Assembly: GCA_051294905.1 (NCBI GenBank)
Contig: CM119372.1
Span: 20,338,001-20,402,000, forward strand
Length of the DNA stretch: 64,000 bases
From: Botryllus schlosseri
Taxonomy: Eukaryota
Reading direction: 5' to 3'
The translations under genes and the position numbers were made by a program. The notes below the pieces were generated by a model, which was given only the letters and a program-made list of their open reading frames with translations, was not told where the DNA came from and ran no database searches. Below, piece by piece: positions 1-64,000 of the stretch; positions within the stretch are counted from its first letter, which is position 1, and the number at the start of each line of letters is the position of its first letter.

Positions 1-240
1 AGTACGGTGCTCGAAATGATTGCGATCAGTCTTTCAGTCACGATGCATGGATGTCGCTACTCCCACATAACGACTCCAGATAAATATCGTGAACAGTGAT
101 TCTGCAAATCTCGACTGATACTGTGACCCAATAAGGTGTGGTTCTGTGGAATGAAGACTGCAATCGTACACCACAATAGAACACTACCTCGTGATTTCAC
201 ACGTAATCATAAAACACACCTTCGTAAGGACCCAGTTCGT

Positions 241-478
241 CCGGCGACATTTCGAAACGACCATCGCCACAAGAGATCGGGGTTTCAGTTTGTCATATCG
301 GTAACATTTTGAAACGGTATCGCGCAAAGTTATTGACGTCGATTCAGTTGGTCATATCGGTGATATTTTGAAACGGCGTCACCACAAGGCTATTGACGTC
401 GCTCTCAGTTAGCTGTATCGGTAGCATTTTGAAATTTTCATCACCACAAGACTATTGACATCGATTCAGTTGGTCATG
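241..478. repeat. Tandem repeat, ~60-bp unit, about 4 diverged copies, directly upstream of the orphan ORF
   Basis: Recurring GTCATATCGGT(A/G)A(C/T)ATTTTGAAAC...TATTGACGTCGATTCAGTTG-like units starting at ~292, 351, 412 and 473. Confidence 0.8.
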
Positions 479-757
479 TCAATCCGTTTCACAATCTGTC
501 GTTTTTCAAGTCCCAGCACCATAGTGTTACGACACAGACAAGAAGCGTCGGTGGAAATAATAAAACACGGAAGGCACACTTTGGTGTTATTTGACATGGG
601 TTTTACACCAGACGAACCTCACATTCAAGCGATGTATTTGAATGACGATTGTATTATTGATGTCCAGGCAAAAGAAATGTATCGATTAATTGGTTTCGTA
701 CATATCCAACAAAAACCAGGGTATATGATTGTGCATGGTTCGCATATTCGAGTGTGA
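476..757 (+). CDS. 93-aa orphan protein of Polinton-type element copy A (unknown function)
   Basis: ATG at 476, in-frame TAG upstream at 422. Gapless alignment to ORF 18727-19002(-) gives 50/91 identities by manual count, with many synonymous third-position changes. Confidence 0.65.
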   Translation: MSIRFTICRFSSPSTIVLRHRQEASVEIIKHGRHTLVLFDMGFTPDEPHIQAMYLNDDCIIDVQAKEMYRLIGFVHIQQKPGYMIVHGSHIRV

Positions 758-1574
758 ACGCTCTATTGATATATAGTTCACTTTCACCATCGTGCGAATA
801 ACCCATGTTACGGTTCCATGTTTGTGTGTCTGTATGTCATGCTTCAGATTGACTCAGAGTCATTGCAATGTGGCTTATTGGTATTGTTATCGGGTGACAT
901 TCGATCTACATCAAAGCTACCGGCTATGATAATGTCTGTGGATCTATGTTTGTATACCAACACATTGCATGCAATGTCACACACCTCCATTTACGCGTAT
1001 ACTGGTGTGGGCAAACAAGCGCGACGTATGTCTGGATGGTATTTTTTCGTGGAAACACAGGGTGTAACATGTTTACTTTGAATATTGTTCATTGGTTTAA
1101 CGATTCACAGTTGATATCCGGATCCGGTTACGTACTTTATCAATTCCGATTTCAAACTGAATGTCGAGACATACATTGACCAATAAAGACACAATATAGT
1201 AAACATGCGGGAGGAAAACTCGACCAGGAATTGTTATCGCGATGGGTGACATAAATCCAACCGTTTTCCGAACACCGTTATCCACATACCAACCGTCGTC
1301 AAGGAGGTGTTTTATTCAGACATTTTGACTCTGGAAAATCCAAAGCACGAACCCGGACATCACAGAACTATCGAAGCCTATTGTCCAATTTTCCAAAACA
1401 TGTATTTCGGTGTACAAGAGCATATTGTATGTGGTTAACCGATGATATTGATGTGATACGACCGATGGAGTATACTCTGAAACCGGTAGTCTGTGTATAT
1501 TTCCGTCACTGTTCGTTGTAATCTATTTCAAACTATCGTCAATACAACAAATACCAAATTGTCAGGTGTGTTTG

Positions 1575-2320
1575 TCAGATTTCAAAATGAAAATGGTTTT
1601 GTTACTCTAGGAAAAGCTAGATGACCAAGAGAAAATGTATTGTTACACTGGGTAAACGTCAGATCCCCAAAGGAAAATGATATTTTTACTCAGGTAAACG
1701 ACGCACCACCAAGTGAAAATGGCTTGTTGCTCAGGAAAAAGGTTTGTTACCCGGGGAAAAAGGTTTGTTGCCCAGAGAAAAAATGTATTTCCAAGTGAAA
1801 ATGGTTTGTTGCTCAGTTAAATGATAGTTTCCAGACGAAGGGGGTTTGTTACCCCAGGAGAAAATGATTAGTTACTCTAGGTAAAAGTATTTTTCCAAGT
1901 GAAAATGTATTGTTACACTGGGTAAACGCCGGATCTCCAAAGGAAAATGATATTTTTACTCGGGTAAACGACGGACCCACAAGTGAAAATGGTTTGTTGC
2001 TCAGGGAAAAAGGTTTGTTACCTGGGGAAAAAATATATTTCCAAGTGAAAAAGGTTTGTTGCCCAGAGAAAAAATATATTTCCAAGTGAAAAAGGTTTGT
2101 TAACCAGAGAAAAAATATATTTCCAAGTGAGAAAGGTTTGTTACCCAGAGAAAAAATATATTTCCAAGTGAAAAAAGGTTTGTTAGCCGAGGAAAAAAAA
2201 ATATTTACAAGTGAAAATGGTTTCTTACTCTGGGTAAACGTCAGATCTCCAAAGGAAAATAATATGTTTAGTCAGGTAAACGATGGACTGGCAAGTGAAA
2301 GTGGTAATTTTACATAGGTA
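1575..2320. repeat. Minisatellite, ~42-bp unit built of ~21-bp halves (CCAAGTGAAAAAGGTTTGTTACCCAGAGAAAAAATATATTT), inside copy A
   Basis: Directly visible periodicity; homologous shorter arrays in both arms of copy B. Confidence 0.9.
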
Positions 2321-5300
2321 AACGTCGTTGGTTCAGTGTCGTTGGTCTTGTTAAACGTTATCGCTTGACGTCGGTATACTATTACGAGTGTGAAAAGGCT
2401 ATGCACGTCTTGTGCGGAGTATCGCGACAGTGAACATATTTTTGGTGTGACGAAACAAGATCGTTGTTTACATGTTAATGCATTTCGATTACCGAGTAGC
2501 TGTACAACAGAGAGGAGTCTACAGTTAGTTCGTGCTGTATGTCCCGACGAAAACCACAAGACCACATGTAAATCTATTAGCACAACTCGATGATGTTGAT
2601 ATAGTGTTACTTGAATTAATTATTACCTATTTACACAACATAAAAATAAAAATTCATGTCGTAGTAAGTTTCTTGAACTCATGCTTGATGAAAACGAATG
2701 GTGACAAGTATGCGTTTGTGTTTGAGTGAAAAAAAAATTATTTAGAGTAGTGACAGTTTGTGACCAACGAATGCAAATCGATCATGATATTACAATATAC
2801 GCTTTCGTCAACATAACGACTTGGTGTAGAAATACTTTCACGTTTTTTGAATAACTGGATTCTCGAGACTTGTTACTTGTACGATCTACCGTTGGTGTGC
2901 AAACTATAACGACCATTTTGTATGATAGTATGTTTTAGTTGTCAGGACAACCATACGATGACTCACCACTTTTCGTTAGCAAAGTAGATTGATTTGTGTG
3001 TAAGATGTAAGCACCGTAACTAGAAAACATATGTACTCTGTTGTTGGAGTAGCTATGATTTATTGTTATGACATGGAGATATCCTGAAGCCTTGGTTTGT
3101 TGTCTTACGAAAGATGAAGCGACCTCGGTGTCGTAAATTGTGTTAACTAAACTCGTCCACAATTTTGCTGGACTTACACATGGTATTCGCATACTGTACA
3201 CATACAAACTTTTGTGTAAACAACTCTGATGTTTCTGTTAGTACTAGTTCTGTGTTGAACTATTTGATTATTAAGATACATGAACAACCATTCAGACAAT
3301 AAAGTTCTTGTGACATCGAAACAGTTTGAAAGTGTCACCAATCATTGCGTATATGTTCGTAGCATGAGCGAATGTTTTCGTGTAACATGAATATATTTCA
3401 TATGTCTTCGGTAAGAAATGGGTTATGTGGGATAATAATTAGTATCGTAAACTTGTTGTGTTTGATTGCATACTTTTTTAACATTGTTTGTTGTTGAAAG
3501 ACGGGCGAGTTTACATTTACATTAAGCAGAGCAACTCAAGTAATAAATTTTACTCGTTTGAAAATCGACAACGGAAAAAATACCGATGAATGGAGTAACA
3601 GTAATAATATGTGTGGTATATTATTTTTAGTGATATGCAATCAATCTTTTAGGCATAACTTGTCAAAAATTTATCATGTCATAGTCGGCTGTTATGAATT
3701 GGAAAGAAATGTACTTCGATTATCACGATGATGGAAATTAAGATCAATGCAGTATTTCGGAAATGGATGTGTATCGTTTGGTGTGGTCCCCAGTCACTAA
3801 ATGTCAGTTAGTTAAACGATACATTTACAAGTTTACCGAAATCTTGATTTACAAATAACAGCTTGATGATGTAAAGCTCAACCACGCAAATGTGTTCATT
3901 GCAAAGTATTTGACACAAACAAAATATCGAATGGAGACTTCGGTTTCATTACCAAGCTAGTGAAAATTGTTTTCTGTTGGCCAGGTAGGACACATTTGAC
4001 AAACATCGTCCACATTGTATCTTCGTGATGGTAACGACTTTCAGTGGCTTGGTTTCATGTCGGGAATTATTATTTGAGGGTTCAAGAACAATTTCAATCA
4101 ATACTACAAATGAACAACAATACAAAACACGTTTAGCAAATAACAGTGTAGCAAGTACTTTTTCGATATTACGAGTGTTGAGCACTGGACACTTCTAGTT
4201 GAATTGGATGCATCTAACAAACATATCACAATTTACTTTTGCAATAATCAAAGTCTTAGAGTGTATAACCTCGCGATATTTTACATTTAGCACGCACAAT
4301 GGGGAGTTACTGAAATGATTAAGAATTGATCGCTAGCTTCGAACGGTACTCGATACTCAAAGTGATATTTTCACACTCTGTAAAGTGCATATGTTTAAAT
4401 TCTCTGTCACAAATTCCGACAATAAATCGTTGGATTCAATAGTAACGATATTGTGATATACTGATTCTACACTTAGTCGTTTCAATTACCCGTTGGGAAT
4501 CGGGATAATAAAGCATTTTGTATCGGATGTTCAATGTATGAATACTGGAATTATTACATCTTTAGTGCTGTTTATCGCAAACGATAGATTTTAATAATTG
4601 TACTGATTGTTGAATGTAATAATACCGATATTGTCGTTTCATCTTTAGTCTTGGTTACTGGAAATATTTTCTGATATCCGCGATACGCAGAGTGATTTTT
4701 ACCAAGGTGGAGTAATTTTCCCATCAAGAACATTTCAGACAAGTATAGTTTTACAGCCAAATATGTTAATAACATTGGTACTGAAAAGTTTGTTGCTGTC
4801 ATAACATTTACCACAACGCGGGGTCTAATTAACGCAAATAATTTAATAATCAAGTCATGATCAACTATTACATATGTCAAATCAATGTGTCAATCCTTAT
4901 GTTTACAGCATGATAACTTCGAATATAACACCAGCGTTCGATTGTAAGAAACTACGTTGGTCAGATATTCAAATCTCGTATACTCAAATGTAATGTGTTA
5001 ATCTCAAGTCACCTGCACCGAGTAGAAATTACTTTTATCTTACAAAATATACCGCATAGTAATTTCTTGGTCTTGCGGCATAGTAACGACTTTTACAGTT
5101 GAACAAAAAAGACGAGTTGGTGGTATATGCCTAAAACCGAACTTGATATGTGGGTGATTGTGGGTTGTGATTGTGGGTTGTAGTGATTACTTGTGTAGTC
5201 TTGTCTACTTTTCGTATGGACACTTTTTGCTTTGGTTCGGTGAGTTACAAACGGATTGACTTGACAAGGTTTTTGTATTTTACTCTTTTGTTGATGGCGA

Positions 5301-6689
5301 GATGTTAAAATGTTGAGATGTCATAGTGATAATATTTCTGAAACTCTCTTTGTCAAACGTAAAGACAGGTCGCGAATAGAGTTGTAATGTTTCATTACTT
5401 GTTTCGAATCAATGTGCGTATAATCTCTAAATATGACTGGGTTGAAAGTTGTTAGTCATGTTTGTCAATCTATTTCAATTCAGACTATGTCAAAGTCCAA
5501 ATATTTCATTTTGGATTATCTGGATTTAACTTTAGAACACCGCGCGAATGGATTCCGACGCCGCGCTATACCATTTTTGATGATAAGGACTCGAGGATTT
5601 TCATGATAGAGTTGACAAGTGATAAGATGCGTGTTTTTGTTAAGAGGTTGATTTCAAGTTAATAAAGACAATAACTGTATAATGCGCATACTTGTGATTC
5701 CTGATTCTTGTAGAATTATAGTTGGTATTGATTCTATAGATGTGAAAACGGTGCGAAGTGTCAAAACATATAGCGATCGCGTGCAAGTGACAAATTGTTG
5801 GTTTTCGAATCACGGTCTGTGCTGGTACTGGTATTCATTACTTATTACTTGATAGCAACAACCATCGACATATTACACTGTAGCGACTGGGATGTATGTA
5901 ATGGCAAGACGCGAGAAATGGCTATGTCTTTGGTGTTATCTTGTGAGCGATCGGGGGATTTGTAACCTATTTCACACCTTTTTGAAGTGTTGGTTTGTGA
6001 ACGCGGCTATTGTTGATATTCGAATCACCGTCTACGCCGGCTCTGGGACAAACTAATTACCAAAACATTACCATATGCCAGATTTAGCAAACTATCCCAC
6101 ACCTTTTCGAACTGTTAGTTTGTGAGCGGGGTTATTGCTGATATTCGAATCACCGTCTACGCCGGCTCTGTGGTAAACTAATTACCGAAATATTACGTTG
6201 TCAACGATCGGCATGTATGTAACAGCGAGTCGCGAGCGATGGTTATGTCTTAGGTATTATCTTGTGAGCGGTCGCGGGATTTTACCAATATTTCACACCT
6301 TTTTGAATAAGCGTTCACTTCACAAAGGATTAGGGTTAGAGCGGAAATAAGTGGCAATTTGTCGCTATTCAAGTTACCGACACTGGCGGTCTGTTATTCG
6401 TTACATATTAAATCTTACGACTGAAATCAAGCTCTGTCCCAAACTGCTTACGAAAATTTCACCGCGTGAGTGATCGATATGCCTGTAACATCAAGTCGCG
6501 TATGTCTGAGACATTATCTTGTCAGCGATCGCAGGGTTTGCAAACTATTTCACACCTATTTGGAGTGTTAATATGTGAACGCGGCTATTGTTGGTATTGG
6601 AATCGCCGTCTACGCCGGCTCCGTGGTAAACTAATTACCAAGCGACTGATTCCTAGATTTAGCAAACTATTTCACACCCTTTTTGGTGA

Positions 6690-7140
6690 AAGTACGACAT
6701 ACCGCTAGCATTCTATCAACGAAAGTACGAATCATCGCCGCACCCATAAGAATAACGATATATCGAAGTCGCATTCACCGCAAACGTTGGGATTAACTCG
6801 AATCGGTCATATTTAATAATTTGTAATATACACATTAACTAAGAATCAATCACGTGACTATTTACTATTCCTGATACCTATTCAACGCCGTGCGAGATAT
6901 GCCTGAAAGTGCGAATCACGACCACGAGTTCTCATTACGATTCACCGCCGCAGCCTATACCTGAAAGTACGAGTCACGACCCCGAGTTTTCAATACGAGT
7001 CACCGCCGCAGCCTATACCCGAAAGTACGAATCACGACCGCACCCATAAGAACCCATTACGAGTCACCACCACAAGGGGGGTCTGAAAGTACGAGTCACC
7101 ACCCCCGGTTTTCAATACGAGTCACCACCCCGCCATAAGA
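6690..7140. repeat. Subterminal direct repeats (GAAAGTACGA(A/G)TCAC... motif) of copy A
   Basis: GAAAGT(A/G)CGA recurs at ~6689, 6721, 6905, 6963, 7021, 7085, just inside the ACTACT end. Confidence 0.75.
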
Positions 7141-7436
7141 ACCCCTGCCACCTCACGACCGATCTACATAACTACTATTGTTACATCACAAATATTTTGA
7201 CCGCAAACGAAACGATCACAGTTGACGATGTCGTACCAGTAGCAGATTAATCTAATAGCAATGTGTCTAAGTTTCTTAGACGACTCAATACTTACGTTGC
7301 GCATTGCTCAGTTTTGCCAACCCTCTTGTATGATTTAAATCGAACAAATATAGTCTGTGCGTTTATATTCTTACGGATGTGTAGATGGGTAGTGTAGTCC
7401 AGTGCTCTTCAACCGGGGTTTTCGTACACCCTAGGG

Positions 7437-8396
7437 CAGTGGTTCCCAATCTGTGGTACGCGTACCACTATAGTGGTACGCGAAGGTCTTCCAGGTGGTA
7501 CGCGAGTAGATTCTGTTTTTTTCGACCTAAGGCAGTTAATATTTCAGGTGGGTTTGAACACAAAGATTGTTTTCCGATAAATTTCAGGCTTAGTACGGCC
7601 TCCTCGTACTCGACTCTAGCTTCTCACGCTATTCCCCAGCTGCCAATTTTCCCTTCTACGTGGGAGTGCGAGCAAGGATTTTCATCCCTGACGACTATTA
7701 AGTCGAAGAAACGAAGCCGACTTGTTGCGGCCATGCGACTTTCGATGCGCTGTGAGCAAACATATGCCTCGCATCGACCCTCCCCCTCCCCCTTGATGGG
7801 CGTGAAAGCATCTGAAGGGGGCGAGAAGCTGCAGCCAACTGAAAATTTGTTTCGCGCTCCACGCCATTTATCGTCGTTTCATTGTTTTTGCTTTGTGTAT
7901 AGTCCTAATTGCATATTTTAGAATTCTCTTATCAACTGTCATAACCTTCCATGCCATCAAATTATTCGCTGGGATTGCTAGCATTCTGGTTGCATTTTGT
8001 GATATGACGATTAGGGGGGCGCGAAACTTTTCACCATCATAACAGGAAGCGTGTTTAAAACAGTTTGAGAACCGCTGAGCTAGTGGAAAATAAATAACTG
8101 CAGCCATCGCAATAAATAAATTGACGTTTGTTGTTTGCTGGTATTTAAATATGCTGTTCTTCTTGTTACTGGGGGTGTAAAAACGATTACATGCATCCCA
8201 TCAACCCAGGCTGATAATGCCTAGTTTAATAGCATTTGCTACTACGCCTCGCATAGGCCAAATACGTGATTATGACGTCATAAAGGATGGAAGATTTTTT
8301 GACCGCCGTCGGCGCGCGTAACTTATGTAGGTGGTACGCTAGCACTGCATAAAACCTCGAAATGGTACGTGGGTGAAAAAAGGTTGGGAAACACTG
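7437..8396 (+). mobile_element. hAT-Charlie/Buster deletion derivative with transposase C-terminal remnant
   Basis: TIRs CAGTGGTTCCCAA / TTGGGAAACACTG; perfect 8-bp TSD CCCTAGGG (7429-7436, 8397-8404). Remnant PIFPSTWECEQGFSSLTTIKSKKRSRL (~7640-7725) matches the hAT dimerisation-domain motif. Confidence 0.92.
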
Positions 8397-8999
8397 CCCT
8401 AGGGTGTACCAGAATTTTCAAAGGGTGTACCACTCGGATGGGGTGTACAGGGGTGTACCAGATCCGAAATACGATGGCTAGCTATCACACAGGCAGGTTT
8501 ATGCGTCAGTAGGCCTACAGGTTGACGCACTGGTTAATGAGCAATATGGTAGTGCTCTTCAACCGGGTGTTTCGTACACCCCACGGTGTACCCTTATTTG
8601 TAAAGCGTGTACCACTCGGATCGGGTCTACAGGGGTGTACCAGATCCACATTATGATGAACCGATGATACGATGACTATAGCTATCACATTAAATACGCC
8701 AGTTTATGCTTCAAAACAGATTGACTGGATGCGTAATATAGTACAATGTGATGTCATAAGCAAATGTTTCTAATCATTTAACTTTTGGTAATGGACTTAA
8801 TACTGCCTTTTCGAGTAGAGTAGGGTAGAGTTAAGCATGTGTTCAGCTTGCGATATCTGTCTGATGATTCTCGAGGAAACCACCGCTACAGCACGGACAT
8901 TTTGAATTGGTGCTTCCTGCGGCCAGCTTATGAATAGCGCAGGATACATGAGTAGTTAGTATGATCGCTCGTGACGGGCCATTGGTTCTTATGGATGCA

Positions 9000-9310
9000 C
9001 CCGACCGGTGCCGCGAAACTCGTCCTGAACCGGTGACCCTTTCAGACCCCCCTTCCACCCGACCGGTGCCTGGGTTGGTATAGGCATCTCTCGACCGGTA
9101 ACCCTTTTCGGTATAGGGATCACTCGACCGGTGCCTCGAAACTCGTCTTGAACCGGTAACCCTTTTCGGTATAGGGATCACTCAACCGGTGCCTCGAAAC
9201 TCGTCTTGAACCGGTGACCATTTTCGGTATAGGGATCACTCAACCGGTGCTAGCATAGCCATCTCTCGACCGGTAACACTATTCGGTATAGGGATCACTC
9301 AACCGGTGCC
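9000..9310. repeat. Subterminal ACCGGT-containing tandem repeats (~59-bp unit), mirrored at ~25728-26040
   Basis: Repeated ACCGGT(G/A)...CGGTATAGGGATCACTC(A/G)ACCGGTGC. Confidence 0.85.
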
Positions 9311-12300
9311 GTGGTGGTAATTCGTACTTTCGGGTATAGTCAACTCTCGCGCTGTGTTGAAGAAGTATCAGGAATAGTAAATAGTCACGTGATTGATTCT
9401 TAGTTAATGTGTATATTACAAATTATTAAATATGACCGATTCGAGTTAATCCCAACGTTTACGGTGAGTACGACAATGATATATCGTTATTTTTATGGCG
9501 GGGGTGGCATGCGGCTATTGTGTCTTATGGGTGCGGCCGTGAATCGCCCTTTCGGGTATAGGTATCTCTCGCCCGGTGTTGAATATGTATCAAGTAAATA
9601 GTCATGTGATTGGTCCTTAGTTAATGTGTATATTCCAAATTACGGCGAGTACGACAATGATATATCGTTATTCTTATGGACGCGGCGATGATTCGTACTT
9701 TCGGGTATAGACTGCAGGCGGAATGTCGTACTTTCAACAAAAAAGGCGTGAAAATAGTTTGCTAAATCTAGGAATCAGTCGCATGGTAATGTTTGGGTAA
9801 TTAGATTACCACAGTACCGGCGTAGACGGCGATACGAATATCAACAATAACCGCGTTCACAAACTAACACTTCAAATAGGTGTGAAATATATAACGAACC
9901 CCGCAATCGCCCACAAGATAATGTCTCGGACATAACCATCTTTAGTGAGTTAGTGTTACAGGGATATCGATCACTCACGCGGTGAAATTTTCGTAAGCAG
10001 TTTGGCACAGAGCTTGATTTCACTCGTAAGATTTAATAAGTAACGAATAACAGACCGCCAGTGTCGGTAACTTGAATAGCGACAAATTGTCACTTATTTC
10101 CGCTCTAACCCTAATCCTTTGTGAAGTGAACGCTTATTCAAAAGGGTGTGATATCATTTTCAAATCCAACGACCACTCACCGGATAATGCTTCAGACAAT
10201 CCCTCATACCCGCTCACAAGGTAATATTTCGGTAATTAGTTTGTCACAGAACCGGCGTAGACGGTGATCGAAAACCAACAATTTGACGCTTTCTGGTGGT
10301 CGCTATATGTTTTGACACTTCGAACAGTGGCTGAATTTAGTTGCACGCTAAGAATTATGAGAATATTCAATCAATGTGTCAATTTGTCAACTTGAAATGA
10401 AACTTACTACACAACTCAAGTTGATTCGTGTCTGAATGTGTTAATTCGGTACAATTCTGATTATTTTGAGAAATCTTTTGATTCGACCGTAACCCGAATA
10501 TTACTGACGCCGACTTTCAGCCGCATCGAATTATTCGCACATTCCGCGCCGCTGTTTTCACACTTATAGAATCAATACCAACTATAACTCTACAAGAATC
10601 AAGAATCACAAGTATGTGCATTATACAGTTATTGTCTTTATCAACACGAAATCAAACTCGTAACAAAAACACGCAACTAATCATTTGTCAGCTCTAACAT
10701 TATCAAAAAATTCCAGTATTGTTGATTGAAAATCCTCGAGTCCTTGTTATCAAAAAGGTTGTAGTACGGTGTCGGAATCCATTCGCGGGGTGTACAAAAG
10801 CTAAATCCAGATAATCCAAAATGAAATATTTGGACTTTACCATAGTGTGAATTGAAATAGGATTGACAAACATGACTACCAACTTTGATCCAGCCACATT
10901 TCAAGATTATACTTTGAAACAAGTAATGTAACATTACAACTCTATTCACGATCCTGCTTTCCGTTTGTCAAAGAGATATTTTAACATCTTACCATACTCA
11001 AAAGAATTATTCACAACATTAACAATTGTTAAAAATCTAGTTTTCACTTACTTGATTATATCACTGCAACTCATAAATTTGAATTAATTCATCCTGGTTG
11101 TATTCGTATGCTCGGTCTTTTTTATTCAATTGTAAAGGTTGTTACTATTCTGCAGACAAAGTATTTACTAATCGGTGCATATACGATTTGACTTGGACAT
11201 ATTATATTTTGAGTATACGAGATTTGAATGTCTGAACAATAACTGAGAATTAATTTATCACAATTAAATCCGTATATTACAGCGTAAAAGATATTGGGAT
11301 GTCAGCAACTCTTTACGGTCGTAGTTACAACCACATTAACTAATCTACCCAGGCAACTCGTCATGATCATTCCTGAAATCAACACTAACACGACCACTGA
11401 CTTGAGTTAACCGCGAAACAGCATCAAGTTTTAAACCCGCTTACAGCTGACGGATTATTCGAATGCATCGATGGAGAATATTATTGAACTCGTCGGTATT
11501 GTCACTTCAACAAATTACACCGACTGCGAAAGTTAATATCGAATGGTAAGACTTGATCACATATTTGTTGATCACAGACATGACAAAAAAACATTACCGA
11601 GATTTTATAAACTAGTCATATTACTCTACACATCTATCAATATCAAAATGTGAGTCATCCAATTTTTCTACTAAAGTAACATTTCACTTTCGGATTCGGA
11701 TTCGGTATAGTCATACAAATTGTATTAAATCCAACATCAAAACAAAAGGAATTTTTCAGTTTATTGAAATCAAATCATTCGTCTTCGACTTGTGCTTTTT
11801 TTAGATTACCCGCGACAATTCGTTTCGAGTGAGTTGTAACCAAAGTCAAGGTATCTTTGTGTCCACAGATATGGAAGATGAATATAGCTAACACAATCAC
11901 GAATCGACGTTTCAGAGTATTTCACGGGTGTAATAAACTTGTTAGTGTCGCCTATCTCAAAGTACGCACGCGTTCGATTTCCATACCGACTGTTTCGATG
12001 TTTAGGATTCACTTACAATAACCACGGGTGAGGATTTAACATCGATGTCGTTACTGTCGGAATTTGTGACAGAGAATTGAAACATATGCACTTTACAGAG
12101 TATGAAAATATCACTTTGAGTATCGAGTACCGTTCGAAGCTAGCGATCAATTCTTAATCATTTCAGTAACTCCCCATTGTGCGTACTAAATGTAAAATAT
12201 CGCGAGGTTATACACTCTAAGACTTTGATTATTGTAAAAGTAAATTGTGATATGTTTGTTAGATGCATCCAATTCAACTAGAAGTGTCTAGTGCCCAACA

Positions 12301-12516
12301 CTCGTAATATCAAAAAAGTACTTGCTACACTGTTATTCACTAAACGTGTTTTGCATTGTTGTTCATTTCTAGTATTGATTGAAATTGATTTTGAACCCTC
12401 AAATAATAATTCCCGACATGAAACTAAGCCGCCGAAAGTCGTCACCATCACAAAGAAACAATTAGCACGATGATTACTAAATGTGTCCTATAGTTAGGTG
12501 TACTGGAATTATTTGT

Positions 12517-12547
<31 letters not shown>

Positions 12548-14204
12548 GATCAGAGAAATTGGAAATTTTTCCGTTGTCATTCGCTAAAGTAAATGTCATC
12601 ACAATACTCTGTCACTAAAAGACGTTACTTGGACGTGCTTGAATTCTAGACGTAGTTCTGATTTACCCAACACAAGACCCAAGGACAACCCTAGTTTCAG
12701 CCGAACACAGATATCCAAAATATCACACACTTCGCTATTCCTAAAGCACAAACACACGATACAAAATAATACTTGTTGTGTTGTTGCGGCATCATCACTC
12801 AACAATATCACCCTCAATACAAATGATGTTTATATGTAACATGCTATTGATTTGAACCACACCCACCTGACGGAAGAGGATTTACTCAATCTTTACAAAA
12901 TGGATATTGACCAACATCACATCACCGGATTGTATCTGTTTCGTTGGATACGAGTTATGTTAGTTTAACAGTAAACAAATTTCACCCTCTTGGATTATGA
13001 ACTCAATGCGTTAGCAGTCATTCAATATTTTGTTTGTGTCAACTAGTTACTTGGTATGTTACTCCACAACTCTTACAAAAGTACGAAGGATATTAACATC
13101 GCACTAAGTAATTAACTTTACTCGATATTCTCGCATTACGAAACTAGAGAATGGTTGGTTAGACTCTACAAACTGTTTCGATATCACAAGACCTTTATGG
13201 TCTGAATGGGTGTCCATGTGTCTTAAGAACCAAATAGTTCAACACAGCACTAGCACCAACAGAAACATCAGAGTTGTTTACACAAAAGTTTGTATGTGTG
13301 CAGTATGCGAATACCATGTGTAAGTCCAGCACAATTGTGGTATCCATCCGGGTTTAGTTAACACAATTTACGACACCGAGGTCACCTCATCTTTCGTAAG
13401 ACAACAAACCAACCAAGGTTTCAGGATATGTCCATGTCATAGCAATAAATCAGCTACTCCAACAACAGAATACATATGTTTTCTAGTTACGGTGCTTACA
13501 TCTTACACACAAATCAATCTACTTTGCTAACAAAAAGTGCTGGGTCATCAAGTGATTGACCTAACAACAAAACAGCTAAACGTACTATCATACAAAATGG
13601 TCGTTATAGTTTGCACACCAACGGTACATCGTACAAGTAACAAGTCTCGAGAATCCAGTTATTCAAAAACGTGAAAGTATTTCTACACCAAGTCGTTATG
13701 TTGACGAAAGCGTTTATTGTAATATCATGATCGATTTGCATTCGTCGGTCGCAAAATGTCACTACTCTAAATAATTATTTTTCACTCAAACACAAACGCA
13801 TACTTGTCACCATTCGTTTTCATCAAGCACGAGTTCAAGAAACTTACTTACTACGACATGAATTTTTATTTTTATGTTGTGTAAATAGTTAATAATTAAT
13901 TCAAGTAACACTATATCAACATCATCGAGTTGTGCTAATAGATTTACATGTGGTCTCGTGGTTTTCGTCGGGACATACAACACGAACTAACTGTAGACTC
14001 CTCTCTGTTGTACAGCTACTCGGTAATCGAAATGCATTAACATGTAAACAACGATCTTGTTTCGTCACACCAAAAATATGTTCACTGTCGCGATACTCCG
14101 CACAAGACATGCATAGCCTTTTCACACTCGTAATAGTATACCAACGTCAAGCGATAACGTTTAACAAGACCAACGACACTGAACCCGCGACGTTTAACTA
14201 TGTA

Positions 14205-14665
14205 AAATTACCATTTTCACCTGGAGGCCTGCCGTTTCCTGTAGTAACAAACCTTTTTCACTTGGAAATATATTTTTTCTCTGGTTAACAAACCTTTTTC
14301 ACTTGGAAATATATTTTTTCTCTGGGCAACAAACCTTTTTCACTTGGAAATATATTGTTTCTCTGGTTAACAAACCTTTTTCACTTGGAAATATATTTTT
14401 TTTCATTAACAACAAACCATTTTCACTTGGTGGTCCGTCGTTTACCCGAGTAAAAATATCATTTTCCTTTGGAGATCCGGCGTTTACCCAGTGTAACAAT
14501 ACATTTTCACTTGGAAAAATACTTTTACCTAGAGTAACTAGTCATTTTCTCCTGGGTAACAAACCCCTTTCGTCTGGAAAACTATCATTTGCCTGAGTAC
14601 CAATACCGTTTTCACATGGAAATCTATCTTTCACCAGGGTAACAATATCATTTTCGTTTTGAAAA
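14205..14665. repeat. ~42-bp minisatellite in the left arm (mirror copy ~20380-20840)
   Basis: Repeated AACAAACCTTTTTCACTTGGAAATATATTTTTTCTCTGG. Confidence 0.85.
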
Positions 14666-15244
14666 CTGACAACCACACCGGACAATTTGATATTTTTGTA
14701 TATTGTTACAACGGACAGTGACAAAATACACACCAACAACGACGCCGATACATTTGTCTAATCAAATATTCACTTGCTCTGATGCACCCCATCAAAATCA
14801 TTGGTTACTCACATACAATAACAATGTGCTGTTGTACATCGACATGTATGTTTTCGGAATTGGCGAATAAAGGGGTTTCCGATATGTCCGTGATGTCCGG
14901 GTTCGTGCTTTGGATTTTCCAGAGTCAAAATGTCTGAATAAAACACCTCCTCGACTTTGGTAACTGGTTGATAAATGGATAGTGGTGTTCGCACAACGGG
15001 TGAAGTTATGTTCCCCATCGCGCTAACAACTCCGGGTACTTGTGAGTTTCCTCAGGTCTGTTTACTATATTGGGTCTTTACTGATCAATACATATTGCTC
15101 CAGTCAGCTGAAACCGGATCACTAATATGTGTGTGGGGGCCTGATCCGGATATTCACTCATGAACCAAAGACCAATATTCAAGTAAACATGTTACAGACC
15201 GTGTTTTGTCTCCATGAAAAATACCAATGCATACACCATCACAT

Positions 15245-18200
15245 TATAGATAACTAAGGTAAACCGTAGATGCGACACTCGCGAGCATCACGTAACGTCA
15301 CGCTCCAATTATACTCTACGGCACTGTTGTTGTTTTGCTTGGCGCTTATGCAGCAGGAGGCAGATTTCAGGATTAGGATGGTAATATCTATCCATGGGGT
15401 ATGTTTAGCGAGTAGCTGCTCCGTATGGTTACTAACCGAGCTTATTGGATCCATGCTACACAATCTGTGCTAGGAAAACGAGCAATCGAATACAATTTTA
15501 AAGTCAATAAATACGGCTGCCCGAAGCGGATTTCCAGTATCTCAAGATTGAAGTTCCTTGGTGTAAGGTGTCGCATTGAAAGTGATGACTCGGACGTCTA
15601 ATAATCTATCCGCATTTCAGCTGACGCAGTCTCGATCCCTTCAAATTCTGTAGATACCGGTCTGTTGCTTAACATGGAATCACGCCGTATCTAATAACAA
15701 TAGGAATTTTTATTACTTGACAGACGATTATTTGTTTGAATCTAATTGCAACTGTTGCGACTTGGCCTAGGCAGGCAGATTTGATTGAGACTACTCACTG
15801 CTGATCTTATTCAAGATCTGCTGAATAATGTACAATGATATGGAGGACAGGAGAGTGACGACAAGGAAGCAAGTGGCAACTGGTGATAACTGATAAGAGT
15901 CTGGAACCTAGTGCATTGCTCAGAATAGCCACAATACTACTGCCTACCATCTATCTTCATTCAATAAGTCTGTAATGGAATCAGGCTGTCCCAATGCGGC
16001 AAGCAGAAGATTGATGGAAGTCGATGTGAATTTCAGTCGAAGCAGGTGATAACGCAGAAGCATTTCACGCATGGGACTATTTCTATGAAAGTTTATCAAG
16101 GATCAAATTTATCAAACGTTTTGCTCGGCACAATGAAGCTAATGAGTCCAGTCAAAGAAGAAGAAACTTTAAGGAGGAAAATTTTGTGCGTTGTGAGCAA
16201 AAGTCTTCACTACATTGCATGGGCACTTTCAACAACACATGTGGCCCTCTCGGAGGAGAACACCGCGGTTTGGAAATTGTAAAATCTGCATTGCAATTTC
16301 CAACCACGTGGCTCCTTCATTTCATTTATGAAGAGGAAGGCTTGGCCAAATATTCATATTTTGGAGGCAAACAAACCCGATACTGAAGTAGAAATGATGT
16401 TAATTTCATCTCAAACGCAAGTAAAAGTAGCGATTTCCAATAAGGCTGAGTTTAGAAGTAGTCAAATATCATAACCATGCTAGTAAGTCTTACAAGTAGG
16501 TTACTTGAGTACTTTGAAAAAGTAGAAGTATTTCGTCACTATCCACCTGTTGGAATCTGCCAAAATATATCTGACTGTGACATAACCAACAGTCCATGTG
16601 TTTCTGTTTTATGTGCCATATTTCGTGATTTATTTTCTATATCATCATGAAGGAAGCAATAAAATGCGATTTTACCAAATTTGTCTCACCTGGGAGAGCC
16701 TAACAAGGATTACAGAACCGAATCAATGGTCATAAGTCACAGAGTAAGGGAGTGTCTATATTTCCATCAAACCGAAATACATAACAAATAAGGCAGCATC
16801 AATAACGACATGGAAGATATAGCCTACACATGCGCAATACTAGGATAGGAATGAGTGATGTGACCTTATCATTCAACTTGTCGGATCACACCCACATCAA
16901 ACATGTTGTACACTGTCTCATCTGATTGTATAACTAGTCATAAACATATATGATTAGAATAATGTAAGGGTTAAGTAGGTTAACAGTAATGATATGACGA
17001 CAAGATGAAGATTTTCTACATCCATCATACGACTGTTCACGGATATATGTTGTGACAGTGAATTACAAATGAGAGACCCCGAGTGGACAATAGATTTCGA
17101 GCCAGGTTACTATTAGATGCAGATAACTATAGATTTGCCCGTTGACAACGATCTTGTAGTATGAGAGTGAAAATATTTGTGTGTAACTATTATCTTGTAG
17201 AATTCAATGCTTAATGAGGGTAGGTGACAATCTGGTACGTAGAGGTGCTCCTACATCTGAAAGCAGACGGGCTGCGAATCCCGCCGGTTGAACTGCATGT
17301 TTTGAAAATACTGGGTGTCAAAAATATGGCAAATAGAAGCCGCCTTACGGTAACAAATCATCCAGTTAAATTATGACAAATGTGAAAAATCATTTCACTG
17401 ACAGCTTAAACGATGAAATTGACATTGCGCTGATTTTATGGAGTTTTGTGCTTCTGAGATAAATTCCAGCGGTGATTTGGATATCTGACTGTGGAGTTAC
17501 GCTAGTCACTCCATCATGCAGGCATTCATTGAGTCTCTTTGGCAAAGCTGTGCAATAATAGAGGGATCATCAATGATGTTACGTAGGTCTTATGTCACAC
17601 AAATTTCACAACCTTTACTTTCATCCTCTTCGACTGGACTCAGCATCGTCATTTAGTTTCATTTTGTCGAGAAGAAACTTGGTCCTTGATAAATTTTTAT
17701 AGAAATAGTCCCATGCATGAAATGCTTGGTGGGATCACCAGCTTTGACTAAAATTCGTACCAAAATCCATCAATTTTTTGCTTGTCATATTCGGATAGCG
17801 TGATTCCATTACTGACTTCTTGAATGAAGATAGCTGGTAGGTGGTATGATAGTGACCCTTGTATAAATTTCATATCCAGCAACCACTTGCTTCTTTGCCA
17901 TCATTGTCCTCTATGTCATTGGACATTATACAGCAGATAACATGGTCAGTGAGCAGTGACTTTCAATCAAATCCACCTTCATCGGCCAAGTCACAACGGT
18001 TACAAGTAGATTCAAAGAATTTATCCTCTGTCAAGTATAACAATAATTCCTATTACTACAAGGCGCGATTCCATGCTAAGCGGCATGACGGTATCTACAG
18101 AATTTTAAGGGGCCGAGCCCGCGTCAACTGAAATGCGGTTTCTTATTCTGATTGATATTATACCAACACGTCATTAGTAGTATAATTACTTTCAATACGA

Positions 18201-18521
18201 CACCTCGGAACTTCTATCTATAGAGAAACAAGAAACACGCTTCGGGCAGCCGTATTTAATGGCTTCAAAGTTGTATTCGATTGCTCGTTTTCCTAGCACA
18301 GATTGTGTAGCATGGATCCAACAACCTTGGTTAGTAACCATACGGAGCAGCTACTCGCTAAACATACCCCATGGATAGATATTGCCATCCTAATGCTGAA
18401 ACCTGCCTCTTGCTGCATAAGCGCCAAGCAAAACAACAACAGTGCCGTAGAGTATAATTGGAGCGTGACGTTACGTAATGCTCGCGAGTGTCGCATCTAC
18501 GGTTTACCTTAGTTATCTATA
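15245..18521. mobile_element. Foldback DNA element with long TIRs and 7-bp TSD (possibly P/Galileo-like), no recognisable transposase
   Basis: Termini TATAGATAACTAAGGTAAACC / GGTTTACCTTAGTTATCTATA; TSD ATCACAT (15238-15244, 18522-18528). The empty site is present in the right arm at ~19795-19810. Outer ~280 bp near-identical; diverged inverted similarity continues ~0.9 kb inward. Superfamily assignment is an inference from TSD length. Confidence 0.85.
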
Positions 18522-18726
18522 ATCACATACAAGTAACGTCACGATTGTTCACAAGTATTCGCGTAAACGAGGTGTACATACAATGTGTCGGTGTACAAAC
18601 ATCATGGAAAACAAATTCATGTTCTCAAGTATCATCATGCGACGACTCTGTACATTCAATGTGGGCATAGATGACACACGACATGATACAATGGACAGTG
18701 CATTATGTATACCGATATATTCTCAG

Positions 18727-19002
18727 TCAAATATGCGAACCGTGTACTATCACGCATCCCGATTTTCGCTGAATATCCACAACACCAACAAATCTGTACA
18801 TTTCTTTTCCCTCGACCTCGACGATAGAGTTGTCATCCCAATGTACCAATCGAGTGTATGGTTCATCAGGTGTAAAATCCAAATCAAATGTCACCAAGGT
18901 ATCGTTTTTCATTTTCAATATTTCCACCGCTGCATCTTGTCTGTGTCGTAAAACAACGGTGTGGGGCCAGAGGAATCTATGGACAGTTACGCGTAGTCCC
19001 AT
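18727..19002 (-). CDS. 91-aa orphan protein in the unique core of copy B (unknown function)
   Basis: Intact ATG-TGA ORF, homologous without gaps to ORF 476-757 (shared VLRHRQ, FTPDEP, KEMYR, IVHGSHI motifs). Confidence 0.65.
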   Translation of the reverse strand: MGLRVTVHRFLWPHTVVLRHRQDAAVEILKMKNDTLVTFDLDFTPDEPYTRLVHWDDNSIVEVEGKEMYRFVGVVDIQRKSGCVIVHGSHI

Positions 19003-19651
19003 ATTTACTCGTGGATATACTCAGGTAACGACAACGCTTTCTCAGCGGTCTGCGTGGGTGAACCGTTTCAATACGTAGCTGGATCAACTAGACCAAAAGT
19101 TTCCAACCGTGATTTATGTTGACCTGTCGAGTTACGAGATAGCACCCTCTTGCGGTGTGATTAACACGAAATAAGCCTTCAACTCACAGAGACACACCTT
19201 GGAGTACATTATCTAATCGTAATCGAACTCGAGATTCACACACACACAGAGTCCCTGTTTACGATTTCAATCCGGAGTCACTGCTCACGATGTTTATCTG
19301 TAGTCGTTATGTGGGAGTAGCGACATCCGACATATTCATCGCGTGAAAGATTGATAACGACGGTGATCGCCAAATACATAAAATTAGGTGAAACACTGCG
19401 GTCTCAGCAAAAAAGTTTGCAGGTTAGGACGACCAATACGTGGAGGGATTGAGCGAGTTACGCAACCCGATTATGTCGAAGTCTGGATCGCGATACAAGT
19501 CTACCTGAGAATCCGAACAATCTTGCAAAATCAAGGTGTGAACCCGTGAAAGAACTGTACTCGTGTGAGGTTCATTTTTCACAAGTTGGGTGGAGGTCGA
19601 TTCATACTAAGATCGTGTTACGTCCAATTATGGCAGCTTGTCTGTCCCCAA

Positions 19652-22600
19652 GTCATCTATGCCCACATTGAATGTACAGAGTCGTCGCATGATGATACTT
19701 GAGAACATGAATTTGTTTTCCATGATGTTTGTACACCGACACATTGTATGTACACCTCGTTTACGCGAATACTTGTGAACAATCGTGACGTTACTTGTAT
19801 GTGATGGTGTATGCATTGGTATTTTTCATGGAGACAAAACACGGTCTGTAACATGTTTACTTGAATATTGGTCTTTGGTTCATGAGTGAATATCCGGATC
19901 AGGCCCCCACACACATATTAGTGATCCGGTTTCAGCTGACTGGAGCAATATGTATTGATCAGTAAAGACCCAATATAGTAAACAGACCTGAGGAAACTCA
20001 CAAGTACCCGGAGTTGTTAGCGCGATGGGGAACATAACTTCACCCGTTGTGCGAACACCACTATCCATTTATCAACCAGTTACCAAAGTCGAGGAGGTGT
20101 TTTATTCAGACATTTTGACTCTGGAAAATCCAAAGCACGAACCCGGACATCACGGACATATCGGAAACCCCTTTATTCGCCAATTCCGAAAACATACATG
20201 TCGATGTACAACAGCACATTGTTATTGTATGTGAGTAACCAATGATTTTGATGGGGTGCATCAGAGCAAGTGAATATTTGATTAGACAAATGTATCGGCG
20301 TCGTTGTTGGTGTGTATTTTGTCACTGTCCGTTGTAACAATATACAAAAATATCAAATTGTCCGGTGTGGATGTCAGTTTTCAAAACGAAAATGATATTG
20401 TTACCCTGGTGAAAGATAGATTTCCATGTGAAAACGGTATTGGTACTCAGGCAAATGATAGTTTTCCAGACGAAAGGGGTTTGTTACCCAGGAGAAAATG
20501 ACTAGTTACTCTAGGTAAAAGTATTTTTCCAAGTGAAAATGTATTGTTACACTGGGTAAACGCCGGATCTCCAAAGGAAAATGATATTTTTACTCGGGTA
20601 AACGACGGACCACCAAGTGAAAATGGTTTGTTGTTAATGAAAAAAAATATATTTCCAAGTGAAAAAGGTTTGTTAACCAGAGAAAAAATATATTTCCAAG
20701 TGAAAAAGGTTTGTTGCCCAGAGAAAAAATATATTTCCAAGTGAAAAAGGTTTGTTAACCAGAGAAAAAATATATTTCCAAGTGAAAAAGGTTTGTTACT
20801 ACAGGAAACGGCAGGCCTCCAGGTGAAAATGGTAATTTTACATAGTTAAACGTCGCGGGTTCAGTGTCGTTGGTCTTGTTAAACGTTATCGCTTGACGTT
20901 GGTATACTATTACGAGTGTGAAAAGGCTATGCATGTCTTGTGCGGAGTATCGCGACAGTGAACATATTTTTGGTGTGACGAAACAAGATCGTTGTTTACA
21001 TGTTAATGCATTTCGATTACCGAGTAGCTGTACAACAGAGAGGAGTCTACAGTTAGTTCGTGTTGTATGACCCGACGAAAACCACGAGACCACATGTAAA
21101 TCTATTAGCACAACTCGATGATGTTGATATAGTGTTACTTGAATTAATTATTAACTATTTACACAACATAAAAATAAAAATTCATGTCGTAGTAAGTAAG
21201 TTTCTTGAACTCGTGCTTGATGAAAACGAATGGTGACAAGTATGCGTTTGTGTTTGAGTGAAAAATAATTATTTAGAGTAGTGACATTTTGCGACCGACG
21301 AATGCAAATCGATCATGATATTACAATAAACGCTTTCGTCAACATAACGACTTGGTGTAGAAATACTTTCACGTTTTTGAATAACTGGATTCTCGAGACT
21401 TGTTACTTGTACGATGTACCGTTGGTGTGCAAACTATAACGACCATTTTGTATGATAGTACGTTTAGCTGTTTTGTTGTTAGGTCAATCACTTGATGACC
21501 CAGCACTTTTTGTTAGCAAAGTAGATTGATTTGTGTGTAAGATGTAAGCACCGTAACTAGAAAACATATGTATTCTGTTGTTGGAGTAGCTGATTTATTG
21601 CTATGACATGGACATATCCTGAAACCTTGGTTGGTTTGTTGTCTTACGAAAGATGAGGTGACCTCGGTGTCGTAAATTGTGTTAACTAAACCCGGATGGA
21701 TACCACAATTGTGCTGGACTTACACATGGTATTCGCATACTGCACACATACAAACTTTTGTGTAAACAACTCTGATGTTTCTGTTGGTGCTAGTGCTGTG
21801 TTGAACTATTTGGTTCTTAAGACACATGGACAGTGTCCAATCAGACCATAAAGGTCTTGTGATATCGAAACAGTTTGTAGCGTCTAACCAACCATTCTCT
21901 AGTTTCGTAATGCGAGAATATCGAGTAAAGTTAATTACTTAGTGCGATGTTAATATCCTTCGTACTTTTGTAAGAGTTGTGGAGTAACATACCAAGTAAC
22001 TAGTTGACACAAACAAAATATTGAATGACTGCTAACGCATTGAGTTCATAATCCAAGAGGGTGAAATTTGTTTACTGTTAAACTAACATAACTCGTATCC
22101 AACGAAACAGATACAATCCGGTGATGTGATGTTGGTCAATATCCATTTTGTAAAGATTGAGTAAATCCTCTTCCGTCAGGTGGGTGTGGTTCAAATCAAT
22201 AGCATGTTACATATAAACATCATTTGTATTGAGGGTGATATTGTTGAGTGATGATGCCGCAACAACACAACAAGTATTATTTTGTATCGTGTGTTTGTGC
22301 TTTAGGAATAGCGAAGTGTGTGATATTTTGGATATCTGTGTTCGGCTGAAACTAGGGTTGTCCTTGGGTCTTGTGTTGGGTAAATCAGAACTACGTCTAG
22401 AATTCAAGCACGTCCAAGTAACGTCTTTTAGTGACAGAGTATTGTGATGACATTTACTTTAGCGAATGACAACGGAAAAATTTCCAATTTCTCTGATCGT
22501 GTGTGTGTGTGTGTGTGTTTTACAAATAATTCCAGTACACCTAACTATAGGACACATTTAGTAATCATCGTGCTAATTGTTTCTTTGTGATGGTGACGAC

Positions 22601-25600
22601 TTTCGGCGGCTTAGTTTCATGTCGGGAATTATTATTTGAGGGTTCAAAATCAATTTCAATCAATACTAGAAATGAACAACAATGCAAATCACGTTTAGTG
22701 AATAGCAGTGTAGCAAGTACTTTTTTGATATTACGAGTGTTGGGCACTAGACACTTCTAGTTGAATTGGATGCATCTAACAAACATATCACAATTTACTT
22801 TTACAATAATCAAAGTCTTAGAGTGTATAACCTCGCGATATTTTACATTTAGTACGCACAATGGGGAGTTACTGAAATGATTAAGAATTGATCGCTAGCT
22901 TCGAACGGTACTCGATACTCAAAGTGATATTTTCATACTCTGTAAAGTGCATATGTTTCAATTCTCTGTCACAAATTCCGACAGTAACGACATCGATGTT
23001 AAATCCTCACCCGTGGTTATTGTAAGTGAATCCTAAACATCGAAACAGTCGGTATGGAAATCGAACGCGTGCGTACTTTGAGATAGGCGACACTAACAAG
23101 TTTATTACACCCGTGAAATACTCTGAAACGTCGATTCGTGATTGTGTTAGCTATATTCATCTTCCATATCTGTGGACACAAAGATACCTTGACTTTGGTT
23201 ACAACTCACTCGAAACGAATTGTCGCGGGTAATCTAAAAAAAGCACAAGTCGAAGACGAATGATTTGATTTCAATAAACTGAAAAATTCCTTTTGTTTTG
23301 ATGTTGGATTTAATACAATTTGTATGACTATACCGAATCCGAATCCGAAAGTGAAATGTTACTTTAGTAGAAAAATTGGATGACTCACATTTTGATATTG
23401 ATAGATGTGTAGAGTAATATGACTAGTTTATAAAATCTCGGTAATGTTTTTTTGTCATGTCTGTGATCAACAAATATGTGATCAAGTCTTACCATTCGAT
23501 ATTAACTTTCGCAGTCGGTGTAATTTGTTGAAGTGACAATACCGACGAGTTCAATAATATTCTCCATCGATGCATTCGAATAATCCGTCAGCTGTAAGCG
23601 GGTTTAAAACTTGATGCTGTTTCGCGGTTAACTCAAGTCAGTGGTCGTGTTAGTGTTGATTTCAGGAATGATCATGACGAGTTGCCTGGGTAGATTAGTT
23701 AATGTGGTTGTAACTACGACCGTAAAGAGTTGCTGACATCCCAATATCTTTTACGCTGTAATATACGGATTTAATTGTGATAAATTAATTCTCAGTTATT
23801 GTTCAGACATTCAAATCTCGTATACTCAAAATATAATATGTCCAAGTCAAATCGTATATGCACCGATTAGTAAATACTTTGTCTGCAGAATAGTAACAAC
23901 CTTTACAATTGAATAAAAAAGACCGAGCATACGAATACAACCAGGATGAATTAATTCAAATTTATGAGTTGCAGTGATATAATCAAGTAAGTGAAAACTA
24001 GATTTTTAACAATTGTTAATGTTGTGAATAATTCTTTTGAGTATGGTAAGATGTTAAAATATCTCTTTGACAAACGGAAAGCAGGATCGTGAATAGAGTT
24101 GTAATGTTACATTACTTGTTTCAAAGTATAATCTTGAAATGTGGCTGGATCAAAGTTGGTAGTCATGTTTGTCAATCCTATTTCAATTCACACTATGGTA
24201 AAGTCCAAATATTTCATTTTGGATTATCTGGATTTAGCTTTAGTACACCCCGCGAATGGATTCCGACACCGTACTACAACCTTTTTGATAACAAGGACTC
24301 GAGGATTTTCAATCAACAATACTGGAATTTTTTGATAATGTTAGAGCTGACAAATGATTAGTTGCGTGTTTTTGTTAAGAGTTTGATTTCGTGTTGATAA
24401 AGACAATAACTGTATAATGCACATACTTGTGATTCTTGATTCTTGTAGAGTTATAGTTGGTATTGATTCTATAAGTGTGAAAACAGCGGCGCGGAATGTG
24501 CGAATAATTCGATGCGGCTGAAAGTCGGCGTCAGTAATATTCGGGTTACGGTCGAATCAAAAGATTTCTCAAAATAATCAGAATTGTACCGAATTAACAC
24601 ATTCAGACACGAATCAACTTGAGTTGTGTAGTAAGTTTCATTTCAAGTTGACAAATTGACACATTGATTGAATATTCTCATAATTCTTAGCGTGCAACTA
24701 AATTCAGCCACTGTTCGAAGTGTCAAAACATATAGCGACCACCAGAAAGCGTCAAATTGTTGGTTTTCGATCACCGTCTACGCCGGTTCTGTGACAAACT
24801 AATTACCGAAATATTACCTTGTGAGCGGGTATGAGGGATTGTCTGAAGCATTATCCGGTGAGTGGTCGTTGGATTTGAAAATGATATCACACCCTTTTGA
24901 ATAAGCGTTCACTTCACAAAGGATTAGGGTTAGAGCGGAAATAAGTGACAATTTGTCGCTATTCAAGTTACCGACACTGGCGGTCTGTTATTCGTTACTT
25001 ATTAAATCTTACGAGTGAAATCAAGCTCTGTGCCAAACTGCTTACGAAAATTTCACCGCGTGAGTGATCGATATCCCTGTAACACTAACTCACTAAAGAT
25101 GGTTATGTCCGAGACATTATCTTGTGGGCGATTGCGGGGTTCGTTATATATTTCACACCTATTTGAAGTGTTAGTTTGTGAACGCGGTTATTGTTGATAT
25201 TCGTATCGCCGTCTACGCCGGTACTGTGGTAATCTAATTACCCAAACATTACCATGCGACTGATTCCTAGATTTAGCAAACTATTTTCACGCCTTTTTTG
25301 TTGAAAGTACGACATTCCGCCTGCAGTCTATACCCGAAAGTACGAATCATCGCCGCGTCCATAAGAATAACGATATATCATTGTCGTACTCGCCGTAATT
25401 TGGAATATACACATTAACTAAGGACCAATCACATGACTATTTACTTGATACATATTCAACACCGGGCGAGAGATACCTATACCCGAAAGGGCGATTCACG
25501 GCCGCACCCATAAGACACAATAGCCGCATGCCACCCCCGCCATAAAAATAACGATATATCATTGTCGTACTCACCGTAAACGTTGGGATTAACTCGAATC

Positions 25601-26087
25601 GGTCATATTTAATAATTTGTAATATACACATTAACTAAGAATCAATCACGTGACTATTTACTATTCCTGATACTTCTTCAACACAGCGCGAGAGTTGACT
25701 ATACCCGAAAGTACGAATTACCACCACGGCACCGGTTGAGTGATCCCTATACCGAATAGTGTTACCGGTCGAGAGATGGCTATGCTAGCACCGGTTGAGT
25801 GATCCCTATACCGAAAATGGTCACCGGTTCAAGACGAGTTTCGAGGCACCGGTTGAGTGATCCCTATACCGAAAAGGGTTACCGGTTCAAGACGAGTTTC
25901 GAGGCACCGGTCGAGTGATCCCTATACCGAAAAGGGTTACCGGTCGAGAGATGCCTATACCAACCCAGGCACCGGTCGGGTGGAAGGGGGGTCTGAAAGG
26001 GTCACCGGTTCAGGACGAGTTTCGCGGCACCGGTCGGGTGCATCCATAAGAACCAATGGCCCGTCACGAGCGATCATACTAACTACT
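19652..26087 (+). repeat. Right inverted arm of copy B (6436 bp)
   Basis: Begins GTCATCTATGCCCAC (reverse complement of 18661-18675) and ends ACTAACTACT followed by the TSD. Confidence 0.95.
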
Positions 26088-26441
26088 TACATGCTTGGGC
26101 AGCCAGGGGGTCGAGTTTGCGAACCACTGCGTTAGATGGTGGTCCAGTAACCTCGATCCCTGATTCGTATTTAGCATTTCCTATACGTTGCAGCCTTGCT
26201 CAAGTGTTCATTCTTATCTCGGCTAGGCCAGGGGTGCTCAACCAGCGGACGTACGGCCTCATTCAGCCGCAATTTTGCGACCTTCTACACATATTTAAAT
26301 TAGCGTGTGTTGGCGGCCGTCATTATGCAACCAATTGTTGCTGGTTCGAGTCTCGGATCTGCCATGTTTCTATGTGTCGGAGGTTTATCTAGGCTCCTCG
26401 TCGCCGACCCCTGTTAACGTAGCGTCTTGAAAAGCCTAGAA

Positions 26442-26735
26442 CAGCGGTTCCCAACCTTTTTCGACTCATCGCCCCCTTTTCAAGCTCAACGCCGATCATC
26501 GCCCCCAAAATTTTGTGAACCGAAAAACCGGTATACAAACAGTAATCACCGGCGGGTTGACTAAAAAAAAGGTCATTTCTCCGACTTGACTCCAACATAG
26601 CCGTTTTATCGCGTCATCGCCCCCTTCGCTATTTTCACCCCCCGTCGTCCCCTTTGTCCATTTTCGCCCCCCTATCGCCCCCTTCGCCATTTTCGCCCCC
26701 CTAGACCGCGATATCGCCCACGTTGGGAACCACTG
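26442..26735. mobile_element. hAT-Charlie MITE (294 bp)
   Basis: TIRs CAGCGGTTCCCAAC / GTTGGGAACCACTG; perfect TSD GCCTAGAA (26434-26441, 26736-26743); internal ATCGCCCC repeats. Confidence 0.92.
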
Positions 26736-27839
26736 GCCTAGAAGAAGAGTTCCAAAGTTAGCAGCAGACTCCTGAAAGTCGACGCACGTTAGCGAGAGAG
26801 AATGAAAAATGGAAGTGCGCGTTCAAGCGAAATTCATTTTCATTACCCAAAGCAAAGACACTAAACTTCAGGAACTGCACTGTCGTGGCGCACAAATTCT
26901 AAACAGGCGATTATCGCCACTCTCATTGATGTGTAATAAAAATATTATCAATAACAATACAAACAATCCTGGTGGGAGGCCAAGAAATAACAACATGCCA
27001 CTATATGAGATTAATAAGAACCGGGAGATGCATCATCATTAATACTGTACCCAATATTTTCGAAGACACCCTCCATCAGCTTTACGGGCTAATCTGATCA
27101 CGTGAGCTGAGAATGAATAAATTTTTGACAATAATATGTGAATCTACCGACAATTTCGATGAAATCCATTCAAGGGGCTAAGTTTTCGCGCTCCGCGCGA
27201 CTACACACATAGTTATAGTGTCTTTTCTTGACATTTATACTCGCGATTTTGGGACATATATTATATATTGTAAGCCTGCTGGGGTGTTTTGCTTCTACAA
27301 TAAGACAATTTGCGCATTGCATATATCTCAAGAGATAAGTGAAGGCACAGAACACCACAAGGGCTCTCCGCGGTGTTAAGTTCCCATTATCAAATTTGAT
27401 AGAAGCATTTGTCGTCCATGCGCCATGGCGACTCCCTGGAATCCGGACGTATTGTATGTGTAATAAAAATGCGGCTTTCTGCGTCATCGGTGTATTAAAC
27501 GGTCAGGGGTGTACGAGTTTTGAGAAAATGTTAAAAGGGTGTACAACGACGAAAAAGGTTGAAAAGCACTGGTGTAGGCTATTGTACCAAATCAATTTGT
27601 TTCAACTTCTCGGGGCTTCGTATTCGGTCCTATATTTGGCTGATTATAACTGTCTGTAGCATGTAACTGTACAGCTACTCTAATAGCAGTTGTACGTGTG
27701 CGTGGGCGATGCAATGTCTTTTTCCATGTTTATTTAACTTTATATTCGTTATTTGACTCAAGATAGATGACCAATTCATCTGTCTTTCACACACTGAGCA
27801 AGATGTGATGGCTTTGAATCATCACTCATACTTCGAAAT

Positions 27840-28039
27840 TCAATTTGACTTGAATTGTGACTTGACTCGTGACTTGACTTGACTTGACTCGACTTGACTC
27901 GAGTCACCTCCAAAAAACGGGTGACTTGACTTGACTCGAGTCACCTTCGAAAATCGATTGACTTGACTTGACTCGAGTCAAAATGTCCAATGACTCGAAA
28001 TGACTCGTGACTCGAAGGTAGTGACTTGATCCCAACACT
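27840..28039. mobile_element. Partial hAT-type MITE end with GACTT/GACTCGAGTC subterminal repeats
   Basis: Dense (GACTT)n and GACTCGAGTC repeats ending in CCCAACACTG; the opposite TIR was not found. Confidence 0.55.
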
Positions 28040-28354
28040 GGCATGCAGTAACAATCGACAATGAACAAGGCCGTGCCAGCTTCATAGTCACTTATAATTG
28101 GGTACAATTATGTGCATCTTGTAGAACAGATTGGTACAGATCAGTTTTGCCAAAAAAGTGAAATTTGCTCACTAAAGTAAACGAAGAAAAAAGTAAAGCC
28201 GCGTCCTTGGCGGTTCGGCAGTTAGTTGCGTCGGTTTGGTGGGGATATCGAAAAGTAGTATTTGAACCGTCTCTCTATACCTGTGTTTATTACGCATTAA
28301 TACACCTAGTATAAAGTATTTCTTGAATAGTTTGGTATCGAAAATACTGCAGAA

Positions 28355-29350
28355 CAGTGGTTCTCAACCTTTTTGACCTTGCGGACCAGCAAAACTTCAA
28401 AACAAACGTTGCGGAACGGCGAACTTTCAAAAACCCAAATTCACTCTAAATATAATTACGATAAATAATGGCGAGATAGCTTAGTGCAGAGCTGGCCAAA
28501 GGGCCACATGAGATTAACCAACCATTGCACGGGTCACATGAATGTTGATGATCTTTTCTTAGTCTTCCGATAGGAGTGAACTGGATCAGGTAACCGTGAA
28601 AAAAAAAGACTTATAATATTACTGAGAATTAAAATCGATAACAATTATGTCATGAAGCTCGGTGTGCATTCATGGGCTTCTCCTCGCCATCTTATCCGCG
28701 AAAGCGATGTCTTATAAAAAAAAGCTTAGAAGTGGGCCGTGCCAGAAGTCGGCGACTGCGGATTAAAAATGAAAAAAAATCGGCCTGGTGTAAATCACCA
28801 GAGTAGTACACAAACACCATGAATACCACAAAGAAACAATAAACAAATTACGACAAATGCATGCAACTTAAATGTAATATTGGAAACTTTATTTAATGGT
28901 GTATTTTTGATACTAGATCCTATATGTTGTTCTACTGGAGTTTCTGCAAGGAGAAGCTGGCGAAGTCCTGTTAAAGACCACTAACCGGATTTTGATTGTT
29001 CGGTGTCCTTGAAAGAAATGCGAGTTATTGCTATTTATTATATTTACTGTCTACTATACTGCCAAGCGTCGCTTAATTGCACTGTCGGAATGTAACGATC
29101 GAAGTTGTTTAACGTAGCTTTCGCATAAATTTTGTCCAAAACGAATTGCAGGCTACTTAAAAACAATTTCTTGTAGCACTTGCACTGTCGCGATACACGC
29201 CCAAGGTAGAGACTATGAACTCTCAATTGCGACAGCTGACAAAATACGTTCCAAACTTCTAAAGACGATTAAAATTTTGCATTTTGGAATTGAGATATAA
29301 AATTCTGATATGTATCTGGTGGACCGACAGGAAACTTGCCATGGAACGGC
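28355..29350. mobile_element. Degenerate hAT-Charlie MITE remnant(s)
   Basis: Charlie-type left TIR CAGTGGTTCTCAACCTTTTT at 28355; right end eroded, so extent is approximate. Confidence 0.4.
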
Positions 29351-30465
29351 ACAGTTGTAACTATAAATAATGTTTGTTTTGTGCGGTCTGTGTCAATTAC
29401 TGCAGCATACCGCAGCTGCAATTAATTTATTGCTCTACATTACCGCATTTTAATACGTTGCGTGCCTTTACGCACGATCACGCAGCGAACAATTGATTAC
29501 CGCTTAACTCGGACGAAGGCGTTTCTTTTCTCAATTCGGCCAAAAGATAACGGAGCCGAACTGTCTGAATTAAGCGGAGTCGACTGCACTCTGAATTGAT
29601 GAAATGGTAAATATATTGACAACGCTGACTTCTTTATTCCATGTCACGTGACTATGAATATCAAGCGCGGGAGGAACAGCGTCAACTAGCGATAAATATT
29701 ATGTTGAATGCACTGCGAGCAAGTAAATTCCCGACAAGCCACGACACCTTGCGTTCAGTAATAGTAGATTGTAGATTGCAGAATGCAAAACAGCAGTGCA
29801 CTGAGTGCAGTCGATTAGTTGATTGCATGTGTCGCGTTTGTAAAGATGGTTGTTACTGTTACAGTACACCCTCTATAGTTACAGTACTGGTAGGCAATAC
29901 TTAATGCGGAAATAACTATTTATATTTATTGGTAGCCTAGTCCAGCTTGAAGAAGGATGGTGATTGGCACTGCCACTGCGTAAATATAAATATCGACCTG
30001 AGTAACGTAGATAACTAAGGCGAGATAGTTCGTGCCGTCACTGCTGAGTGCTGTGACTTGACTATATTTGGCGACTTATTATCAAATCATGCATCTGCAG
30101 AGTGATCAGCGAGATTAGCATACGTTGTGCGAAATGTATACATTTCCCATTAGTATTTTCGATTCCAATTACCGTCAATTCTGGCTGACATTGATATTTT
30201 TCAGTGTCCAGGCCTATACCTGATGTAAAGTTTTAACTCCAGTGTTGTGATTAGTTTATACAGAAGCAAATCACAGTGGAATAGGATAACTCTATATTGA
30301 TCCCATGATTTATGTTGTATTATGCATGATGATATGACGAACATACCGGTAGTTGATTCTTGAATTTTAGAAGTGGATTCACTTGCATCATGAAATATTT
30401 CAATGAACGTTATTGGTCCTGTATTTTTTTAGTGTCCCTGCATGCACTATTGTTTCTGATATAAT

Positions 30466-30793
30466 ATGGAGGTATCGGACCCATCCATTCTCCTCCAGAA
30501 CGGCGCTCCTGATATCTCGCAAGGTGCGGACGACTCACTGATATCACCATATGCTTCACCGCAAAGAGACCAGTTTGCTTCTGAAATGAATTTCGCGTCT
30601 GGAGACTATGCGTTGGATACAGAGAACAATCATTTCCTTGCGAATCAAGTTTACTCCTCCGTAGTCGATAGGAAAACCACTCAAGCCATAGAAGACTTGC
30701 AAGAGACGTTGGGTAACATAGACCCAATGGCGGGAGGGGAAGGAATGACCGTCGACTGTAAGGAGGAAAAGACACTCGTTCAAAGTGATGATG
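30466..30793 (+). CDS. Tau-like gene exon 1 (acidic N-terminus [10 protein letters not shown]...VQSDD)
   Basis: ATG preceded by an in-frame TGA (30457); acidic ORF; donor G|GTATGG, phase 1. Confidence 0.75.
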
Positions 30794-33700
30794 GTATGGT
30801 TTGTATCTTCAGCTGGGGTGGACCATTATATTGTTTCCTAACCCAATTGATAATTTCTTCACTCTATTTCATATAAAAATATATTTATTTTAATTTCATT
30901 TTTACTGACTTGTTTTGTACTATATTCTTATAGATGTATAATGTAGCCTAAAAGCAAGTATTTATAAATGTAATTGAACCCTACTGGTATTTTAGTAGAT
31001 GTTAGCGTCAAGTTTTTTTGTGGTTGCCGATTGCTCTGTCACTGCTTTGACTGTCTCATACTTTTTGTTACGATAGTCTTATCGTTTATTTTTTAATGGA
31101 ACTTCCAGTGCTTCTATGACTTTCAAATTTTTCATTTAATTTAATCCAGCCAAAGGGTGGCAGTGCTTGAGTTAGTATACTGCTGTTTGGGTGACAAGCT
31201 AATTTTCAAAATTTGACCAATCAAAATTGTTATTAAGTACTGTATTTCAAGCAATATCATCCCGATTTAATGGAGGAAACTGTCGTGTGATTGTAAGACA
31301 TGGATAATTGCCCGGATTGACTACTTATAAATTGAGTGAATTTTGCTGCTCTGAGAATGTAAAGAAAAATAGGCTCTGCTATATATGTTTGGATTCTTCC
31401 ACACCTATTTTATAAGCCTTCAATGTAATACCTTACCCAAATATCAGATTGACTTCATGATAATGATCATTGATGATTAGCAAAAATTATTTTTGAAACA
31501 GGCCTTGAAGATGTAGTTGAAACCATTGAAGACGAGCGCGAGGCGGATGATCGCGTAGCAGATGAACTGGTACAGGTAATTTAAGAGTGTCGTAGCTGTA
31601 GCACTATGTTATTTTTCTTGAAATGCTATACCTACTCTGGTCATTTCAACTAATATATTTCGTCCTTTGTCTGCCCACCGACCTCAAGTAACATTTCCTG
31701 CATCGGAACAGTCGGATGATAGTAGTGGCTCCAGGAATTGCATGGATTTTGTTGGAACCTGCATAATTATTTTGTCACGCTGCCGGCGTTGCACGCCACG
31801 CCACTCAGCTGTGGTATACCGTTGACCTGAAATTTGATTATTTTTTGGTAAAATTGAATCATTTTCCAAGGAGCATCCGCTGATCTCTCCAATGGAAGTT
31901 GATTTTTTGTCTTCTTTTCAGCCACCCAACTCTGAAAGTGATGAGAAATGTCCACCAGTGGAGCCTGCCTCACTGCCAAGTCCAGAGGAAGAAAAAGAGA
32001 AGATAATAGCGGAAATGCTTGCTTCTGCTAGTGAACAAACTTCTAACGACGTACGTAATTGAGACTGCTAGTGAACAAACTTCTAACGACGTACGTAATT
32101 GAGACAGATAGATACGTACATTCATTTATTTCTCACATTGGTGAAAATACGGCACAGACCAGCACCAGGATAACAACAAGTGGTCGCGACTGGCCGCGGG
32201 GCCTTATTACAGTCGCCACTTGTAGGAGTACACAAATCAACCTGTTAGAATATCTGATTAAGCTAGTCTCGTTAACATTCAGAGCTGGTGCTTCAGTGCT
32301 ATTCCGGTGGCAGTAGTGCCGCTGTAAAGTTGGGTACGGTATCCGAGTTTTTTGAAATACTTAGTTGTAAATGAAATACTCGAAATACTTCCACTTACGT
32401 TGTGAATTGTGATCTTCGACTGGTTATTTTGAAGCTTACACCGTGGTTGCATCAGGTTTTTTGGTCTATATATCAAAGTGACTTACGGTATGTCCATTTT
32501 ACACATTTTGAGAAAATTGACTTTACATTAAGTTTTCATCTTCTGTCAGCCATATATTGGCCCTGATTAACTTTTAATTAGTGAAACATGCATAACCATG
32601 CCCAAGATATGGCCGGAAAAAATTGAATATTTTTCAAAAACTTGATTTTTTTCAAGTTTTAAAAATGGACCTTCAAAATTTGAAAACTGGACATAAGTCA
32701 CTTTGATTCCATGGCGACGATATATGTTCAAACCATCAATGGTCTTTAGGGCTACTTGAAATGACCTTGCAGGCCAATAGTTAGACACCCAGGCTGTTAT
32801 AGTGCATGATATGAAGAGGCTTTGGTTATTACTGCTGCGTAACAAATTGTACACTTGTACAGCCATGCACACCAAGGTGTATAACTGGATTGTCCAATTT
32901 TGTGTCTACGGATTTTTTGCAAAACAATGCAGATTATCGAATATCCAGTTTGCAGTGCGTGTGAATAAAATAATAATTTATCCATCAGTTTCAGTAGAAC
33001 TTTCAAATCAATGCCTCTACGAATGTTACATACAGTGCCTCTTATTGCCGTAATATTTTGATGGAGTCAAGTAGGCTATTCTGTTAGACACTTGATAATC
33101 ACAAAGTACCTCCTAATTGTCGGGGTGACTACATGAAGCCACAAGTTGCATGCAACAAGATGCATGCGTTTTTCAGGAGCTGACCCAAACCGAAATGTTG
33201 TCGATATCTAAAAGAATGGAGGAAGAATTTCGGACGATGGTCATCCAGGAACAGCAGAAAAAGAAATTGTCTATTGAAGGGCACTCGTATGTCACAAGCT
33301 CACGTAAGCGACTTTGAAGTTCCAATGTCGAGTGGATGATTGTTTGCTTATGACCTCATCATAGTAAGCCCGCAATATTTCATCACGGCTTTAATCTGCC
33401 GTTTGCTTAAACTTGTAAAATACAGTATAATGTAGTAGTGATGATAACTTTGTTACAGCGATTGCGGAACTTTTTGTTACGTTCTTGATCTTGTTTGAAC
33501 AATCACTCATAAGACGAGGTTGCAATATGAAATCATTATATTACACAGCAGAATAACTTTGAGACAGGCGACACGATCCAGAGCACAGGTAAGCGAAAAG
33601 ACCCGTAGACAACAGAACACAGGGTATAAATACGAAGCACGACACACGAGGAAATAATGATCGGCGGTAATTACTAATCCTCGACAAATACGAAACAAAC

Positions 33701-36700
33701 GTTACCAACGTAAAGTGCACGAACATGACATTTTTGATATTAATCAACTCGATTATAATGCTCCATTCTATCTCTTGTGCGCTATTGGTACAGTCTTTGA
33801 TACCGTTTTACAAATCACAGTCGCAATATAAAATAGTTATGACTTGAACAGTTCCCCGTGTCACTTCATATAGAGCTAATCACGCGAGTCATGTATCATT
33901 TATACCCGTTATTTATTTGCAAGTTATATCTATGTTTGGAGTCAGATGAGATTTCATGATTCCAAGTTTAGAGGTGATGGCTCTATGTGGTGAGGTGGTC
34001 GAACGTTTTCTATGCAATTGAAAATCTTTCGTCAATAAAGGGCGAATCGATACTGCCGTAGTCCTACGTCATCTGTCGGGAACCTCGACTCGTATATTCG
34101 CGACTGAACCCTTCCGCCTGGATTTCGTGAATTAGATTACACGCTCGGCGTATTCTGTTGACAATGTTTCATTGGTCATTTCATGTCGTTTCGAATCAAC
34201 CCCGTGTTTTAATTTGATTTCTCAGAGAAGGTTAGCTGTTTGAGAACTTAACACTCACGCAGCGTGTCCAGAGTGCCCAGAATACTAGTTCATGCTCGGA
34301 TTCGGCCGTTTTGACTAGAATCCGGCTCACGCGCTCACAGACAATGACTTACAAGATGCTCAATTGCTTGTATTGCTCATTGCCCTTCGTTCCGAAATCA
34401 TGTTGTTAGTAATTACTTTGACCGTCAAGTCAACCGTTTATTGACAAGACAGCCCTTCCGAAATTATGCTCACAGCTGCAATGTCACCAACAGTGTGAAT
34501 CATAATACTTCCCAACGTCGTTCAGCTAATTAAGCATGTATAGACACTCGAATGCCCGCATGTTTCGTCCTTGATAATGGTCAGTTTTTGTGCAATTTCT
34601 TCAATAGATTTTGCGGAACTTTTTTGGCTTCTTTATCCCGCCTGTTCCACAAATCAGTCGCGTGTTTTAGCATCGGAAAACGTCGCAGTTTTGCGCAATA
34701 ATCGACTTTTTGTCAGCGTTGTAACTTGAAACTGTACCTGATTCGCGATGGGAGGCACTGTTTTACAGTCTGTGTCGTCATAGTGGTATCTTTGCGATCG
34801 GAAGACGTGTTCAATTATTCAATAGCGTTGTCCAGTTCGGATTTTTGTGATTGCCCATTTTCTCATTCGCTCGTGAGTGGAAACGCTGTAGCTGTGTTTT
34901 CCCACAGCGCGCGTCCACCAATCGATAGCGTAACGTAATGGTTCATAAACTTAGTTGATATCCCGCGACGAATCGATACCGCATTACGAGAGACGATACG
35001 GTAATCGCCGATTATTCCCGGTAATCGGCCTGCACGCGTTTGTAGCTTTACGTTCCAGTGCGAGGATTTGAGACTCAAGTCGATGCACGCAGCAGTTAGA
35101 TACTAACTAATGGGAACTTGAGAAATCATAGTGCCTACTTGAGATGTGTGAAAACGATGACCTGGTGTGTTTTTCGATTGGGTACTTGTGGTACTTCGAG
35201 CCTTGGTCGCTCTTTCCGAATTTAACCCTCGAGTTGATACCTATAGCCGGGAATCACCCTTTTTCTACATAAGACACAATGTATTTTCTTTTGACGACAT
35301 TTTCTTCTATTATACTTTCCGGGTGGGGGACATACGCGCGCTGCTTCCAAAAACGTTGTTTAGTAACGAGTCTTGTCATTTGTTATCGTGAAAAGTAGAT
35401 ATTTTAGTCAAGGATCCCTTTCATTATGAAATTGATGAGATATATAGGAGTTGAGATTGGGTTCGAACGGATTTAAAGAATTGGCGTTGATTCTATTTTC
35501 GTGCTAGTCGGAGCCTTTGCAATGTCGGATTTGAATGAAGTTATTAGCAACTGTGTTAATAGGTGCCGCCAATAGTGAATAAACTTCGATCGTGTGATTT
35601 GGTTGCGCATGCGCATACGACTCCTTAGCCAGCTACTATGTGCTGCGCTGATAACGAAGTAATCATTTTGAATTCTCGTTCTAATGTTGTAAACTTATCG
35701 AAATTTTTCACTTCGCTCTTTTGGTAGCATAAGCAGATGGTGAGGTGATCGTTACAATAACTATGTATGACGACACGGCGAGTTATATGTACATTGGTGA
35801 TTTTGCTTGTAAGCTCAAGAAACAGCGGCGTCACGACGGATATTAGAATGTGAAATTTACAGCGTGCGCGGTACTTGACCAGTAGTGTCTGTTACAGCAG
35901 TGCCGGCGGATATCTTACGTTCACAGTCGAGCGACATCATTGCTGCAAAAATTGCAACCCCCCCCCCCCCCCACCATACCATTTTGTAGCTTGATGTCGG
36001 TGTTCAGTACCCCGCAGTACGACAACACCCAAATGTATTTGCGTGTTTCGGCGATACCGCTTACGGAGCAGACACATCTAACGTAGCCTAGTCTCAAATG
36101 ACTGTTGCCGCAAAAATTTAGTTTGCAACACGGAAACAAATGCTTACAATGATAACTCTATAGTCTATCATAAGGTTATACGCGGAAGAGGAGTTTTTTA
36201 GGGATGGGCACAATTGAGTATTTGAGCACCACTCATTATGACATCACATCAGTATGAATGATGTGGAAAATTCCAATATGTACCTTTTATTTGCCGCGAA
36301 CAATATAATGCCAGTTCAACGGCACATTAGAGATTATCTAGTATTTGAATTGCACTTCTTCACGGAAAGGTCATTTCCACTAACGCGCGTCGCTTTGTAT
36401 TGCACGTTTTGTATGCTGCGATACGTACTGCCAATCTAGATTTACAATTTTCCACAGCGGAAAATAGTAACGGATCGTATAATATCAGTACTCGAAACAT
36501 CAGAATCGGATCTTTGCGCGTAGCCTTGGTAATTAGCCGATCGTTGAATCGAGTCGAATAGTGCGAGCCGGTGTTTTCATGTACTGAAATAATACTTTTT
36601 CCTCATCGTTGAAGCCGTGAAACCACGATCTTTCGTATCGTAGCACCCAAAACATGAACGTACTTATTCAACTTTCCGAATCGTCGTTAGCCTTGTCACG

Positions 36701-39700
36701 TCGTAATGACTAATGAGTGATATTAGAATAGTCAACTAGACGCCTAATACAGCAATACTCGTTTTGGAATCGAACCACTCAGGCCTTCGATTTTGCCCAG
36801 GCCGTATCGCGGGACATTTCCACGAGAGAAAATCGACAGGCAGCTGAACGCTTCGCCCTGAGCTGTCGTCAAATAGTAAAATGCGACACTCCAAGCTTAC
36901 CGACCCCGCGTATGACAGCTTGCGATCGATCCCGCGACCTTACCGTGACTCCGCGCGAGTACATAAACAGTGTGTTATTGACGCGAGATTCAAGTTCGCA
37001 TTTCCAGGCCGGCCTCGCAAGCAACGTTACGCAGCCCGTAGCTTATCTGTGCCGTGCTTCGGTGATTGTTGATTGACATGCGTTTACGAAGTAGCGCGAT
37101 TTTGTTCTGGTATTAATCTGGGGGATTACGGAAGACTTTCGGAGATAAGTCGATTATATTCGCAGCGAGAGGGCGGACGTATGAGGCACGGCTCAATTAC
37201 GGCCTGGTCGCATTAATGTGTGCTATTGCGATTGTGTGTGTGGGATTAATTTACGGAATGGTTCCTCGCGTTTCTTGCGTCGGCCTCAAGTTCGGCGTAC
37301 GTCGGCGGGTTATTAAAATTTTAAACGGCATCTAACAAAGCTCCGGTAATTTGTTACAGTGAGCGATGCTTGTGCGTTTGTTATTGTTTGGGAATTGGGT
37401 AAGCGGGGAACTGTTGATTTGGTTGCGAGATTTATCGTTCTGCCTGACGCGAATTCATCGCGCTGATTCTGTCCCTGAAAAACAAAATTCGCCGGTCCTA
37501 CTGTATTGGGGAAGTTGTTTGGATAGATGACTTGTGTTGTATGGAAAGGTAGCGTCTGACCGTCCTGTCTGTGATTGCCTCCGACGAAAAGACCCGTGGA
37601 AAAGCGTGCGTCTTGTTATTATAAAGTTGCTTGATACGGATCTGATCATGTAAAGACCGCGGTTTCATCCTTGTGCTAATGTATTTACTCGCGATAAGTA
37701 CGCTTTCATATCGGCTATCTGTTGTAAGTAACATGTATTATTGTGACAACCGCTAAAGTGAAGTACGCGGGTGTATTGGGTGATTTTAATAGCGCTGCCT
37801 GCTGCTGTCTTGGTAACTTGGCGTCAGTTACTGCGCGCTCCTACCGCTTTAAAGAGCATATGTTTGATGAATGCGACTAGCGCGAGGACAGACACTAATC
37901 TTATTTATTGGCACATGATGTATTTGGATAATAACCTTATGTAACTGCTGTTCGTAGTTCCTGCAGGATTTGACGTTGATGAGATAAATTTGGGCGCGTT
38001 TGTCAGGTTCCTAAATTCCCTTCGTATTGCTTTTAGAACCTAATGGTACGCATCATAGCACGGATCAAGACTCTGCAATCAAGGTATTGATTCATTTACT
38101 GACCATACGCGTGGGATTACCTTTGGCTTAGCAATGTATTGAGGACATTTTGAGATTTATATTTAATGAAATTCATGATCCCCGCGTTCCGATTGTAATT
38201 ATGATTATTGTGCGTTTTAGCAATCAATCAAAAGCACTGCCGCGTCGCGCAAAGCGCTGAATTCTGCCAAACCTTCGTACGCTAGCCGATTACCTACGTC
38301 TCAATCGAGAATCACGCGTCCTAATTCCGCGAAGACTACCCCGACACAAAGAGAGCCGCCTGCCTCGCCTACCAGAGCCGCACGATTGCGCTGTACCCCG
38401 ACTACAATCAGGCTGTCTGCCACTGTAAGTCGTTGTTCCTGTTAGGGAATAAACACTCCTCTCCGTGTTATATATGATGTAGTTATTGCTCATTTGTGTC
38501 GCCTATACAATGTTTACTAAACAACTCTTCTTTTCGTGGTTTGTGGATATACGCAACACTGGTGCTTTATGATGCTTGCGTTTGGTGTGCTTGTGAATAG
38601 TTTGAGCTGGTCTGTGCTGGAATGCGTAGCCTGATCAAACTGAGTGTAGTTATTTTTGCACGATATTGCCGTATATTTCATATAGGAGCGTTGCTCTTTT
38701 GCTTGTGTACAAGATTTGACCATTATCTTAGGTAAATGAGTTTCAGATCAAAGTTTTGGAACTTGAGCGAATTACATTAGACTGCGTGTTTTAATTTACA
38801 TCCACATCAGGCGCAGACTTCACAGATTTCATGTTCCAAAAGCTAAATACTATAATATTTGCGGCAAATGATAGGAAAGCAAAAATACATTTGGCAATGA
38901 AGTTGAAACGCCAGCTACCACAGCGGTAAAGCCTTTGCTATGGATTGCTCTTGAGTTTAGTTGAAAGATTGATTGTATTCTCATTATCTGAACACGCAAA
39001 TATCATTATGTCACGCCGCTTAGATTTAGCTGTTTCATTACAAATTCATAATAATCATCCTTGAGCCGATTTACTGGCAATTGTGTCAGTGATATTACAA
39101 GGACTTCACCTTCCCACCAATTTTCAAGAATACGCCAACTGGGGAAACGCGACCGTCTTCACCTCCCGCAGTCTCTCAAATCAAGTCCAGATATTCTACG
39201 GCGTCGCCCGCTCACGCCAGCTCTAACAGCACGCCTTCCAGAGTACGTAACACGAGTCGAGCTTCAGCGATTACCACTGACTCCGTGCTCTGCTTTGCAA
39301 TTTTAGGCTGCGCAGACTACACCATTGCGCTCGCCGTGGTCAGCGCCGGTTCGTCGACCTCTCTCTTCTCCAAGGAGGCCGCCCAGTGTTCAGGTCGGTG
39401 GAGACAAAATACCAATGATTTGAGGGCAGAGTACTTATGATTTTTCTGAGTAGCCAAAAATGTTTTGCCTACTTGTGCTGCTTGCTCGAATGGTTATGAT
39501 CTTCTTACTATCTAGTCAGTTTTAGGTAAAACTAGTTACTTTTTACTTTCGATTAAGTCAAGTAGCTAAACTATGCTTCATAACTAGGGCGGTTTTTTTG
39601 ACATGTCAAAATTTATCAAAATTTCAACAAAATTGTAGAGTTAGGTCAAAATTTGTCAAAATTATTGAAAGTCAAAATTTTTTTTGACCTCTGCATTTCG

Positions 39701-42700
39701 TTGGCATTTCGTTTGCATTGTAGATTTTGCACTGTCGAGAACTTATCATTTGATATTTTACAGTTTTTAGCCTACTTTATGGGCCTACCGTTGTAAACGG
39801 CTAATTGTCTGCTCATTGCGAATCACAAACGGTCAAATAAAACAAATAGGTAGACATGGTGTTATGGTCAACGTACCGCAATAGCCTATCTGAAGAAAAA
39901 ACAGTGTGTTACCAGCAGTGTGCACGCAACTTGAGTGTTGTCAGCCAACAACTTGCTGTCCTTGGCAAGCTTCTTAGTAAGGACATTCAATTTCTAACCA
40001 AGAATGTAGGAAAGTATCTCTCATTGTACTGCAAGAAAATTTAATTATTTCTACCATGTATCGTAACCACTGGAATTCTTCATAGGGCCAGATTTCGTTA
40101 AAATATTGTTTTTTCATGTAAAAAGTTGCCTGTTTCTAAGCCAGAAACATTTTTTTCAGGCCAAACTACTTCGTTAGGACAGCCAGTCCCAACCAGAAAT
40201 GATTATAAGTGGTACAATTTTAACATTATCTTGGAAAACACCTAATTTGCATATATAGGGTCAAAATTAATAGTTTTTAGGTCAAAATTTACCTTTCTTT
40301 AGGTAAAAAAACAACAACGCCCTCCTATTCATAACTGTTAATGTAGAAGTGGAAATAGTTGAATCCCAACTGAGAGTAATCCGAAAAACTATTTCGTCGC
40401 AGTTGTGAGTTGTACGTTTGCATTTTTCTTCCTAACATGTATCGAATCGGTTTGCAGTCGAGCGACAGCGGCGGGCAATGCAAGATGCCCGACATGCGAC
40501 ACGTGCGAAGCAAAATCGGCTCGCTGCAAAACGCAAAGCATACGCCGGGAGGTGGGAAGGTAAACTCAAGTTACGCGGTGTAATTGATCAACAAATAAAT
40601 GCCGTCGTTGCTGTGGCAGTTTTAGTGTGCCAGTGCCTGACACCATGCATGCTGTGATTTCCAACGGCAGATCTGCATCTCATTTACTCTATTGTAGTTC
40701 GAGTCTGCGATTATTATTAGAGTGTATAACCCGTATTTACGACGAAAACACGAGTTCCAATACACTACGGGTGTTGAAAAATGACTTTTTTTCTCAAATT
40801 GTACTGGCTACTTTATAAAATTGTTAGGTTAACCTCATTTAAGCCTACACACCAAATTTGGTTCAATTCCAATCAGTAGCGCCGCATTGCTACAGGAGAA
40901 AAAAGTTTCGATTTATTATGTAAAAATTGATAAAAAAAATTCACAATTTTCCGTTCACCCTATCAAAGTGTTAGGTTGTCTATAGAAACGATGCTCAGCA
41001 AATTTGACCCTATTCCAACCAGTGGAAGCGGAGATATTGCCTTCGAAAAATTTGGATTCGAATAATCGAATTCACCATCGTAAATACTATTTTATTCCAA
41101 TCCAAATTTCTCGACGGCAATAACTCCGCTTCCACTGGTTGAAATTAAGTCGAATTTGGCAGACGTCGTTTCTATAGACGGCCTAACACTTTGATGAGGC
41201 GAACAGAAAATTTTGAAATAATAATTTTTATATAATAAATAGAAACTTTCTTCTCCTGTAACAATGCGGCTACTGGTTGGAATTGAACCAAATTTGGTAT
41301 GTAGGCTTAAATTAGGTACCGGTAACCTAACAATTTTGTCTAGTAGCCAGTACAATTTAAGAAAAAATAGTCATTTTTGAACACCCCTACTATATATTCT
41401 TGAAATATTTCATTAATATAATTATAGTCTACCGTAAACCGGGGTAACTTTGGACTTAAGGGTAACTTTGGACACTAAGCAGTAAAAGATTCAAATGGTT
41501 ATTGATGGAAAAAGGTTGCCGCTGGATGTCCAAATCTTTTTCATGAGGCAAGAGTACCACAAGTAGTCTTGCTAAAAGATGGATTCATTTCACTACCAGT
41601 TAAACTTGACCCAACATTGATAAATTAATGGCGGGGGTTAATTTCATCAAAATTGATGGCCATAAAACTTCTTACAACCAAACATAGATAGCATGTGATT
41701 CAGAGATTCAAAACTTGGCAGCAGATACCTCTAAATAGTCCATGGCAAAAATCTCAGTGGGCTTAGCCTTAGATCAATACAAAAAACTGTGATGTCCAAA
41801 GTTTCCCCGTCAAATTTTATCAGAATGGGGTAACTTTGGACAGTGGAAAATGTGATATTTAGAGCTCTGGAAAGTGGCTGCTTCGTCTATGTCAAAGTGT
41901 ATTGTCAACTATATTCCTTATGACCGGCCTGAAGGCTTTTTAAAATGGAATGAGAAAGTCAACAAATTAAGAGTTTGCCAAAATATGAAAAATGGGTAGA
42001 ATGAGAGATTGTAATGAGCTGACCTGATGAGCTGAGAGATTGTAATCGGGTGCAAGGTACTTCAAAAACTTATCACATACTCCTAAAGATGTGCCTGCTG
42101 AATATGGAATACCATAAATTATGACAAATACATCCATCAGAGGACATAAGAAAGGGAAAGTGTATCTTTTAAAGAACAGAAACATATTTGAAATCGGCAA
42201 TAAATCACGGTAACATGCTTAACGTTTCCTGTCGATTGCTGACACGGCCAGTGGGATACCCCTCATCACCATATGTTATTTATAAGTCCCAATTGGTGAA
42301 GGCATGAGGGAAAATCGAGATAAGGGATAAATAAGGGGGCATTACCCTTTATAAACTACCTATTTTTTTTGGGGGGGGGGTGGTTGGATTAGGCAAAAAT
42401 CATGCAATAGACCAGACATGAACTATTTTCTTTCAGTTTTAGCCACTGCTCTCAACTCTAACCAAATAAGCCTCATTTACCAGGTTTCATAAACAATAGA
42501 GTGTAAAGGCATACAAAAAACTAAATTGTCCAAAGTTACCCCACAACCAGGGGCAACTTTGGACACGGATAAATTACAAACATAAGGTACTTATTTATGA
42601 CCATGAAGATTTTGGATTAGGTAATTCTAATCTTTGCTCCATGACCCATGAAAAACAAAACTTTCCTCCCCTACACACTAGTATTTCCAAGATACAAAGC

Positions 42701-45700
42701 GGAATTGTTGAAAATTGTGTAAAGTTACCCCGGTTTACGGTACTGCAATATGCCTGTCTAACATTTTTACGTGTGTTCCATAATTTGATTCTCGTGTGTC
42801 TTCTTTGTTGTGACTACCGTATAGTTACTGGTACAGCTGACCTCGCTTAGCGTTTATATTGGTTTTCATTTTAATCTCTGTATTATATATGCTTCTTATT
42901 GTGCTATTCACTCTTGATAAGGGTCACTCGAAAAGTCTGTGAGTTGACTAAATTATACTGCGATGAATGTAGTCCTGGAAGCAATATTCGATGCCCATTG
43001 CTGCCGTGAGAAATGTGGTAAACGAGGTCAACGTATAACAAAAATTAATTCAGCAATCCAAATTCTGATTGTGGCATATAATCACTAATCACAGTGATTC
43101 TGTTATTTTACCCGCCCATTAAACACAATGTACAATGCGATACAATGAACAGGGGGAGGATGTCGAAACGACCAAGTACGGTCTCTGGCATCCTCCTCAG
43201 CTTAATGCCGGTGCCACTGTCACACCATCAACAGTGGTGAAACGCTAACTCGCCATCAGATAGTAGCGGTCGGGAAGGTGATAGCTTGGGCAAGTTTTTG
43301 TTGCACTAAAAACCTGAGAAAGTTGCATTTATTTTTTTTAATTTTAACAAAAGTTGCAGAAGTTGCATTTATACAATTTTTTGAAATCATGAGCGTATGA
43401 GATACTCGAAAGGTTCCAGCACTTTGAAATTTGCATGGTGTCTGCTTGTTCCATTTCTTCCTTCGCTATTCAATCGATCATGGTTACATTTTTATTTACT
43501 TAGGGTTCGCACAATTTACCAGTTAGTTCAGGGAATTTCATGGCTAACGGAATAGTGGGTATGCCGCATGCCCAGTATACCTGCGTCCGGCGCCTATGGT
43601 GGGCTGCATTGTCACTTGAAATCCATTAATTCAGTCTTTATTATAGTTTTATAGCATGTTTTGCGCAATACTTGATAAAAGTTGCAGAAAAAAGTTGCAT
43701 GAAAAATATCGACAAAAGTTGCAAAAAGTTGCAATATAAAACTCCTCCAAACAGATTAAAACACCATACTACATACATTATGAGTATTTACGAAGCTTCC
43801 AGAAGCTGTAAAAAAAAATTGCAAAAGTTGCAAAAACTTGCCCTGGTGATAACGAGGGCAAGATTTTGTTGCAGTCAAATCCGTGGAAAGTTGCAGTAAA
43901 AAGTTGCATTTATGTTTTGCAAAAGTTGCACTAAAAAGTTGCATTTATGGACGATTCCTTGAAATTATTAGGGTATAAGATACTAGAATCGATCCGTATC
44001 CAAGGCACTGTAACAGAACTCAGTGTCACACTGGCGACAATGGCCCGAAAAATAGGCTCGGTGAAAACATAATTTTCGGCGGTCTAACCTGAACGCACGT
44101 CAAATTAGAAAGGACCCCAAATTTAAACGACAGTGAAATGATCAATCAATTTATCTACATACAGTGCCAAATATTTCCAGTAAAAAGTTGATTGGATGAA
44201 AAATCGAAAAAACTTGCAAAAAGTTGCATTAAAAATCCAAAAAAGTTGCAAAAAGTTTGATGAAAAATCGAAAAAGTTGCATGAAAAAAATGGAGAAAAG
44301 TTGCAATATAAGATTCCTCCAAACCGATTGAAACGCCATACTACATAACTTCTGAGTATTTAGGAAGCTGCCGGAAGCTGTAAAAAAAGTTGCGAAAACT
44401 TGCCCTAGTGATAACCAAACGAAAGGTCATCACTCAAACAATTGGGCCGTGATGTCGAGGTTTGGCCAAAGGGGGGTCGACATTATGCTAGTCACCCCTT
44501 AAGAACCGAGGGCTGAACAGTGACATGACCTTTTTTGTTTCTTTTTTTAATCATCATCACTGAAGGAGTTTATTCTGAAATTGACGTCGGTCGGACTCGA
44601 ACCGGTGCAACATACCACTGCTCAACTCGAAGTGCTATAGGTTGCCGCGAACTATTACCGACCACTTCCGGTCAATACCCATTTTCTCCATGTAGTTGAT
44701 TAAAATAATCGTTTGCGGTTCATTTTCAGGTTAAAATCGAAAGTAAAAAAGTGGACTACAGCCGGGTAACGTCGAAAGTGGGATCGAAAGCAAATCTCCA
44801 ACACACCCCTTCCGGCGGAAAGGTAACAGTTGCCATCCCAACAGCAACTCCCTAATATTTTCAGATCCAAATCACGTTCTGGATTTGAGATTCAAATCCA
44901 AATCCATAATTACTTTGGTATCCTATCCATATCCAAGTCCGTATCAGATAATGACTGAAATTTGACCAGAAAGTTGCATGGAAATTGAAAGATATGCCAG
45001 TTACTTGGCGTCTAGGTCCAAATATAAGTCAAGCTTCAAATTAATCTTTAAAAGAGTCAATGTGCTCAAATTACAGTTGAATCTGTTAGAAAGTCTTTGG
45101 CAGCAGCCATTTTCCTCAGAAAGCCACCATATTCAAACTGTAGCTAGTGATTAATTTGTCTCATCGATATCAGAGACGTAGATTTAGACTGCAGTGTCCC
45201 TTTAAATCCATGTCTATGCTCATCTCCGCTGTCTTGTCAACGTCCAGGTGAAGATCGAAAGCAAAAAACTTGACTACAGCACGATAGGTTCCCGGTGCGG
45301 CTCGCTGGCAAACGCCACGCATTCGCCTGGCGGAGGAAAGGTAGGCGGCAGACAGGTGAACGTCAACGGCTTGTCGTTGAATTTCTGAAATTGGTTTGTG
45401 CGTTTGGGCAGGTGAGGATTGAAAGCCGGAAGCTCGACTTCAGTCACGTCGGGTCAAAGTGCGGGTCCTTGTCCAATGCAAGCCACTCGCCGGGTGGCGG
45501 CAAGGTATGGAGAAAACGATACCACTGTTTTTCAATGCACTTCGTTTCAATGATCTATGCGTTGGTACGCTTTGTTTTAATCTAAGGCCGCCGAAATTGT
45601 CAAAATTGCTACTCAAGATGAAGTAGTCCTGCAAATTTCCATTCAGTAACAAGAAGTTGCGATTCCCAAGATATGCAATAAGTAAAAAGTGATGGGTCTC

Positions 45701-48700
45701 AAAATTACACAAGGAGACCGTTTCAAAAAGTAGATTTGCCTGAGGCATTGCGAATGCGGAGCAGTCTAGCGAAGGTTGTAAACTGCATATTTATAATACA
45801 AATGGGTGTACCTTACGAAAAATATTGGTTGAATTCCTAGTCTCGGAGGCGACGTTCGAGATTTTTTAGGTGGAAAGCATTTCTTTTTGGCAGCAGAATT
45901 TTGCCCGGATATGCTGCAACGTTATCCTATTCTAATCTGTTCATGTTATTTTTTTTCGAAGGTTAGAGTCGAGAGCAAGAGATTGGATTTCAGCAATGTC
46001 CCTTCCAAATGCGGATCTCGAGATAACATGAAGCACACGCCGCAAGGAGGAAAGGTAATCGAGTCAATTTACTTGGTTGCTTTGCACTGGTCGGTGACAC
46101 GCAATCTCGAAATTTGCGGGGCGGGATATGAAATTGGTGCTTTTGGCTACGTAGCTACGTCTTTTTCAAAATTCGTATTAGTCAACGCGATGCAATGATT
46201 GAAATCTGTGGACTGTTAAAATGTGTATCTGTACATACTGTACGGCGTACATACATGTAAATACTGTAGGAATGTTTTTTACAATGCCGGTTGGCTCAAT
46301 GGAGGAAGAGCTTCTTTCTGGCATTTACTCATTAACTACTGCTGCCGACCACAGGTGTAGATGTAACTAGAGCCGATTTTGCACCTTTGTATTCTGCCCG
46401 GGTGCTGTAGTAAATGATCTCAGCATTAATTTCTCCTGCACCGGATATTCGGGGGGAAACCGGGACTGTTTCTAATTATAAAAGATTGAGATTTCGTAGG
46501 ACAGTCACACAGCATCAACTCCCAGTCGATATATCATATTTGCCCAGTATAATTCTGTTGTGCTTTTGGTTCTGGTCTGTTTTGCATAATAACTTGACAG
46601 AGCATAAAGAGACATCATTGTAATGTCTGTGTTTTTCTAAAAAATGTCCATGTTCAAGGGTGGTGGTAGGCTATTCAATTAGTTAACTCGCGTTGACTTG
46701 TTTTGTGAGGTTTTCTCCAGAATACTCGATTGATCCCAATGCAACTGGTATTTATAGGTAAGATTTGTTAGTCGTCAGCATTTGGATTTGAGGAATGTCA
46801 AGTCAAAAGTTGGGAGTCTAGACAACTTGCCGTACACCCCTCCGGTTAAGAAGGTATTTCTGTACGATGGTAGCCTGTTGCGCTTGGCTCCATAAGCTAA
46901 TTGGCTGCTGCTACAGGAACTACTCATTACGCTGACCAATTAAAAAAACGAAAGTAACTTTACACATATGCATTGCCTATTTCAAATGAAAGTTGAAATA
47001 TGTTAGAACTTGTAGTGGGGCATAGCAGACTTGATGATTAGCTTGTGATGTGATTTCTTTGTGTCAAAAGATCTTGACTTGTCACCTATGAAGATCATGT
47101 ACCTAATGTACTCAGCGGCTTTGATGAATGCAACCTCATTGACACAGTCTGCTCGCAACAATAACTGAAATAACATGTGTTACTACACTAATAGGCATTG
47201 CCAGTATCATTCATGTTTAGTATGAAAATTTATTTGTTTGTCACCCTCGATAACTTGATTGAAAATTTGTTGTTCCTCCCATCATTATTACAATTCAAAC
47301 AAGCACGCTCAACTATTTAAATTCTCATCAGTATGTTTGTAGGCTACTATGTGTTAATTCTAAAAAAATTGGTTTGATTCCGAGCTTAGCAAAGCCAACC
47401 ATTTTCAGTACGAACTTTTGGAATACATCGAAGTTCATCAAAATATCCAAGTATTCTCAACCAGGGTACTTACTCAACTCAACGCCTAATGGTAGCACTG
47501 CGCCGTTTCCATGCTCTTTCAGAAATCAAATAGCATTTTTAGAGCATCCCAATCAGCTTCATTAGCCAGTTGCAAACCTTGTGGAATTCCAGACTTCTTC
47601 AGAAGCATTTTAGGCACGTTTTCTGCTGTTATCTTGTTCTAAATCAGGGGCCTCAAACAACCTTCGTGCGGTGTGCGCCCGCATCGAAATTCTGCATTTT
47701 CAAGTATTTGACAATTTTGAAGAGTGACATATCTATTTTGAAAACTTGAAATCACTCTAAATTGCTTTATAAACGTTAAACTACTCATCAAACTGTATCA
47801 GTATGACATCACCTTCAAATGCTACGAAGCTGTGTAACATCTGCTATGACGTCATATTGCCTATTCATGATGATGAACCATGACTCGCAGAAGACATTTA
47901 GTAATCCTATTATTGATGCTGCGGCCCACTGCGTCATTGAAAACTAGGAAATTGACCCATAAGCACATTTGAGTTTGAGACCCCTGTTCTAGATATTTCT
48001 AGCAGTGGTAATCAGCATAAAACCTACTCCTTGCTGTAACATGGCATCATCATCCATCCACTTTTATAGCGCATTGAAGCAATACTACATGTGAAGCCGT
48101 TCAGATCCTTCCAAGTGTTCTTCCATTTTTACTAAACTACTCCACTCTTTGTATTATTCTCAACTGTGTCGCTTGCATGCACCCACTCTTTATTGAGATT
48201 GATAACAGCAACATCGCCGAACCTTGTAACATGATAATCTTCCGTCACGTTGATTTTGACGGAAACAGACCCCAAATTTCTAGTGTCAATGAAGTTTTGG
48301 CATCTTGCTAAAGCATGCTTGGTAGGCTAAAGGTGTGCCGGGATATTTCTGCGGACGAAATATTTCTCATACTTTCTCTTGTGGATCCCGACCAGGTGAA
48401 GATTTTCCACGAGAAACCGAATTTTCAGAATGTCACTGGGAAAATCGGGAGTTTGGATAACGTCAGCTATTCACCTGGCGGTGGAAAGGTTTGCGTTCAG
48501 ACTGGTAGAGATTGCGCTGTCTTACTGCGGATATCGTAAATAAGTCTGTGCTCTGCTGTTACCATGTTTTCTCTGCTCCTTCAATATCATGTGCTTTGTG
48601 AGCTACTCGTTTTTGAGAAACTGTACTAAGTGTGCCTTTATCATACGACCGACACTATCATTATCATCATGACAGCTGGAATAAAAACTTGCTGTAGTAT

Positions 48701-51700
48701 TGGAACTGTAAACGCAGTTTCTGTATAGATGTCAATGTTCTATCAGTTTGATCTTCTGACATTGATGTTTAATTTTGTGGTTGCCTTCCAGGTGAGAATA
48801 TTTCACTCCAAAGTCGACACCAGCAAGGTGCAGTCGAAAATCGGCAGCAAGGAAAATATCACTCACACCCCCGGAGGCGGTAAAGTAAGTCAGCGATTGT
48901 GAAATACGTGTGATTTCAATTAATAGGTGCTGCCTTTCCTCCATCTTTGGTGTGGAGTAGGCCTGCACACCGTTTTTGAAACTATTAGAGTTTGTAGCTT
49001 GACAGGACCAGGGTTGTTATAACACTATATGGCTGTTTTCATGGCCGAAGTGAACATATTTTTGGATGGATGACCATTAGGGTTGTCCACAATTTGAAAA
49101 ATCTTACGAATCCTCCGTTGTAATGTCTTATTCTATAGATTATTGATAAAAAACGACACTGAGCCTGAAAGAAGCTCACAGGAAGGCCGTTAAGATTTCG
49201 TGCAAAGCGTTTGAAAGTAGCTGCCGAAGAATGGGCATGCCACCGACCATAGAACGGCGAGAACACTAGCAATCACGAAACCACGGCTCTTGATTGGCTA
49301 ATCCGCTATGCTTCAATGACCACGACAGCAGCAGCTTGCTGCGTAGGTGATCAAGGAGTCTGCTACCGGCGGCGATTCTGAAAGCGCATTTTATGTCGGT
49401 TGACAGATAATGATTTAGGATTGATTCAGGGTATGTTGAGGTACGAAATACATGATGAACAAACAACAGCTGCTTCACAAAACGTCCAAACTCTAAAGCA
49501 TGATCGCTTTATTGCGAAGGAAACCGCCGTAGCCTATATGCCTTGTTTTCAACGAGGGAAAGCATAGAAGCTTATGCAAATACCGACGGATTCCTAGTTT
49601 CGGAAAGGCTATATCATTATTGAATACAAAGATAAAGCTTAACAATGACACTATAGTTTGTGTGATCTTATTGGGCTCAGGTTGTAGTGCATATTATTGA
49701 AGTTTTGAATGCTCTAGGGATCGGCTGAATCAAACGGTTAGGCTTGGGACTCATTAGATGTTCACAGCAAATTGAATTCACTTGCAAGTGTTTTCAAAGT
49801 CCCTAATGATGCCGCAGAAACGAGGTTTAAATGCAAGCACAGACTATGCTTGATATGATTTACAAACTATGCTGCATGCTATGCACTATGCAGCATTGCC
49901 TGTGCCTACCTTTACACCCCTTTTCTGCGCGATTATTAGGGACTTTGACATATCCTGTTCAGCATAGTATGTGCTTAATTTTACACCTCTTTTCTGCGTC
50001 ATCATCAAGGACTTTGACAACACTTGCAAGTGAATACATTTTGATGCAAGCATCTGACAAGTGTCAAGCATAACCCGCTGATTCAGCCGATTCTTAGAGC
50101 TTTCAAAACTTCAACTATGTACTACAACCTGAGACCAATAAGATAACACAAATTATAGTGTCATTGTTAAGCTTTATATTTGTATTCAATAATGATATAT
50201 TCTTTCTGAAACTAGGAATCCGTCGCTACTTGCATAAGAGCCTATGCTTTCACTCGTTGAAAACAAGGCATATAGGCTACGGCGGCTCCCTTCACAATGA
50301 AGCGATCATGCTTTAGACGTTTTTGTGAAGCAGCTGTTGTCTGTTCATCATGTATTTCGTACCTCAACATACCCTGAATTAATCCTAAACCATTATCTGT
50401 CAACCTACATACAATGCGCTTTCAGAATCGCCGCCGGTAGCAGACTCCTTGATCACCTACGCAGCAAGCTGCTGCTGTTGTGGTCATTGAAGCATAGCCG
50501 ATTAGCCAATCAAGAGCCGTGGTTTCGTGATTGCCAGTCTTCTTGCCGTTCTATGGTAGGTGGCACGCCTATTCTTCGGTAGCTACTTTCAAACGCTTTG
50601 CACGAAATCTTAACGGCCTTCCTGTGAGCTTCTTTCAGGCTCAGTGTCGTTTTTTATCAATAATCTATAGAATAAGACATTACAACGGAGGATTCGTAAG
50701 ATTTTCCAAATTATGGACAACCCTAATGACCATGGCCACGCAGAACAGTATATTACGGTCAAACTATAATTGGCCAATTATGTGCATGGTTATAACTTAT
50801 AGCGCCTTCACATGACATGTTGTCATCCCCGGTTCCAGGTGAAAATCCTGACGAAAAGCATCGACTTGTCTCACGTCAAATCGAAATGCGGATCACTTGA
50901 CAATGCCAATCACACGGCAGGTAACTATCCTTCACTCCAGAATACGATAACACGATCTATATACGCCCGTGTGATTTTAGGCGGGGGGAATGTGGAGATA
51001 TTCAACGAAGCGCCATTGTTCAAGGACCATGCGAAAGCCAAGGTTTGTGGCCGGCTTGCTAATTCTTATCTCCATGGGCGGATACGAAGTGAAAACTCGT
51101 TACTTCTGCCGATTGGCGCCCCGCAAAAATTCATTGAAACTACCAGAGGGGTGCCATTGTAGTTGCTGATGTTACTCTGTGAAGGTAACTTTAACCTTGC
51201 CTACGTCCAAGTAGAAGTAAAACAAAGGCGCAAGAATAGTGGTACAACCACCAAGAGTGATGACAAGGTCGTTTCCATCTGTAGATGCAAGGCTTTCCCA
51301 TTTGCAGTATTGACTAAAAATACGTCACACAATCTCTGCATAACTGCATATACATACCATAAGTGAAGGATGTGCATATGCTGCTGGACAAGTCAGGTGC
51401 AGATATAGCCTTGTAAGGCTTTCTAAGTCACCACCCCTAGTCCCCTACCTGCTATCCTGGAAATGGGAAACGTCAAGCGGGGGCTTGAGAAGCCCCAGAT
51501 ACCAGTTTTACTAATTGTTTCTTTAGTCTGACCCGACCTGCGATCGAACCCACGACCTACCGACTGTTACGCCATCTCGTCAGAATCTACCCGAGGGCTC
51601 CCTAACCGATGCCAATACATTTTCTTTCGCGCACAACAGATTGGCTCGCTGGACAACGCCAACCACGTTCCCGGCGGTGGAGACGTGCGGATTTACGACG

Positions 51701-51772
51701 AAAAGTTACATTTCAGGGAATCGGCGGCCCCTAGAACAGACGACGGCCTAAACGGTCTTGGAAGCGAAGGAT
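30466..51772 (+). CDS. tau: Tau/MAP2/MAP4-family microtubule-associated protein, ~19 coding exons, >=714 codons, ten microtubule-binding repeats; final C-terminal exon uncertain
   Basis: GT-AG exons join in consistent phases into one ORF: acidic N-terminus, basic Pro/Ser/Thr-rich region, ten KXGS...PGGG-type repeats and a tau R'-like tail ([16 protein letters not shown]; cf. tau [16 protein letters not shown]). Family-level assignment; one-to-one orthology to a vertebrate paralogue is not claimed. Confidence 0.93.
31502..31575 (+). CDS. Tau-like gene exon 2 ([25 protein letters not shown])
   Basis: AAACAG| acceptor, CAG|GTAATT donor, phase 1 to 0, acidic. Confidence 0.8.
31922..32050 (+). 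CDS. Tau-like gene exon 3 ([15 protein letters not shown]...EQTSND)
   Basis: CTTTTCAG| acceptor, GAC|GTACGT donor, phase 0 to 0. Confidence 0.8.
32025..32104. repeat. Perfect 40-bp tandem duplication spanning the exon 3 donor
   Basis: CTGCTAGTGAACAAACTTCTAACGACGTACGTAATTGAGA twice. Confidence 0.97.
33177..33303 (+). CDS. Tau-like gene candidate exon 4a ([42 protein letters not shown])
   Basis: TTTTTCAG| acceptor, C|GTAAGC donor, phase 0 to 1; the only open frame. Confidence 0.6.
33549..33588 (+). CDS. Tau-like gene candidate exon 4b ([13 protein letters not shown])
   Basis: ACACAG| acceptor, strong CAG|GTAAGC donor, phase 0 to 1, compatible with exon 3 and exon 5. Confidence 0.5.
38037..38083 (+). 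CDS. Tau-like gene exon 5 ([16 protein letters not shown])
   Basis: TTTTAG| acceptor, AAG|GTATTG donor, phase 1 to 0. Confidence 0.65.
38221..38424 (+). CDS. Tau-like gene exon 6, basic Ser/Thr/Pro-rich ([11 protein letters not shown]...TIRLSAT)
   Basis: TTTTAG| acceptor, ACT|GTAAGT donor, 204 nt, open. Confidence 0.88.
39129..39242 (+). CDS. Tau-like gene exon 7, Pro/Ser-rich ([13 protein letters not shown]...NSTPSR)
   Basis: TTTTCAAG| acceptor, AGA|GTACGT donor, 114 nt, phase 0. Confidence 0.75.
39307..39393 (+). CDS. Tau-like gene exon 8, Pro-rich ([29 protein letters not shown])
   Basis: TTTTAG| acceptor, CAG|GTCGGT donor, 87 nt, phase 0. Confidence 0.82.
39585..40327. mobile_element. 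hAT-type MITE in intron
   Basis: TAGGGCG start and CGCCCTCCTA end; 8-bp TSD TTCATAAC (39577-39584, 40328-40335); GTCAAAA subterminal repeats. Confidence 0.8.
40458..40559 (+). CDS. Microtubule-binding repeat R1 exon ([34 protein letters not shown])
   Basis: Matches tau R1 [25 protein letters not shown]; TGCAG| and AAG|GTAAAC. Confidence 0.95.
40768..41387. mobile_element. Tc1/mariner-type palindromic MITE
   Basis: TA flanks; arms (C/G)GGGTGTT(G/C)AAAAATGAC...; inverted similarity runs ~300 bp to the centre. Confidence 0.8.
41432..42740. mobile_element. Tc1/mariner (pogo-like) non-autonomous element
   Basis: Perfect 20-bp TIR CCGTAAACCGGGGTAACTTT, TA on both sides, internal GGGGTAACTTTGGAC repeats. 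Confidence 0.9.
43286..43845. mobile_element. hAT MITE, first of a tandem pair
   Basis: Ends TTGGGCAAGTTTTTG / CAAAAACTTGCCCTG; flanked by GTGATAGC and GTGATAAC; AAAAGTTGCA subterminal repeats. Confidence 0.8.
43854..44407. mobile_element. hAT MITE, second of a tandem pair
   Basis: Ends GAGGGCAAGATTTTG / AAAACTTGCCCTA; GTGATAAC on both sides (43846-43853, 44408-44415). Confidence 0.8.
44730..44822 (+). CDS. Repeat R2 exon, 93 nt ([31 protein letters not shown])
   Basis: TTTTCAG| and AAG|GTAACA, phase 0-0. Confidence 0.95.
45248..45340 (+). CDS. Repeat R3 exon, 93 nt ([31 protein letters not shown])
   Basis: CCAG| and AAG|GTAGGC, phase 0-0. Confidence 0.95.
45412..45504 (+). CDS. Repeat R4 exon, 93 nt ([31 protein letters not shown])
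   Basis: GCAG| and AAG|GTATGG, phase 0-0. Confidence 0.95.
45962..46054 (+). CDS. Repeat R5 exon, 93 nt ([31 protein letters not shown])
   Basis: Poly-T CGAAG| and AAG|GTAATC, phase 0-0. Confidence 0.95.
46758..46853 (+). CDS. Repeat R6 exon, 96 nt, divergent ([32 protein letters not shown])
   Basis: TTTATAG| and AAG|GTATTT, phase 0-0; KVGS retained, PGGG lost. Confidence 0.88.
47645..47986. mobile_element. hAT-Charlie MITE
   Basis: TIRs CAGGGGCCTCAAAC / GTTTGAGACCCCTG; TSD TTCTAAAT / TTCTAGAT. Confidence 0.85.
48396..48488 (+). CDS. Repeat R7 exon, 93 nt ([31 protein letters not shown])
   Basis: CCAG| and AAG|GTTTGC, phase 0-0. Confidence 0.95.
48792..48884 (+). CDS. Repeat R8 exon, 93 nt ([31 protein letters not shown])
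   Basis: TTCCAG| and AAA|GTAAGT, phase 0-0. Confidence 0.95.
49078..50725. mobile_element. Foldback DNA element with ~650-bp TIRs (hAT-like termini)
   Basis: TAGGGTTGTCCA / TGGACAACCCTA ends; perfect 8-bp TSD ATGACCAT (49070-49077, 50726-50733); 49078-~49735 mirrors ~50070-50725. Confidence 0.92.
50839..50920 (+). CDS. Repeat R9 exon, 82 nt ([28 protein letters not shown]), equivalent to human MAPT exon 11
   Basis: TTCCAG| and CAG|GTAACT, phase 0 to 1, splitting the Gly codon as in MAPT exon 11 (82 nt). Confidence 0.95.
50981..51042 (+). CDS. End of R9 and first half of R10 ([21 protein letters not shown])
   Basis: TTTTAG| and AAG|GTTTGT, phase 1 to 0. Confidence 0.92.
51300..51565 (-). 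mobile_element. tRNA-derived SINE fragment
   Basis: Minus strand reads GGTCGTGGGTTCGATCGCAGGTCGGGTCAGACTAAAGA, a B-box-like GGTTCGA followed by a SINE-type body; boundaries approximate. Confidence 0.55.
51640..51772 (+). CDS. Second half of R10 plus R'-like tail ([44 protein letters not shown])
   Basis: ACAACAG| acceptor; matches tau [36 protein letters not shown]. Likely donor T|GTAAGA at 51773; otherwise it reads through to TAA at 51859-51861. Confidence 0.92.
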
Positions 51773-53610
51773 GTAAGAACAATGGTGTAGTTTATACCCT
51801 AAGGATAAATAGTTTAGATACGGGTGCTTGTGCTTTCAGACACTCCCAACATAATTTTTAAGTGTTATGGAAAAGGCAGTTAACCGTGAATGTTCCATGT
51901 GATGTTCTTGGTAGTTACTTTATTGGAGTTGATACGTTGCCCAGAAACGGATTTGGAGTCGATAGTAAAGTGTGCTATGTACAATAACTGGCTGGTGGCT
52001 AAGCCTTTTGCTGAGATTTTTAGAAACAGACCTTTTTCACTATTCAAAGCTTCGGAACATGCCTTGTCGATGTAGATTCGTGAAGAAAACGTGGAGCTGA
52101 ACTCGTGACTCACCCGATTCCAGAGTCTCCGTCATGGTGCATGCGCTCAAAATATGGTATTACCTGTCGCGTATTTTAAATGTTGAAGTTATTTTTACAG
52201 TTGATTGTATTATGGTACTGCCGACTTCGTTTTTATTTGTGAATCATTTACCGACGTCTGATAGATATTTTGAGTTGAAATTCAATTGCCGAATGACAGG
52301 TTACATGTATCATTTAGAGATGTAGCACATAGTATGTCAAGGGAAGTCGTTCATGGCATCGTTGAAAGAGTTTTATGTACATGAGTGTACTTTCGCACAG
52401 TGGCGAACAATTTGTGTAAGTATTTGTCATCTTATCTTTATTTTATTTTCTATTTGTTGATTGTTTCCGTCTGAACTGTAATGAAATTTGAAGAAATTCG
52501 AGACACTTCAACACTCCACACAGCCAACACGTTTTATGACAATTTGTCTTCACCGAAAACCGCTACTGTAGTTTTGTATATTGTGTGATATTTTTTTATC
52601 TGTTTGAGTGCATACGGAGTGATGTATGTTATTGTTTGTTGTTGATACTGCACGTCGATAAGACTTTTATTGCGATAACGCAGCTGGTACACAGATGCAA
52701 CGTTCTGACAATCATTGACTCACAGCATTGCAATTGCAATCTGGCAATTGTGCACTTCATATTTCAACGTCAACTTGTGAAACACAGCGCACACAATCTT
52801 GAGTAGCACGCCCTTTTGAAAGAATACTGTTATTGTACGTTTACACTTGATGTCAATATTATATGACTGCTTAGTTTTTGTTCCCTGTAGGAGCTTGGCG
52901 TTCCGTAGCTATGCTTAGTGTTGAAACAATGTCCGTTGAGCGTTGATATTGCGTGTTTCAGTGTGGGTTACATTTATGGTTTTAATAAAACAGTTCAATG
53001 TACGTACATGTGTCGACTGCGGTGCGACGACTAGTACCGTAATTTTCCGAATATAGTGCGCCCCCATGTATGTTACGCACCCTTGAAATGACGTGTATAT
53101 TCTGGGAAAAAGCCTGTACCCATGTATAGTACGCATCCTGCATTCGCAGTACATGAGTACATGAATAGTTGCGGTTTAGTATTCGATGTTGTTCTGTTTT
53201 GCGATGTCACTGTCGAACAATCATGACATAATGATCGCTTATCATAATACAATTAACGGCATTGTCTCTAAACGAGAGTAGATAGTAACCAAAGCCTGTG
53301 AGGTCGGCGACGCGATAGCTCAGTCTAGCGACACACGACATACTGCGCACGTGGCCTATTAGGCCATTATATTTGCGATTGCTCAGACTAACGGTTATGT
53401 CGGGCGCACCAGTCCTGTTGGAGATGCAAATGATTACGCAAGCGATTCTATCTTGCGCACATGGCCTCTTGTGTATGCGATTGTTGAGGCCTGGCGTTTA
53501 CGCGATGAATCAACAAGGATTGCCGCGCACGCTTGTAGCAATCAGCGACCTAATTACGCTCGCGTACAAACGGCAAACCAACTCAGCAAGAGATCGCGTG
53601 CTTTGCAGAC

Positions 53611-54618
53611 GATTACCAGTGAACCCGTCCCTCGGTGAACCCGTCCCGTGAACCCGTCCCTCGGTGAACCCGTCCCTCGGTGAACCCGGCCCTCGATGAA
53701 CTCGGCGCTCGGTGAATTCCGCCCTCGGGAAATTTTGTATTCACCGGCAACCCTAATATCCTACCCCAACCCTAATGTCCCCCCACCGCCAACCCTAATA
53801 TCCTAACCCTAATATCCCACCTCCGGCAACCCTAATATCCTAACCCTAACCCTAATATCCTACCCCAACCTTAATATCCCCCCTCCCCCAACCCTAATAT
53901 CCCACCTCCGGCAACCCTAATATCCCACCTCCGGCAACCCTAATATCCTACCCCAACCCTAATATCCCCCCTGCCCCAACCCTAATATCCTAACCCTAAC
54001 CTTAATATCCCACATCCACCAACTCTTATATCCCCCTCCCCCAACCCTAGTATCCTACCCGAACCCAATGTCCCACTCCCCGAACCCTAATGTCTCACCC
54101 CCCTGCCCTACCCAACCCTAACACCCCACCTCAACCTACAGTTGCAATAACGAGCAGACCACGCGTGGTTGATATGTGAGCAATAACAATCGTTGGGATA
54201 TATTTTTCATCTGAACAAGTCACACACAATATACAATGCGATAAGACCCAATGCGATGTCATGAACAGATACGAGGATGTCGAACGTCGCACGTCCGCCC
54301 CTCGCCAAGTCAATTCAACAATGAGCCGACCACGCAATCGTGATCACGTGATCCGATCACTCCGTGACTGCGTGATCTACGCATGCCCTGACCTCCTTAC
54401 AAGATCGACAAATCAGTTGATAATAACATTATTAGTTTAATAATGCATATTAATACTTGTTAATACACTAAATTTCAAAATTTCCCGAGGGCGGAATTCA
54501 CCGAGGGCCGAGTTCATCGAGGGCCGGGTTCACCGAAGGACGGGTTCACCGAGGGACGGGTTCACCGAGGGACGGGTTCACGGGACGGGTTCACCGAGGG
54601 ACGGGTTCACTGGCAACC
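53611..54618. mobile_element. MITE with repeat-built ~125-bp TIRs and 8-bp TSD (Merlin-like by inference), internal telomere-like repeats
   Basis: GATTACCAGTGAACCCGTCCC... / ...GGGACGGGTTCACTGGCAACC; TSD TTGCAGAC (53603-53610, 54619-54626); TIRs made of GTGAACCCGTCCCTCG units. Confidence 0.85.
53745..54130. repeat. Degenerate CCCTAA-rich (telomere-like) minisatellite
   Basis: Repeated AACCCTAATATCC with some CCTAACCCTAA runs. Confidence 0.9.
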
Positions 54619-55569
54619 TTGCAGACGAGTCTCGTTAATTAGAAACACGCTTTTCGTTAATTGGCAACACGCTTCTCTATTTCGCAGCGCGTTACACTCT
54701 ATAATACGAATTATGGGGCCCAATGGCTAGAGGTGATGCGCGATTTAAACAAGCATGAAGAAAGGTGTGATTTCAAGTTTTTGATCGTAAGATTTTTTTT
54801 CAAGGCTTGATGTACCTATGTATAATACTCACCCCCCTATTTTAGGGCAAAAAATCGGTAAAATTTTGCGCATTATATATGGAAAATTACCTACTTGCTT
54901 CGACGCTGTTTGTCACCGGAAATGATTCATATTATCAGAGATTGTTCTCCTATGTTGATAGCGCAATGGTTATACTAGTCATATATATCCGCGTCTTAGC
55001 CACAAGAGGCTCAGCCATGACGGATAGTGGTGTAGTGTAGACCAGAGTTGGATCAATTACATTATTTCAGTTCAATTACAATTACAATTACTTTATTGCA
55101 TGTTTCAATTACATTACAATTACTCCATGCTAAAAATATCAAATTACAATTATAATTACTCCTTGCACGCTTCAATTACATTACAATTACAATTGCTGCT
55201 GTTGAACATGTAATTGAATAATCATAAATTCAACCGTGCTCCTTGACAACCGTAGCGTCGTAATTAACAACAATTCAAGTATTCATGTTTCATTCATGAT
55301 ACGCAAATACCCGGTAATTAATAAAAGAAACGTTTTCGAACTATTCCAGTATGCAGTATGTCGTTGAAAAAAGTATTATAATCATGCACGGGTTGGATTT
55401 GCGTATATAGTATATAATTAAAGAAATATTATTATTTTTATCGAGGGACGTAGGAATTAGGATGAGTGGTGGAAACAAAACCGTGCTTTGTCAGATAAGA
55501 CGTTATATAATATCCGGTGGTCTGGTTAGTTAGCCAGACGAAGTAACGATGCAGCATCGTGATCTGAAA

Positions 55570-56140
55570 TCGTATTGTAGATTGCCAACCCACGGATAGA
55601 TGCGCAAGATGTGAGTCACGGATGAATGCACCGACAAACGTACTGCAGAGACGGCTAAAAGCAGCAAACTTTGTAGTCCTAGAGCTGGCGATTCAAGCGT
55701 CCAAATTTGATGCATATGGTCTTTATCGTAAGCTATTGATGCACGAATTCCGAAAATACAAATTAAAATCTCGTCAGGGCAATGTAACTGCTCCAAAATA
55801 GCCGTTTAAGGCCGACTGTTCTGAAAAGTGAGAGCGTCGCAGCAGCATGACCACAACAATGACCAATTACTCCCAGCGATTGTTCAGAACAATGCCGATT
55901 CCCAGACTTTCACGACTATTTTGGGATGGTACCATTGCCTGGAAATATACTTTTATTGCGGAATCAGTGCGACACTAGCTTTCGATTAGGACCATACATA
56001 TCAAATTTCGACGCTTGGATCGTTAGCTATGGGACTATCAATTCTGCTGCTTTTAGCCGGTTCAGCAGTTCGCTTCTCGGCGTATTCAATCGTGAGTCAC
56101 GTGTTGCGAATCCATCCGTTGGTTAGTAATCTAATAATTG
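55570..56140. repeat. Diverged inverted repeat (~165-bp arms), old foldback MITE remnant
   Basis: ~55575-55735 mirrors ~55975-56135 (e.g. GGCTAAAAGCAGCA / TGCTGCTTTTAGCC). Confidence 0.65.
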
Positions 56141-56681
56141 TATACAATGGCAGCCGAGGCCAGCATAGCGGTAAAAATAAAAAACGTCGCCCGCAAGGGC
56201 GCAGTCAAGGGCTTCCTCAAATGGATCCACCAAATTCCTTGTCGACATTTAGGGTGAAGGCCAAAAAGCTGAGTAAAAACATCCTGGATTTTCGCTTAAT
56301 CTGCGAGTTCCAAGATCTCCCGATTTAGAAGTAGATGATCCGCACGCCAAAACATTGGATGTTCGTACGAAGTTAGTAGATCTACAAATCCAGGATGTAG
56401 GACGCTATTGCGTCAAAATGACGCAAAATGTAGTGATCCGTGGAAGGTTGCCATGTCAACCAATCGACTTCGTAGTAAATATTGCTTCAATGGCAATGCT
56501 GATTGGAAATGTTGTCGATTTTGGTCATGTGCTATGAATGCCGTCGTTTCCTAGGTAGACTTATGAAATTGATTTGAAGCCACTTTGCAGCTTTAATGCA
56601 TATTACTCTGTAGTTTATTCACAGTTATAAGTTCCAAAGACGGCATTGCAAACTGGTACTGTTGTTATTACTGTCTGTAGT

Positions 56682-57624
56682 ATGGATATTTTGGACATCG
56701 TAGATGGCAGTTCGGACAACGAGAATACAATTGTTATGCCCAGGCATTACTTGGCAGACATATCGGACTCATTTGTAAAATACCCAGAAAATGAATTCGA
56801 TGACCGCTACAGATTTTACAAGGGAGCTACGGTAATTCTATTGGACATGATTAAAGACAGCCCATGGTTGGATGTCCGGTGCCAAGCTTTGCACCCCATG
56901 ATGCAATTACTCTGTGCTCTCCGATTTTTTGCTACGTCATTTTCAACAAACAGATGCTGATTTGATTGGTGTGTAAGCCGGACAACTGCATGCCGAATAA
57001 TCCACTGCATTTCTCGGGCATTATCAGAGAATAGAGAAAATTTATCCCACGATTGGATGATTCGTTACCAACAAAGAGTGATTTCTTTGACATACTGGAG
57101 TTCCAAATGTCATCGGTTGCATTGATGGTACCCATATCCCAATAAAGTCCCCAGGTGGCTCTGTACCAGAAAATTTATCGTTGCAGGAAGGGATATTTTT
57201 CTTCGAACTGTCAAATGGACTGCCATGCCAAGAGAATACCGGTAGTGACTAATGCTGTTGTGCTGGGAGACAGAGGCTCTATGCTCTAAAAATGTACCTG
57301 ATGACTCCATTAACAAATCCACAGCTTGCACAAGAAAAAAAATACAGCTATATGTACTCAAAGACATGCATGCTGATCGAGCAATGCTTTAGCGTTCTGA
57401 AACAGCGTTTCCAGATGTTGCTAAATCCTATGCGAATGCAAATCGAAAACACAGTCCTGGCAATCATTGCAACCATATGTTTGCACAATTTTGCTACAAA
57501 AACCAATGAGCCAGTTCCTGATATTGCAGTTACTCCCGAGGAAGCTACGGATATAACATCTGAAGTTGGATACACTGACGCAATAGCCTATCTTGAAAAT
57601 AAGATCAACACATATTTCTACTAA
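56682..57624 (+). pseudogene. Harbinger (HARBI1-like) DDE transposase pseudogene, frameshifted and internally deleted
   Basis: Motifs EFDDRYRF, QLLCALRFFAT, PNVIGCIDGTHIPIKSP, LGDRG, YLMTP, IEQCFSVLKQRF and CLHNF spread over several frames. Confidence 0.92.
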
Positions 57625-57932
57625 TTATGTTTATTTTAAAATTTTAACGAACACAGTAAACCGTGCTGGTGTAAAAATAATAAAGAGAATGAAATGTGCA
57701 TGACTTCGTGGAATGAAAGATTTAACTACAATTGCACTGTAGGTAATAAACAAAGAGCAGTGTCCCATTATTTGTACTCAAATTGACAAATATGAATTGA
57801 AAAAATGTACCAAAATATTTGCGCCATCGACAATACCTATAAGGCGAGGAACACTTGGCAGGCGGGCACAATGAAATATTATAAAGAAATGTTGCATTTC
57901 AAAAAATGTGCACCGTCAATAATACCTATAAG

Positions 57933-58126
57933 CAATGTTCCCTCTAAGCTACTCACGTGCCGCGCAAATGCGCAGTGCTGATATGGTCTCTGCGCACAGA
58001 AAATCCAAGTTGCGCACGAAAAAATCCGAAGTGATGACTTTTTTTACAGACGTTTACGCACTGTTGTCCAAGGGTCTGTAGTGAGTTGCTGAGTGTGCGC
58101 AAACTCGTCGAAAATTAGAGGGGACA
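57933..58126. mobile_element. Short hAT-type MITE nested in the Harbinger; related fragment at ~62203-62290
   Basis: CAATGTTCCCTCTAA start, TTAGAGGGGACA degenerate end; same family sequence inverted at 62203. Confidence 0.55.
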
Positions 58127-58276
58127 GGCAGGCAGGCACAATGCAGGCAGGCAGGCACAATGAAATATTATAAAGAAATGCTGCTTTTCAGAAAATGAGT
58201 ATTCGGCTATTTACATAACTTGACAGGAAGGCACAATGAAATAATTGAACACAGAAATATTGCATTACAGATGTCA

Positions 58277-60560
58277 CTAATTCCTCAATTGTCCAAGTTC
58301 TAATCTATATTTTTCCATTTTTATCGCATGTTCTTCGATACGCATTTCGAATTCTTGCTTTCTGAAATATCTTTCTTCGTCTCTCATGTCTTTTCTTTCT
58401 TTGAGCTCCTCAATCTTCGACACCATCAGTTTAATTCTCAGCTCATTGTTTTTCTGAATTAAAAGAAGTTCATATTGACTCTGCGATGAGGTAGTAACGT
58501 ATGATTAAACTTGCGATGAGGTAGTAACCTATGATTAAACTAAAACTTGTATTAGGAAGCCAATCACAAAGAAATCATTTGGAAATTCTCCCTGCCTTGT
58601 TGGCTGATATTTTTTCCTCTAATGGCTGATATCAATATCTGTTTCCAAGTGGGGTATCCATTCGATATGAGCGGTGAACCAATAATTGGTCAGTCTCTAG
58701 TCATTAAAAACTTGTAATTCTGCAACCAGCTGATCATAAAGTGCAGAATTGGTAGTTTTCATTGTATTGTATATGTATACTAGAGGCCGACTGATATTGG
58801 AGTTTTGGGCCGATACCGATAAAACCAATATCTAACCCCTTCACCGATAACCACTATAGCCTATATTCAAATTGTGTGGAATACCTTAAAATGCGCATTT
58901 GAAAACCTTCAGGGCATCTATTTGAACAGCTTTACAGCCAATGCTATACTTGGACAGGAAATAAACTAGAAAGGCTGTATCAGGACACCTGTAAAGTGTA
59001 ATATATGTGAAATATATCAATATTCTCAGTCTATTGGTCAAAGATTATAGTTTATGGACTTCCTATCACCATGCTGTGACCTCACGAAAACTGCCCAAAT
59101 ATATTCATTTCCAATGGCCGATACCAATAATTCTTTCAAAGAGTGATATCGAGTCTATATTATCGGCAAAGCGATATTATCGGTCAGGCTCCATTGTATA
59201 CCATCTTATATCAATTGTTACAGGATTGTAACTTGATACAGGATTGTAACTATGTGTATTGCACTGGTAATCAGCAATCTTTCGAGCAGTCAAACACCAT
59301 TTCCAACTCTATCGTTCGCAGATACACTTCACTAGCAAACTCAGTACAATGTGGGAATTTTTTACATAACAATAGTTGGGGCAGTGGAGCAAAAGTTTGC
59401 CAAACTGCAAGATTGTATATTTTGAAATATCAACCCGACATGAAATTCAAATGAGTTTAAGCTACATACCAGGTGGCAGATCGGCAGATCACTTGTCTTT
59501 GTCACGCATGTTGACTGCGATTCCATGTAGCTTGTTTCTGGAAAACATGTGAATGTTTCAGAAGGATTGCACAATGCACAATGCACATGCATATTTGCTA
59601 GTATGGTGGAAAATACTGAAACCGATCATTTGGCGACTAGCAAAAAATCTCATTATAAAATCGCTGAATGTTATGACAAGAACGTTTGATATCGTGAATG
59701 CATTCCCTTGAATACACCACTGGATAAGAATTCGATATAATATACATCTACACTCGTACAATTGATATGTTAGCAAAAAGTAGTGATGAAAATAACAAGA
59801 GTTGCCTCTGACACGAACCGATCATCATCATGGGGAACACTTCTCGATGCGGTCAATATATCGAACAAGTTCTCATTACTCTCTCGCAATATAACTTACA
59901 TGATTGATTTTCTGCAGTAACTACAGACAATACGGTGGAATCACTTTTAAAATGATGTTCAAGTGGCTGATCCTATGCTGGTATGACAGCTCTATAACCA
60001 TTAATTTACTGATATGCGCCACATTATGGATATAATCAATGTCTACAAATTTACCTTGAAATAAATAGCACCATCACCGGGTCAGATACCATATCTTCGG
60101 TCACTCTTCCAATTGAATGTTCTGAAGGCCTTAACAGGCATTTTCAGTTTGGGCACTTTCTGTTGTTTTGAAGCAACCTTCAATTACTGTTCTGTTCTTT
60201 TGCCATGTTTGGCGATGTAGCATTTCACGGCTTGGTTGATTGTATCAAATGCAAGAGAACGGCGGAACTCATTTATTACATAATTTGTATGCAATTATCA
60301 TTATCATTAAACATTCTGTAATAACATGATCATCAGTCAATAAGAAGCACAATTGAGTACCGGTAACAAAATATCGTCAACATGCAATCTTCACTATCTT
60401 TATAACGAACCTCAGATAAGCAATTCCAATCTACAATGTCCTAACTATTACAAACCTCGCCAAATTCATATGCTTGTGTACCTTAATCGAGACTTTAATC
60501 CTGGTGGCGACCAGGATCAAGAAGCAGCAGTCTATACTCAGTTGGTTGTGGCAGAATCTT
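58277..60560 (-). pseudogene. Remnant of Harbinger second gene (Myb/SANT-like DNA-binding protein with C-terminal coiled coil)
   Basis: 58498->58277 reads ...YELLLIQKNNELRIKLMVSKIEELKERKDMRDEERYFRKQEFEMRIEEHAIKMEKYRLELGQLRN*, convergent with the transposase. Weak Myb-like fragments at ~60150-60260 and ~60480-60560. Identity inferred from Harbinger architecture. Confidence 0.55.
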
Positions 60561-60877
60561 ACTAATCTACCTTTCTGGTCCGCAGAAAATCCAGCAACGT
60601 GCAAAATCGCCAGATCTATTATTTGATCTATATTTTTGGCCTCCACCCTTAAAGAGAATGCAATATAAGTCAATTATTTTATGTTGTGCTTGTCAGGTCT
60701 CAATAGCAATTTATTGTAATTGAAATTGTAATTGAGCAAAATTTTTGTCAAATTACAATTACAATTACACAAAATAAAAATGCTTCAATTACAATTACAT
60801 TACAATTACATTGAAATATGTAATAAATTTCATTCAATTACATTACAAATTACAATTGATCCAACTCTGGTGTAGAC

Positions 60878-61713
60878 TAGGGTTGGGACTTCGGGATCAA
60901 ATTTGAAATCCCGGGATCGGGATTTCCCGGGATTTTCGCTCCTCAATCCCGGGATTAAAAAAGTAGTAAAATACACATACAAGTCACACAGATAACATTT
61001 AGTCCTTGTGATATTGAATTGACGCAAAACATAAGAGCATCAAGAGTATCATCGTTTAGATCAGGGGTCCCAAACTCCAATTTGCTCGCGGGCCAATTTC
61101 GTAGTTTTTGATGACGCGGCGGGCAGCAGCATCTAATAGGAGTTTCCCAGTACGACTTTTTGTCGGACCTTGCAGATTGGCATTCCATACACATTGTGAA
61201 AATGTAATACACTATTGTAATATTCACGGTTGCCACGAAAAAGTCATATTTTTCAATATTCTTTAAAAATATTGTTGTGCTCGGCATAATTTGGCGACAT
61301 AAGGAGTTATAGACAGTTAGAAACCATGCGAGACGACAAATGCATCGTGTCATCGTAAAAGCTGTCGCGTTATAATTTAGCAGTTAGTGGACGTTTGATG
61401 TGTGATAGCGATCCAGGTTTTTGGAGTGGTTTCAGAATGAAATTTCAAGTTCTCAAATCCGAAAACTGAAATTTTCGAGTTTGATATTGTCGAATGCTTG
61501 AAAAGTCAAACGCCGACGTGGGCCGCAAAAACAGTTCTGGCGGGCCGCGTGTTTGAGGCCACTGTTCTAGACAATCAGCTGAGTTTGTGACACTGCTTTA
61601 TTACCAAAATAAGAGATATGGCGCTACATAAGCCTTGGTAGATGCTGTTCACAAATCCCGGGATTTCATCGGGACCAATCCCGGGATCGGGATTTCCCGG
61701 GGTCCCAACGCTA
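60878..61713. mobile_element. hAT MITE abutting the previous hAT element
   Basis: TAGGGTTGGGAC / GTCCCAACGCTA ends; TSD GTGTAGAC (60870-60877, 61714-61721); ATCCCGGGAT subterminal repeats. Confidence 0.9.
61062..61564. mobile_element. hAT-Charlie MITE nested in the preceding element
   Basis: CAGGGGTCCCAAAC / GTTTGAGGCCACTG ends; degenerate TSD GTTTAGAT / TTCTAGAC; GCGGGCC motifs. Confidence 0.65.
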
Positions 61714-62583
61714 GTGTAGACTCGGTAGCCTCACCGAGACTGACGTAAGCCTCTTGATGGCTCAGATCAAAATAAACTGAATTACTTCCGCTGCAACCTT
61801 TCTACGTCATTTGTTACTATGTAACACTGTCGTCGTGAGCATTGGCAGTGGAGTCACTAGATACAGACCCTTCATGTTGGGTTCTAATTGCTGAAATATT
61901 GTTTACTAGCAAATGATAGGCAAACTTGCGTACAAAAGCACCACATAAAAGTAGGGTAGGACAGGACAAAAATCGAGTAACCAAATGTTTCTATTCGAGG
62001 TAGTGTCATGAGATCACACCAGTATAAGTGAAGTGAAATATATTCACCAGTTACGCCGTATCAAAAATGCTTTTTGTAGTTCTTGGCCGAACTCATTTCA
62101 TAGCGATCTGTGACAATGCTCCGGCACTATTTCCATGAGCATGTGTAGGCCTACTTGCGTAGCCTTATGCTGCAAGTACTGGAATGCCGTGGTACCACCA
62201 ATCAATGTTCCCTCTAATTTTTGACGCGGCTGCGCACACTCACCAACTCACTGCGCAGACCCTTGGACAACAGTGCATAAAGACTAAAAAAGGGGGAAGA
62301 AACCATTGAAGCAATAAATGACAAAATATGTCTTTAGTGGGAACTGTGAAGCAGTGTCTACCTTCGAGTCGCAAGTCATTTCACAATTTGACTCAAAAAA
62401 TCAAGTTGAATTTCCGAAGTATGAGGCATGGTTCAAAGTCAGTGCATTTTGTTAGTTGTTGCAAATAAAGGTGGAGTCACCAATTATTCTGAATTAAGGA
62501 ACGAACGTAGTTAAATATACATTCAAAAAGGTGCTGTATCGCTCATGCATACGTACAACTGCTATACTACGAAACTGTATAGA

Positions 62584-62900
62584 CAAGTGTTTCTCAACCT
62601 TTTGTCTCCTCGGACCCCTCAAGTTTTAGTTCAAATTTAGCTCAATCATGGTGCAACCGTGATCTGTCTTTTGTGAATATTTACTGCAGGCTAGTGACAA
62701 ACAGAAACAAAATGACTCTTGAAAATAACACCGAGCTATTAATGTGGAAATTGGGTAGACGGTAGCGAATTCTGCTGCTGCATTTCTTGAAATACGTGGT
62801 CGTGTCTTGGAAATCCGCGCCTTCGATTTGATATGAACGAGTGCCGAAAATTTATCTCCACAAAGATAGGTGGTGGTGAATGGTATCATAATGGGCAACG
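62584..62900 (-). mobile_element. hAT-Charlie remnant with transposase C-terminal fragment
   Basis: TIR-like AAGTGTTTCTCAACCTTTT at ~62585; minus-strand IPFTTTYLCGDKFSALVHIKSKAR resembles the hAT dimerisation motif. Confidence 0.7.
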
Positions 62901-64000
62901 CTTACGACGACCCCTTTGGGCAGACCCAATGATAGCCCATATGATATATATCATTGGTGATACGTTTCCAAATTCCCAATTCATAGAACAAGTCAATCAG
63001 TGCTCGTGATGAAACGATTAACGGGCAGGCGTGTCAAAATAAGAAAGGTGAGGGCCGACGGCCGAAATTCCAAGATTCGGAGCACTGAATATTAGCTTAC
63101 TTGAGTCAGGGGCGGATCAGTCCTTTAAGTTTGTGGCTAGCAGGTCGCCGTGGAGTATAATTTAAGTCGGTATTGTGGCAAAACACGTAGATATTCAGCT
63201 AAGGGAGGGCGAATTTCCGAAGCACTGCTAGTTTCCACCGACGACAAAGGCTATTTCACCAAGCTATACACTGCCCGGGAGGCTGCGACCAAGACAAGCT
63301 TTGAAGTAGGCCTGTCCTAAATACATTTCAATGTCTTGATAAAAAACGCGTCTGTTGGTTAAAAAGAGTTTAAAAGGTATCATGCCTACGATTGTTTTGA
63401 ATAATGACGGCGAATAAATATTATTTTAGTTGATTAACCCTCACTTTCTCATTGCCTAATATCAATACATCCACTGAGCACCATGTATCAACATGTGATT
63501 CACTGCTTTCAATTTAGAAATACAATTATTACGACGCAGAACATAGTTAAATATTTTGACTCGGGCCGCCTAGGTATTATCTGCTTTCATTTGGCCCGCG
63601 TGGACAACTAATTACCTACCCCTGCCTTTGGGTACGATCGCAATTTAACATACATGCCGCCAAAATTAAGACACTGATTTTTTATTGAACTATGACGTCC
63701 ATCCTAGCTATTTCTATCCAGCAGCTCATCTCGAAGTTGCTCTGGAATAGTGGTTATGTTATGTATATCACAGTAAAATGGATTTTTGCAAACATTTGAA
63801 TCACGCTGATTGACCTTACTATTCCTACTTGTTACTTGTTCCACAAACCCCAACAAAACATCTCTAAACAGCAATATGTTTGTATCAGTAGGCTATTGAC
63901 AATTTGGCAATTAAAATGAGTTTGTAGGAAGGATAGATATTTCATGTCAGAAGGTCATTCGGTTGATGCGACTCTGAAAATGTAGCAGTAATGAAGCGAA

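Follow-up and report, generated by a model that had tools for sequence, protein, structure and literature searches.

Results

A palindromic element in the window

The window, a stretch of 64,000 nucleotides of Botryllus schlosseri DNA, contains a palindromic element that spans positions 8951-26087 and is flanked by the two copies of a 6-bp target-site duplication (TSD) at 8945-8950 and 26088-26093 (Table 1). At the left boundary, TACATG (8945-8950) is followed by AGTAGTTAGTATG... from 8951, and at the right boundary, ...CATACTAACTACT extends up to 26087 and is followed by TACATG (26088-26093). Thus, the AGTAGT...ACTACT termini and the perfect 6-bp TSD described in the earlier note were read directly at both boundaries.

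The inverted arms pair positions 8951-15244 plus 18522-18675 with 19652-26087 at 99.67% identity (6297 aligned columns), and the differences between the left and right arms are a few SNPs, an (AC)n length change, and one small indel. The transposon nested in the left arm terminates in inverted repeats of ~300 bp (94%) and is flanked by a separate 7-bp duplication, ATCACAT (15238-15244 and 18522-18528); the right arm of the element represents the empty site. With the nested transposon and one copy of its TSD removed, self-alignment reproduced the previously noted arms of 6441 and 6436 bp, the 976-bp core, and the self-complementarity of ~93%. The terminal ~200 bp is the sole strongly conserved segment of the arms, with a mean identity of 95% to nine other copies, and the terminal 300 bp exhibited 92-100% identity in the 40 scored full-length genomic matches.

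Table 1. Features of the palindromic element and its flanks (positions in the window)
Feature	Position	Strand	Remarks
Left TSD copy, TACATG	8945..8950	.	Same hexamer at 26088-26093
Left terminus	8951..9150	+	(AGT)2 end motif and terminal ~200 bp
Subterminal array	9004..9307	+	11 x palindromic hexamer ACCGGT inside 33/58-bp repeats
Left arm, outer part	8951..15244	+	6294 bp, non-coding; 41-bp tandem array at 14245-14430
Nested transposon	15245..18521	.	3277 bp, unrelated, non-autonomous; not part of the PAL family
Left arm, inner part	18522..18675	+	154 bp, beginning with the 7-bp target duplicated by the nested transposon
Unique core	18676..19651	.	976 bp
Conserved 91-aa ORF	18727..19002	-	Within the core; stop included in coordinates
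Right arm	19652..26087	-	6436 bp, mirrors the left arm without interruption; 41-bp tandem array at 20613-20798
Mirror ACCGGT subterminal array	25731..26034	-	By symmetry with the left array
Right terminus	25888..26087	-	Ends ...ACTACT
Right TSD copy, TACATG	26088..26093	.

Copies, target sites, and lengths of the PAL family

The terminal 21-mer of the element yielded 549 forward and 541 reverse matches in the 495-Mb genome, whereas the reversed control yielded 1 and 0, which excludes a chance terminal pattern. All 11 full copies (the window copy and 10 others, on nine contigs) were palindromic, with different flanks, a distinct 6-bp TSD for each copy, and arm-arm identities within copies of 98.8-99.96%. 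These results indicate that the architecture is multi-copy with different 6-bp TSDs, as the earlier note had anticipated, and not a one-off; we refer to this family of palindromic elements as PAL. The copies at C2:20634793 and C2:20718146 are 100% identical including their flanks, reflecting a segmental duplication.

The TSD was perfect over 6 bp at 41 of 43 PAL end pairs, matched at 5/6 positions at one, and was missing at one, in a sample biased towards young copies by the choice of 30 of the pairs via perfect matches to the terminal pattern. The target centre was CG in 23/42 cases, against a background of 4.3% (p = 6e-21), and YR in 36/42. PAL inserts as a single unit with (AGT)2/(ACT)2 ends and a 6-bp TSD, and its copies number in the hundreds; at an assumed 550 copies of 13.75 kb, the family would make up ~1.5% of the genome. 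In addition, sequencing runs from nine studies contain parts of the element sequence, none of them recorded as RNA. The contigs of three runs of uncertain kind, possibly RNA, cover the whole element, with no GT..AG joints listed, and no run contig crosses an arm-core junction with 31 bases on each of the two sides.

The median total length of PAL was 13,753 bp (n = 42). The arms measured 5955-6600 bp in 10 copies, and the core measured 895-986 bp in all but one of the 11 copies; the arm, core, and total lengths are conserved while 15-75% of the arm positions vary between copies. The proposal that the element is near Polinton genome length holds in this genome, where the PAL median of 13.75 kb compares with 13.3-17.1 kb for the Polinton-like elements (PLEs).

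Concerted evolution of the arms and age of the insertions

The comparison of six copy pairs revealed 3029 symmetric differences, which are common to both arms, 0 side-shared and 0 cross-shared differences, and singleton differences of 0.04-0.9%. In the arm tree, both arms of one copy were sisters in 7/7 cases. Within every copy, the arms undergo concerted evolution and carry the same lineage-specific changes. For the closest copy pair (C3a/C16a), the symmetric differences amounted to 0.63% and the singletons to 0.09-0.31%.

The divergence between copy lineages was 0.6-24%, and the TSDs exhibited 1 mismatch in 252 duplicated-site bp. These near-intact TSDs indicate that most of the divergence (3-24%) predates the last integration, and the insertions look young and the copy lineages deep. 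The nearest relatives of the window copy among the scored matches shared 95-97% identity with it across 2.1-2.9 kb of arm, in genome searches that score the best candidates only and in which a closer relative could in principle be missed.

Coding content of PAL

The longest stop-to-stop frame in one arm plus the core was 142 aa, and 30 frames taken from the right arm and the core gave only sub-threshold noise in a Pfam search, with no transposase-like ORF in the arms or core. For pPolB, PF03175 had no match in or near the element. When the ORFs of one PLE copy, including its integrase, were compared with the 11 PAL copies by tblastn, only the small core ORF was matched, and the rve integrase is absent from PAL; A32 ATPase, capsid, and protease genes were likewise not found by Pfam or by this tblastn search. 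None of the genomic matches to PF04665 (A32 ATPase) fell within the location of the window, and Rfam and tRNA scans of window positions 1-30000 gave no matches. Hence, the earlier note is upheld for pPolB, integrase, ATPase, and capsid, none of which is recognisable, but has to be amended for the core, which contains a conserved 91-aa ORF.

The 91-aa ORF exhibited dN/dS values of 0.2-0.4 between clades, at dS values of 0.8-1.3, and was stop-free in 145/150 scored genomic matches. Judged from these comparisons, the ORF is under purifying selection and is the only conserved predicted gene of PAL. Its product is homologous to that of a 92-aa PLE ORF (E 7e-34, 51-59% identity over 87 aa, full-length alignment), which sits near the ends of the PLEs and is the sole PLE ORF with a match in the 11 PAL copies. 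The PAL arms share neither DNA nor protein similarity with the PLE copy compared.

The predicted structure of the 91-aa protein is a compact beta-sandwich (pLDDT 87.5); an earlier model built from 10 sequences (pLDDT 40.6) was discarded. The best VIA-align match, 4zj9_A (Z 4.7, rmsd 3.7, 61 aligned), points weakly to alpha-crystallin/CS-type sandwiches. A Foldseek search of the model against PDB and BFVD gave no match at E <= 0.001 (best E 0.08), and PDB sequence searches and Pfam gave no match for the protein, including to alpha-crystallin/CS and catalytic families. PHROGs had no matches to the PLE ORFs or the PAL ORF, and a protein-atlas search with the PAL ORF returned scores of <=0.89 with low recognition and gave no lead. 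A profile search against 1.84 billion representatives retrieved one cluster of 3 unnamed proteins of 91-98 aa. The 91-aa protein is slightly acidic (11 K/R, 13 D/E), which does not favour DNA binding. A role as a dimer binding the ACCGGT array was considered and dropped, given this acidity and a predicted fold that carries no hint of DNA binding.

Gene-bearing PLEs in the same genome

At C1:8322176-8348964 lies a PLE with AGTAGT...ACTACT ends, the TSD CATGGA, and a 520-bp TIR, which encodes an rve+chromo integrase, an A32 ATPase, a BIR protein, and a Bcl-2 protein. Its double-jelly-roll match is weak, consisting of a 425-aa putative capsid with a sub-threshold Pfam E of 0.0095 and two database relatives. 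In five PLE copies (the C1 copy and four others of 15.3-17.1 kb), the TSD was perfect in four and matched at 5/6 positions in one, and the target centre was YG in 4/5 duplications. The rve-type integrase is encoded by PLEs of this genome in many copies, and the A32 ATPases of the gene-bearing families fall into three classes. The expectation that the genome holds gene-bearing elements with (AGT)2/(ACT)2 ends and 6-bp TSDs was therefore confirmed; beyond the terminal hexamer, the ends in the two families examined differ from those of PAL.

A polymerase gene was not found in the C1 copy, and PF03175 (pPolB) had no match genome-wide at E <= 0.001, the pPolB signals being weak, with a best E of 0.0019 that falls short of the Pfam cut-off, and lying in long ORFs at ~7 loci. 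In another PLE copy, 16 kb in length and organised differently from the C1 copy, a search of the right 7 kb for the replicase gave no long ORF.

For the PLE family with a 205-aa ATPase and a long-TIR family on C6, the ends had only AGTAGT in common with those of PAL. The subterminal repeat motifs also differ, being ATTGCCACATCATC in those families and ACCGGT in PAL, and a global alignment was no better than 134/500 shuffles. Among these two families, no gene-bearing element with the PAL subterminal sequence was found. The C6 locus (C6:3172942-3187711) represents a second family with identical long ends, 14.7 kb in length.

Discussion

Origin and propagation of PAL

We consider PAL to be an abundant, non-autonomous, helper-dependent palindromic derivative of the PLEs of this genome, in the form of a genome-length 'inverted dimer', with a probability of roughly 0.6. 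Its derivation from PLEs is suggested because the two have in common the end motif, the TSD length, the target preference, and the homologous 91-aa gene. Integration of PAL would be performed in trans by the rve-chromo integrase of the PLEs, and the identity of the arms would be established or maintained prior to integration, most likely during replication as linear extrachromosomal DNA, via snap-back or inverted-dimer formation or via repair of a self-annealed displaced strand. The total of ~13.7 kb would be kept close to the helper genome length, much as helper-dependent adenovirus genomes of half size are recovered in the form of inverted dimers, and the 91-aa protein may be the one function that the satellite must itself provide.

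A further-reaching reading, which we offer tentatively, is that PAL is a true virus satellite: an inverted-dimer (snap-back) replicon of genome length that multiplies outside the chromosomes via the machinery of a polintovirus-like helper, is packaged in the helper capsid under a head-size constraint, and re-enters the germ line via the helper integrase. The palindrome would then be renewed in each replication cycle, and the 91-aa protein would be the factor by which the satellite hijacks its helper. This reading would explain why insertions are born symmetric, why lineage divergence exceeds insertion age, and why the length is conserved while the sequence changes.

It is possible, though doubtful, that PAL is moved by the PLE integrase but is otherwise purely chromosomal, with the arms homogenised, as in large genomic palindromes, by intrachromosomal gene conversion between the inverted repeats in source copies, old copies lost through the instability of long palindromes, and the length conservation incidental, without extrachromosomal replication or packaging. 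Concerted evolution alone is silent on where homogenisation occurs, and in C3a/C16a the symmetric differences (0.63%) and singletons (0.09-0.31%) are of similar order, as conversion within chromosomes would allow. However, with only 1 TSD mismatch per 252 bp, conversion must act in source copies that are mostly unseen, and the closest relatives of the window copy among the scored matches are only 95-97% identical to it. Conversion alone does not predict conserved arm, core, and total lengths with 15-75% of the arm positions changed, and the C6 family likewise has identical long ends, at 14.7 kb.

Another view places PAL in a different superfamily of DNA transposons with long inverted repeats (Foldback/MULE-like, hAT6, IS3EU, or Dada) and ascribes its Polinton-like ends to chance. 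This view draws on the very long inverted repeats and subterminal tandem repeats of Foldback-type elements and on the 6-bp TSDs of hAT6, IS3EU, and Dada. It is highly improbable, since PAL has no transposase-like ORF or Pfam match in its arms or core, its sole gene is homologous to a PLE gene, integrase-bearing PLEs with the same end motif, TSD length, and YG/CG centre reside in the same genome, and (AGT)2/(ACT)2 matches the Maverick motif exactly (excerpt of PMC8097293).

Unconventional autonomy, in which PAL would be mobilised by the 91-aa protein or a host enzyme rather than by the PLE integrase, is hardly credible. Such autonomy could account for the 91-aa ORF as the sole conserved coding sequence, under purifying selection, and agrees with the failure to find a helper with a matching subterminal sequence in two families. 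However, a predicted 91-aa beta-sandwich lacking similarity to catalytic families is an unlikely recombinase, and the staggered 6-bp TSD and Maverick ends fit an rve-type integrase, as encoded by many PLE copies. An assembly artefact or one-off local inverted duplication is negligible as an explanation, for although long palindromes can arise in assembly and libraries and the short contigs of other runs bridge no arm-core junction with 31 bases to each side, one architecture recurs in 11 full copies with different flanks on nine contigs, 42/43 end pairs have their own TSD, the copies differ mutually by 0.6-24% yet are each internally symmetric, and runs from nine studies contain parts of the sequence.

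Significance of the PAL family

Polintons/Mavericks are regarded as viruses with a second mode of life as transposons. To our knowledge, observations of their replication and packaging are very few, and non-autonomous dependants have barely been described. As a helper-dependent derivative of PLEs, the PAL family would provide a natural record of this hidden life cycle. Its conserved parts hint at what is required: a cis-acting end (the 200 bp and the ACCGGT array), one small trans-acting protein, and a preferred genome length. A testable signature for snap-back or panhandle replication is provided by the perfect concert between the arms. Moreover, long palindromes are regarded as fragile, yet eukaryotic chromosomes can retain near-perfect ones of 13 kb with a spacer of only 1 kb. 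A read-through transcript of PAL would give a very long hairpin RNA, which could trigger RNA silencing.

Comparison with known systems

A literature search, with most subscription journals and Repbase reports outside its range, retrieved no account of Polinton derivatives that are palindromic or non-autonomous, save for Tlr1, which is 'sometimes' called a non-autonomous polinton. In vertebrate Mavericks, the commonest end signature is 5'-(AGT)2//(ACT)2-3' with 6-bp TSDs, and intact elements measure 12.7-24.6 kb (excerpt of PMC8097293). PAL resembles them in its (AGT)2...(ACT)2 ends, 6-bp TSD, TIRs, and a size within this range, and its genome holds gene-bearing relatives with an rve-chromo integrase and an A32 ATPase, to one of whose genes the PAL gene is homologous. 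In contrast to Polintons/Mavericks, PAL has no polymerase, integrase, ATPase, protease, or capsid genes, its copies number in the hundreds, and its inverted repeats are 6.4 kb each, ~93% of the element, compared with the 46-1447 bp reported. Two related families in the same genome differ from PAL in their subterminal sequence.

PAL resembles Foldback elements (Drosophila FB, Galileo) in its very long inverted repeats, subterminal tandem repeats, little or no coding sequence, and probable mobilisation in trans. Foldback-type elements have 7-9-bp duplications and other end motifs, and their repeats are largely tandem arrays, whereas PAL has a 6-bp TSD in 42/43 pairs, the Maverick end motif, and a Polinton-like gene. 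The snap-back genomes that occur in incomplete adenovirus particles offer a further parallel; adenovirus vectors and defective genomes differ in that they arise in culture and are not integrated.

Transpovirons are likewise reduced derivatives of Polinton-like viruses that have lost the morphogenetic module, keep inverted terminal repeats, and depend on a virus, but they are ~7 kb long, carry the gene for a polymerase fusion with an inactivated helicase, and travel inside the particles of giant viruses, whereas PAL is a chromosomal palindrome without these genes (excerpt of PMC5499653). Helper-dependent adenovirus genomes of 15 kb are packaged as direct and inverted dimers, and these vectors are similar to PAL in being protein-poor, in keeping only their ends, in forming an inverted dimer that nears the helper length, and probably in relying on a helper (excerpt of PMC4189039). 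Unlike such inverted dimers, PAL, known from its chromosomal copies, is a long-lived and diversified natural lineage that is integrated in the germ line and carries, in its unique 1-kb core, a gene of its own under selection.

Structure of the palindromic element

For the studied copy of the palindromic family (PAL; window 8951-26087), an inverted-repeat search and self-BLAST paired 8951-15244 plus 18522-18675 with 19652-26087, and the two arms were 99.67% identical over 6297 columns. The earlier note's figures (arms of 6441 and 6436 bp, a core of 976 bp, self-complementarity of about 93%) were all recovered. The transposon nested in the left arm has inverted ends of about 300 bp (94%) beginning TATAGATAAC and is flanked by a separate 7-bp duplication (ATCACAT); its empty site is preserved in the right arm, which is uninterrupted.

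Coordinates of PAL features and related elements (C, contigs of the same genome; PLE, gene-bearing Polinton-like element)
Feature	Position	Strand	Description
Left end, studied copy	8945-8951		duplication TACATG, then AGTAGTTAGTATG...
Nested transposon, left arm	15245-18521		3277 bp, non-autonomous, unrelated to PAL
Unique core	18676-19651		976 bp
Core ORF	18727-19002	-	conserved, 91-93 aa across copies
Right end, studied copy	26087-26093		...CATACTAACTACT, then duplication TACATG
Partial second PAL copy	1-7176		cut off by window start
PLE	C1:8322176-8348964		ends AGTAGT...ACTACT, duplication CATGGA, 520-bp TIR (97.9%)
Long-inverted-end family copy	C6:3172942-3187711		14.77 kb, AGTAGT ends
Weak pPolB (PF03175) loci	C5:11748519, C13:14452325, C11:12225737, C3:35162972, C4:12067515, C4:12088842, C3:9632060

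Each PAL arm opens with (AGT)2, followed by 11 ACCGGT hexamers inside the first 360 bp and, further inward, a 41-bp tandem array. Conservation relative to nine other copies is 95% in the outermost 200 bp of the arm and averages 26-85% per 200-bp window over the remainder, while arm length is held at 5955-6600 bp despite the sequence turnover. The longest frame in the arms is 142 aa, and neither an Rfam family nor a tRNA was found by scanning.

The partial second copy in the window carries an intact 93-aa ORF (476-757, + strand) and a right arm with 75-93% identity to the arm of the studied copy. It terminates ...CATAACTACT at 7176 with the flank ATTGTT, and a gap of 1.77 kb separates it from the studied copy. 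Elsewhere in the window, a tight cluster of inverted repeats at 49070-50733 (413 nt, 96%; 202 nt, 91%; 163 nt, 80%) resembles a small foldback-type element.

PAL is a genome-wide mobile-element family

In the 495.5-Mb eukaryotic assembly (219 contigs), the terminal 300 bp of PAL gave full-length matches of 92-100% identity on many contigs, mostly in +/- pairs spaced 13-18 kb apart (best 40 of 685 candidates scored). A degenerate 21-base pattern of the PAL end, with at most one mismatch, occurred 549 times in the forward and 541 times in the reverse orientation, against 1 and 0 for the reversed pattern used as control.

Eleven copies, the studied one and ten others, were followed through in full. 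All ten further copies were palindromic with the same build and a within-copy arm identity of 98.8-99.96%; the core measured 895-986 bp in nine, and C10a, 10.8 kb long, is a deletion form. Nine of the ten are flanked by a perfect 6-bp duplication of their own and one by a 5/6 duplication, so that the recurrence of the architecture at other sites, which the earlier note had proposed as a check, was observed throughout. Thirty additional end pairs were drawn from among the first 100 matches to the pattern; every one matched it perfectly, a choice biased to well-kept copies, and 29 showed a perfect 6-bp duplication. The remaining pair (C1:16430251/C1:16448261, ends 18.0 kb apart) has unrelated flanks, with hexamers differing at 5/6 positions, and could represent two separate elements or an inter-copy recombinant.

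For all end pairs together (n = 43), the duplication was perfect in 41, 5/6 in one and lacking in one. PAL is a mobile-element family, and a one-off rearrangement is rejected. Its target choice is non-random, the two central bases being CG in 23/42 (background 4.3%, p = 6e-21) and YR in 36/42.

The core encodes a conserved small protein

The earlier note had recognised none of the hallmark Polinton genes in the element. Pfam searches of 30 frames gave nothing above the cut-off. The core contains a conserved ORF, open in 10/10 copies having a normal core. The ORF falls into two clades, dS 0.8-1.3 apart with dN/dS of 0.2-0.4, and 145 of the 150 genomic matches scored were free of stops (1202 first-look candidates, PLE-type homologues included). 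Beyond this genome, one cluster of three unnamed proteins was retrieved when 1.84 billion representatives were searched with a profile.

The structure of the 91-aa protein, modelled with confidence from 23 homologues, has nine strands (pLDDT 87.5, pTM 0.80). Foldseek with this model found no match at E <= 0.001 in the PDB and BFVD, and the best VIA-align results, alpha-crystallin/CS-type sandwiches (Z 4.7, rmsd 3.7, 61 aligned), lie in the range of common arrangements. The protein contains 11 K/R and 13 D/E residues. Our guess, held with low confidence, is that it has a protein-protein role in handling the helper or the host.

A shared small gene links PAL to Polinton-like elements

In the parts of PMC8097293 dealing with vertebrate Mavericks, the commonest ends are 5'-(AGT)2//(ACT)2-3', with perfect 6-bp duplications, sizes of 12.7-24.6 kb and TIRs of 46-1447 bp. 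The A32 packaging ATPase profile (PF04665) gave 83 matches in this genome, in open frames whose lengths are 205, 207-228 or 274 aa; many occur in multiple copies. Among the intronless ORFs of the PLE on C1 are those for a BIR protein, for a Bcl-2-family protein, for the 205-aa ATPase, for an integrase that combines rve and chromodomain matches (E = 2e-14 and 2e-8), and for a 425-aa protein whose double-jelly-roll match is sub-threshold (E = 0.0095); a polymerase gene is absent. Gene-bearing Polinton-like elements with AGTAGT...ACTACT ends, 6-bp duplications, integrase and ATPase are present in the same genome, in favour of the earlier note's interpretation.

Four further copies of this PLE family, 15.3-17.1 kb long, have 6-bp duplications (three perfect, one 5/6). 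The BIR-domain and Bcl-2-family genes are accessory genes of an anti-apoptosis type. At C9:4253800-4260799, which spans the right-hand 7 kb of a family copy 16 kb long, the integrase-capsid block seen in the C1 copy is missing and a Bcl-2-gene segment lies in mirrored orientation, indicating that copies of one PLE "family" vary in internal organisation.

A 13,437-bp PAL copy (duplication TTCGCT) is nested in the C1 PLE. A 92-aa ORF of this PLE is homologous to the PAL ORF (E = 7e-34; 87 aa aligned at 51-59% identity), and the remaining PLE ORFs have no match in the 11 PAL copies. In at least 10 gene-bearing copies, 1.7-1.9 kb separate the small gene and the ATPase. This shared gene is the decisive link between PAL and PLEs. 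The PLE TIR has ATTGCCACATCATC-type repeats and no ACCGGT, and resembles the PAL ends in the hexamer only; when the first 60 bp were aligned globally, the result was no better than 134/500 shuffles.

In a tree of 23 small-gene homologues, the PAL-type and PLE-type clades are separate (support 100/100 each), the former comprising three types from this genome and the database protein. On this evidence, PAL is an old diversified lineage, and a recent deletion product is rejected.

The pPolB profile (PF03175) gave zero matches in the genome at E <= 0.001. At E <= 10, about seven loci with open frames of 774-1455 aa gave weak matches (best 0.0019, below the cut-off), and these loci may be the genome's few polymerase-bearing Polintons; one lies about 10 kb from a PAL core at C4:12056890.

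The PLE small-gene matches frequently form (-,+) pairs within the same contig at spacings of 1.3-43 kb, and in six pairs inspected by eye no ATPase (PF04665; all 73 candidates scored) lay between the members. The two ends of the C6 copy are 100% identical over at least 2.1 kb, each end containing the small gene, and four more such copies measure about 14.5-14.7 kb. These results indicate that very long, near-identical inverted ends are recurrent in gene-poor Polinton-like derivatives here, of which PAL is the extreme and most abundant case.

The arms co-evolve and the insertions are young

In four-way alignments of both arms of each of two copies (six PAL copy pairs), both arms of one copy differed from both of the other at 3029 sites (0.63-24.3% of columns), side-shared differences occurred at 0 sites, and singletons accounted for 0.04-0.9%. 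In a tree built from 630 bp of arm sequence, a copy's own two arms were sisters in 7/7 copies, six of the pairs being identical. Among the best 40 of 4083 candidates scored with a 3.5-kb arm query, the nearest relatives of the studied copy showed 95-97% identity; 15 relatives had both arms with near-equal scores and 8 a single arm.

The duplicated target sites, which are beyond the reach of arm-arm conversion, showed 1 mismatch in 252 compared bases, whereas post-insertion divergence of at least 3% would predict about 7 or more. Most PAL divergence is therefore older than the last integration, and each insertion was symmetric from birth. Thus, the PAL arms co-evolve, the insertions are young and the lineages are deep.

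Homogenisation by conversion in chromosomal source copies seems less likely to us. We favour an extrachromosomal phase, in which the displaced single strand of a palindromic molecule would have to self-anneal and thereby present mismatches between the arms for repair; snap-back synthesis would likewise generate perfect palindromes.

Two PAL copies 83 kb apart (C2:20634793-20650377 and C2:20718146-20733730) are 100% identical (2 x 3 kb each, both 300-bp flanks included), which points to a segmental duplication of very recent date or to duplication of this region in the assembly.

Comparison with known systems

PAL length has a median of 13,753 bp (interquartile range 13,385-14,162, n = 42, nested-insertion copies included), in one narrow band with the C6 family (14.7 kb) and the PLE copies (13.3-17.1 kb), despite the turnover of the PAL arm sequence. 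With its many copies, palindromic build and single gene, PAL is probably a dependant of Polinton-like elements; the Polinton-satellite interpretation of the earlier note is supported and extended. According to passages of PMC4189039, helper-dependent adenovirus genomes below about 27 kb rearrange and enlarge, and a 15-kb vector was packaged as direct and inverted dimers. With two arms of about 6.4 kb and a 1-kb loop, totalling the size of its putative helper, PAL looks, by analogy, like a natural counterpart of the inverted dimers.

What the first reader, a model, noticed from the sequence alone, without database searches (positions are those of the whole stretch)
18640..19680. Junction asymmetry suggests a copy-back (snap-back) origin, like a defective interfering viral genome
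Seen: copy A reads ORF -> CCATGTTTGTGTGTCTGTATGTCATGCTTCAGATTGACTCAGAGTC (~816-861) -> arm. Copy B on the minus strand reads ORF -> TCATGTCGTGTGT|GTCATCTATGCCCACATTGAATGTACAGAGTC across the core/left-arm boundary, so that junction is native. The right arm starts abruptly at 19652. Inference: one end of the parent element was replaced by a reverse copy of the other end, as expected from template switching or panhandle repair during protein-primed strand-displacement replication (the model proposed for Polintons and established for adenoviruses).
Basis: partly seen in the sequence, partly recalled or inferred. Interest (0 to 1): 0.7.

Follow-up and report, generated by a model that had tools for sequence, protein, structure and literature searches.

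The report
Drifting neck of palindromic Polinton hitchhiker
This junction is the inner neck of a common mirror-image mobile element with the ends of virus-like Polinton transposons; it looks like a boundary that has slowly shifted while the two arms kept copying each other, not like the preserved scar of one copy-back accident.

Summary
The quoted sequences are real, and perfect arm identity does start at 19652. The element (8951-26087, 13.85 kb without a nested insertion) has AGTAGT..ACTACT ends, a 6-bp target duplication, two 6.4-kb arms and a 976-bp core with one conserved 91-aa ORF.

The asymmetry argument fails. Any inverted repeat around a unique core has unlike junctions, and copy A shows only one of them. 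The right arm is also not abrupt: the roughly 40 bp before 19652 resemble copy A's junction better than the supposedly native left junction does, and public contigs show necks shifted by 8 and by 40 or more bp. The same neck occurs in 4 of 4 runs laid, so it is a family trait. Copy A is a gene-less sister, not a parent.

What does support fold-back copying is maintenance: both arms share the same allele at 9 of 9 listed sites, 8 of them minority alleles. One-step copy-back origin stays possible (about 20%) but untested: no genome or helper was available. The scan has already noted this family many times elsewhere in this genome.

The parts
8945..8950 (+). left 6-bp target-site duplication TACATG
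8951..26087 (.). whole element B, ends AGTAGT..ACTACT; 13,853 bp without the nested insertion and its duplication
8951..15244 (-). outer part of left arm; 10 substitutions and 2 indels against the right arm
15245..18521 (.). nested foldback-type insertion in the left arm only; ATCACAT duplicated at 15238-15244 and 18522-18528 (register ambiguous: 3, 5 or 7 bp)
18522..18675 (-). inner part of left arm, 154/154 identical to 19805-19652
18676..19651 (.). 976-bp unique core (loop); not itself a decayed palindrome
18676..18726 (-). left neck: 51 nt between ORF stop and arm, about 27 nt shorter than in copy A; a variant family member departs from it at 18685
18727..19002 (-). intact 91-aa ORF of unknown function; 55% identical to the copy A ORF, dN/dS 0.32
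19275..19355 (-). non-coding core block 83% identical to copy A 25-102
19611..19651 (+). probable relic of a formerly longer arm: resembles copy A 801-835 (shared TGTTACG at 19616 and 806)
19652..26087 (+). right arm, 6,436 bp, non-coding, with tandem repeats
26088..26093 (+). right 6-bp target-site duplication TACATG
1..7176 (+). copy A: diverged sister element, cut by the window start; part of core, ORF, 6.3-kb arm from 836, ends ACTACT
476..757 (+). 93-aa ORF of copy A, homologue of the core ORF
801..835 (+). copy A neck segment that resembles B's right neck

Best explanation
The stretch is the loop and neck of one copy of an abundant, stable family of non-autonomous palindromic elements with Polinton/Maverick ends. 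SHOWN: ends, 6-bp duplication, arm and core layout, no core genes, the same neck in several runs, neck variants, arms alike at family-variable sites. INFERRED: a helper Polinton's protein-primed polymerase copies the element by strand displacement; a single strand folds into a 6.4-kb stem with a 1-kb loop; one arm repeatedly serves as template for the other (template switch or end repair), and the helper integrase inserts the product. Such copying can begin only where the arms still match, so changes at the innermost bases fall out of the arm and the neck drifts: about 19611-19616 or further in, then 19644, then 19652 (this order is inferred, not rooted). The junction at 19652 is therefore the current homogenisation limit, not a fossil breakpoint. 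The long arms most likely grew by the same process acting repeatedly; an old single jump cannot be told apart from this junction.
For: Ends and duplication match the Maverick motif in PMC8097293 (passages). Left-junction joint 18676/19652 in 4 of 4 runs laid (12, 1, 1 and 3 contigs; shorter side 42, 30, 30, 27 nt); right junction bridged in X5 (record 21, 19596-19733) and covered for at least 28 nt each side in X1 and X6. Variant joint 18685/19644 in 1 X15 contig; an X6 contig enters at 19641 with 30 preceding letters that are, by hand count, 20/30 identical to B 19611-19640 and 21/30 to A 801-830 (binomial tails 1e-5 and 2e-6). Anchored tests. Arms differ by 10 substitutions and 2 indels in 6.3 kb but are 66-93% identical to copy A; at 9 of 9 listed arm sites both arms carry the same base, and at 8 of the 9 most X1 depth shows another. 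Contrast: the nested foldback element's repeats fall from 99% to 57-77% identity inward. No Polinton domain among 91 ORFs of 55 aa or more.
Against: The neck variants rest on one contig each, from runs laid at 85% likeness, and only 30 of the 109 loose letters in X6 were shown. The direct A-versus-right-neck signal is modest (about 1-4%), A versus X6 was placed on the shared motif after seeing it, and A versus B-right is only 12/30 ungapped (p 0.11). 131 difference rows and 445 loose ends were not shown. X1 may be the source sample. No helper, parent or replication intermediate was seen. Host gene conversion could also homogenise arms.
Confidence: 0.6

Rival explanations
1. One reading: one ancestral copy-back event replaced the far end of a longer parent with a reverse copy of the near end; the re-initiation point was near 19611-19616 or further in and has eroded since. 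The strict form, a breakpoint at 19652 in this lineage, is very unlikely.
For: Stem-loop layout like copy-back genomes (PMC6140465, passages). ORF continuity on one side only. Similarity to A ends near 19616. The core is not a decayed palindrome. Doubling 7.4 kb to 13.85 kb puts the element in the 12.7-24.6 kb range of intact Mavericks.
Against: A copy-back of a helper's end should carry helper genes within 7.4 kb, since vertebrate TIRs are 46-1,447 bp; 0 of 78 ORFs of copy A and of B's core plus right arm hit a Polinton domain. No listed loose end behind 19651 shows a parent continuing (445 rows hidden). The neck is shared across runs and has shifted.
Confidence: 0.2
2. Internal deletion of an autonomous Polinton that already had very long TIRs with this inner boundary.
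For: Some butterfly polintons have about 2-kb TIRs that contain genes (10.1101/2025.02.07.637071, passages). Unlike junctions are what this model predicts. Internal skips inside the core occur in the family (5 listed joints with both ends in the core).
Against: Reported TIRs reach 1.4-2 kb, not 6.4 kb. An autonomous element with two such arms would spend 12.9 kb on non-coding repeats. No deletion seam was found in the core, whose two homologous blocks are colinear with copy A.
Confidence: 0.1
3. Host-driven arm growth and conversion in integrated copies (break repair using the other arm or another copy), as proposed for the foldback transposon Galileo, without viral-type replication; the ends may even belong to another transposase family.
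For: Galileo non-autonomous copies extend their TIRs by recruiting adjacent internal sequence (PMC3573991, passages). Arm identity between A and B is a mosaic of 66-93%, as recombination would give.
Against: After integration the arms were not corrected: the 3.3-kb insertion, 10 substitutions and 2 indels remain on one side. The nested foldback element in the same locus is not homogenised inward. Ends and 6-bp duplication are Maverick-type.
Confidence: 0.1

Closest known systems
Polinton/Maverick elements (PMC8097293, PMC10748475; passages read)
   Same: (AGT)2//(ACT)2 ends, 6-bp target duplication, total size 13.85 kb
   Different: No pPolB, integrase, ATPase, protease or capsid gene; 6.4-kb repeats (93% of the element) against 46-1,447 bp
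Copy-back / snap-back defective viral genomes (PMC6140465; passages read)
   Same: Stem-loop genome with identical origins at both ends and no replication genes
   Different: Described there mainly for negative-strand RNA viruses; here integrated, inherited DNA with a near-fixed, drifting neck and a conserved gene in the loop; no parent or breakpoint identified, interference unshown
Galileo two-TIR derivatives with recruited TIR sequence (PMC3573991; passages read)
   Same: Non-autonomous, mostly TIR, internal tandem repeats, TIR boundary moves between copies
   Different: TIRs up to 1.3 kb, P-element family, 7-bp flanks; here 6.4-kb arms, 6-bp duplication, Maverick ends
Butterfly polintons with gene-containing 2-kb TIRs (bioRxiv 10.1101/2025.02.07.637071; passages read)
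   Same: Polinton inverted repeats extended inward over formerly unique sequence
   Different: Those keep core genes; repeats three times shorter
Adenovirus panhandle ITR repair; palindromic subgenomic phi29 molecules; palindromic yeast killer-plasmid derivatives (recalled; no paper on them was read, searches gave no usable passage)
   Same: Protein-primed strand displacement in which one end templates the other
   Different: Transient laboratory products, not a multi-copy endogenous family

Membership tests
Polinton/Maverick | (AGT)2//(ACT)2 or (AG)3//(CT)3 end motif | tested here: met
   AGTAGT at 8951, ACTACT ending 26087; copy A ends ACTACT at 7176 (motif)
Polinton/Maverick | 6-bp target-site duplication | tested here: met
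   TACATG at 8945-8950 and 26088-26093
Polinton/Maverick | pPolB, integrase and virion genes (autonomous element) | tested here: not met
   No ATG ORF over 178 aa in the window; 0 of 91 stop-to-stop ORFs of 55 aa or more hit such a Pfam family; fragments shorter than 55 aa were not scanned
Polinton/Maverick | TIRs of about 0.05-2 kb | tested here: not met
   6.44-kb arms
Polinton/Maverick | Ends shared with, and mobilised by, an autonomous element of the same genome | not testable with these tools
   No genome is held for this window; earlier scan notes claim it, unchecked
Copy-back defective viral genome | Part of the genome repeated in reverse complement as a stem with a loop | tested here: met
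Copy-back defective viral genome | Breakpoint and re-initiation site mappable on a standard (parent) genome | tested here: inconclusive
   No parent found; copy A is a sister; 19652 is not the original boundary
Copy-back defective viral genome | Independent junctions at varied positions among molecules | tested here: not met
   Of 12 listed joints 3 switch strand: the standard neck (4 of 4 runs), a neck 8-9 bp away (1 contig) and one in the arm (1 contig, depth 3.9) (only 1.7 kb laid)
Copy-back defective viral genome | Helper dependence and interference with the helper | not testable with these tools
   Only the absence of replication genes is shown
Galileo-type foldback transposon | P-element-family ends and 7-bp flanking duplication | tested here: not met
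   6-bp duplication and AGTAGT ends; Galileo features

The most novel reading that the evidence does not exclude
These elements are a DNA copy-back defective lineage of a Polinton that became a permanent, integrating satellite: each replication round rebuilds one arm from the other, the drifting neck records where the polymerase switches template, and the doubling keeps a 7.4-kb replicon at helper-genome size. The family would then be a natural in-genome record of the fold-back step so far only proposed for Polinton replication.
Probability: 0.3. Interest if true: 0.75.

Novelty: new variant of a known kind. Interest (0 to 1): 0.4.

Why it matters
Polinton replication through a folded-back single strand is a proposed model (as summarised in PMC4196379, passages). 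A family with 6.4-kb arms that stay identical within a copy while copies diverge gives countable predictions: where conversion tracts begin, which arm is the template, and how the neck moves. The junction asymmetry itself carries little information; the neck variants and the shared arm alleles do. Library searches (listings only) showed no paper describing such palindromic Polinton derivatives; the library lacks most subscription papers and Repbase was not searched. Within this scan the family is already well covered.

Tried and rejected
Search for relatives with flanks: viral contigs by protein and by three DNA patterns gave nothing; metagenome contigs gave 2 weak loci (41% over 41 aa), of which L001 was inspected and has no matching ORF of 60 aa or more and L002 was not inspected, both set aside as chance; genome contigs gave L003, a 27-bp match inside an archaeal-type gene with no further similarity, chance. 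Core as a decayed palindrome or second ORF copy: no signal. Relic arm beyond 19616: none. Function of the 91-aa protein: no Pfam hit above cut-off, no Atlas hit for the copy A protein, only P0004 among 1.84 billion representatives, model pLDDT 46 with no viral fold match at E 0.001. Rfam: 0 hits in 1-27000. Arm-to-core depth ratios of 1.4-5.1 were not used, as contig depth is no copy number. Polarising the 10 arm differences with copy A was uninformative (4 match the right arm, 5 the left, 1 gap). That P0002-P0005 lie on contigs of 922-1,075 bp, about core size, is only a hint, since such contigs are usually short. No loose end listed behind 19651 is not proof that no parent exists. Assembly artefact: rejected, given the target duplication, the one-sided insertion and junctions in other runs. 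The original Polinton paper was not available; the model is cited from a review. Supplements were not opened; that of the bioRxiv preprint could bear on polinton TIR lengths.

Full report
1. Observation. A self-comparison of the window shows 19799-26087 inverted against 15244-8951 at 99.67% and 19652-19805 against 18675-18522 at 154/154. The left arm is split by a 3,277-bp insertion at 15245-18521. The core is 18676-19651. The element starts AGTAGT at 8951, ends ACTACT at 26087 and is flanked by TACATG on both sides; this is the commonest end motif and the duplication length of vertebrate Mavericks (PMC8097293, passages). Without the insertion it is 13,853 bp, 93% arm. It is a real insertion: the arms differ by 10 substitutions and 2 indels, and both junctions occur in public contigs.

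2. What copy A is. Copy A (1-7176) ends ACTACT, has a 6.3-kb arm 66-93% identical to B's, shares the core ORF (55% protein identity, dN/dS 0.32, differences by codon position 31/17/38) and a non-coding core block (25-102 against 19355-19275, 83%). None of 91 ORFs of 55 aa or more from A (38), the nested insertion (13) and B's core plus right arm (40) hits a Polinton domain; two sub-threshold unrelated Pfam hits were the only output. Copy A is therefore a sister, not an autonomous parent. It shows only the ORF-side junction; its other junction would lie some 230-270 bp before the window (inference). Comparing B's right junction with A's ORF-side junction is not like for like: a mismatch is expected under copy-back, deletion or gradual growth alike.

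3. The right arm is not abrupt. Anchoring the three sequences at the arm start and reading inward, A's first 40-60 nt match B's right neck better than B's left neck in 6 of 6 settings: random window stretches reached the right-neck score in 2-12 of 300 trials and the left-neck score in 16-26 of 300; with shuffles, 13 of 400 against 160 of 400. At 100 nt the left side wins in 2 of 3 schemes because the ORF end is included. B's left neck is 51 nt against 78 nt in A, and the missing piece includes TGTTACG, which B keeps on the right at 19616 (A: 806; 11 occurrences in the window on both strands). Beyond 19616 no similarity remains. This signal alone is modest. Public contigs add to it (four of 24 listed runs laid on 18676-20380 at 85% likeness). 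One X6 contig joins the reference at 19641; its 30 shown preceding letters are 20/30 identical, ungapped, to B 19611-19640 and 21/30 to A 801-830 (counted by hand; binomial tails; the A register was chosen on the shared motif). One X15 contig joins 18685 to 19644 on opposite strands (41-nt side, depth 14.6), so there the arm includes 8 more bases; X5 record 18 and X15 records 9 and 10 also leave B's sequence at 18685-18686. So sequence that is core in B is arm, or ORF-side neck, in relatives.

4. The neck is a family trait. The joint 18676/19652 appears in 4 of 4 runs (12, 1, 1, 3 contigs; sides 42, 30, 30, 27 nt), which carry three organism labels. The right junction is bridged in X5 (19596-19733) and covered by at least 28 nt on each side in X1 and X6. 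Of 12 listed joints 3 switch strand: two at the neck, one in the arm at depth 3.9. No listed loose end lies behind 19651, but 445 loose ends were hidden. X1 may be the source sample. Four further homologues of the ORF (68-93%) exist in public assemblies. Earlier scan notes report several hundred such palindromes and about 55-60 polymerase-bearing Mavericks in this genome, a tunicate by one note; I could not check these.

5. What does point to fold-back copying. At the 9 arm positions listed (131 further rows hidden) both arms of B carry the same base, and at 8 of the 9 most X1 depth shows another base. Variants private to B's lineage are thus present twice, which needs arm-to-arm copying after divergence from the bulk of the family. 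The correction is not happening in the chromosome now: the insertion and 12 small differences persist. The nested foldback element, by contrast, has repeats of 99% at the tip and 57-77% inside.

6. Mechanism. Polintons are proposed to replicate by protein priming on a racket-like single strand (PMC4196379, passages). For a 93% palindrome the displaced or nascent strand offers a second template for each arm. A polymerase that leaves the core and switches onto the first arm, or a broken end extended on the other arm, rebuilds one arm from the other. The switch needs matching bases, so changes at the innermost bases escape correction and the neck retreats, while a switch at a short match further in would extend it. 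This explains identical arms, a near-fixed neck and its 8-40 bp variants. All steps of this paragraph are inferred; adenovirus and phi29 precedents are recalled, not read. How the arms first became long is open: stepwise extension (precedents: Galileo; 2-kb gene-containing polinton TIRs), one old copy-back jump (about 0.2) or deletion of a long-TIR parent (about 0.1). The lack of helper genes in 7.4 kb of arm plus core argues against a recent jump from an autonomous element.

7. Comparison and novelty. It has the ends, scar and size of a Polinton/Maverick, but fails the gene and TIR-length tests, so it is at most a non-autonomous derivative. It works like a copy-back defective genome in layout (PMC6140465, passages), but parent, breakpoint and interference are not shown, so I do not file it as one. 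Five library searches (listings only) showed no description of such palindromes; coverage is partial. The scan has found the family repeatedly on other DNA of this genome.

8. Verdict. Observation partly confirmed; interpretation partly supported (maintenance plausible, origin not shown, asymmetry argument invalid). New variant of a known kind; interest 0.4.

Noticed in passing
window 15245-18521: Nested foldback-type element with about 0.9-kb inverted repeats, 99% alike at the tips and 57-77% inside; it inserted after B did (one arm only). No Pfam hit above cut-off in 13 ORFs.
   Followed up: partly
window 49075-50728, 40760-41395, 55578-56133: Three further, unrelated palindromic elements (87%, 82%, 69% self-identity) with different ends.
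   Followed up: no
window 20095-20155 and 1303-1363: About 60 bp almost identical between copy A and B inside an arm region that is otherwise about 66% alike; a sharp local depth peak in all four runs. A candidate protein-binding or cis-acting site.
   Followed up: no
window 836-7176 against 19652-26087: Arm identity is a mosaic (66%, 85%, 93%, 82%, 78%), suggesting recombination between subfamilies.
   Followed up: partly
window 18727-19002 (-) and 476-757 (+): Orphan 91-93-aa all-beta-predicted protein under purifying selection, kept in the loop of an otherwise non-coding element; function not found.
   Followed up: partly
window 20056/20098 (run X15): One low-depth contig folds back inside the arm: a possible loop-less variant or an error.
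   Followed up: no
window 7385-8400 and 26094-26130: Short elements with CAGTGG-type ends and a fragment resembling a hAT transposase tail (label recalled; Pfam found nothing); B seems to have inserted into one.
   Followed up: no
window 53619-54610: AACCCTAAT-rich tandem array flanked by inverted 16-bp-unit arrays.
   Followed up: no

Follow-up and report, generated by a model that had tools for sequence, protein, structure and literature searches.

Mavericks, or Polintons, are recognized in the account of PMC8097293 by (AGT)2//(ACT)2 ends and by perfect 6-bp target duplications, and their lengths are given as 11-19 kb (PMC8097293, PMC3014272). These sources take purifying selection to indicate that the elements go through a phase of replication and reinfection. 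The argument is set out in PMC8097293 for the core genes, with retroviral env cited as a parallel, and the core genes of cyprinid Polintons are assigned a dN/dS of ~0.001 (PMC8097293, PMC3014272). Virions of animal Polintons have not been observed, according to the abstract of PMC8097293. Accessory genes reported for adintoviruses include Bcl2, IAP, Oncoid and a set of conserved unknowns termed 'Adintoc' (PMC8502044).

The stretch of Botryllus schlosseri DNA analyzed here (64,000 nucleotides of contig CM119372.1, hereafter the window) contains two foldback elements, A and B, of 13.7-13.9 kb. Each consists of two ~6.3 kb arms and a ~1 kb loop that holds a small open reading frame (ORF; Table 1). 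This ORF is an orphan Polinton accessory gene that is under selection and marks many helper-dependent foldbacks; its role is predicted only. Gene integrity, purifying selection, Polinton ends, the lack of core genes, occurrence in two Polinton groups and pairing with a Bcl-2 gene are the directly observed features on which this statement draws.

Table 1. Features of foldback elements A and B, with positions counted from the first nucleotide of the window.
Feature	Position	Strand	Remarks
Loop of element A, partial	1..850		1,044 bp in full; remainder and left arm precede the window
Orphan ORF, copy A	476..757	+	93 aa; within loop of element A
Right arm of A	851..7176	-	6.3 kb; 99.95% identical to left arm of A; ACTACT end
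Target duplication at right end of A	7177-7182		6 bp
Target duplication of B	8945-8950 and 26088-26093		6 bp; flanks element B
Foldback element B	8951..26087		17.1 kb; 13.85 kb without nested insert; AGTAGT...ACTACT ends
Left arm of B, outer part	8951..15244	+	99.7% identical to right arm
Nested foldback in left arm of B	15245..18521		3.3 kb; unrelated
Left arm of B, inner part	18522..18675	+	154 bp; 100% identical to 19652-19805
Central loop of B	18676..19651		976 bp; houses the ORF
Orphan ORF, copy B	18727..19002	-	91 aa; within loop of element B
Conserved non-coding block upstream of ORF B	19275..19355	-	~80 bp; 83% alike to window 25-102
Right arm of B	19652..26087	-

Element A measures 13.7 kb overall, with its left half lying before the window. 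The left arm of B is internally repetitive, with 41/42-bp and 58-bp units, and it holds pieces of the terminal repeat of the Polinton group P432. The foldback nested in this arm has its own ~0.9-kb inverted repeats (76% alike) and a 7-bp duplication, or a 5-bp one if its ends extend one base further. It contains no homologue of the ORF and matches none of the Polintons and palindromes with which it was compared. Because the short segment between this insert and the loop is the inner arm end that the insert has split off, the loop of B sits between symmetric arms, and a flip-flop inversion of the loop, an idea raised by the opposite directions of the ORF in A and B, was rejected. Across the genome, the ORF lies in a loop of 0.85-1.07 kb between arms that are 95-100% identical within the copy at 54 of 60 loci. 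The arms of different copies are often 5-15% apart, whereas those within one copy are ~100% identical (L001-L060), which suggests that both arms may be copied from one template or homogenized during replication.

The preliminary description, made from the letters of the window, had aligned ORFs of 91 and 93 aa without gaps and counted 50 of 91 identical residues; we recovered both ORFs and the same count. The 86 nucleotide differences between them fall on codon positions 1, 2 and 3 in the proportion 31/17/38 (pS 0.52, pN 0.26, dN/dS 0.35; Fisher p = 1.4e-4), in agreement with its remark that many changes are synonymous, and the remaining five frames have 1-6 stops in each copy. It had also called the ORF the only coding sequence conserved between A and B. 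Among the 15 stop-free frames of at least 40 codons in gapless A-B blocks (13 blocks, 2,502 bases), the ORF is indeed the sole one with a clear synonymous excess (p = 4e-5); the runner-up (p = 0.008) is located within a 41-bp tandem repeat and is not significant over 15 tests. The further claim that the flanking DNA has diverged is right for the loop. It does not hold for the arms, which are 66-94% alike at the DNA level and locally exceed the ORF itself (73% over 248 bp) in conservation, nor for the non-coding block 5' of the ORF, which may have a promoter-like role. A short motif ~25-45 bases past the stop codon is common to B, L083, L091, L098, L102 and P425 and is a possible 3' signal.

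Several ways of extending or replacing this gene were tried and rejected. Alternative genetic codes yield no convincing longer gene, and the ORF is not an exon of one, since its start and stop codons are in register across families despite unrelated flanks. No longer relative occurs among 2,918 candidates, which is weak evidence. An antisense frame (18583-18951) is closed in copy A. With the standard code, the entire window has one stop-free frame of at least 150 aa. This frame (7385-7921 on the plus strand, 178 aa) has no Pfam match, part of it resembles a C-terminal motif of hAT transposases, and it is probably a remnant of a degraded transposon. Another four palindromic elements, which are smaller and old and have different ends, are located at 40760-41395, 49075-50728, 53613-54616 and 55578-56133.

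Both A and B have AGTAGT...ACTACT ends and a perfect 6-bp target duplication. The same ends and duplications are present in 6 of the 11 elements examined, the other five being interrupted, unresolved or bounded by different ends. The terminal repeat of P432 matches B at 97% over 138 bp and A at 79% over the first 53 bp, so that these elements have terminal sequence in common with a complete Polinton present in this genome, as a non-autonomous Polinton derivative should. No polymerase, integrase, ATPase, capsid or protease gene is found in A or B, where protein-level matches to a complete Polinton are also absent. The earlier designation of A and B as Polinton-type copies is therefore apt for their ends and not for their gene content: they are non-autonomous foldbacks with Polinton ends, not Polintons proper.

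Searched over 495.5 Mb in 219 contigs, the genome yields 1,202 ORF candidates, which are first-look matches and not a copy number; the best 150 were scored. Dispersed copies with perfect duplications point to probable mobilization of the foldbacks in trans by helper enzymes. The foldbacks are 11-17 kb long and the helper Polintons 16.5-19.4 kb, and a length of 11-17 kb that includes repeat-rich filler and comes near that of the helper fits a packaging constraint. Double palindromes of 27-29 kb do not fit it. These palindromes (L127-L129, L136-L138) have arms that are themselves palindromic, carry four Bcl-2 and two ORF copies and show 6-bp target duplications. Foldbacks might be packaged in helper capsids, as the similarity in length and the purifying selection described below indirectly suggest.

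With a more distant relative of the ORF as query, palindrome families of 11-29 kb were found that have the ORF in both arms, mostly next to a Bcl-2 gene (PF00452, E about 1e-21). At the protein level nothing but the ORF links A/B to six other palindrome families, which were themselves found via the ORF. A sample of 20 half-palindromes chosen by Bcl-2 is independent of the ORF: 12 of them carry it, and it was not found in the other 8, one of which may not have been fully covered. The idea that the ORF is universal in palindromes was dropped on this count.

The genome contains at least five capsid groups of complete Polintons (148 matches), and the absence of any match to the Pfam polymerase and capsid profiles in it is thus a false negative. 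A profile search detects a distant homologue of the ORF in group P504 (34-37% identity, E 2e-12). There it lies in a polymerase-bearing element, where the capsid gene cluster ends, on the same strand as the protease and 155 bp 3' of it. The homologue is 1.8-1.9 kb from the capsid match in 21 of 21 capsid matches of the group, and two of the elements that bear it have the same ends and 6-bp duplications as A and B. In this group the ORF adjoins the terminal repeat and extends partly into it; copies of the P504 type form inverted pairs, and many are broken.

Five stretches of group P425 that have a polymerase are without the ORF. Two other stretches, chosen because the ORF was near them, are without the polymerase and its flanks, and a 2.2-kb cassette of ORF and Bcl-2 replaces 5.3 kb there. 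Over about 0.7 kb, this cassette shares 97-99% identity with the palindrome families C4b and C10. Judged by eye, ORF and Bcl-2 occur 6-12 kb from the capsid gene in ten places; the ORF is far from the capsid genes and on the opposite strand. One polymerase-less P425 Polinton (G000:C1:8322169-8348969; L167-L169) has ATPase, integrase, capsid and protease frames together with the cassette, and it harbors a nested B-type foldback; there are about ten such P425 places.

No homologue of the ORF was detected in P431 (2 stretches), P443 (2 stretches) or P432, the group whose terminal repeat is shared with A and B (5 stretches, three of which span both terminal repeats, one of those being without polymerase). 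The ORF is absent from 13 of 14 polymerase-bearing stretches and from one polymerase-less P432 copy, and the Polinton backbones in 17 stretches showed no ORF of the A/B type. A 9.4-kb P432 copy at L271-L272 (G000:C7) has the two terminal repeats as well as ATPase, integrase, capsid and protease, and neither polymerase nor ORF. In 7 Polinton stretches with 2,478 frames, the ORF profile matches only stand-alone homologues and no polymerase, integrase, ATPase, capsid, protease or PX/PZ/PW-type frame, and the same is true in 17 stretches. It is accordingly not a fragment of a Polinton core gene. The accessory protein proposed in the preliminary description agrees with the distribution observed, which is that of a Polinton accessory gene: present in some complete lineages (all 21 in P504), outside the core set and absent from others (P431, P432, P443 and the polymerase-bearing P425 stretches).

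In a protein tree P504 occupies a long branch, and loop-type and Bcl-2-arm-type copies are interleaved with weak support, a pattern that could fit cassette swapping. Death, BIR, caspase-like, UBC and Bcl-2 cargo is carried in the outer zones of the Polintons of this genome, and the capsid proteins of the helper groups are only 32-69% alike. P431 (L163-L165, G000:C11:4506703-4526063) has Death-domain, BIR, caspase-like and ubiquitin-conjugating genes and, after the protease, three small beta-rich orphans; P443 has Bcl-2, UBC and related orphans.

Purifying selection on the ORF, which had been proposed from the A-B pair, extends to the wider family. The A-B value of dN/dS is well below 1 and not near neutrality, and values between subfamilies are mostly 0.1-0.35 (55 pairs), with a few pairs at 0.4-0.54 and one close pair at 1.5. 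Frequent frameshifts would have spoken against such selection; among 30 B-type loops chosen by non-coding DNA, and so independently of the ORF, 24 copies are intact, 3 have a stop, 1 is frameshifted and 2 have no ORF in the locus. Variants shared among 26 distinct gap-free B-type copies comprise 18 synonymous and 10 non-synonymous changes (pN/pS 0.08-0.21, p < 0.001), compared with 10 synonymous, 19 non-synonymous and 3 stops for private variants (pN/pS 0.62, p = 0.15). The contrast between the two classes is significant (p = 0.019); a pooled set of 86 B copies, in which repeated loci were not removed, was left out. In the families sampled by protein similarity, pN/pS of shared variants is 0.21-0.37 for A, 0.16-0.25 for P504 and 0.32-0.48 for C, and the private-shared contrast is not significant (p = 0.34, 0.12 and 0.77, respectively). 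Shared variants of the ORF are thus purified, and private ones are near neutral or not clearly purified. Because of this difference, selection most likely acts during replication, on replicating lineages of the helper-dependent family, with decay after insertion.

AlphaFold2 (27 sequences) predicts a domain of nine strands and no helix for the ORF protein (pLDDT 86.3, pTM 0.77; four of five models above 79), in keeping with the beta-rich fold anticipated earlier. A homodimer prediction without alignment gives no answer (score 0.00). The family, which had not been recognized from its translation, has no significant match in Pfam or PHROGs, and none among PDB sequences at E < 0.1; for A, B and the relatives P0002-4, no Pfam family exceeds the cut-off. 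A Foldseek search of PDB and BFVD gives nothing at E <= 0.001, although the absence of a listed match does not show that the fold is new. A 5.8-billion-sequence search returns four matches, all 68-93% identical, and none when the P504 homologue is the query. A 1.84-billion profile search returns P0003 and two repeat-inflated chance matches, and viral and metagenome contigs give no match. The ESM Atlas yields only HK97-capsid-type leads below 0.9 for B and nothing for the P504 homologue. Two relatives, P0001 and P0003, have near-identical counterparts among the families of this genome; for P0002 and P0004, identity to the scored matches in it does not exceed 74% and 80%, respectively, and these two may come from related hosts.

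RNA reads on the ORF are very few and from both strands: the 1.7 kb around copy B has 18-51 reads in 3-6% of four RNA runs. No RNA holder of the ORF is on record among the indexed runs. Along a P425 stretch the ORF bins have a depth of at most 1.5, like the core genes, compared with 3-7 for Bcl-2 in a bulk run and 16-38 for a left-end gene. In L167, seven RNA reads from three runs skip 5,960 bases (1027 to 6988) with CT..AC ends, which implies a GT-AG intron on the minus strand of the Polinton.

The preliminary description had named helper replication, packaging and host defence as possible fields of action. We tentatively favor the reading, which falls a little short of an even chance, that the ORF is a selectively maintained Polinton/Maverick accessory gene whose predicted beta-sandwich product binds a host cell-death or innate-defence protein. 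A complete Polinton would supply the polymerase and the integrase for copying and inserting the foldbacks; its group is probably P432, whose terminal repeat also occurs in them. Selection on a trans-acting gene would need a phase in which one lineage dominates the cell, whether by amplification or by arrival in a helper capsid, and the lineage that makes the diffusible product would have to gain more than its neighbors. The ORF would be expressed mainly in this helper or amplification phase, and its putative target would be a host protein, such that the cell copying the element survives. A host target is suggested by the exchange of the same gene between elements with different helpers and by its travel with anti-death cargo. 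That the target could belong to cell death or defence is suggested by its helper-agnostic distribution, its movement with Bcl-2 and its place among Death, BIR, caspase-like and UBC cargo. Other observations run against a host-defence role. In the P425 stretch Bcl-2 is transcribed and the ORF shows no more signal than the core genes, which suits a role in the helper phase as well or better. The position of the ORF behind the protease in P504 would suit a virion or late gene. The ORF is also dispensable, since it is missing from 8 of the 20 Bcl-2 half-palindromes, from most polymerase-bearing stretches and from a P432 copy without polymerase.

The product might instead serve satellite 'piracy', switching a helper Polinton on or biasing replication or packaging toward its own element, a possibility that we consider real and yet, on balance, unlikely. 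Enrichment of the ORF in helper-dependent elements, its absence from P432 (0 of 5) and from 13 of 14 polymerase-bearing stretches, its status as the sole gene of the A/B families and its near silence in resting tissue, like that of the core genes, all agree with such a factor. So does its arrival exactly where P425 lost the polymerase, although the two copies concerned were chosen because the ORF was near. A piracy factor is harder to reconcile with fixation of the ORF in the complete P504 group (21/21), with a gene that rides with the ends of different helpers whose capsid proteins are so dissimilar, and with a protein that is basic but has no match to a nucleic-acid-binding fold. A broader and, in our opinion, doubtful proposal is that an animal genome contains a large, diverse class of capsid-less polintovirus satellites that, in the manner of phage satellites, retain and exchange a selected gene module of their own. 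The 91-aa protein, possibly with a new fold, would then be the factor with which they hijack a helper that has no gene for it, and the selection would be the footprint of satellite DNA carried in helper virions.

That the protein is a minor optional virion component (a decoration, spike tip or entry aid) which the satellite adds to helper capsids is improbable. It is small and all-beta and follows the protease on the same strand in P504, a position that is taken in P431 and P443 by different small beta-rich orphans. However, it has no shaft or repeat, the viral structures in BFVD or PDB do not match its model, the P425 copy is far from the capsid genes and on the other strand, and no homology to the other small orphans is detected (hhalign E 0.11-0.72). 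Quite improbable, too, is a passenger status, in which selection would operate only in autonomous parents and foldbacks would inherit the ORF because it is near an end. The position of the ORF at the terminal repeat of P504, the inverted pairs of that group, many of which are broken, and the Bcl-2 palindromes that are without the ORF could be understood in this way. In A/B, however, the ORF is 6.3 kb from either end within a loop whose DNA is otherwise not alignable, shared variants are purified inside the B family, and no A/B-type ORF is seen in the Polinton backbones. Least credible is a diverged small heat-shock (alpha-crystallin/CS) domain that acts as a chaperone for element proteins, which we regard as highly improbable. 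HSP20/CS domains are the top fold matches of both models (Foldseek E 5e-3; VIA-align Z 5.2 with rmsd 3.6 over 65 aligned residues, and Z 5.0 with rmsd 3.8 over 61), but these are weak matches, with Z below the level that the tool treats as meaningful. TM-scores do not exceed 0.41, rmsd is 3.6-3.8 over 61-72 residues, and Pfam HSP20 is not matched at E <= 1.

Binding of a host protein thus remains the reading that we prefer, and if it is true, the foldbacks would rank as satellites, with a gene of their own, of an animal virus. That helper-dependent elements of 11-17 kb maintain a trans-acting gene under selection is in itself an indirect sign of a phase in which a lineage gains from what its own gene makes, as in virus satellites. 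The analysis also names the 91-aa, well-modelled ORF protein as a new family among the accessory proteins of animal Polintons. The openly accessible full texts searched, among them bioRxiv 10.1101/2024.01.15.575659, describe neither giant foldback satellites of Polintons that bear a gene nor the ORF protein.

Compared with Polintons/Mavericks, A and B are alike in their ends, 6-bp duplications and length (11-19 kb); they differ by having no polymerase, integrase, ATPase, capsid or protease and by arms of 6.3 kb where Polintons have a few hundred bases. The dN/dS of the ORF (0.1-0.35) stands against the ~0.001 reported for cyprinid core genes in PMC8097293 and PMC3014272. Like the adintovirus accessory genes presented in PMC8502044, the ORF is a small gene outside the core set that occurs in the outer zones of animal Polintons, with anti-apoptotic cargo next to it. 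No sequence link to a named accessory family was found, and the ORF may equal an Adintoc group; the consulted text of PMC8502044 does not describe retention of such genes in non-autonomous foldbacks. In structure, a further comparison is with the small all-beta sandwich of the vaccinia A46 N-terminal domain (PDB 4zj9, 5ezu), of which 51-53 residues align at an rmsd of 1.9-2.3 with a VIA-align Z of 3.3-4.1, below the meaningful level of the tool. Matches to HSP20/CS and A46 (Z 3.3-5.2) have no sequence support, and no function can be transferred from these modelled folds.

The foldback transposons FB of Drosophila and Galileo and the elements A and B all have long, internally repetitive inverted repeats. 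Foldbacks of the FB/Galileo type have the 7-11-bp target duplication of P/Mutator-type transposases. In A and B, by contrast, the 6-bp duplications, the ends and the terminal-repeat sequence point to Polintons, and the loop holds a selected orphan gene and not a transposase. Non-autonomous transposons normally shrink and lose genes. Viral satellites with genes of their own, such as phage PICI and PLE, virophages and transpovirons (some of this ground is covered in PMC11296320), need a helper to replicate or to be packaged and have nevertheless retained small genes whose products act on the host or the helper. The elements A and B differ from these viral satellites in that their helper would be an integrated animal Polinton.

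What the first reader, a model, noticed from the sequence alone, without database searches (positions are those of the whole stretch)
40458..51772. Tau-family protein with ten microtubule-binding repeats built by serial duplication of an exon-10-like cassette
Seen: ten repeats, each with a (K/R)XGS motif. R2-R8 lie on seven separate phase-0/phase-0 exons (six of 93 nt, one of 96 nt) between an R1 exon ending PGGGK and an 82-nt exon ending in phase 1. Established: human MAPT exon 10 is a 93-nt symmetric cassette (3R vs 4R) followed by the 82-nt exon 11; vertebrate tau/MAP2 have 3-4 repeats, and MAP4 and C. elegans PTL-1 up to 5. Inference: the exon-10 slot has expanded sevenfold, allowing in principle 3R-10R isoforms (up to 128 in-frame combinations). 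The copies are diverged but all open, suggesting an old expansion under selection.
Basis: partly seen in the sequence, partly recalled or inferred. Interest (0 to 1): 0.82.

Follow-up and report, generated by a model that had tools for sequence, protein, structure and literature searches.

The report
Tunicate tau-family gene, ten repeats
This is a real, expressed microtubule-binding gene of the tau/MAP2/MAP4 family with ten repeats in the genome and nine in its main messenger RNA, but similar many-repeat versions are already known in other invertebrates, so it is a good example and not a new kind of thing.

Summary
On the + strand there are ten tau-type repeats. Each piece passes Pfam PF00418 on its own. 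R2-R8 lie on seven separate phase-0 exons (six of 93 nt, one of 96 nt) with AG/GT borders, and an 82-nt phase-1 exon follows. Spliced contigs from two studies join R1-R2-R3-R4-R5-R7-R8-R9-R10, so the main mRNA has nine repeats. R6, the divergent 96-nt exon, is skipped; five raw reads from a third study also show this. The gene runs from about 30466 to 52075 and is the only PF00418 locus found in the 495-Mb genome. The genome looks like a tunicate: the best relative is Clavelina (46% identity) and it carries a cellulose-synthase/GH6 pair. Ten repeats is not unusual outside vertebrates. A 10-repeat oyster protein is published (PMC8985376). Public proteins from Clavelina (12), a sea urchin (13), Lingula (13) and Nucella (10) match or exceed it. 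The idea of 128 splice combinations has no support here. Verdict: new member of a known kind, of modest interest.

The parts
30466..30795 (+). Candidate first coding exon (acidic N-terminus, starts at an ATG). The 3' border is not determined.
   Evidence: Open frame seen. It has pI 4.05 and 19% D+E. Residues 18-37 match the N-terminus of P0002 (residues 25-44, pairwise E 9e-5), and it matches Clavelina X1 residues 12-67 (E 0.003). It lies outside the stretch laid with reads, so its splicing is inferred.
33177..33303 (+). Conserved non-repeat exon ([19 protein letters not shown]...)
   Evidence: X3 contig 8 covers 33177-33303 and joins onward. Of the 5 proteins tried by tblastn, only Clavelina P0001 and P0002 match here.
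38037..39393 (+). Four exons of the basic P/S/T-rich region: 38037-38083, 38221-38424, 39129-39242, 39307-39393
   Evidence: GT..AG joints appear in contigs of both X1 and X3. Borders were checked. The pre-repeat part of the model has pI 11.4 and 41.5% P+S+T.
40458..40559 (+). R1 exon (102 nt, ends PGGGK)
   Evidence: 43.9 bits. Joints 39393|40458 and 40559|44730 are seen in X1 and X3.
44730..44822 (+). R2 cassette exon (93 nt, phase 0/0)
   Evidence: 61.2 bits. Joints to R1 and R3 are seen in X1 and X3.
45248..45340 (+). R3 cassette exon (93 nt)
   Evidence: (57.3 bits) and joints. It is sister to R4 in the repeat tree (SH-aLRT 93).
45412..45504 (+). R4 cassette exon (93 nt), only 71 nt downstream of R3
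   Evidence: (60.3 bits) and joints. R3 and R4 share 23 of 31 residues.
45962..46054 (+). R5 cassette exon (93 nt)
   Evidence: 61.1 bits. It is joined directly to R7 in X1, in X3 and in 5 raw reads of X24.
46758..46853 (+). R6 exon (96 nt), divergent (ends TPPVKK, with no PGGG) and skipped in the transcripts seen
   Evidence: 33.9 bits, the weakest cassette. It has the longest branch in the tree (0.84). The R5>R7 joint passes over it. X3 depth is 0 in its bin. One X1 contig at depth 10.8 covers 46780, and whether that contig is spliced is unknown.
48396..48488 (+). R7 cassette exon (93 nt, 'VKIFHEK' type)
   Evidence: 45.6 bits. Joints R5>R7 and R7>R8.
48792..48884 (+). R8 cassette exon (93 nt, 'VRIFHSK' type)
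   Evidence: (59.6 bits) and joints. It shares 24 of 31 residues with repeat 8 of P0002.
50839..50920 (+). R9 exon (82 nt, ends in phase 1)
   Evidence: 49.1 bits. The joint 48884|50839 is in X1, X3 and 3 raw reads of X24. The joint 50920|50981 is also seen.
50981..51042 (+). First half of R10 (62 nt)
   Evidence: Joints are seen in X1 and X3, with 1 and 2 raw reads of X24.
51640..51772 (+). Second half of R10 plus the post-repeat segment (133 nt, donor GTAAGA, ends in phase 1)
   Evidence: (27.5 bits). The joint 51772>52050 is in X1, and a near-equivalent joint is in X3.
52050..52075 (+). Last coding exon (…SSEHALSM, stop TAG at 52073-52075). The 3' UTR runs on to at least 52337.
   Evidence: X1 contig 6 covers 52050-52337.

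Best explanation
This is the single-copy tau/MAP2/MAP4-family gene of what is most likely a tunicate. The protein has an acidic N-terminus, a basic proline/serine/threonine-rich region, and a C-terminal array of tubulin-binding repeats. The genome encodes ten repeats. Seven of them (R2-R8) sit on their own 93/96-nt phase-0 exons in the position that exon 10 occupies in vertebrate MAPT. The main mRNA carries nine repeats, because the divergent R6 exon is skipped. By analogy with tau and MAP4, the repeats should lie stretched along the outer ridge of a protofilament and anchor at tubulin interfaces. A nine-repeat array would then tie together roughly twice as many tubulin subunits as 4R tau and bind more stably. 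KXGS phosphorylation at up to ten sites would release it. The array grew by tandem exon duplication. The first, last and penultimate repeats are shared with other tunicates, while the number of middle cassettes differs between lineages. Shown here: gene structure, family membership, expression and splicing of nine repeats, single copy, and many-repeat relatives. Inferred: microtubule binding, the effect of repeat number, and regulation through KXGS.
For: Each of the 10 pieces passes PF00418 on its own. All exon borders are canonical and the frame is continuous. GT..AG joints link every exon from 38037 to 52050 except R6, in contigs of X1 and X3 (two studies), with 5, 3, 1 and 2 raw reads in X24 for four of the joints. 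All 9 PF00418 matches found in the 495.5-Mb assembly lie in this window, so a processed retrocopy elsewhere does not explain the spliced contigs. The architecture fits the family: pI 4.05 at the N-terminus and pI 11.4 with 41.5% P+S+T before the repeats. The best relatives are Clavelina lepadiformis isoforms (45.9% identity over 566 columns, E 2.6e-146) and an unnamed 11-repeat protein (44.3%). A Cellulose_synt match lies 3.3 kb upstream of a GH6 match on the same strand of contig C9. That fusion is, from recall, the hallmark of tunicates. In the repeat tree the first repeats group together (SH-aLRT 96), the last repeats group together (94), R9 pairs with Clavelina R11 (83), and R3 and R4 are sisters (93). 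The mechanism rests on passages of PMC6279373 and on the profile's match to tau on microtubules, 6cvn_D.
Against: No binding assay exists for this protein. X1 and X3 are only guessed to be RNA runs, and their RNA nature is inferred from the intron-less GT..AG joints. The raw RNA-seq is thin. X23 shows none of the listed joints. X24 shows 4 of the 10 listed joints of the repeat region (R1>R2 to R10a>R10b). Only about 6% and 13% of those two runs were read. Fifteen further joints were not displayed, so minor isoforms, including ones that hold R6, cannot be excluded. The repeat tree has 31 columns and only 1 of its 44 inner branches reaches 95, so the history of the middle cassettes is weakly resolved. 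The tunicate assignment rests on protein similarity and one marker gene pair. It does not rest on a named record.
Confidence: 0.85

Rival explanations
1. One reading: the seven cassettes form a combinatorial splicing hub that gives 3R to 10R isoforms, up to 128 combinations.
For: All seven cassettes are symmetric (phase 0/0), so any subset stays in frame. R6 is in fact skipped. Annotated isoforms of relatives differ by whole repeats. Clavelina isoforms lack repeat 2, 9, 10 or 9+10. Lingula isoforms hold 4 to 13 repeats. These are database models that I could not check against reads.
Against: Contigs of two studies each give one path, R1-R5 then R7-R10. X3 contig 8 (1648 nt) runs unbroken from the upstream exons through R1-R5 into R7. 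No joint that skips any cassette other than R6 is among the 15 listed. Breaks between contigs sit where unspliced pre-mRNA pieces (X3 contigs 9 and 10) or variant sites branch off, which explains them without alternative splicing.
Confidence: 0.1
2. R6 is a decaying pseudo-exon that is never used, and the gene is a fixed nine-repeat gene.
For: The R5>R7 joint is seen in X1, in X3 and in 5 raw reads of X24. No R5>R6 or R6>R7 joint is listed. R6 has lost PGGG, has the lowest Pfam score of the cassettes (33.9 bits) and the longest branch (0.84). Its acceptor region is the poorest in pyrimidines, 9 of the last 20 intron bases against 10-13 for the others, read.
Against: The frame is still open over 32 codons with intact AG/GT and an intact KVGSLDN core, and it still passes the Pfam cut-off. 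By my own arithmetic, about a fifth of random 96-nt stretches would be open, so openness alone is weak evidence. One X1 contig at depth 10.8 covers the exon, about twice the depth of nearby intron pieces (5.1-5.7). Fifteen joints were not shown.
Confidence: 0.4
3. R6 is a regulated alternative cassette, included only in some cell types or stages, in the way exon 10 of MAPT is.
For: The evidence is the same as that listed against the pseudo-exon reading. It has precedents in MAPT exon 10 and in the 3R/4R/5R forms of MAP4 (PMC6279373 passages), and in the single-repeat differences between annotated Clavelina isoforms.
Against: No junction into or out of R6 was seen in any of the four runs laid.
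Confidence: 0.45
4. The repeat exons are an assembly artefact, with tandem copies created or miscounted by the assembler.
For: The window does hold a suspicious, perfectly complementary 6.3-kb inverted duplication further upstream.
Against: The ten repeats are only 29-74% identical to each other (9-23 of 31 residues) and their flanking introns do not align. Independent contigs from two studies carry nine of them in the same order.
Confidence: 0.02

Closest known systems
Clavelina lepadiformis LOC143466172 (XP_076820920 to XP_076820926; UniRef name 'Microtubule-associated protein')
   Same: It is the best match, with 42-46% identity over the whole model, including the non-repeat exon 33177-33303 and the P/S/T-rich region. 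It has 10-12 PF00418-type repeats, and its first, penultimate and last repeats correspond to those here.
   Different: It has up to 12 repeats: seven 'KCGS' middle repeats against four here, plus two 'VKIF' repeats. Its annotated isoforms drop repeats 2, 9 or 10. Its exon map was not available to me.
Human MAPT (tau), exons 9-12
   Same: The order is the same: an R1 exon ending PGGGK, a 93-nt symmetric cassette, then an 82-nt phase-1 exon. The repeat profile matches tau R2 best (6cvn_D, 52.5-55 bits per copy). The 93-nt size of exon 10 follows from the 186 versus 93 bp minigene products in PMC13164133. The 82-nt size of exon 11 is recalled.
   Different: There are seven cassettes where MAPT has one. 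The last repeat is split by an extra intron (62 + 133 nt), and there is no exon border after its GGG. I saw no VQIINK or VQIVYK hexapeptide by eye in the repeats printed. The C-terminal tail is unrelated (…SSEHALSM). The gene is single-copy and a co-orthologue of tau, MAP2 and MAP4.
Crassostrea gigas K1QDY2, the 10-repeat MAP in PMC8985376
   Same: It is an invertebrate member of the family with ten tubulin-binding repeats. It is already published, with the remark that molluscs hold 7-10.
   Different: It belongs to another phylum. That paper's table contains no Ciona, Strongylocentrotus, Branchiostoma or Lingula (0 occurrences each), and it gives neither exon structure nor splicing.
Antarctic fish MAPT with 7 repeats (PMC4815063), and the 7-repeat fish proteins P0006 and P0007
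   Same: It shows tandem multiplication of the second (exon-10-type) repeat inside a tau gene: 4 tandem copies according to the passage. Fish repeats R2-R5 cluster together in my tree.
   Different: It is a true vertebrate MAPT paralogue, with fewer copies and much more similar ones.
Lytechinus pictus MAP2-like (13 repeats), Lingula anatina tau (4-13 repeats across isoforms), Nucella lapillus protein (10 repeats)
   Same: They have long repeat arrays of the same family. The Lingula isoforms differ in steps of whole repeats.
   Different: They are 39-48% identical over the repeats only, with no match to the exon at 33177-33303. Their projection domains are much longer.

Membership tests
tau/MAP2/MAP4 family (Pfam PF00418, Tubulin-binding repeat) | Tandem 31-32-residue repeats that match PF00418 above its curated cut-off | tested here: met
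   10 of 10 pieces score 27.5-61.2 bits against the cut-off of 27, each scanned alone.
tau/MAP2/MAP4 family (Pfam PF00418, Tubulin-binding repeat) | A KXGS motif in the repeats (the motif name is recalled) | tested here: met
   10 of 10 repeats carry (K/R)xGS.
tau/MAP2/MAP4 family (Pfam PF00418, Tubulin-binding repeat) | A PGGG-type turn at the end of each repeat | tested here: met
   Exact PGGG in 6 of 10 repeats. R2 has PSGG, R5 has PQGG and R9 has AGGG. R6 has none (PPVK).
tau/MAP2/MAP4 family (Pfam PF00418, Tubulin-binding repeat) | A basic proline-rich region directly before the repeats, with the repeats near the C-terminus | tested here: met
   The 193-residue pre-repeat segment has pI 11.4 and 41.5% P+S+T. 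About 50 residues follow the GGG of the last repeat.
tau/MAP2/MAP4 family (Pfam PF00418, Tubulin-binding repeat) | An acidic N-terminal projection domain | tested here: inconclusive
   The candidate first exon has pI 4.05 and matches the relatives' N-termini weakly. Its splicing into the mRNA was not observed.
tau/MAP2/MAP4 family (Pfam PF00418, Tubulin-binding repeat) | Binds and stabilises microtubules | not testable with these tools
   This needs co-sedimentation or imaging assays.
MAPT (tau) in the strict sense, as opposed to MAP2 or MAP4 | One of three vertebrate paralogues, with the tau-type C-terminal tail | tested here: not met
   Only one PF00418 locus was found in the genome. The nearest relatives are non-vertebrate. 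The tail …SSEHALSM is unlike the …SASLAKQGL tail of the fish protein P0006.
MAPT-type exon architecture | A 93-nt phase-0/0 cassette for the second repeat, followed by an 82-nt exon ending in phase 1 | tested here: met
   Six cassettes of 93 nt and one of 96 nt, then an 82-nt exon. Human values: 93 nt follows indirectly, and 82 nt is recalled.
Tunicate genome (host assignment) | A cellulose synthase GT2 domain fused to a GH6 domain. The statement that this is unique to tunicates among animals is recalled. | tested here: met
   PF03552 matches at C9:15029126-15029521(-) and PF01341 at C9:15025585-15025875(-), on the same strand 3.3 kb apart. A second GH6 match lies at 15068570. Whether the two domains form one transcript was not checked.

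The most novel reading that the evidence does not exclude
The vertebrate MAPT layout (R1 exon, 93-nt symmetric cassette, 82-nt phase-1 exon) is older than the split into tau, MAP2 and MAP4, and survives in the single tunicate gene. There the cassette slot is an evolutionarily labile 'dial'. Copy number of two cassette types differs between tunicate lineages (about 4(+R6)+2 here, 7+2 in Clavelina, 3+5 in P0002). At least one cassette per species is skipped, so repeat number is tuned both over evolutionary time and between cell types.
Probability: 0.3. Interest if true: 0.5.

Novelty: new member of a known kind. Interest (0 to 1): 0.3.

Why it matters
Tunicates are the closest living relatives of vertebrates. 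Their single tau/MAP2/MAP4 gene shows what the ancestor of tau may have looked like. Here it keeps the exon sizes and phases around human exon 10, whose mis-splicing causes frontotemporal dementia, but with the cassette multiplied sevenfold. That gives a natural series for asking how repeat number sets microtubule affinity, spacing and competition with motors. It also offers a tractable chordate in which one gene can be manipulated without paralogue redundancy. The basic fact that invertebrate family members can carry ten or more repeats is already in print and in public annotation, so the finding extends known biology and does not overturn it.

Tried and rejected
1. Three word-index protein searches, with the P/S/T-rich ORF, the R9-R10a read-through and the N-terminal ORF, gave nothing useful. 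Searches gave 0 hits. One search gave 2 hits, both unnamed 7-repeat proteins of about 360 aa. So the species' own annotated protein, if one exists, was not found.

3. The look-up of sequencing runs listed no holder on record as RNA. The runs laid were two 'RNA?' contig sets and two raw RNA-seq runs chosen by species label.

4. X23 gave no joint of the gene at all.

5. ARAGORN found no tRNA between 40000 and 53000, although a T-arm-like stretch lies near 51530-51590.

6. Earlier findings of this scan: nothing by place and nothing by words.

7. Aligning the cassette exons with 80 nt of flanking intron showed no similarity outside the exons. A recent segmental duplication was therefore rejected.

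8. Literature searches for tunicate tau repeats listed no paper on the subject. PMC4815063 says only that the Ciona protein's architecture is 'distinct' (passage).

9. PMC9735940 held no statement of exon sizes.

10. I did not run structure prediction or complex prediction. The protein is expected to be disordered, and the family assignment is not in doubt.

Full report
**What is in the sequence.**
A motif scan of all six frames found nine (K/R/T)xGS…N matches in the tau-type context (…SK.GS…N..H.PGGGK) on the + strand between 40512 and 50884. A tenth repeat lies at 51640. Reading the flanks and locating the borders gives these exons:

| Exon | Coordinates | Length | Note |
|---|---|---|---|
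| R1 | 40458-40559 | 102 nt | ends PGGGK |
| R2 | 44730-44822 | 93 nt | |
| R3 | 45248-45340 | 93 nt | |
| R4 | 45412-45504 | 93 nt | |
| R5 | 45962-46054 | 93 nt | |
| R6 | 46758-46853 | 96 nt | |
| R7 | 48396-48488 | 93 nt | |
| R8 | 48792-48884 | 93 nt | |
| R9 | 50839-50920 | 82 nt | ends in phase 1 |
| R10a | 50981-51042 | 62 nt | |
| R10b | 51640-51772 | 133 nt | donor GTAAGA |

Every exon has an AG acceptor and a GT donor, and the joined exons stay in frame. Each of the ten pieces, scanned on its own, reaches the curated Pfam cut-off for PF00418 (27 bits), with scores from 27.5 to 61.2 bits. A permissive six-frame scan of the whole 64-kb window with a profile of these repeats found nothing else above 9 bits. 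There are therefore exactly ten repeats and no decayed extra copies. The only additions are that R10 is split over two exons and that 51772 is a splice donor, not the end of the gene.

**The gene is expressed, and the main mRNA has nine repeats.**
I laid two contig sets (X1 and X3, from different studies, labelled 'RNA?') and two raw RNA-seq runs (X23, X24) on 33000-52999.

- Contigs of both X1 and X3 carry GT..AG joints that link 38083|38221, 38424|39129, 39242|39307 and 39393|40458. They then link R1|R2, R2|R3, R3|R4, R4|R5, R5|R7, R7|R8, R8|R9, R9|R10a and R10a|R10b.
- X1 also joins 51772|52050.
- X3 contig 8 (1648 nt) runs unbroken from exons upstream of the laid stretch through 33177-33303, the four P/S/T-rich exons and R1-R5, and ends 29 nt into R7.
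- The R5|R7 joint passes over R6. It is seen in both contig sets and in 5 raw reads of X24.
- X24 also gives 3, 1 and 2 reads for R8|R9, R9|R10a and R10a|R10b, and none for the other six listed joints of the repeat region.
- X23 gives none at all. Only about 6% and 13% of these two runs were read.

The joints show that X1 and X3 contain spliced RNA. A processed DNA copy is unlikely, because all 9 PF00418 matches found in the 495.5-Mb assembly lie at this locus.

For R6, X3 has depth 0 in its bin. X1 has one contig at depth 10.8 over 46780. Nearby intron pieces have depth 5.1-5.7, so this contig may simply be unspliced RNA. Fifteen further joints were not displayed, so a minor form that contains R6 is not excluded.

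**Full gene model.**
With the observed joints, the open frame runs as follows:

- 33177-33303;
- a basic P/S/T-rich region on four exons (193 residues up to the repeats, pI 11.4, 41.5% P+S+T);
- the repeats;
- a short tail ending …SSEHALSM, with the stop at 52073-52075.

An acidic ORF that starts with ATG at 30466 (pI 4.05) matches the very N-termini of the two closest relatives (pairwise E 9e-5 and 0.003). It is probably the first coding exon, but its splicing was not observed. This is the classic tau/MAP2/MAP4 layout.

**Which organism.**
A profile of the repeats was searched against 1.84 billion representative proteins and gave 1405 hits at E ≤ 0.001. The top hit is a protein of the ascidian Clavelina lepadiformis.

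- The spliced model aligns to the Clavelina isoforms at 42-46% identity over its whole length, and to an unnamed 11-repeat protein (P0002) at 44%.
- Of the five proteins tried, only these two match the non-repeat exon at 33177-33303.
- The genome also carries a Cellulose_synt match 3.3 kb upstream of a GH6 match on the same strand. From recall, that fusion is found among animals only in tunicates.

I therefore take the window to come from a tunicate that is distant from Clavelina.

**How unusual ten repeats are.**
They are not very unusual.

- Among the 150 best hits listed, 5 have 10-13 matched stretches and 16 have 7-9.
- The five are from Clavelina (11; up to 12 in isoform X1), the unnamed P0002 (11), Lytechinus pictus (13), Nucella lapillus (10) and Lingula anatina (12; 13 in longer isoforms).
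- In print, PMC8985376 (abstract, section 12 and Table S3) reports 7-10 repeats in molluscs and a 10-repeat Crassostrea gigas protein.
- PMC4815063 (passage) reports a fish MAPT with 7 repeats, including four tandem copies of the second one.

I found no paper on tunicate repeat numbers. The Table S3 of the 2022 paper contains no Ciona.

**History of the array.**
The flanking introns of the cassettes do not align. The repeats share only 9-23 of 31 residues. The copies are therefore old.

In a tree of 47 repeats from this gene, Clavelina, P0002, a 7-repeat protein (P0008) and a fish, resolution is poor: 31 columns were used and only 1 of 44 inner branches reaches 95. A few groupings do stand out:

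- all first repeats group together (96);
- all last repeats group together (94);
- R9 pairs with Clavelina R11 (83);
- R8 groups with three P0002 repeats (87);
- R3 is sister to R4 (93). These two exons are only 71 nt apart, which points to a tandem duplication in this lineage.

By eye there are two cassette types: a 'VKIESKKLD…KCGS' type (R2-R5) and a 'VKIF…KIGS' type (R7, R8). Their numbers differ between the three tunicate proteins: about 4+2 here, 7+2 in Clavelina and 3+5 in P0002. This suggests repeated gain and loss within a shared framework.

The repeat profile matches the solved tau R2x4 construct on microtubules best. 6cvn_D scores 198 bits (52.5-55 bits per copy), against 131.5 bits for 6cvj_D. 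That fits the label 'exon-10-like'.

**Alternative splicing.**
The only event seen here is the skipping of R6. Every other cassette appears on the single path of both contig sets. The breaks between contigs coincide with unspliced pre-mRNA pieces (X3 contigs 9 and 10) or with variant sites (for example 44774 in X1), which explains them without alternative splicing. Contigs do drop rare variants, so minor forms remain possible.

Annotated isoforms of relatives do differ by whole repeats. Clavelina isoforms lack repeat 2, 9, 10 or 9+10, and Lingula isoforms hold 4 to 13 repeats. These are database models that I could not check.

R6 itself is the most divergent copy:

- it has no PGGG;
- it scores 33.9 bits, the lowest of the cassettes;
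- it has the longest branch in the tree;
- it has the weakest pyrimidine tract.

I cannot decide between a rarely used alternative exon and a dying exon.

**Mechanism.**
According to passages of PMC6279373, tau-family repeats lie extended along the outer ridge of a protofilament and anchor most strongly at the interface between tubulin dimers. The same paper states that isoforms with more repeats protect microtubules more strongly (4R versus 3R tau).

By inference, a nine-repeat array would span about twice as many tubulin subunits as 4R tau and should bind with higher avidity. All ten repeats keep the KXGS serine. From recall, phosphorylation of that serine releases tau from microtubules. None of this was tested for this protein.

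**Verdict.**
It is an expressed member of the tau/MAP2/MAP4 family, single-copy, in a probable tunicate. It has ten genomic repeats and nine in the main mRNA. It is a new member of a known kind, because arrays of ten or more repeats are already published for molluscs and present in public annotation for several phyla, including a tunicate.

The more interesting residue is evolutionary. The vertebrate exon-10/exon-11 layout is present in the unduplicated gene of a close relative of the vertebrates, with the cassette slot multiplied and evidently labile.

Noticed in passing
window 8951-15244 and 19799-26087: Three adjoining inverted-repeat pairs (3589, 682 and 2034 nt) are each 100% complementary. 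Together they form arms of about 6.3 kb, separated by about 4.5 kb. Perfect identity over this length suggests either a fold-back assembly artefact or a very recent inverted duplication upstream of the gene.
   Followed up: partly
window 49070-50733 (intron between R8 and R9): A palindromic element of about 1.66 kb. Its nested inverted arms of 413, 202, 163 and 62 nt are 96, 91, 80 and 79% complementary. It is probably a fold-back type mobile element.
   Followed up: partly
window 51397-51430 (intron between R10a and R10b): In raw run X24, about 38 reads have loose ends before 51397 and 36 behind 51430, and 39 of 47 reads lack one base at 51413. A short stretch here evidently resembles an abundant RNA encoded elsewhere. 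A T-arm-like sequence lies near 51530-51590, but ARAGORN calls no tRNA there.
   Followed up: partly
window 1849-2619(-), 13896-14596(+), 20447-21147(-); also 4296(+), 12180(-), 22858(+): Copies of repeated elements with near-identical long open frames. Two of the copies belong to the large inverted duplication.
   Followed up: no
window 57253-57624 (+): A 123-residue open frame (…LIEQCFSVLKQRFQMLLNP…ICLHNFA…) that looks by eye like a fragment of a Harbinger-type (DDE) transposase. This was not tested against any library.
   Followed up: no
own genome, contig C9: 15025585-15029521(-) and 15068570-15068854(-) (loci L010-L012): A cellulose-synthase-like match followed by a GH6 match, with a second GH6 match 43 kb away. 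The genome may hold two CesA-like genes.
   Followed up: partly
proteins P0009, P0014, P0016: Proteins of early-diverging fungi (Cetraspora, Syncephalastrum, Paraglomus) carry 7-9 PF00418-type repeats and rank among the top hits of the repeat profile. PMC4815063 already mentions a Rhizopus member.
   Followed up: no
window 35958-35975 and 42363: X23 and X24 show piles of reads whose loose ends are homopolymer runs (poly-C, poly-G/T). These are most likely low-complexity artefacts and not transcripts.
   Followed up: no
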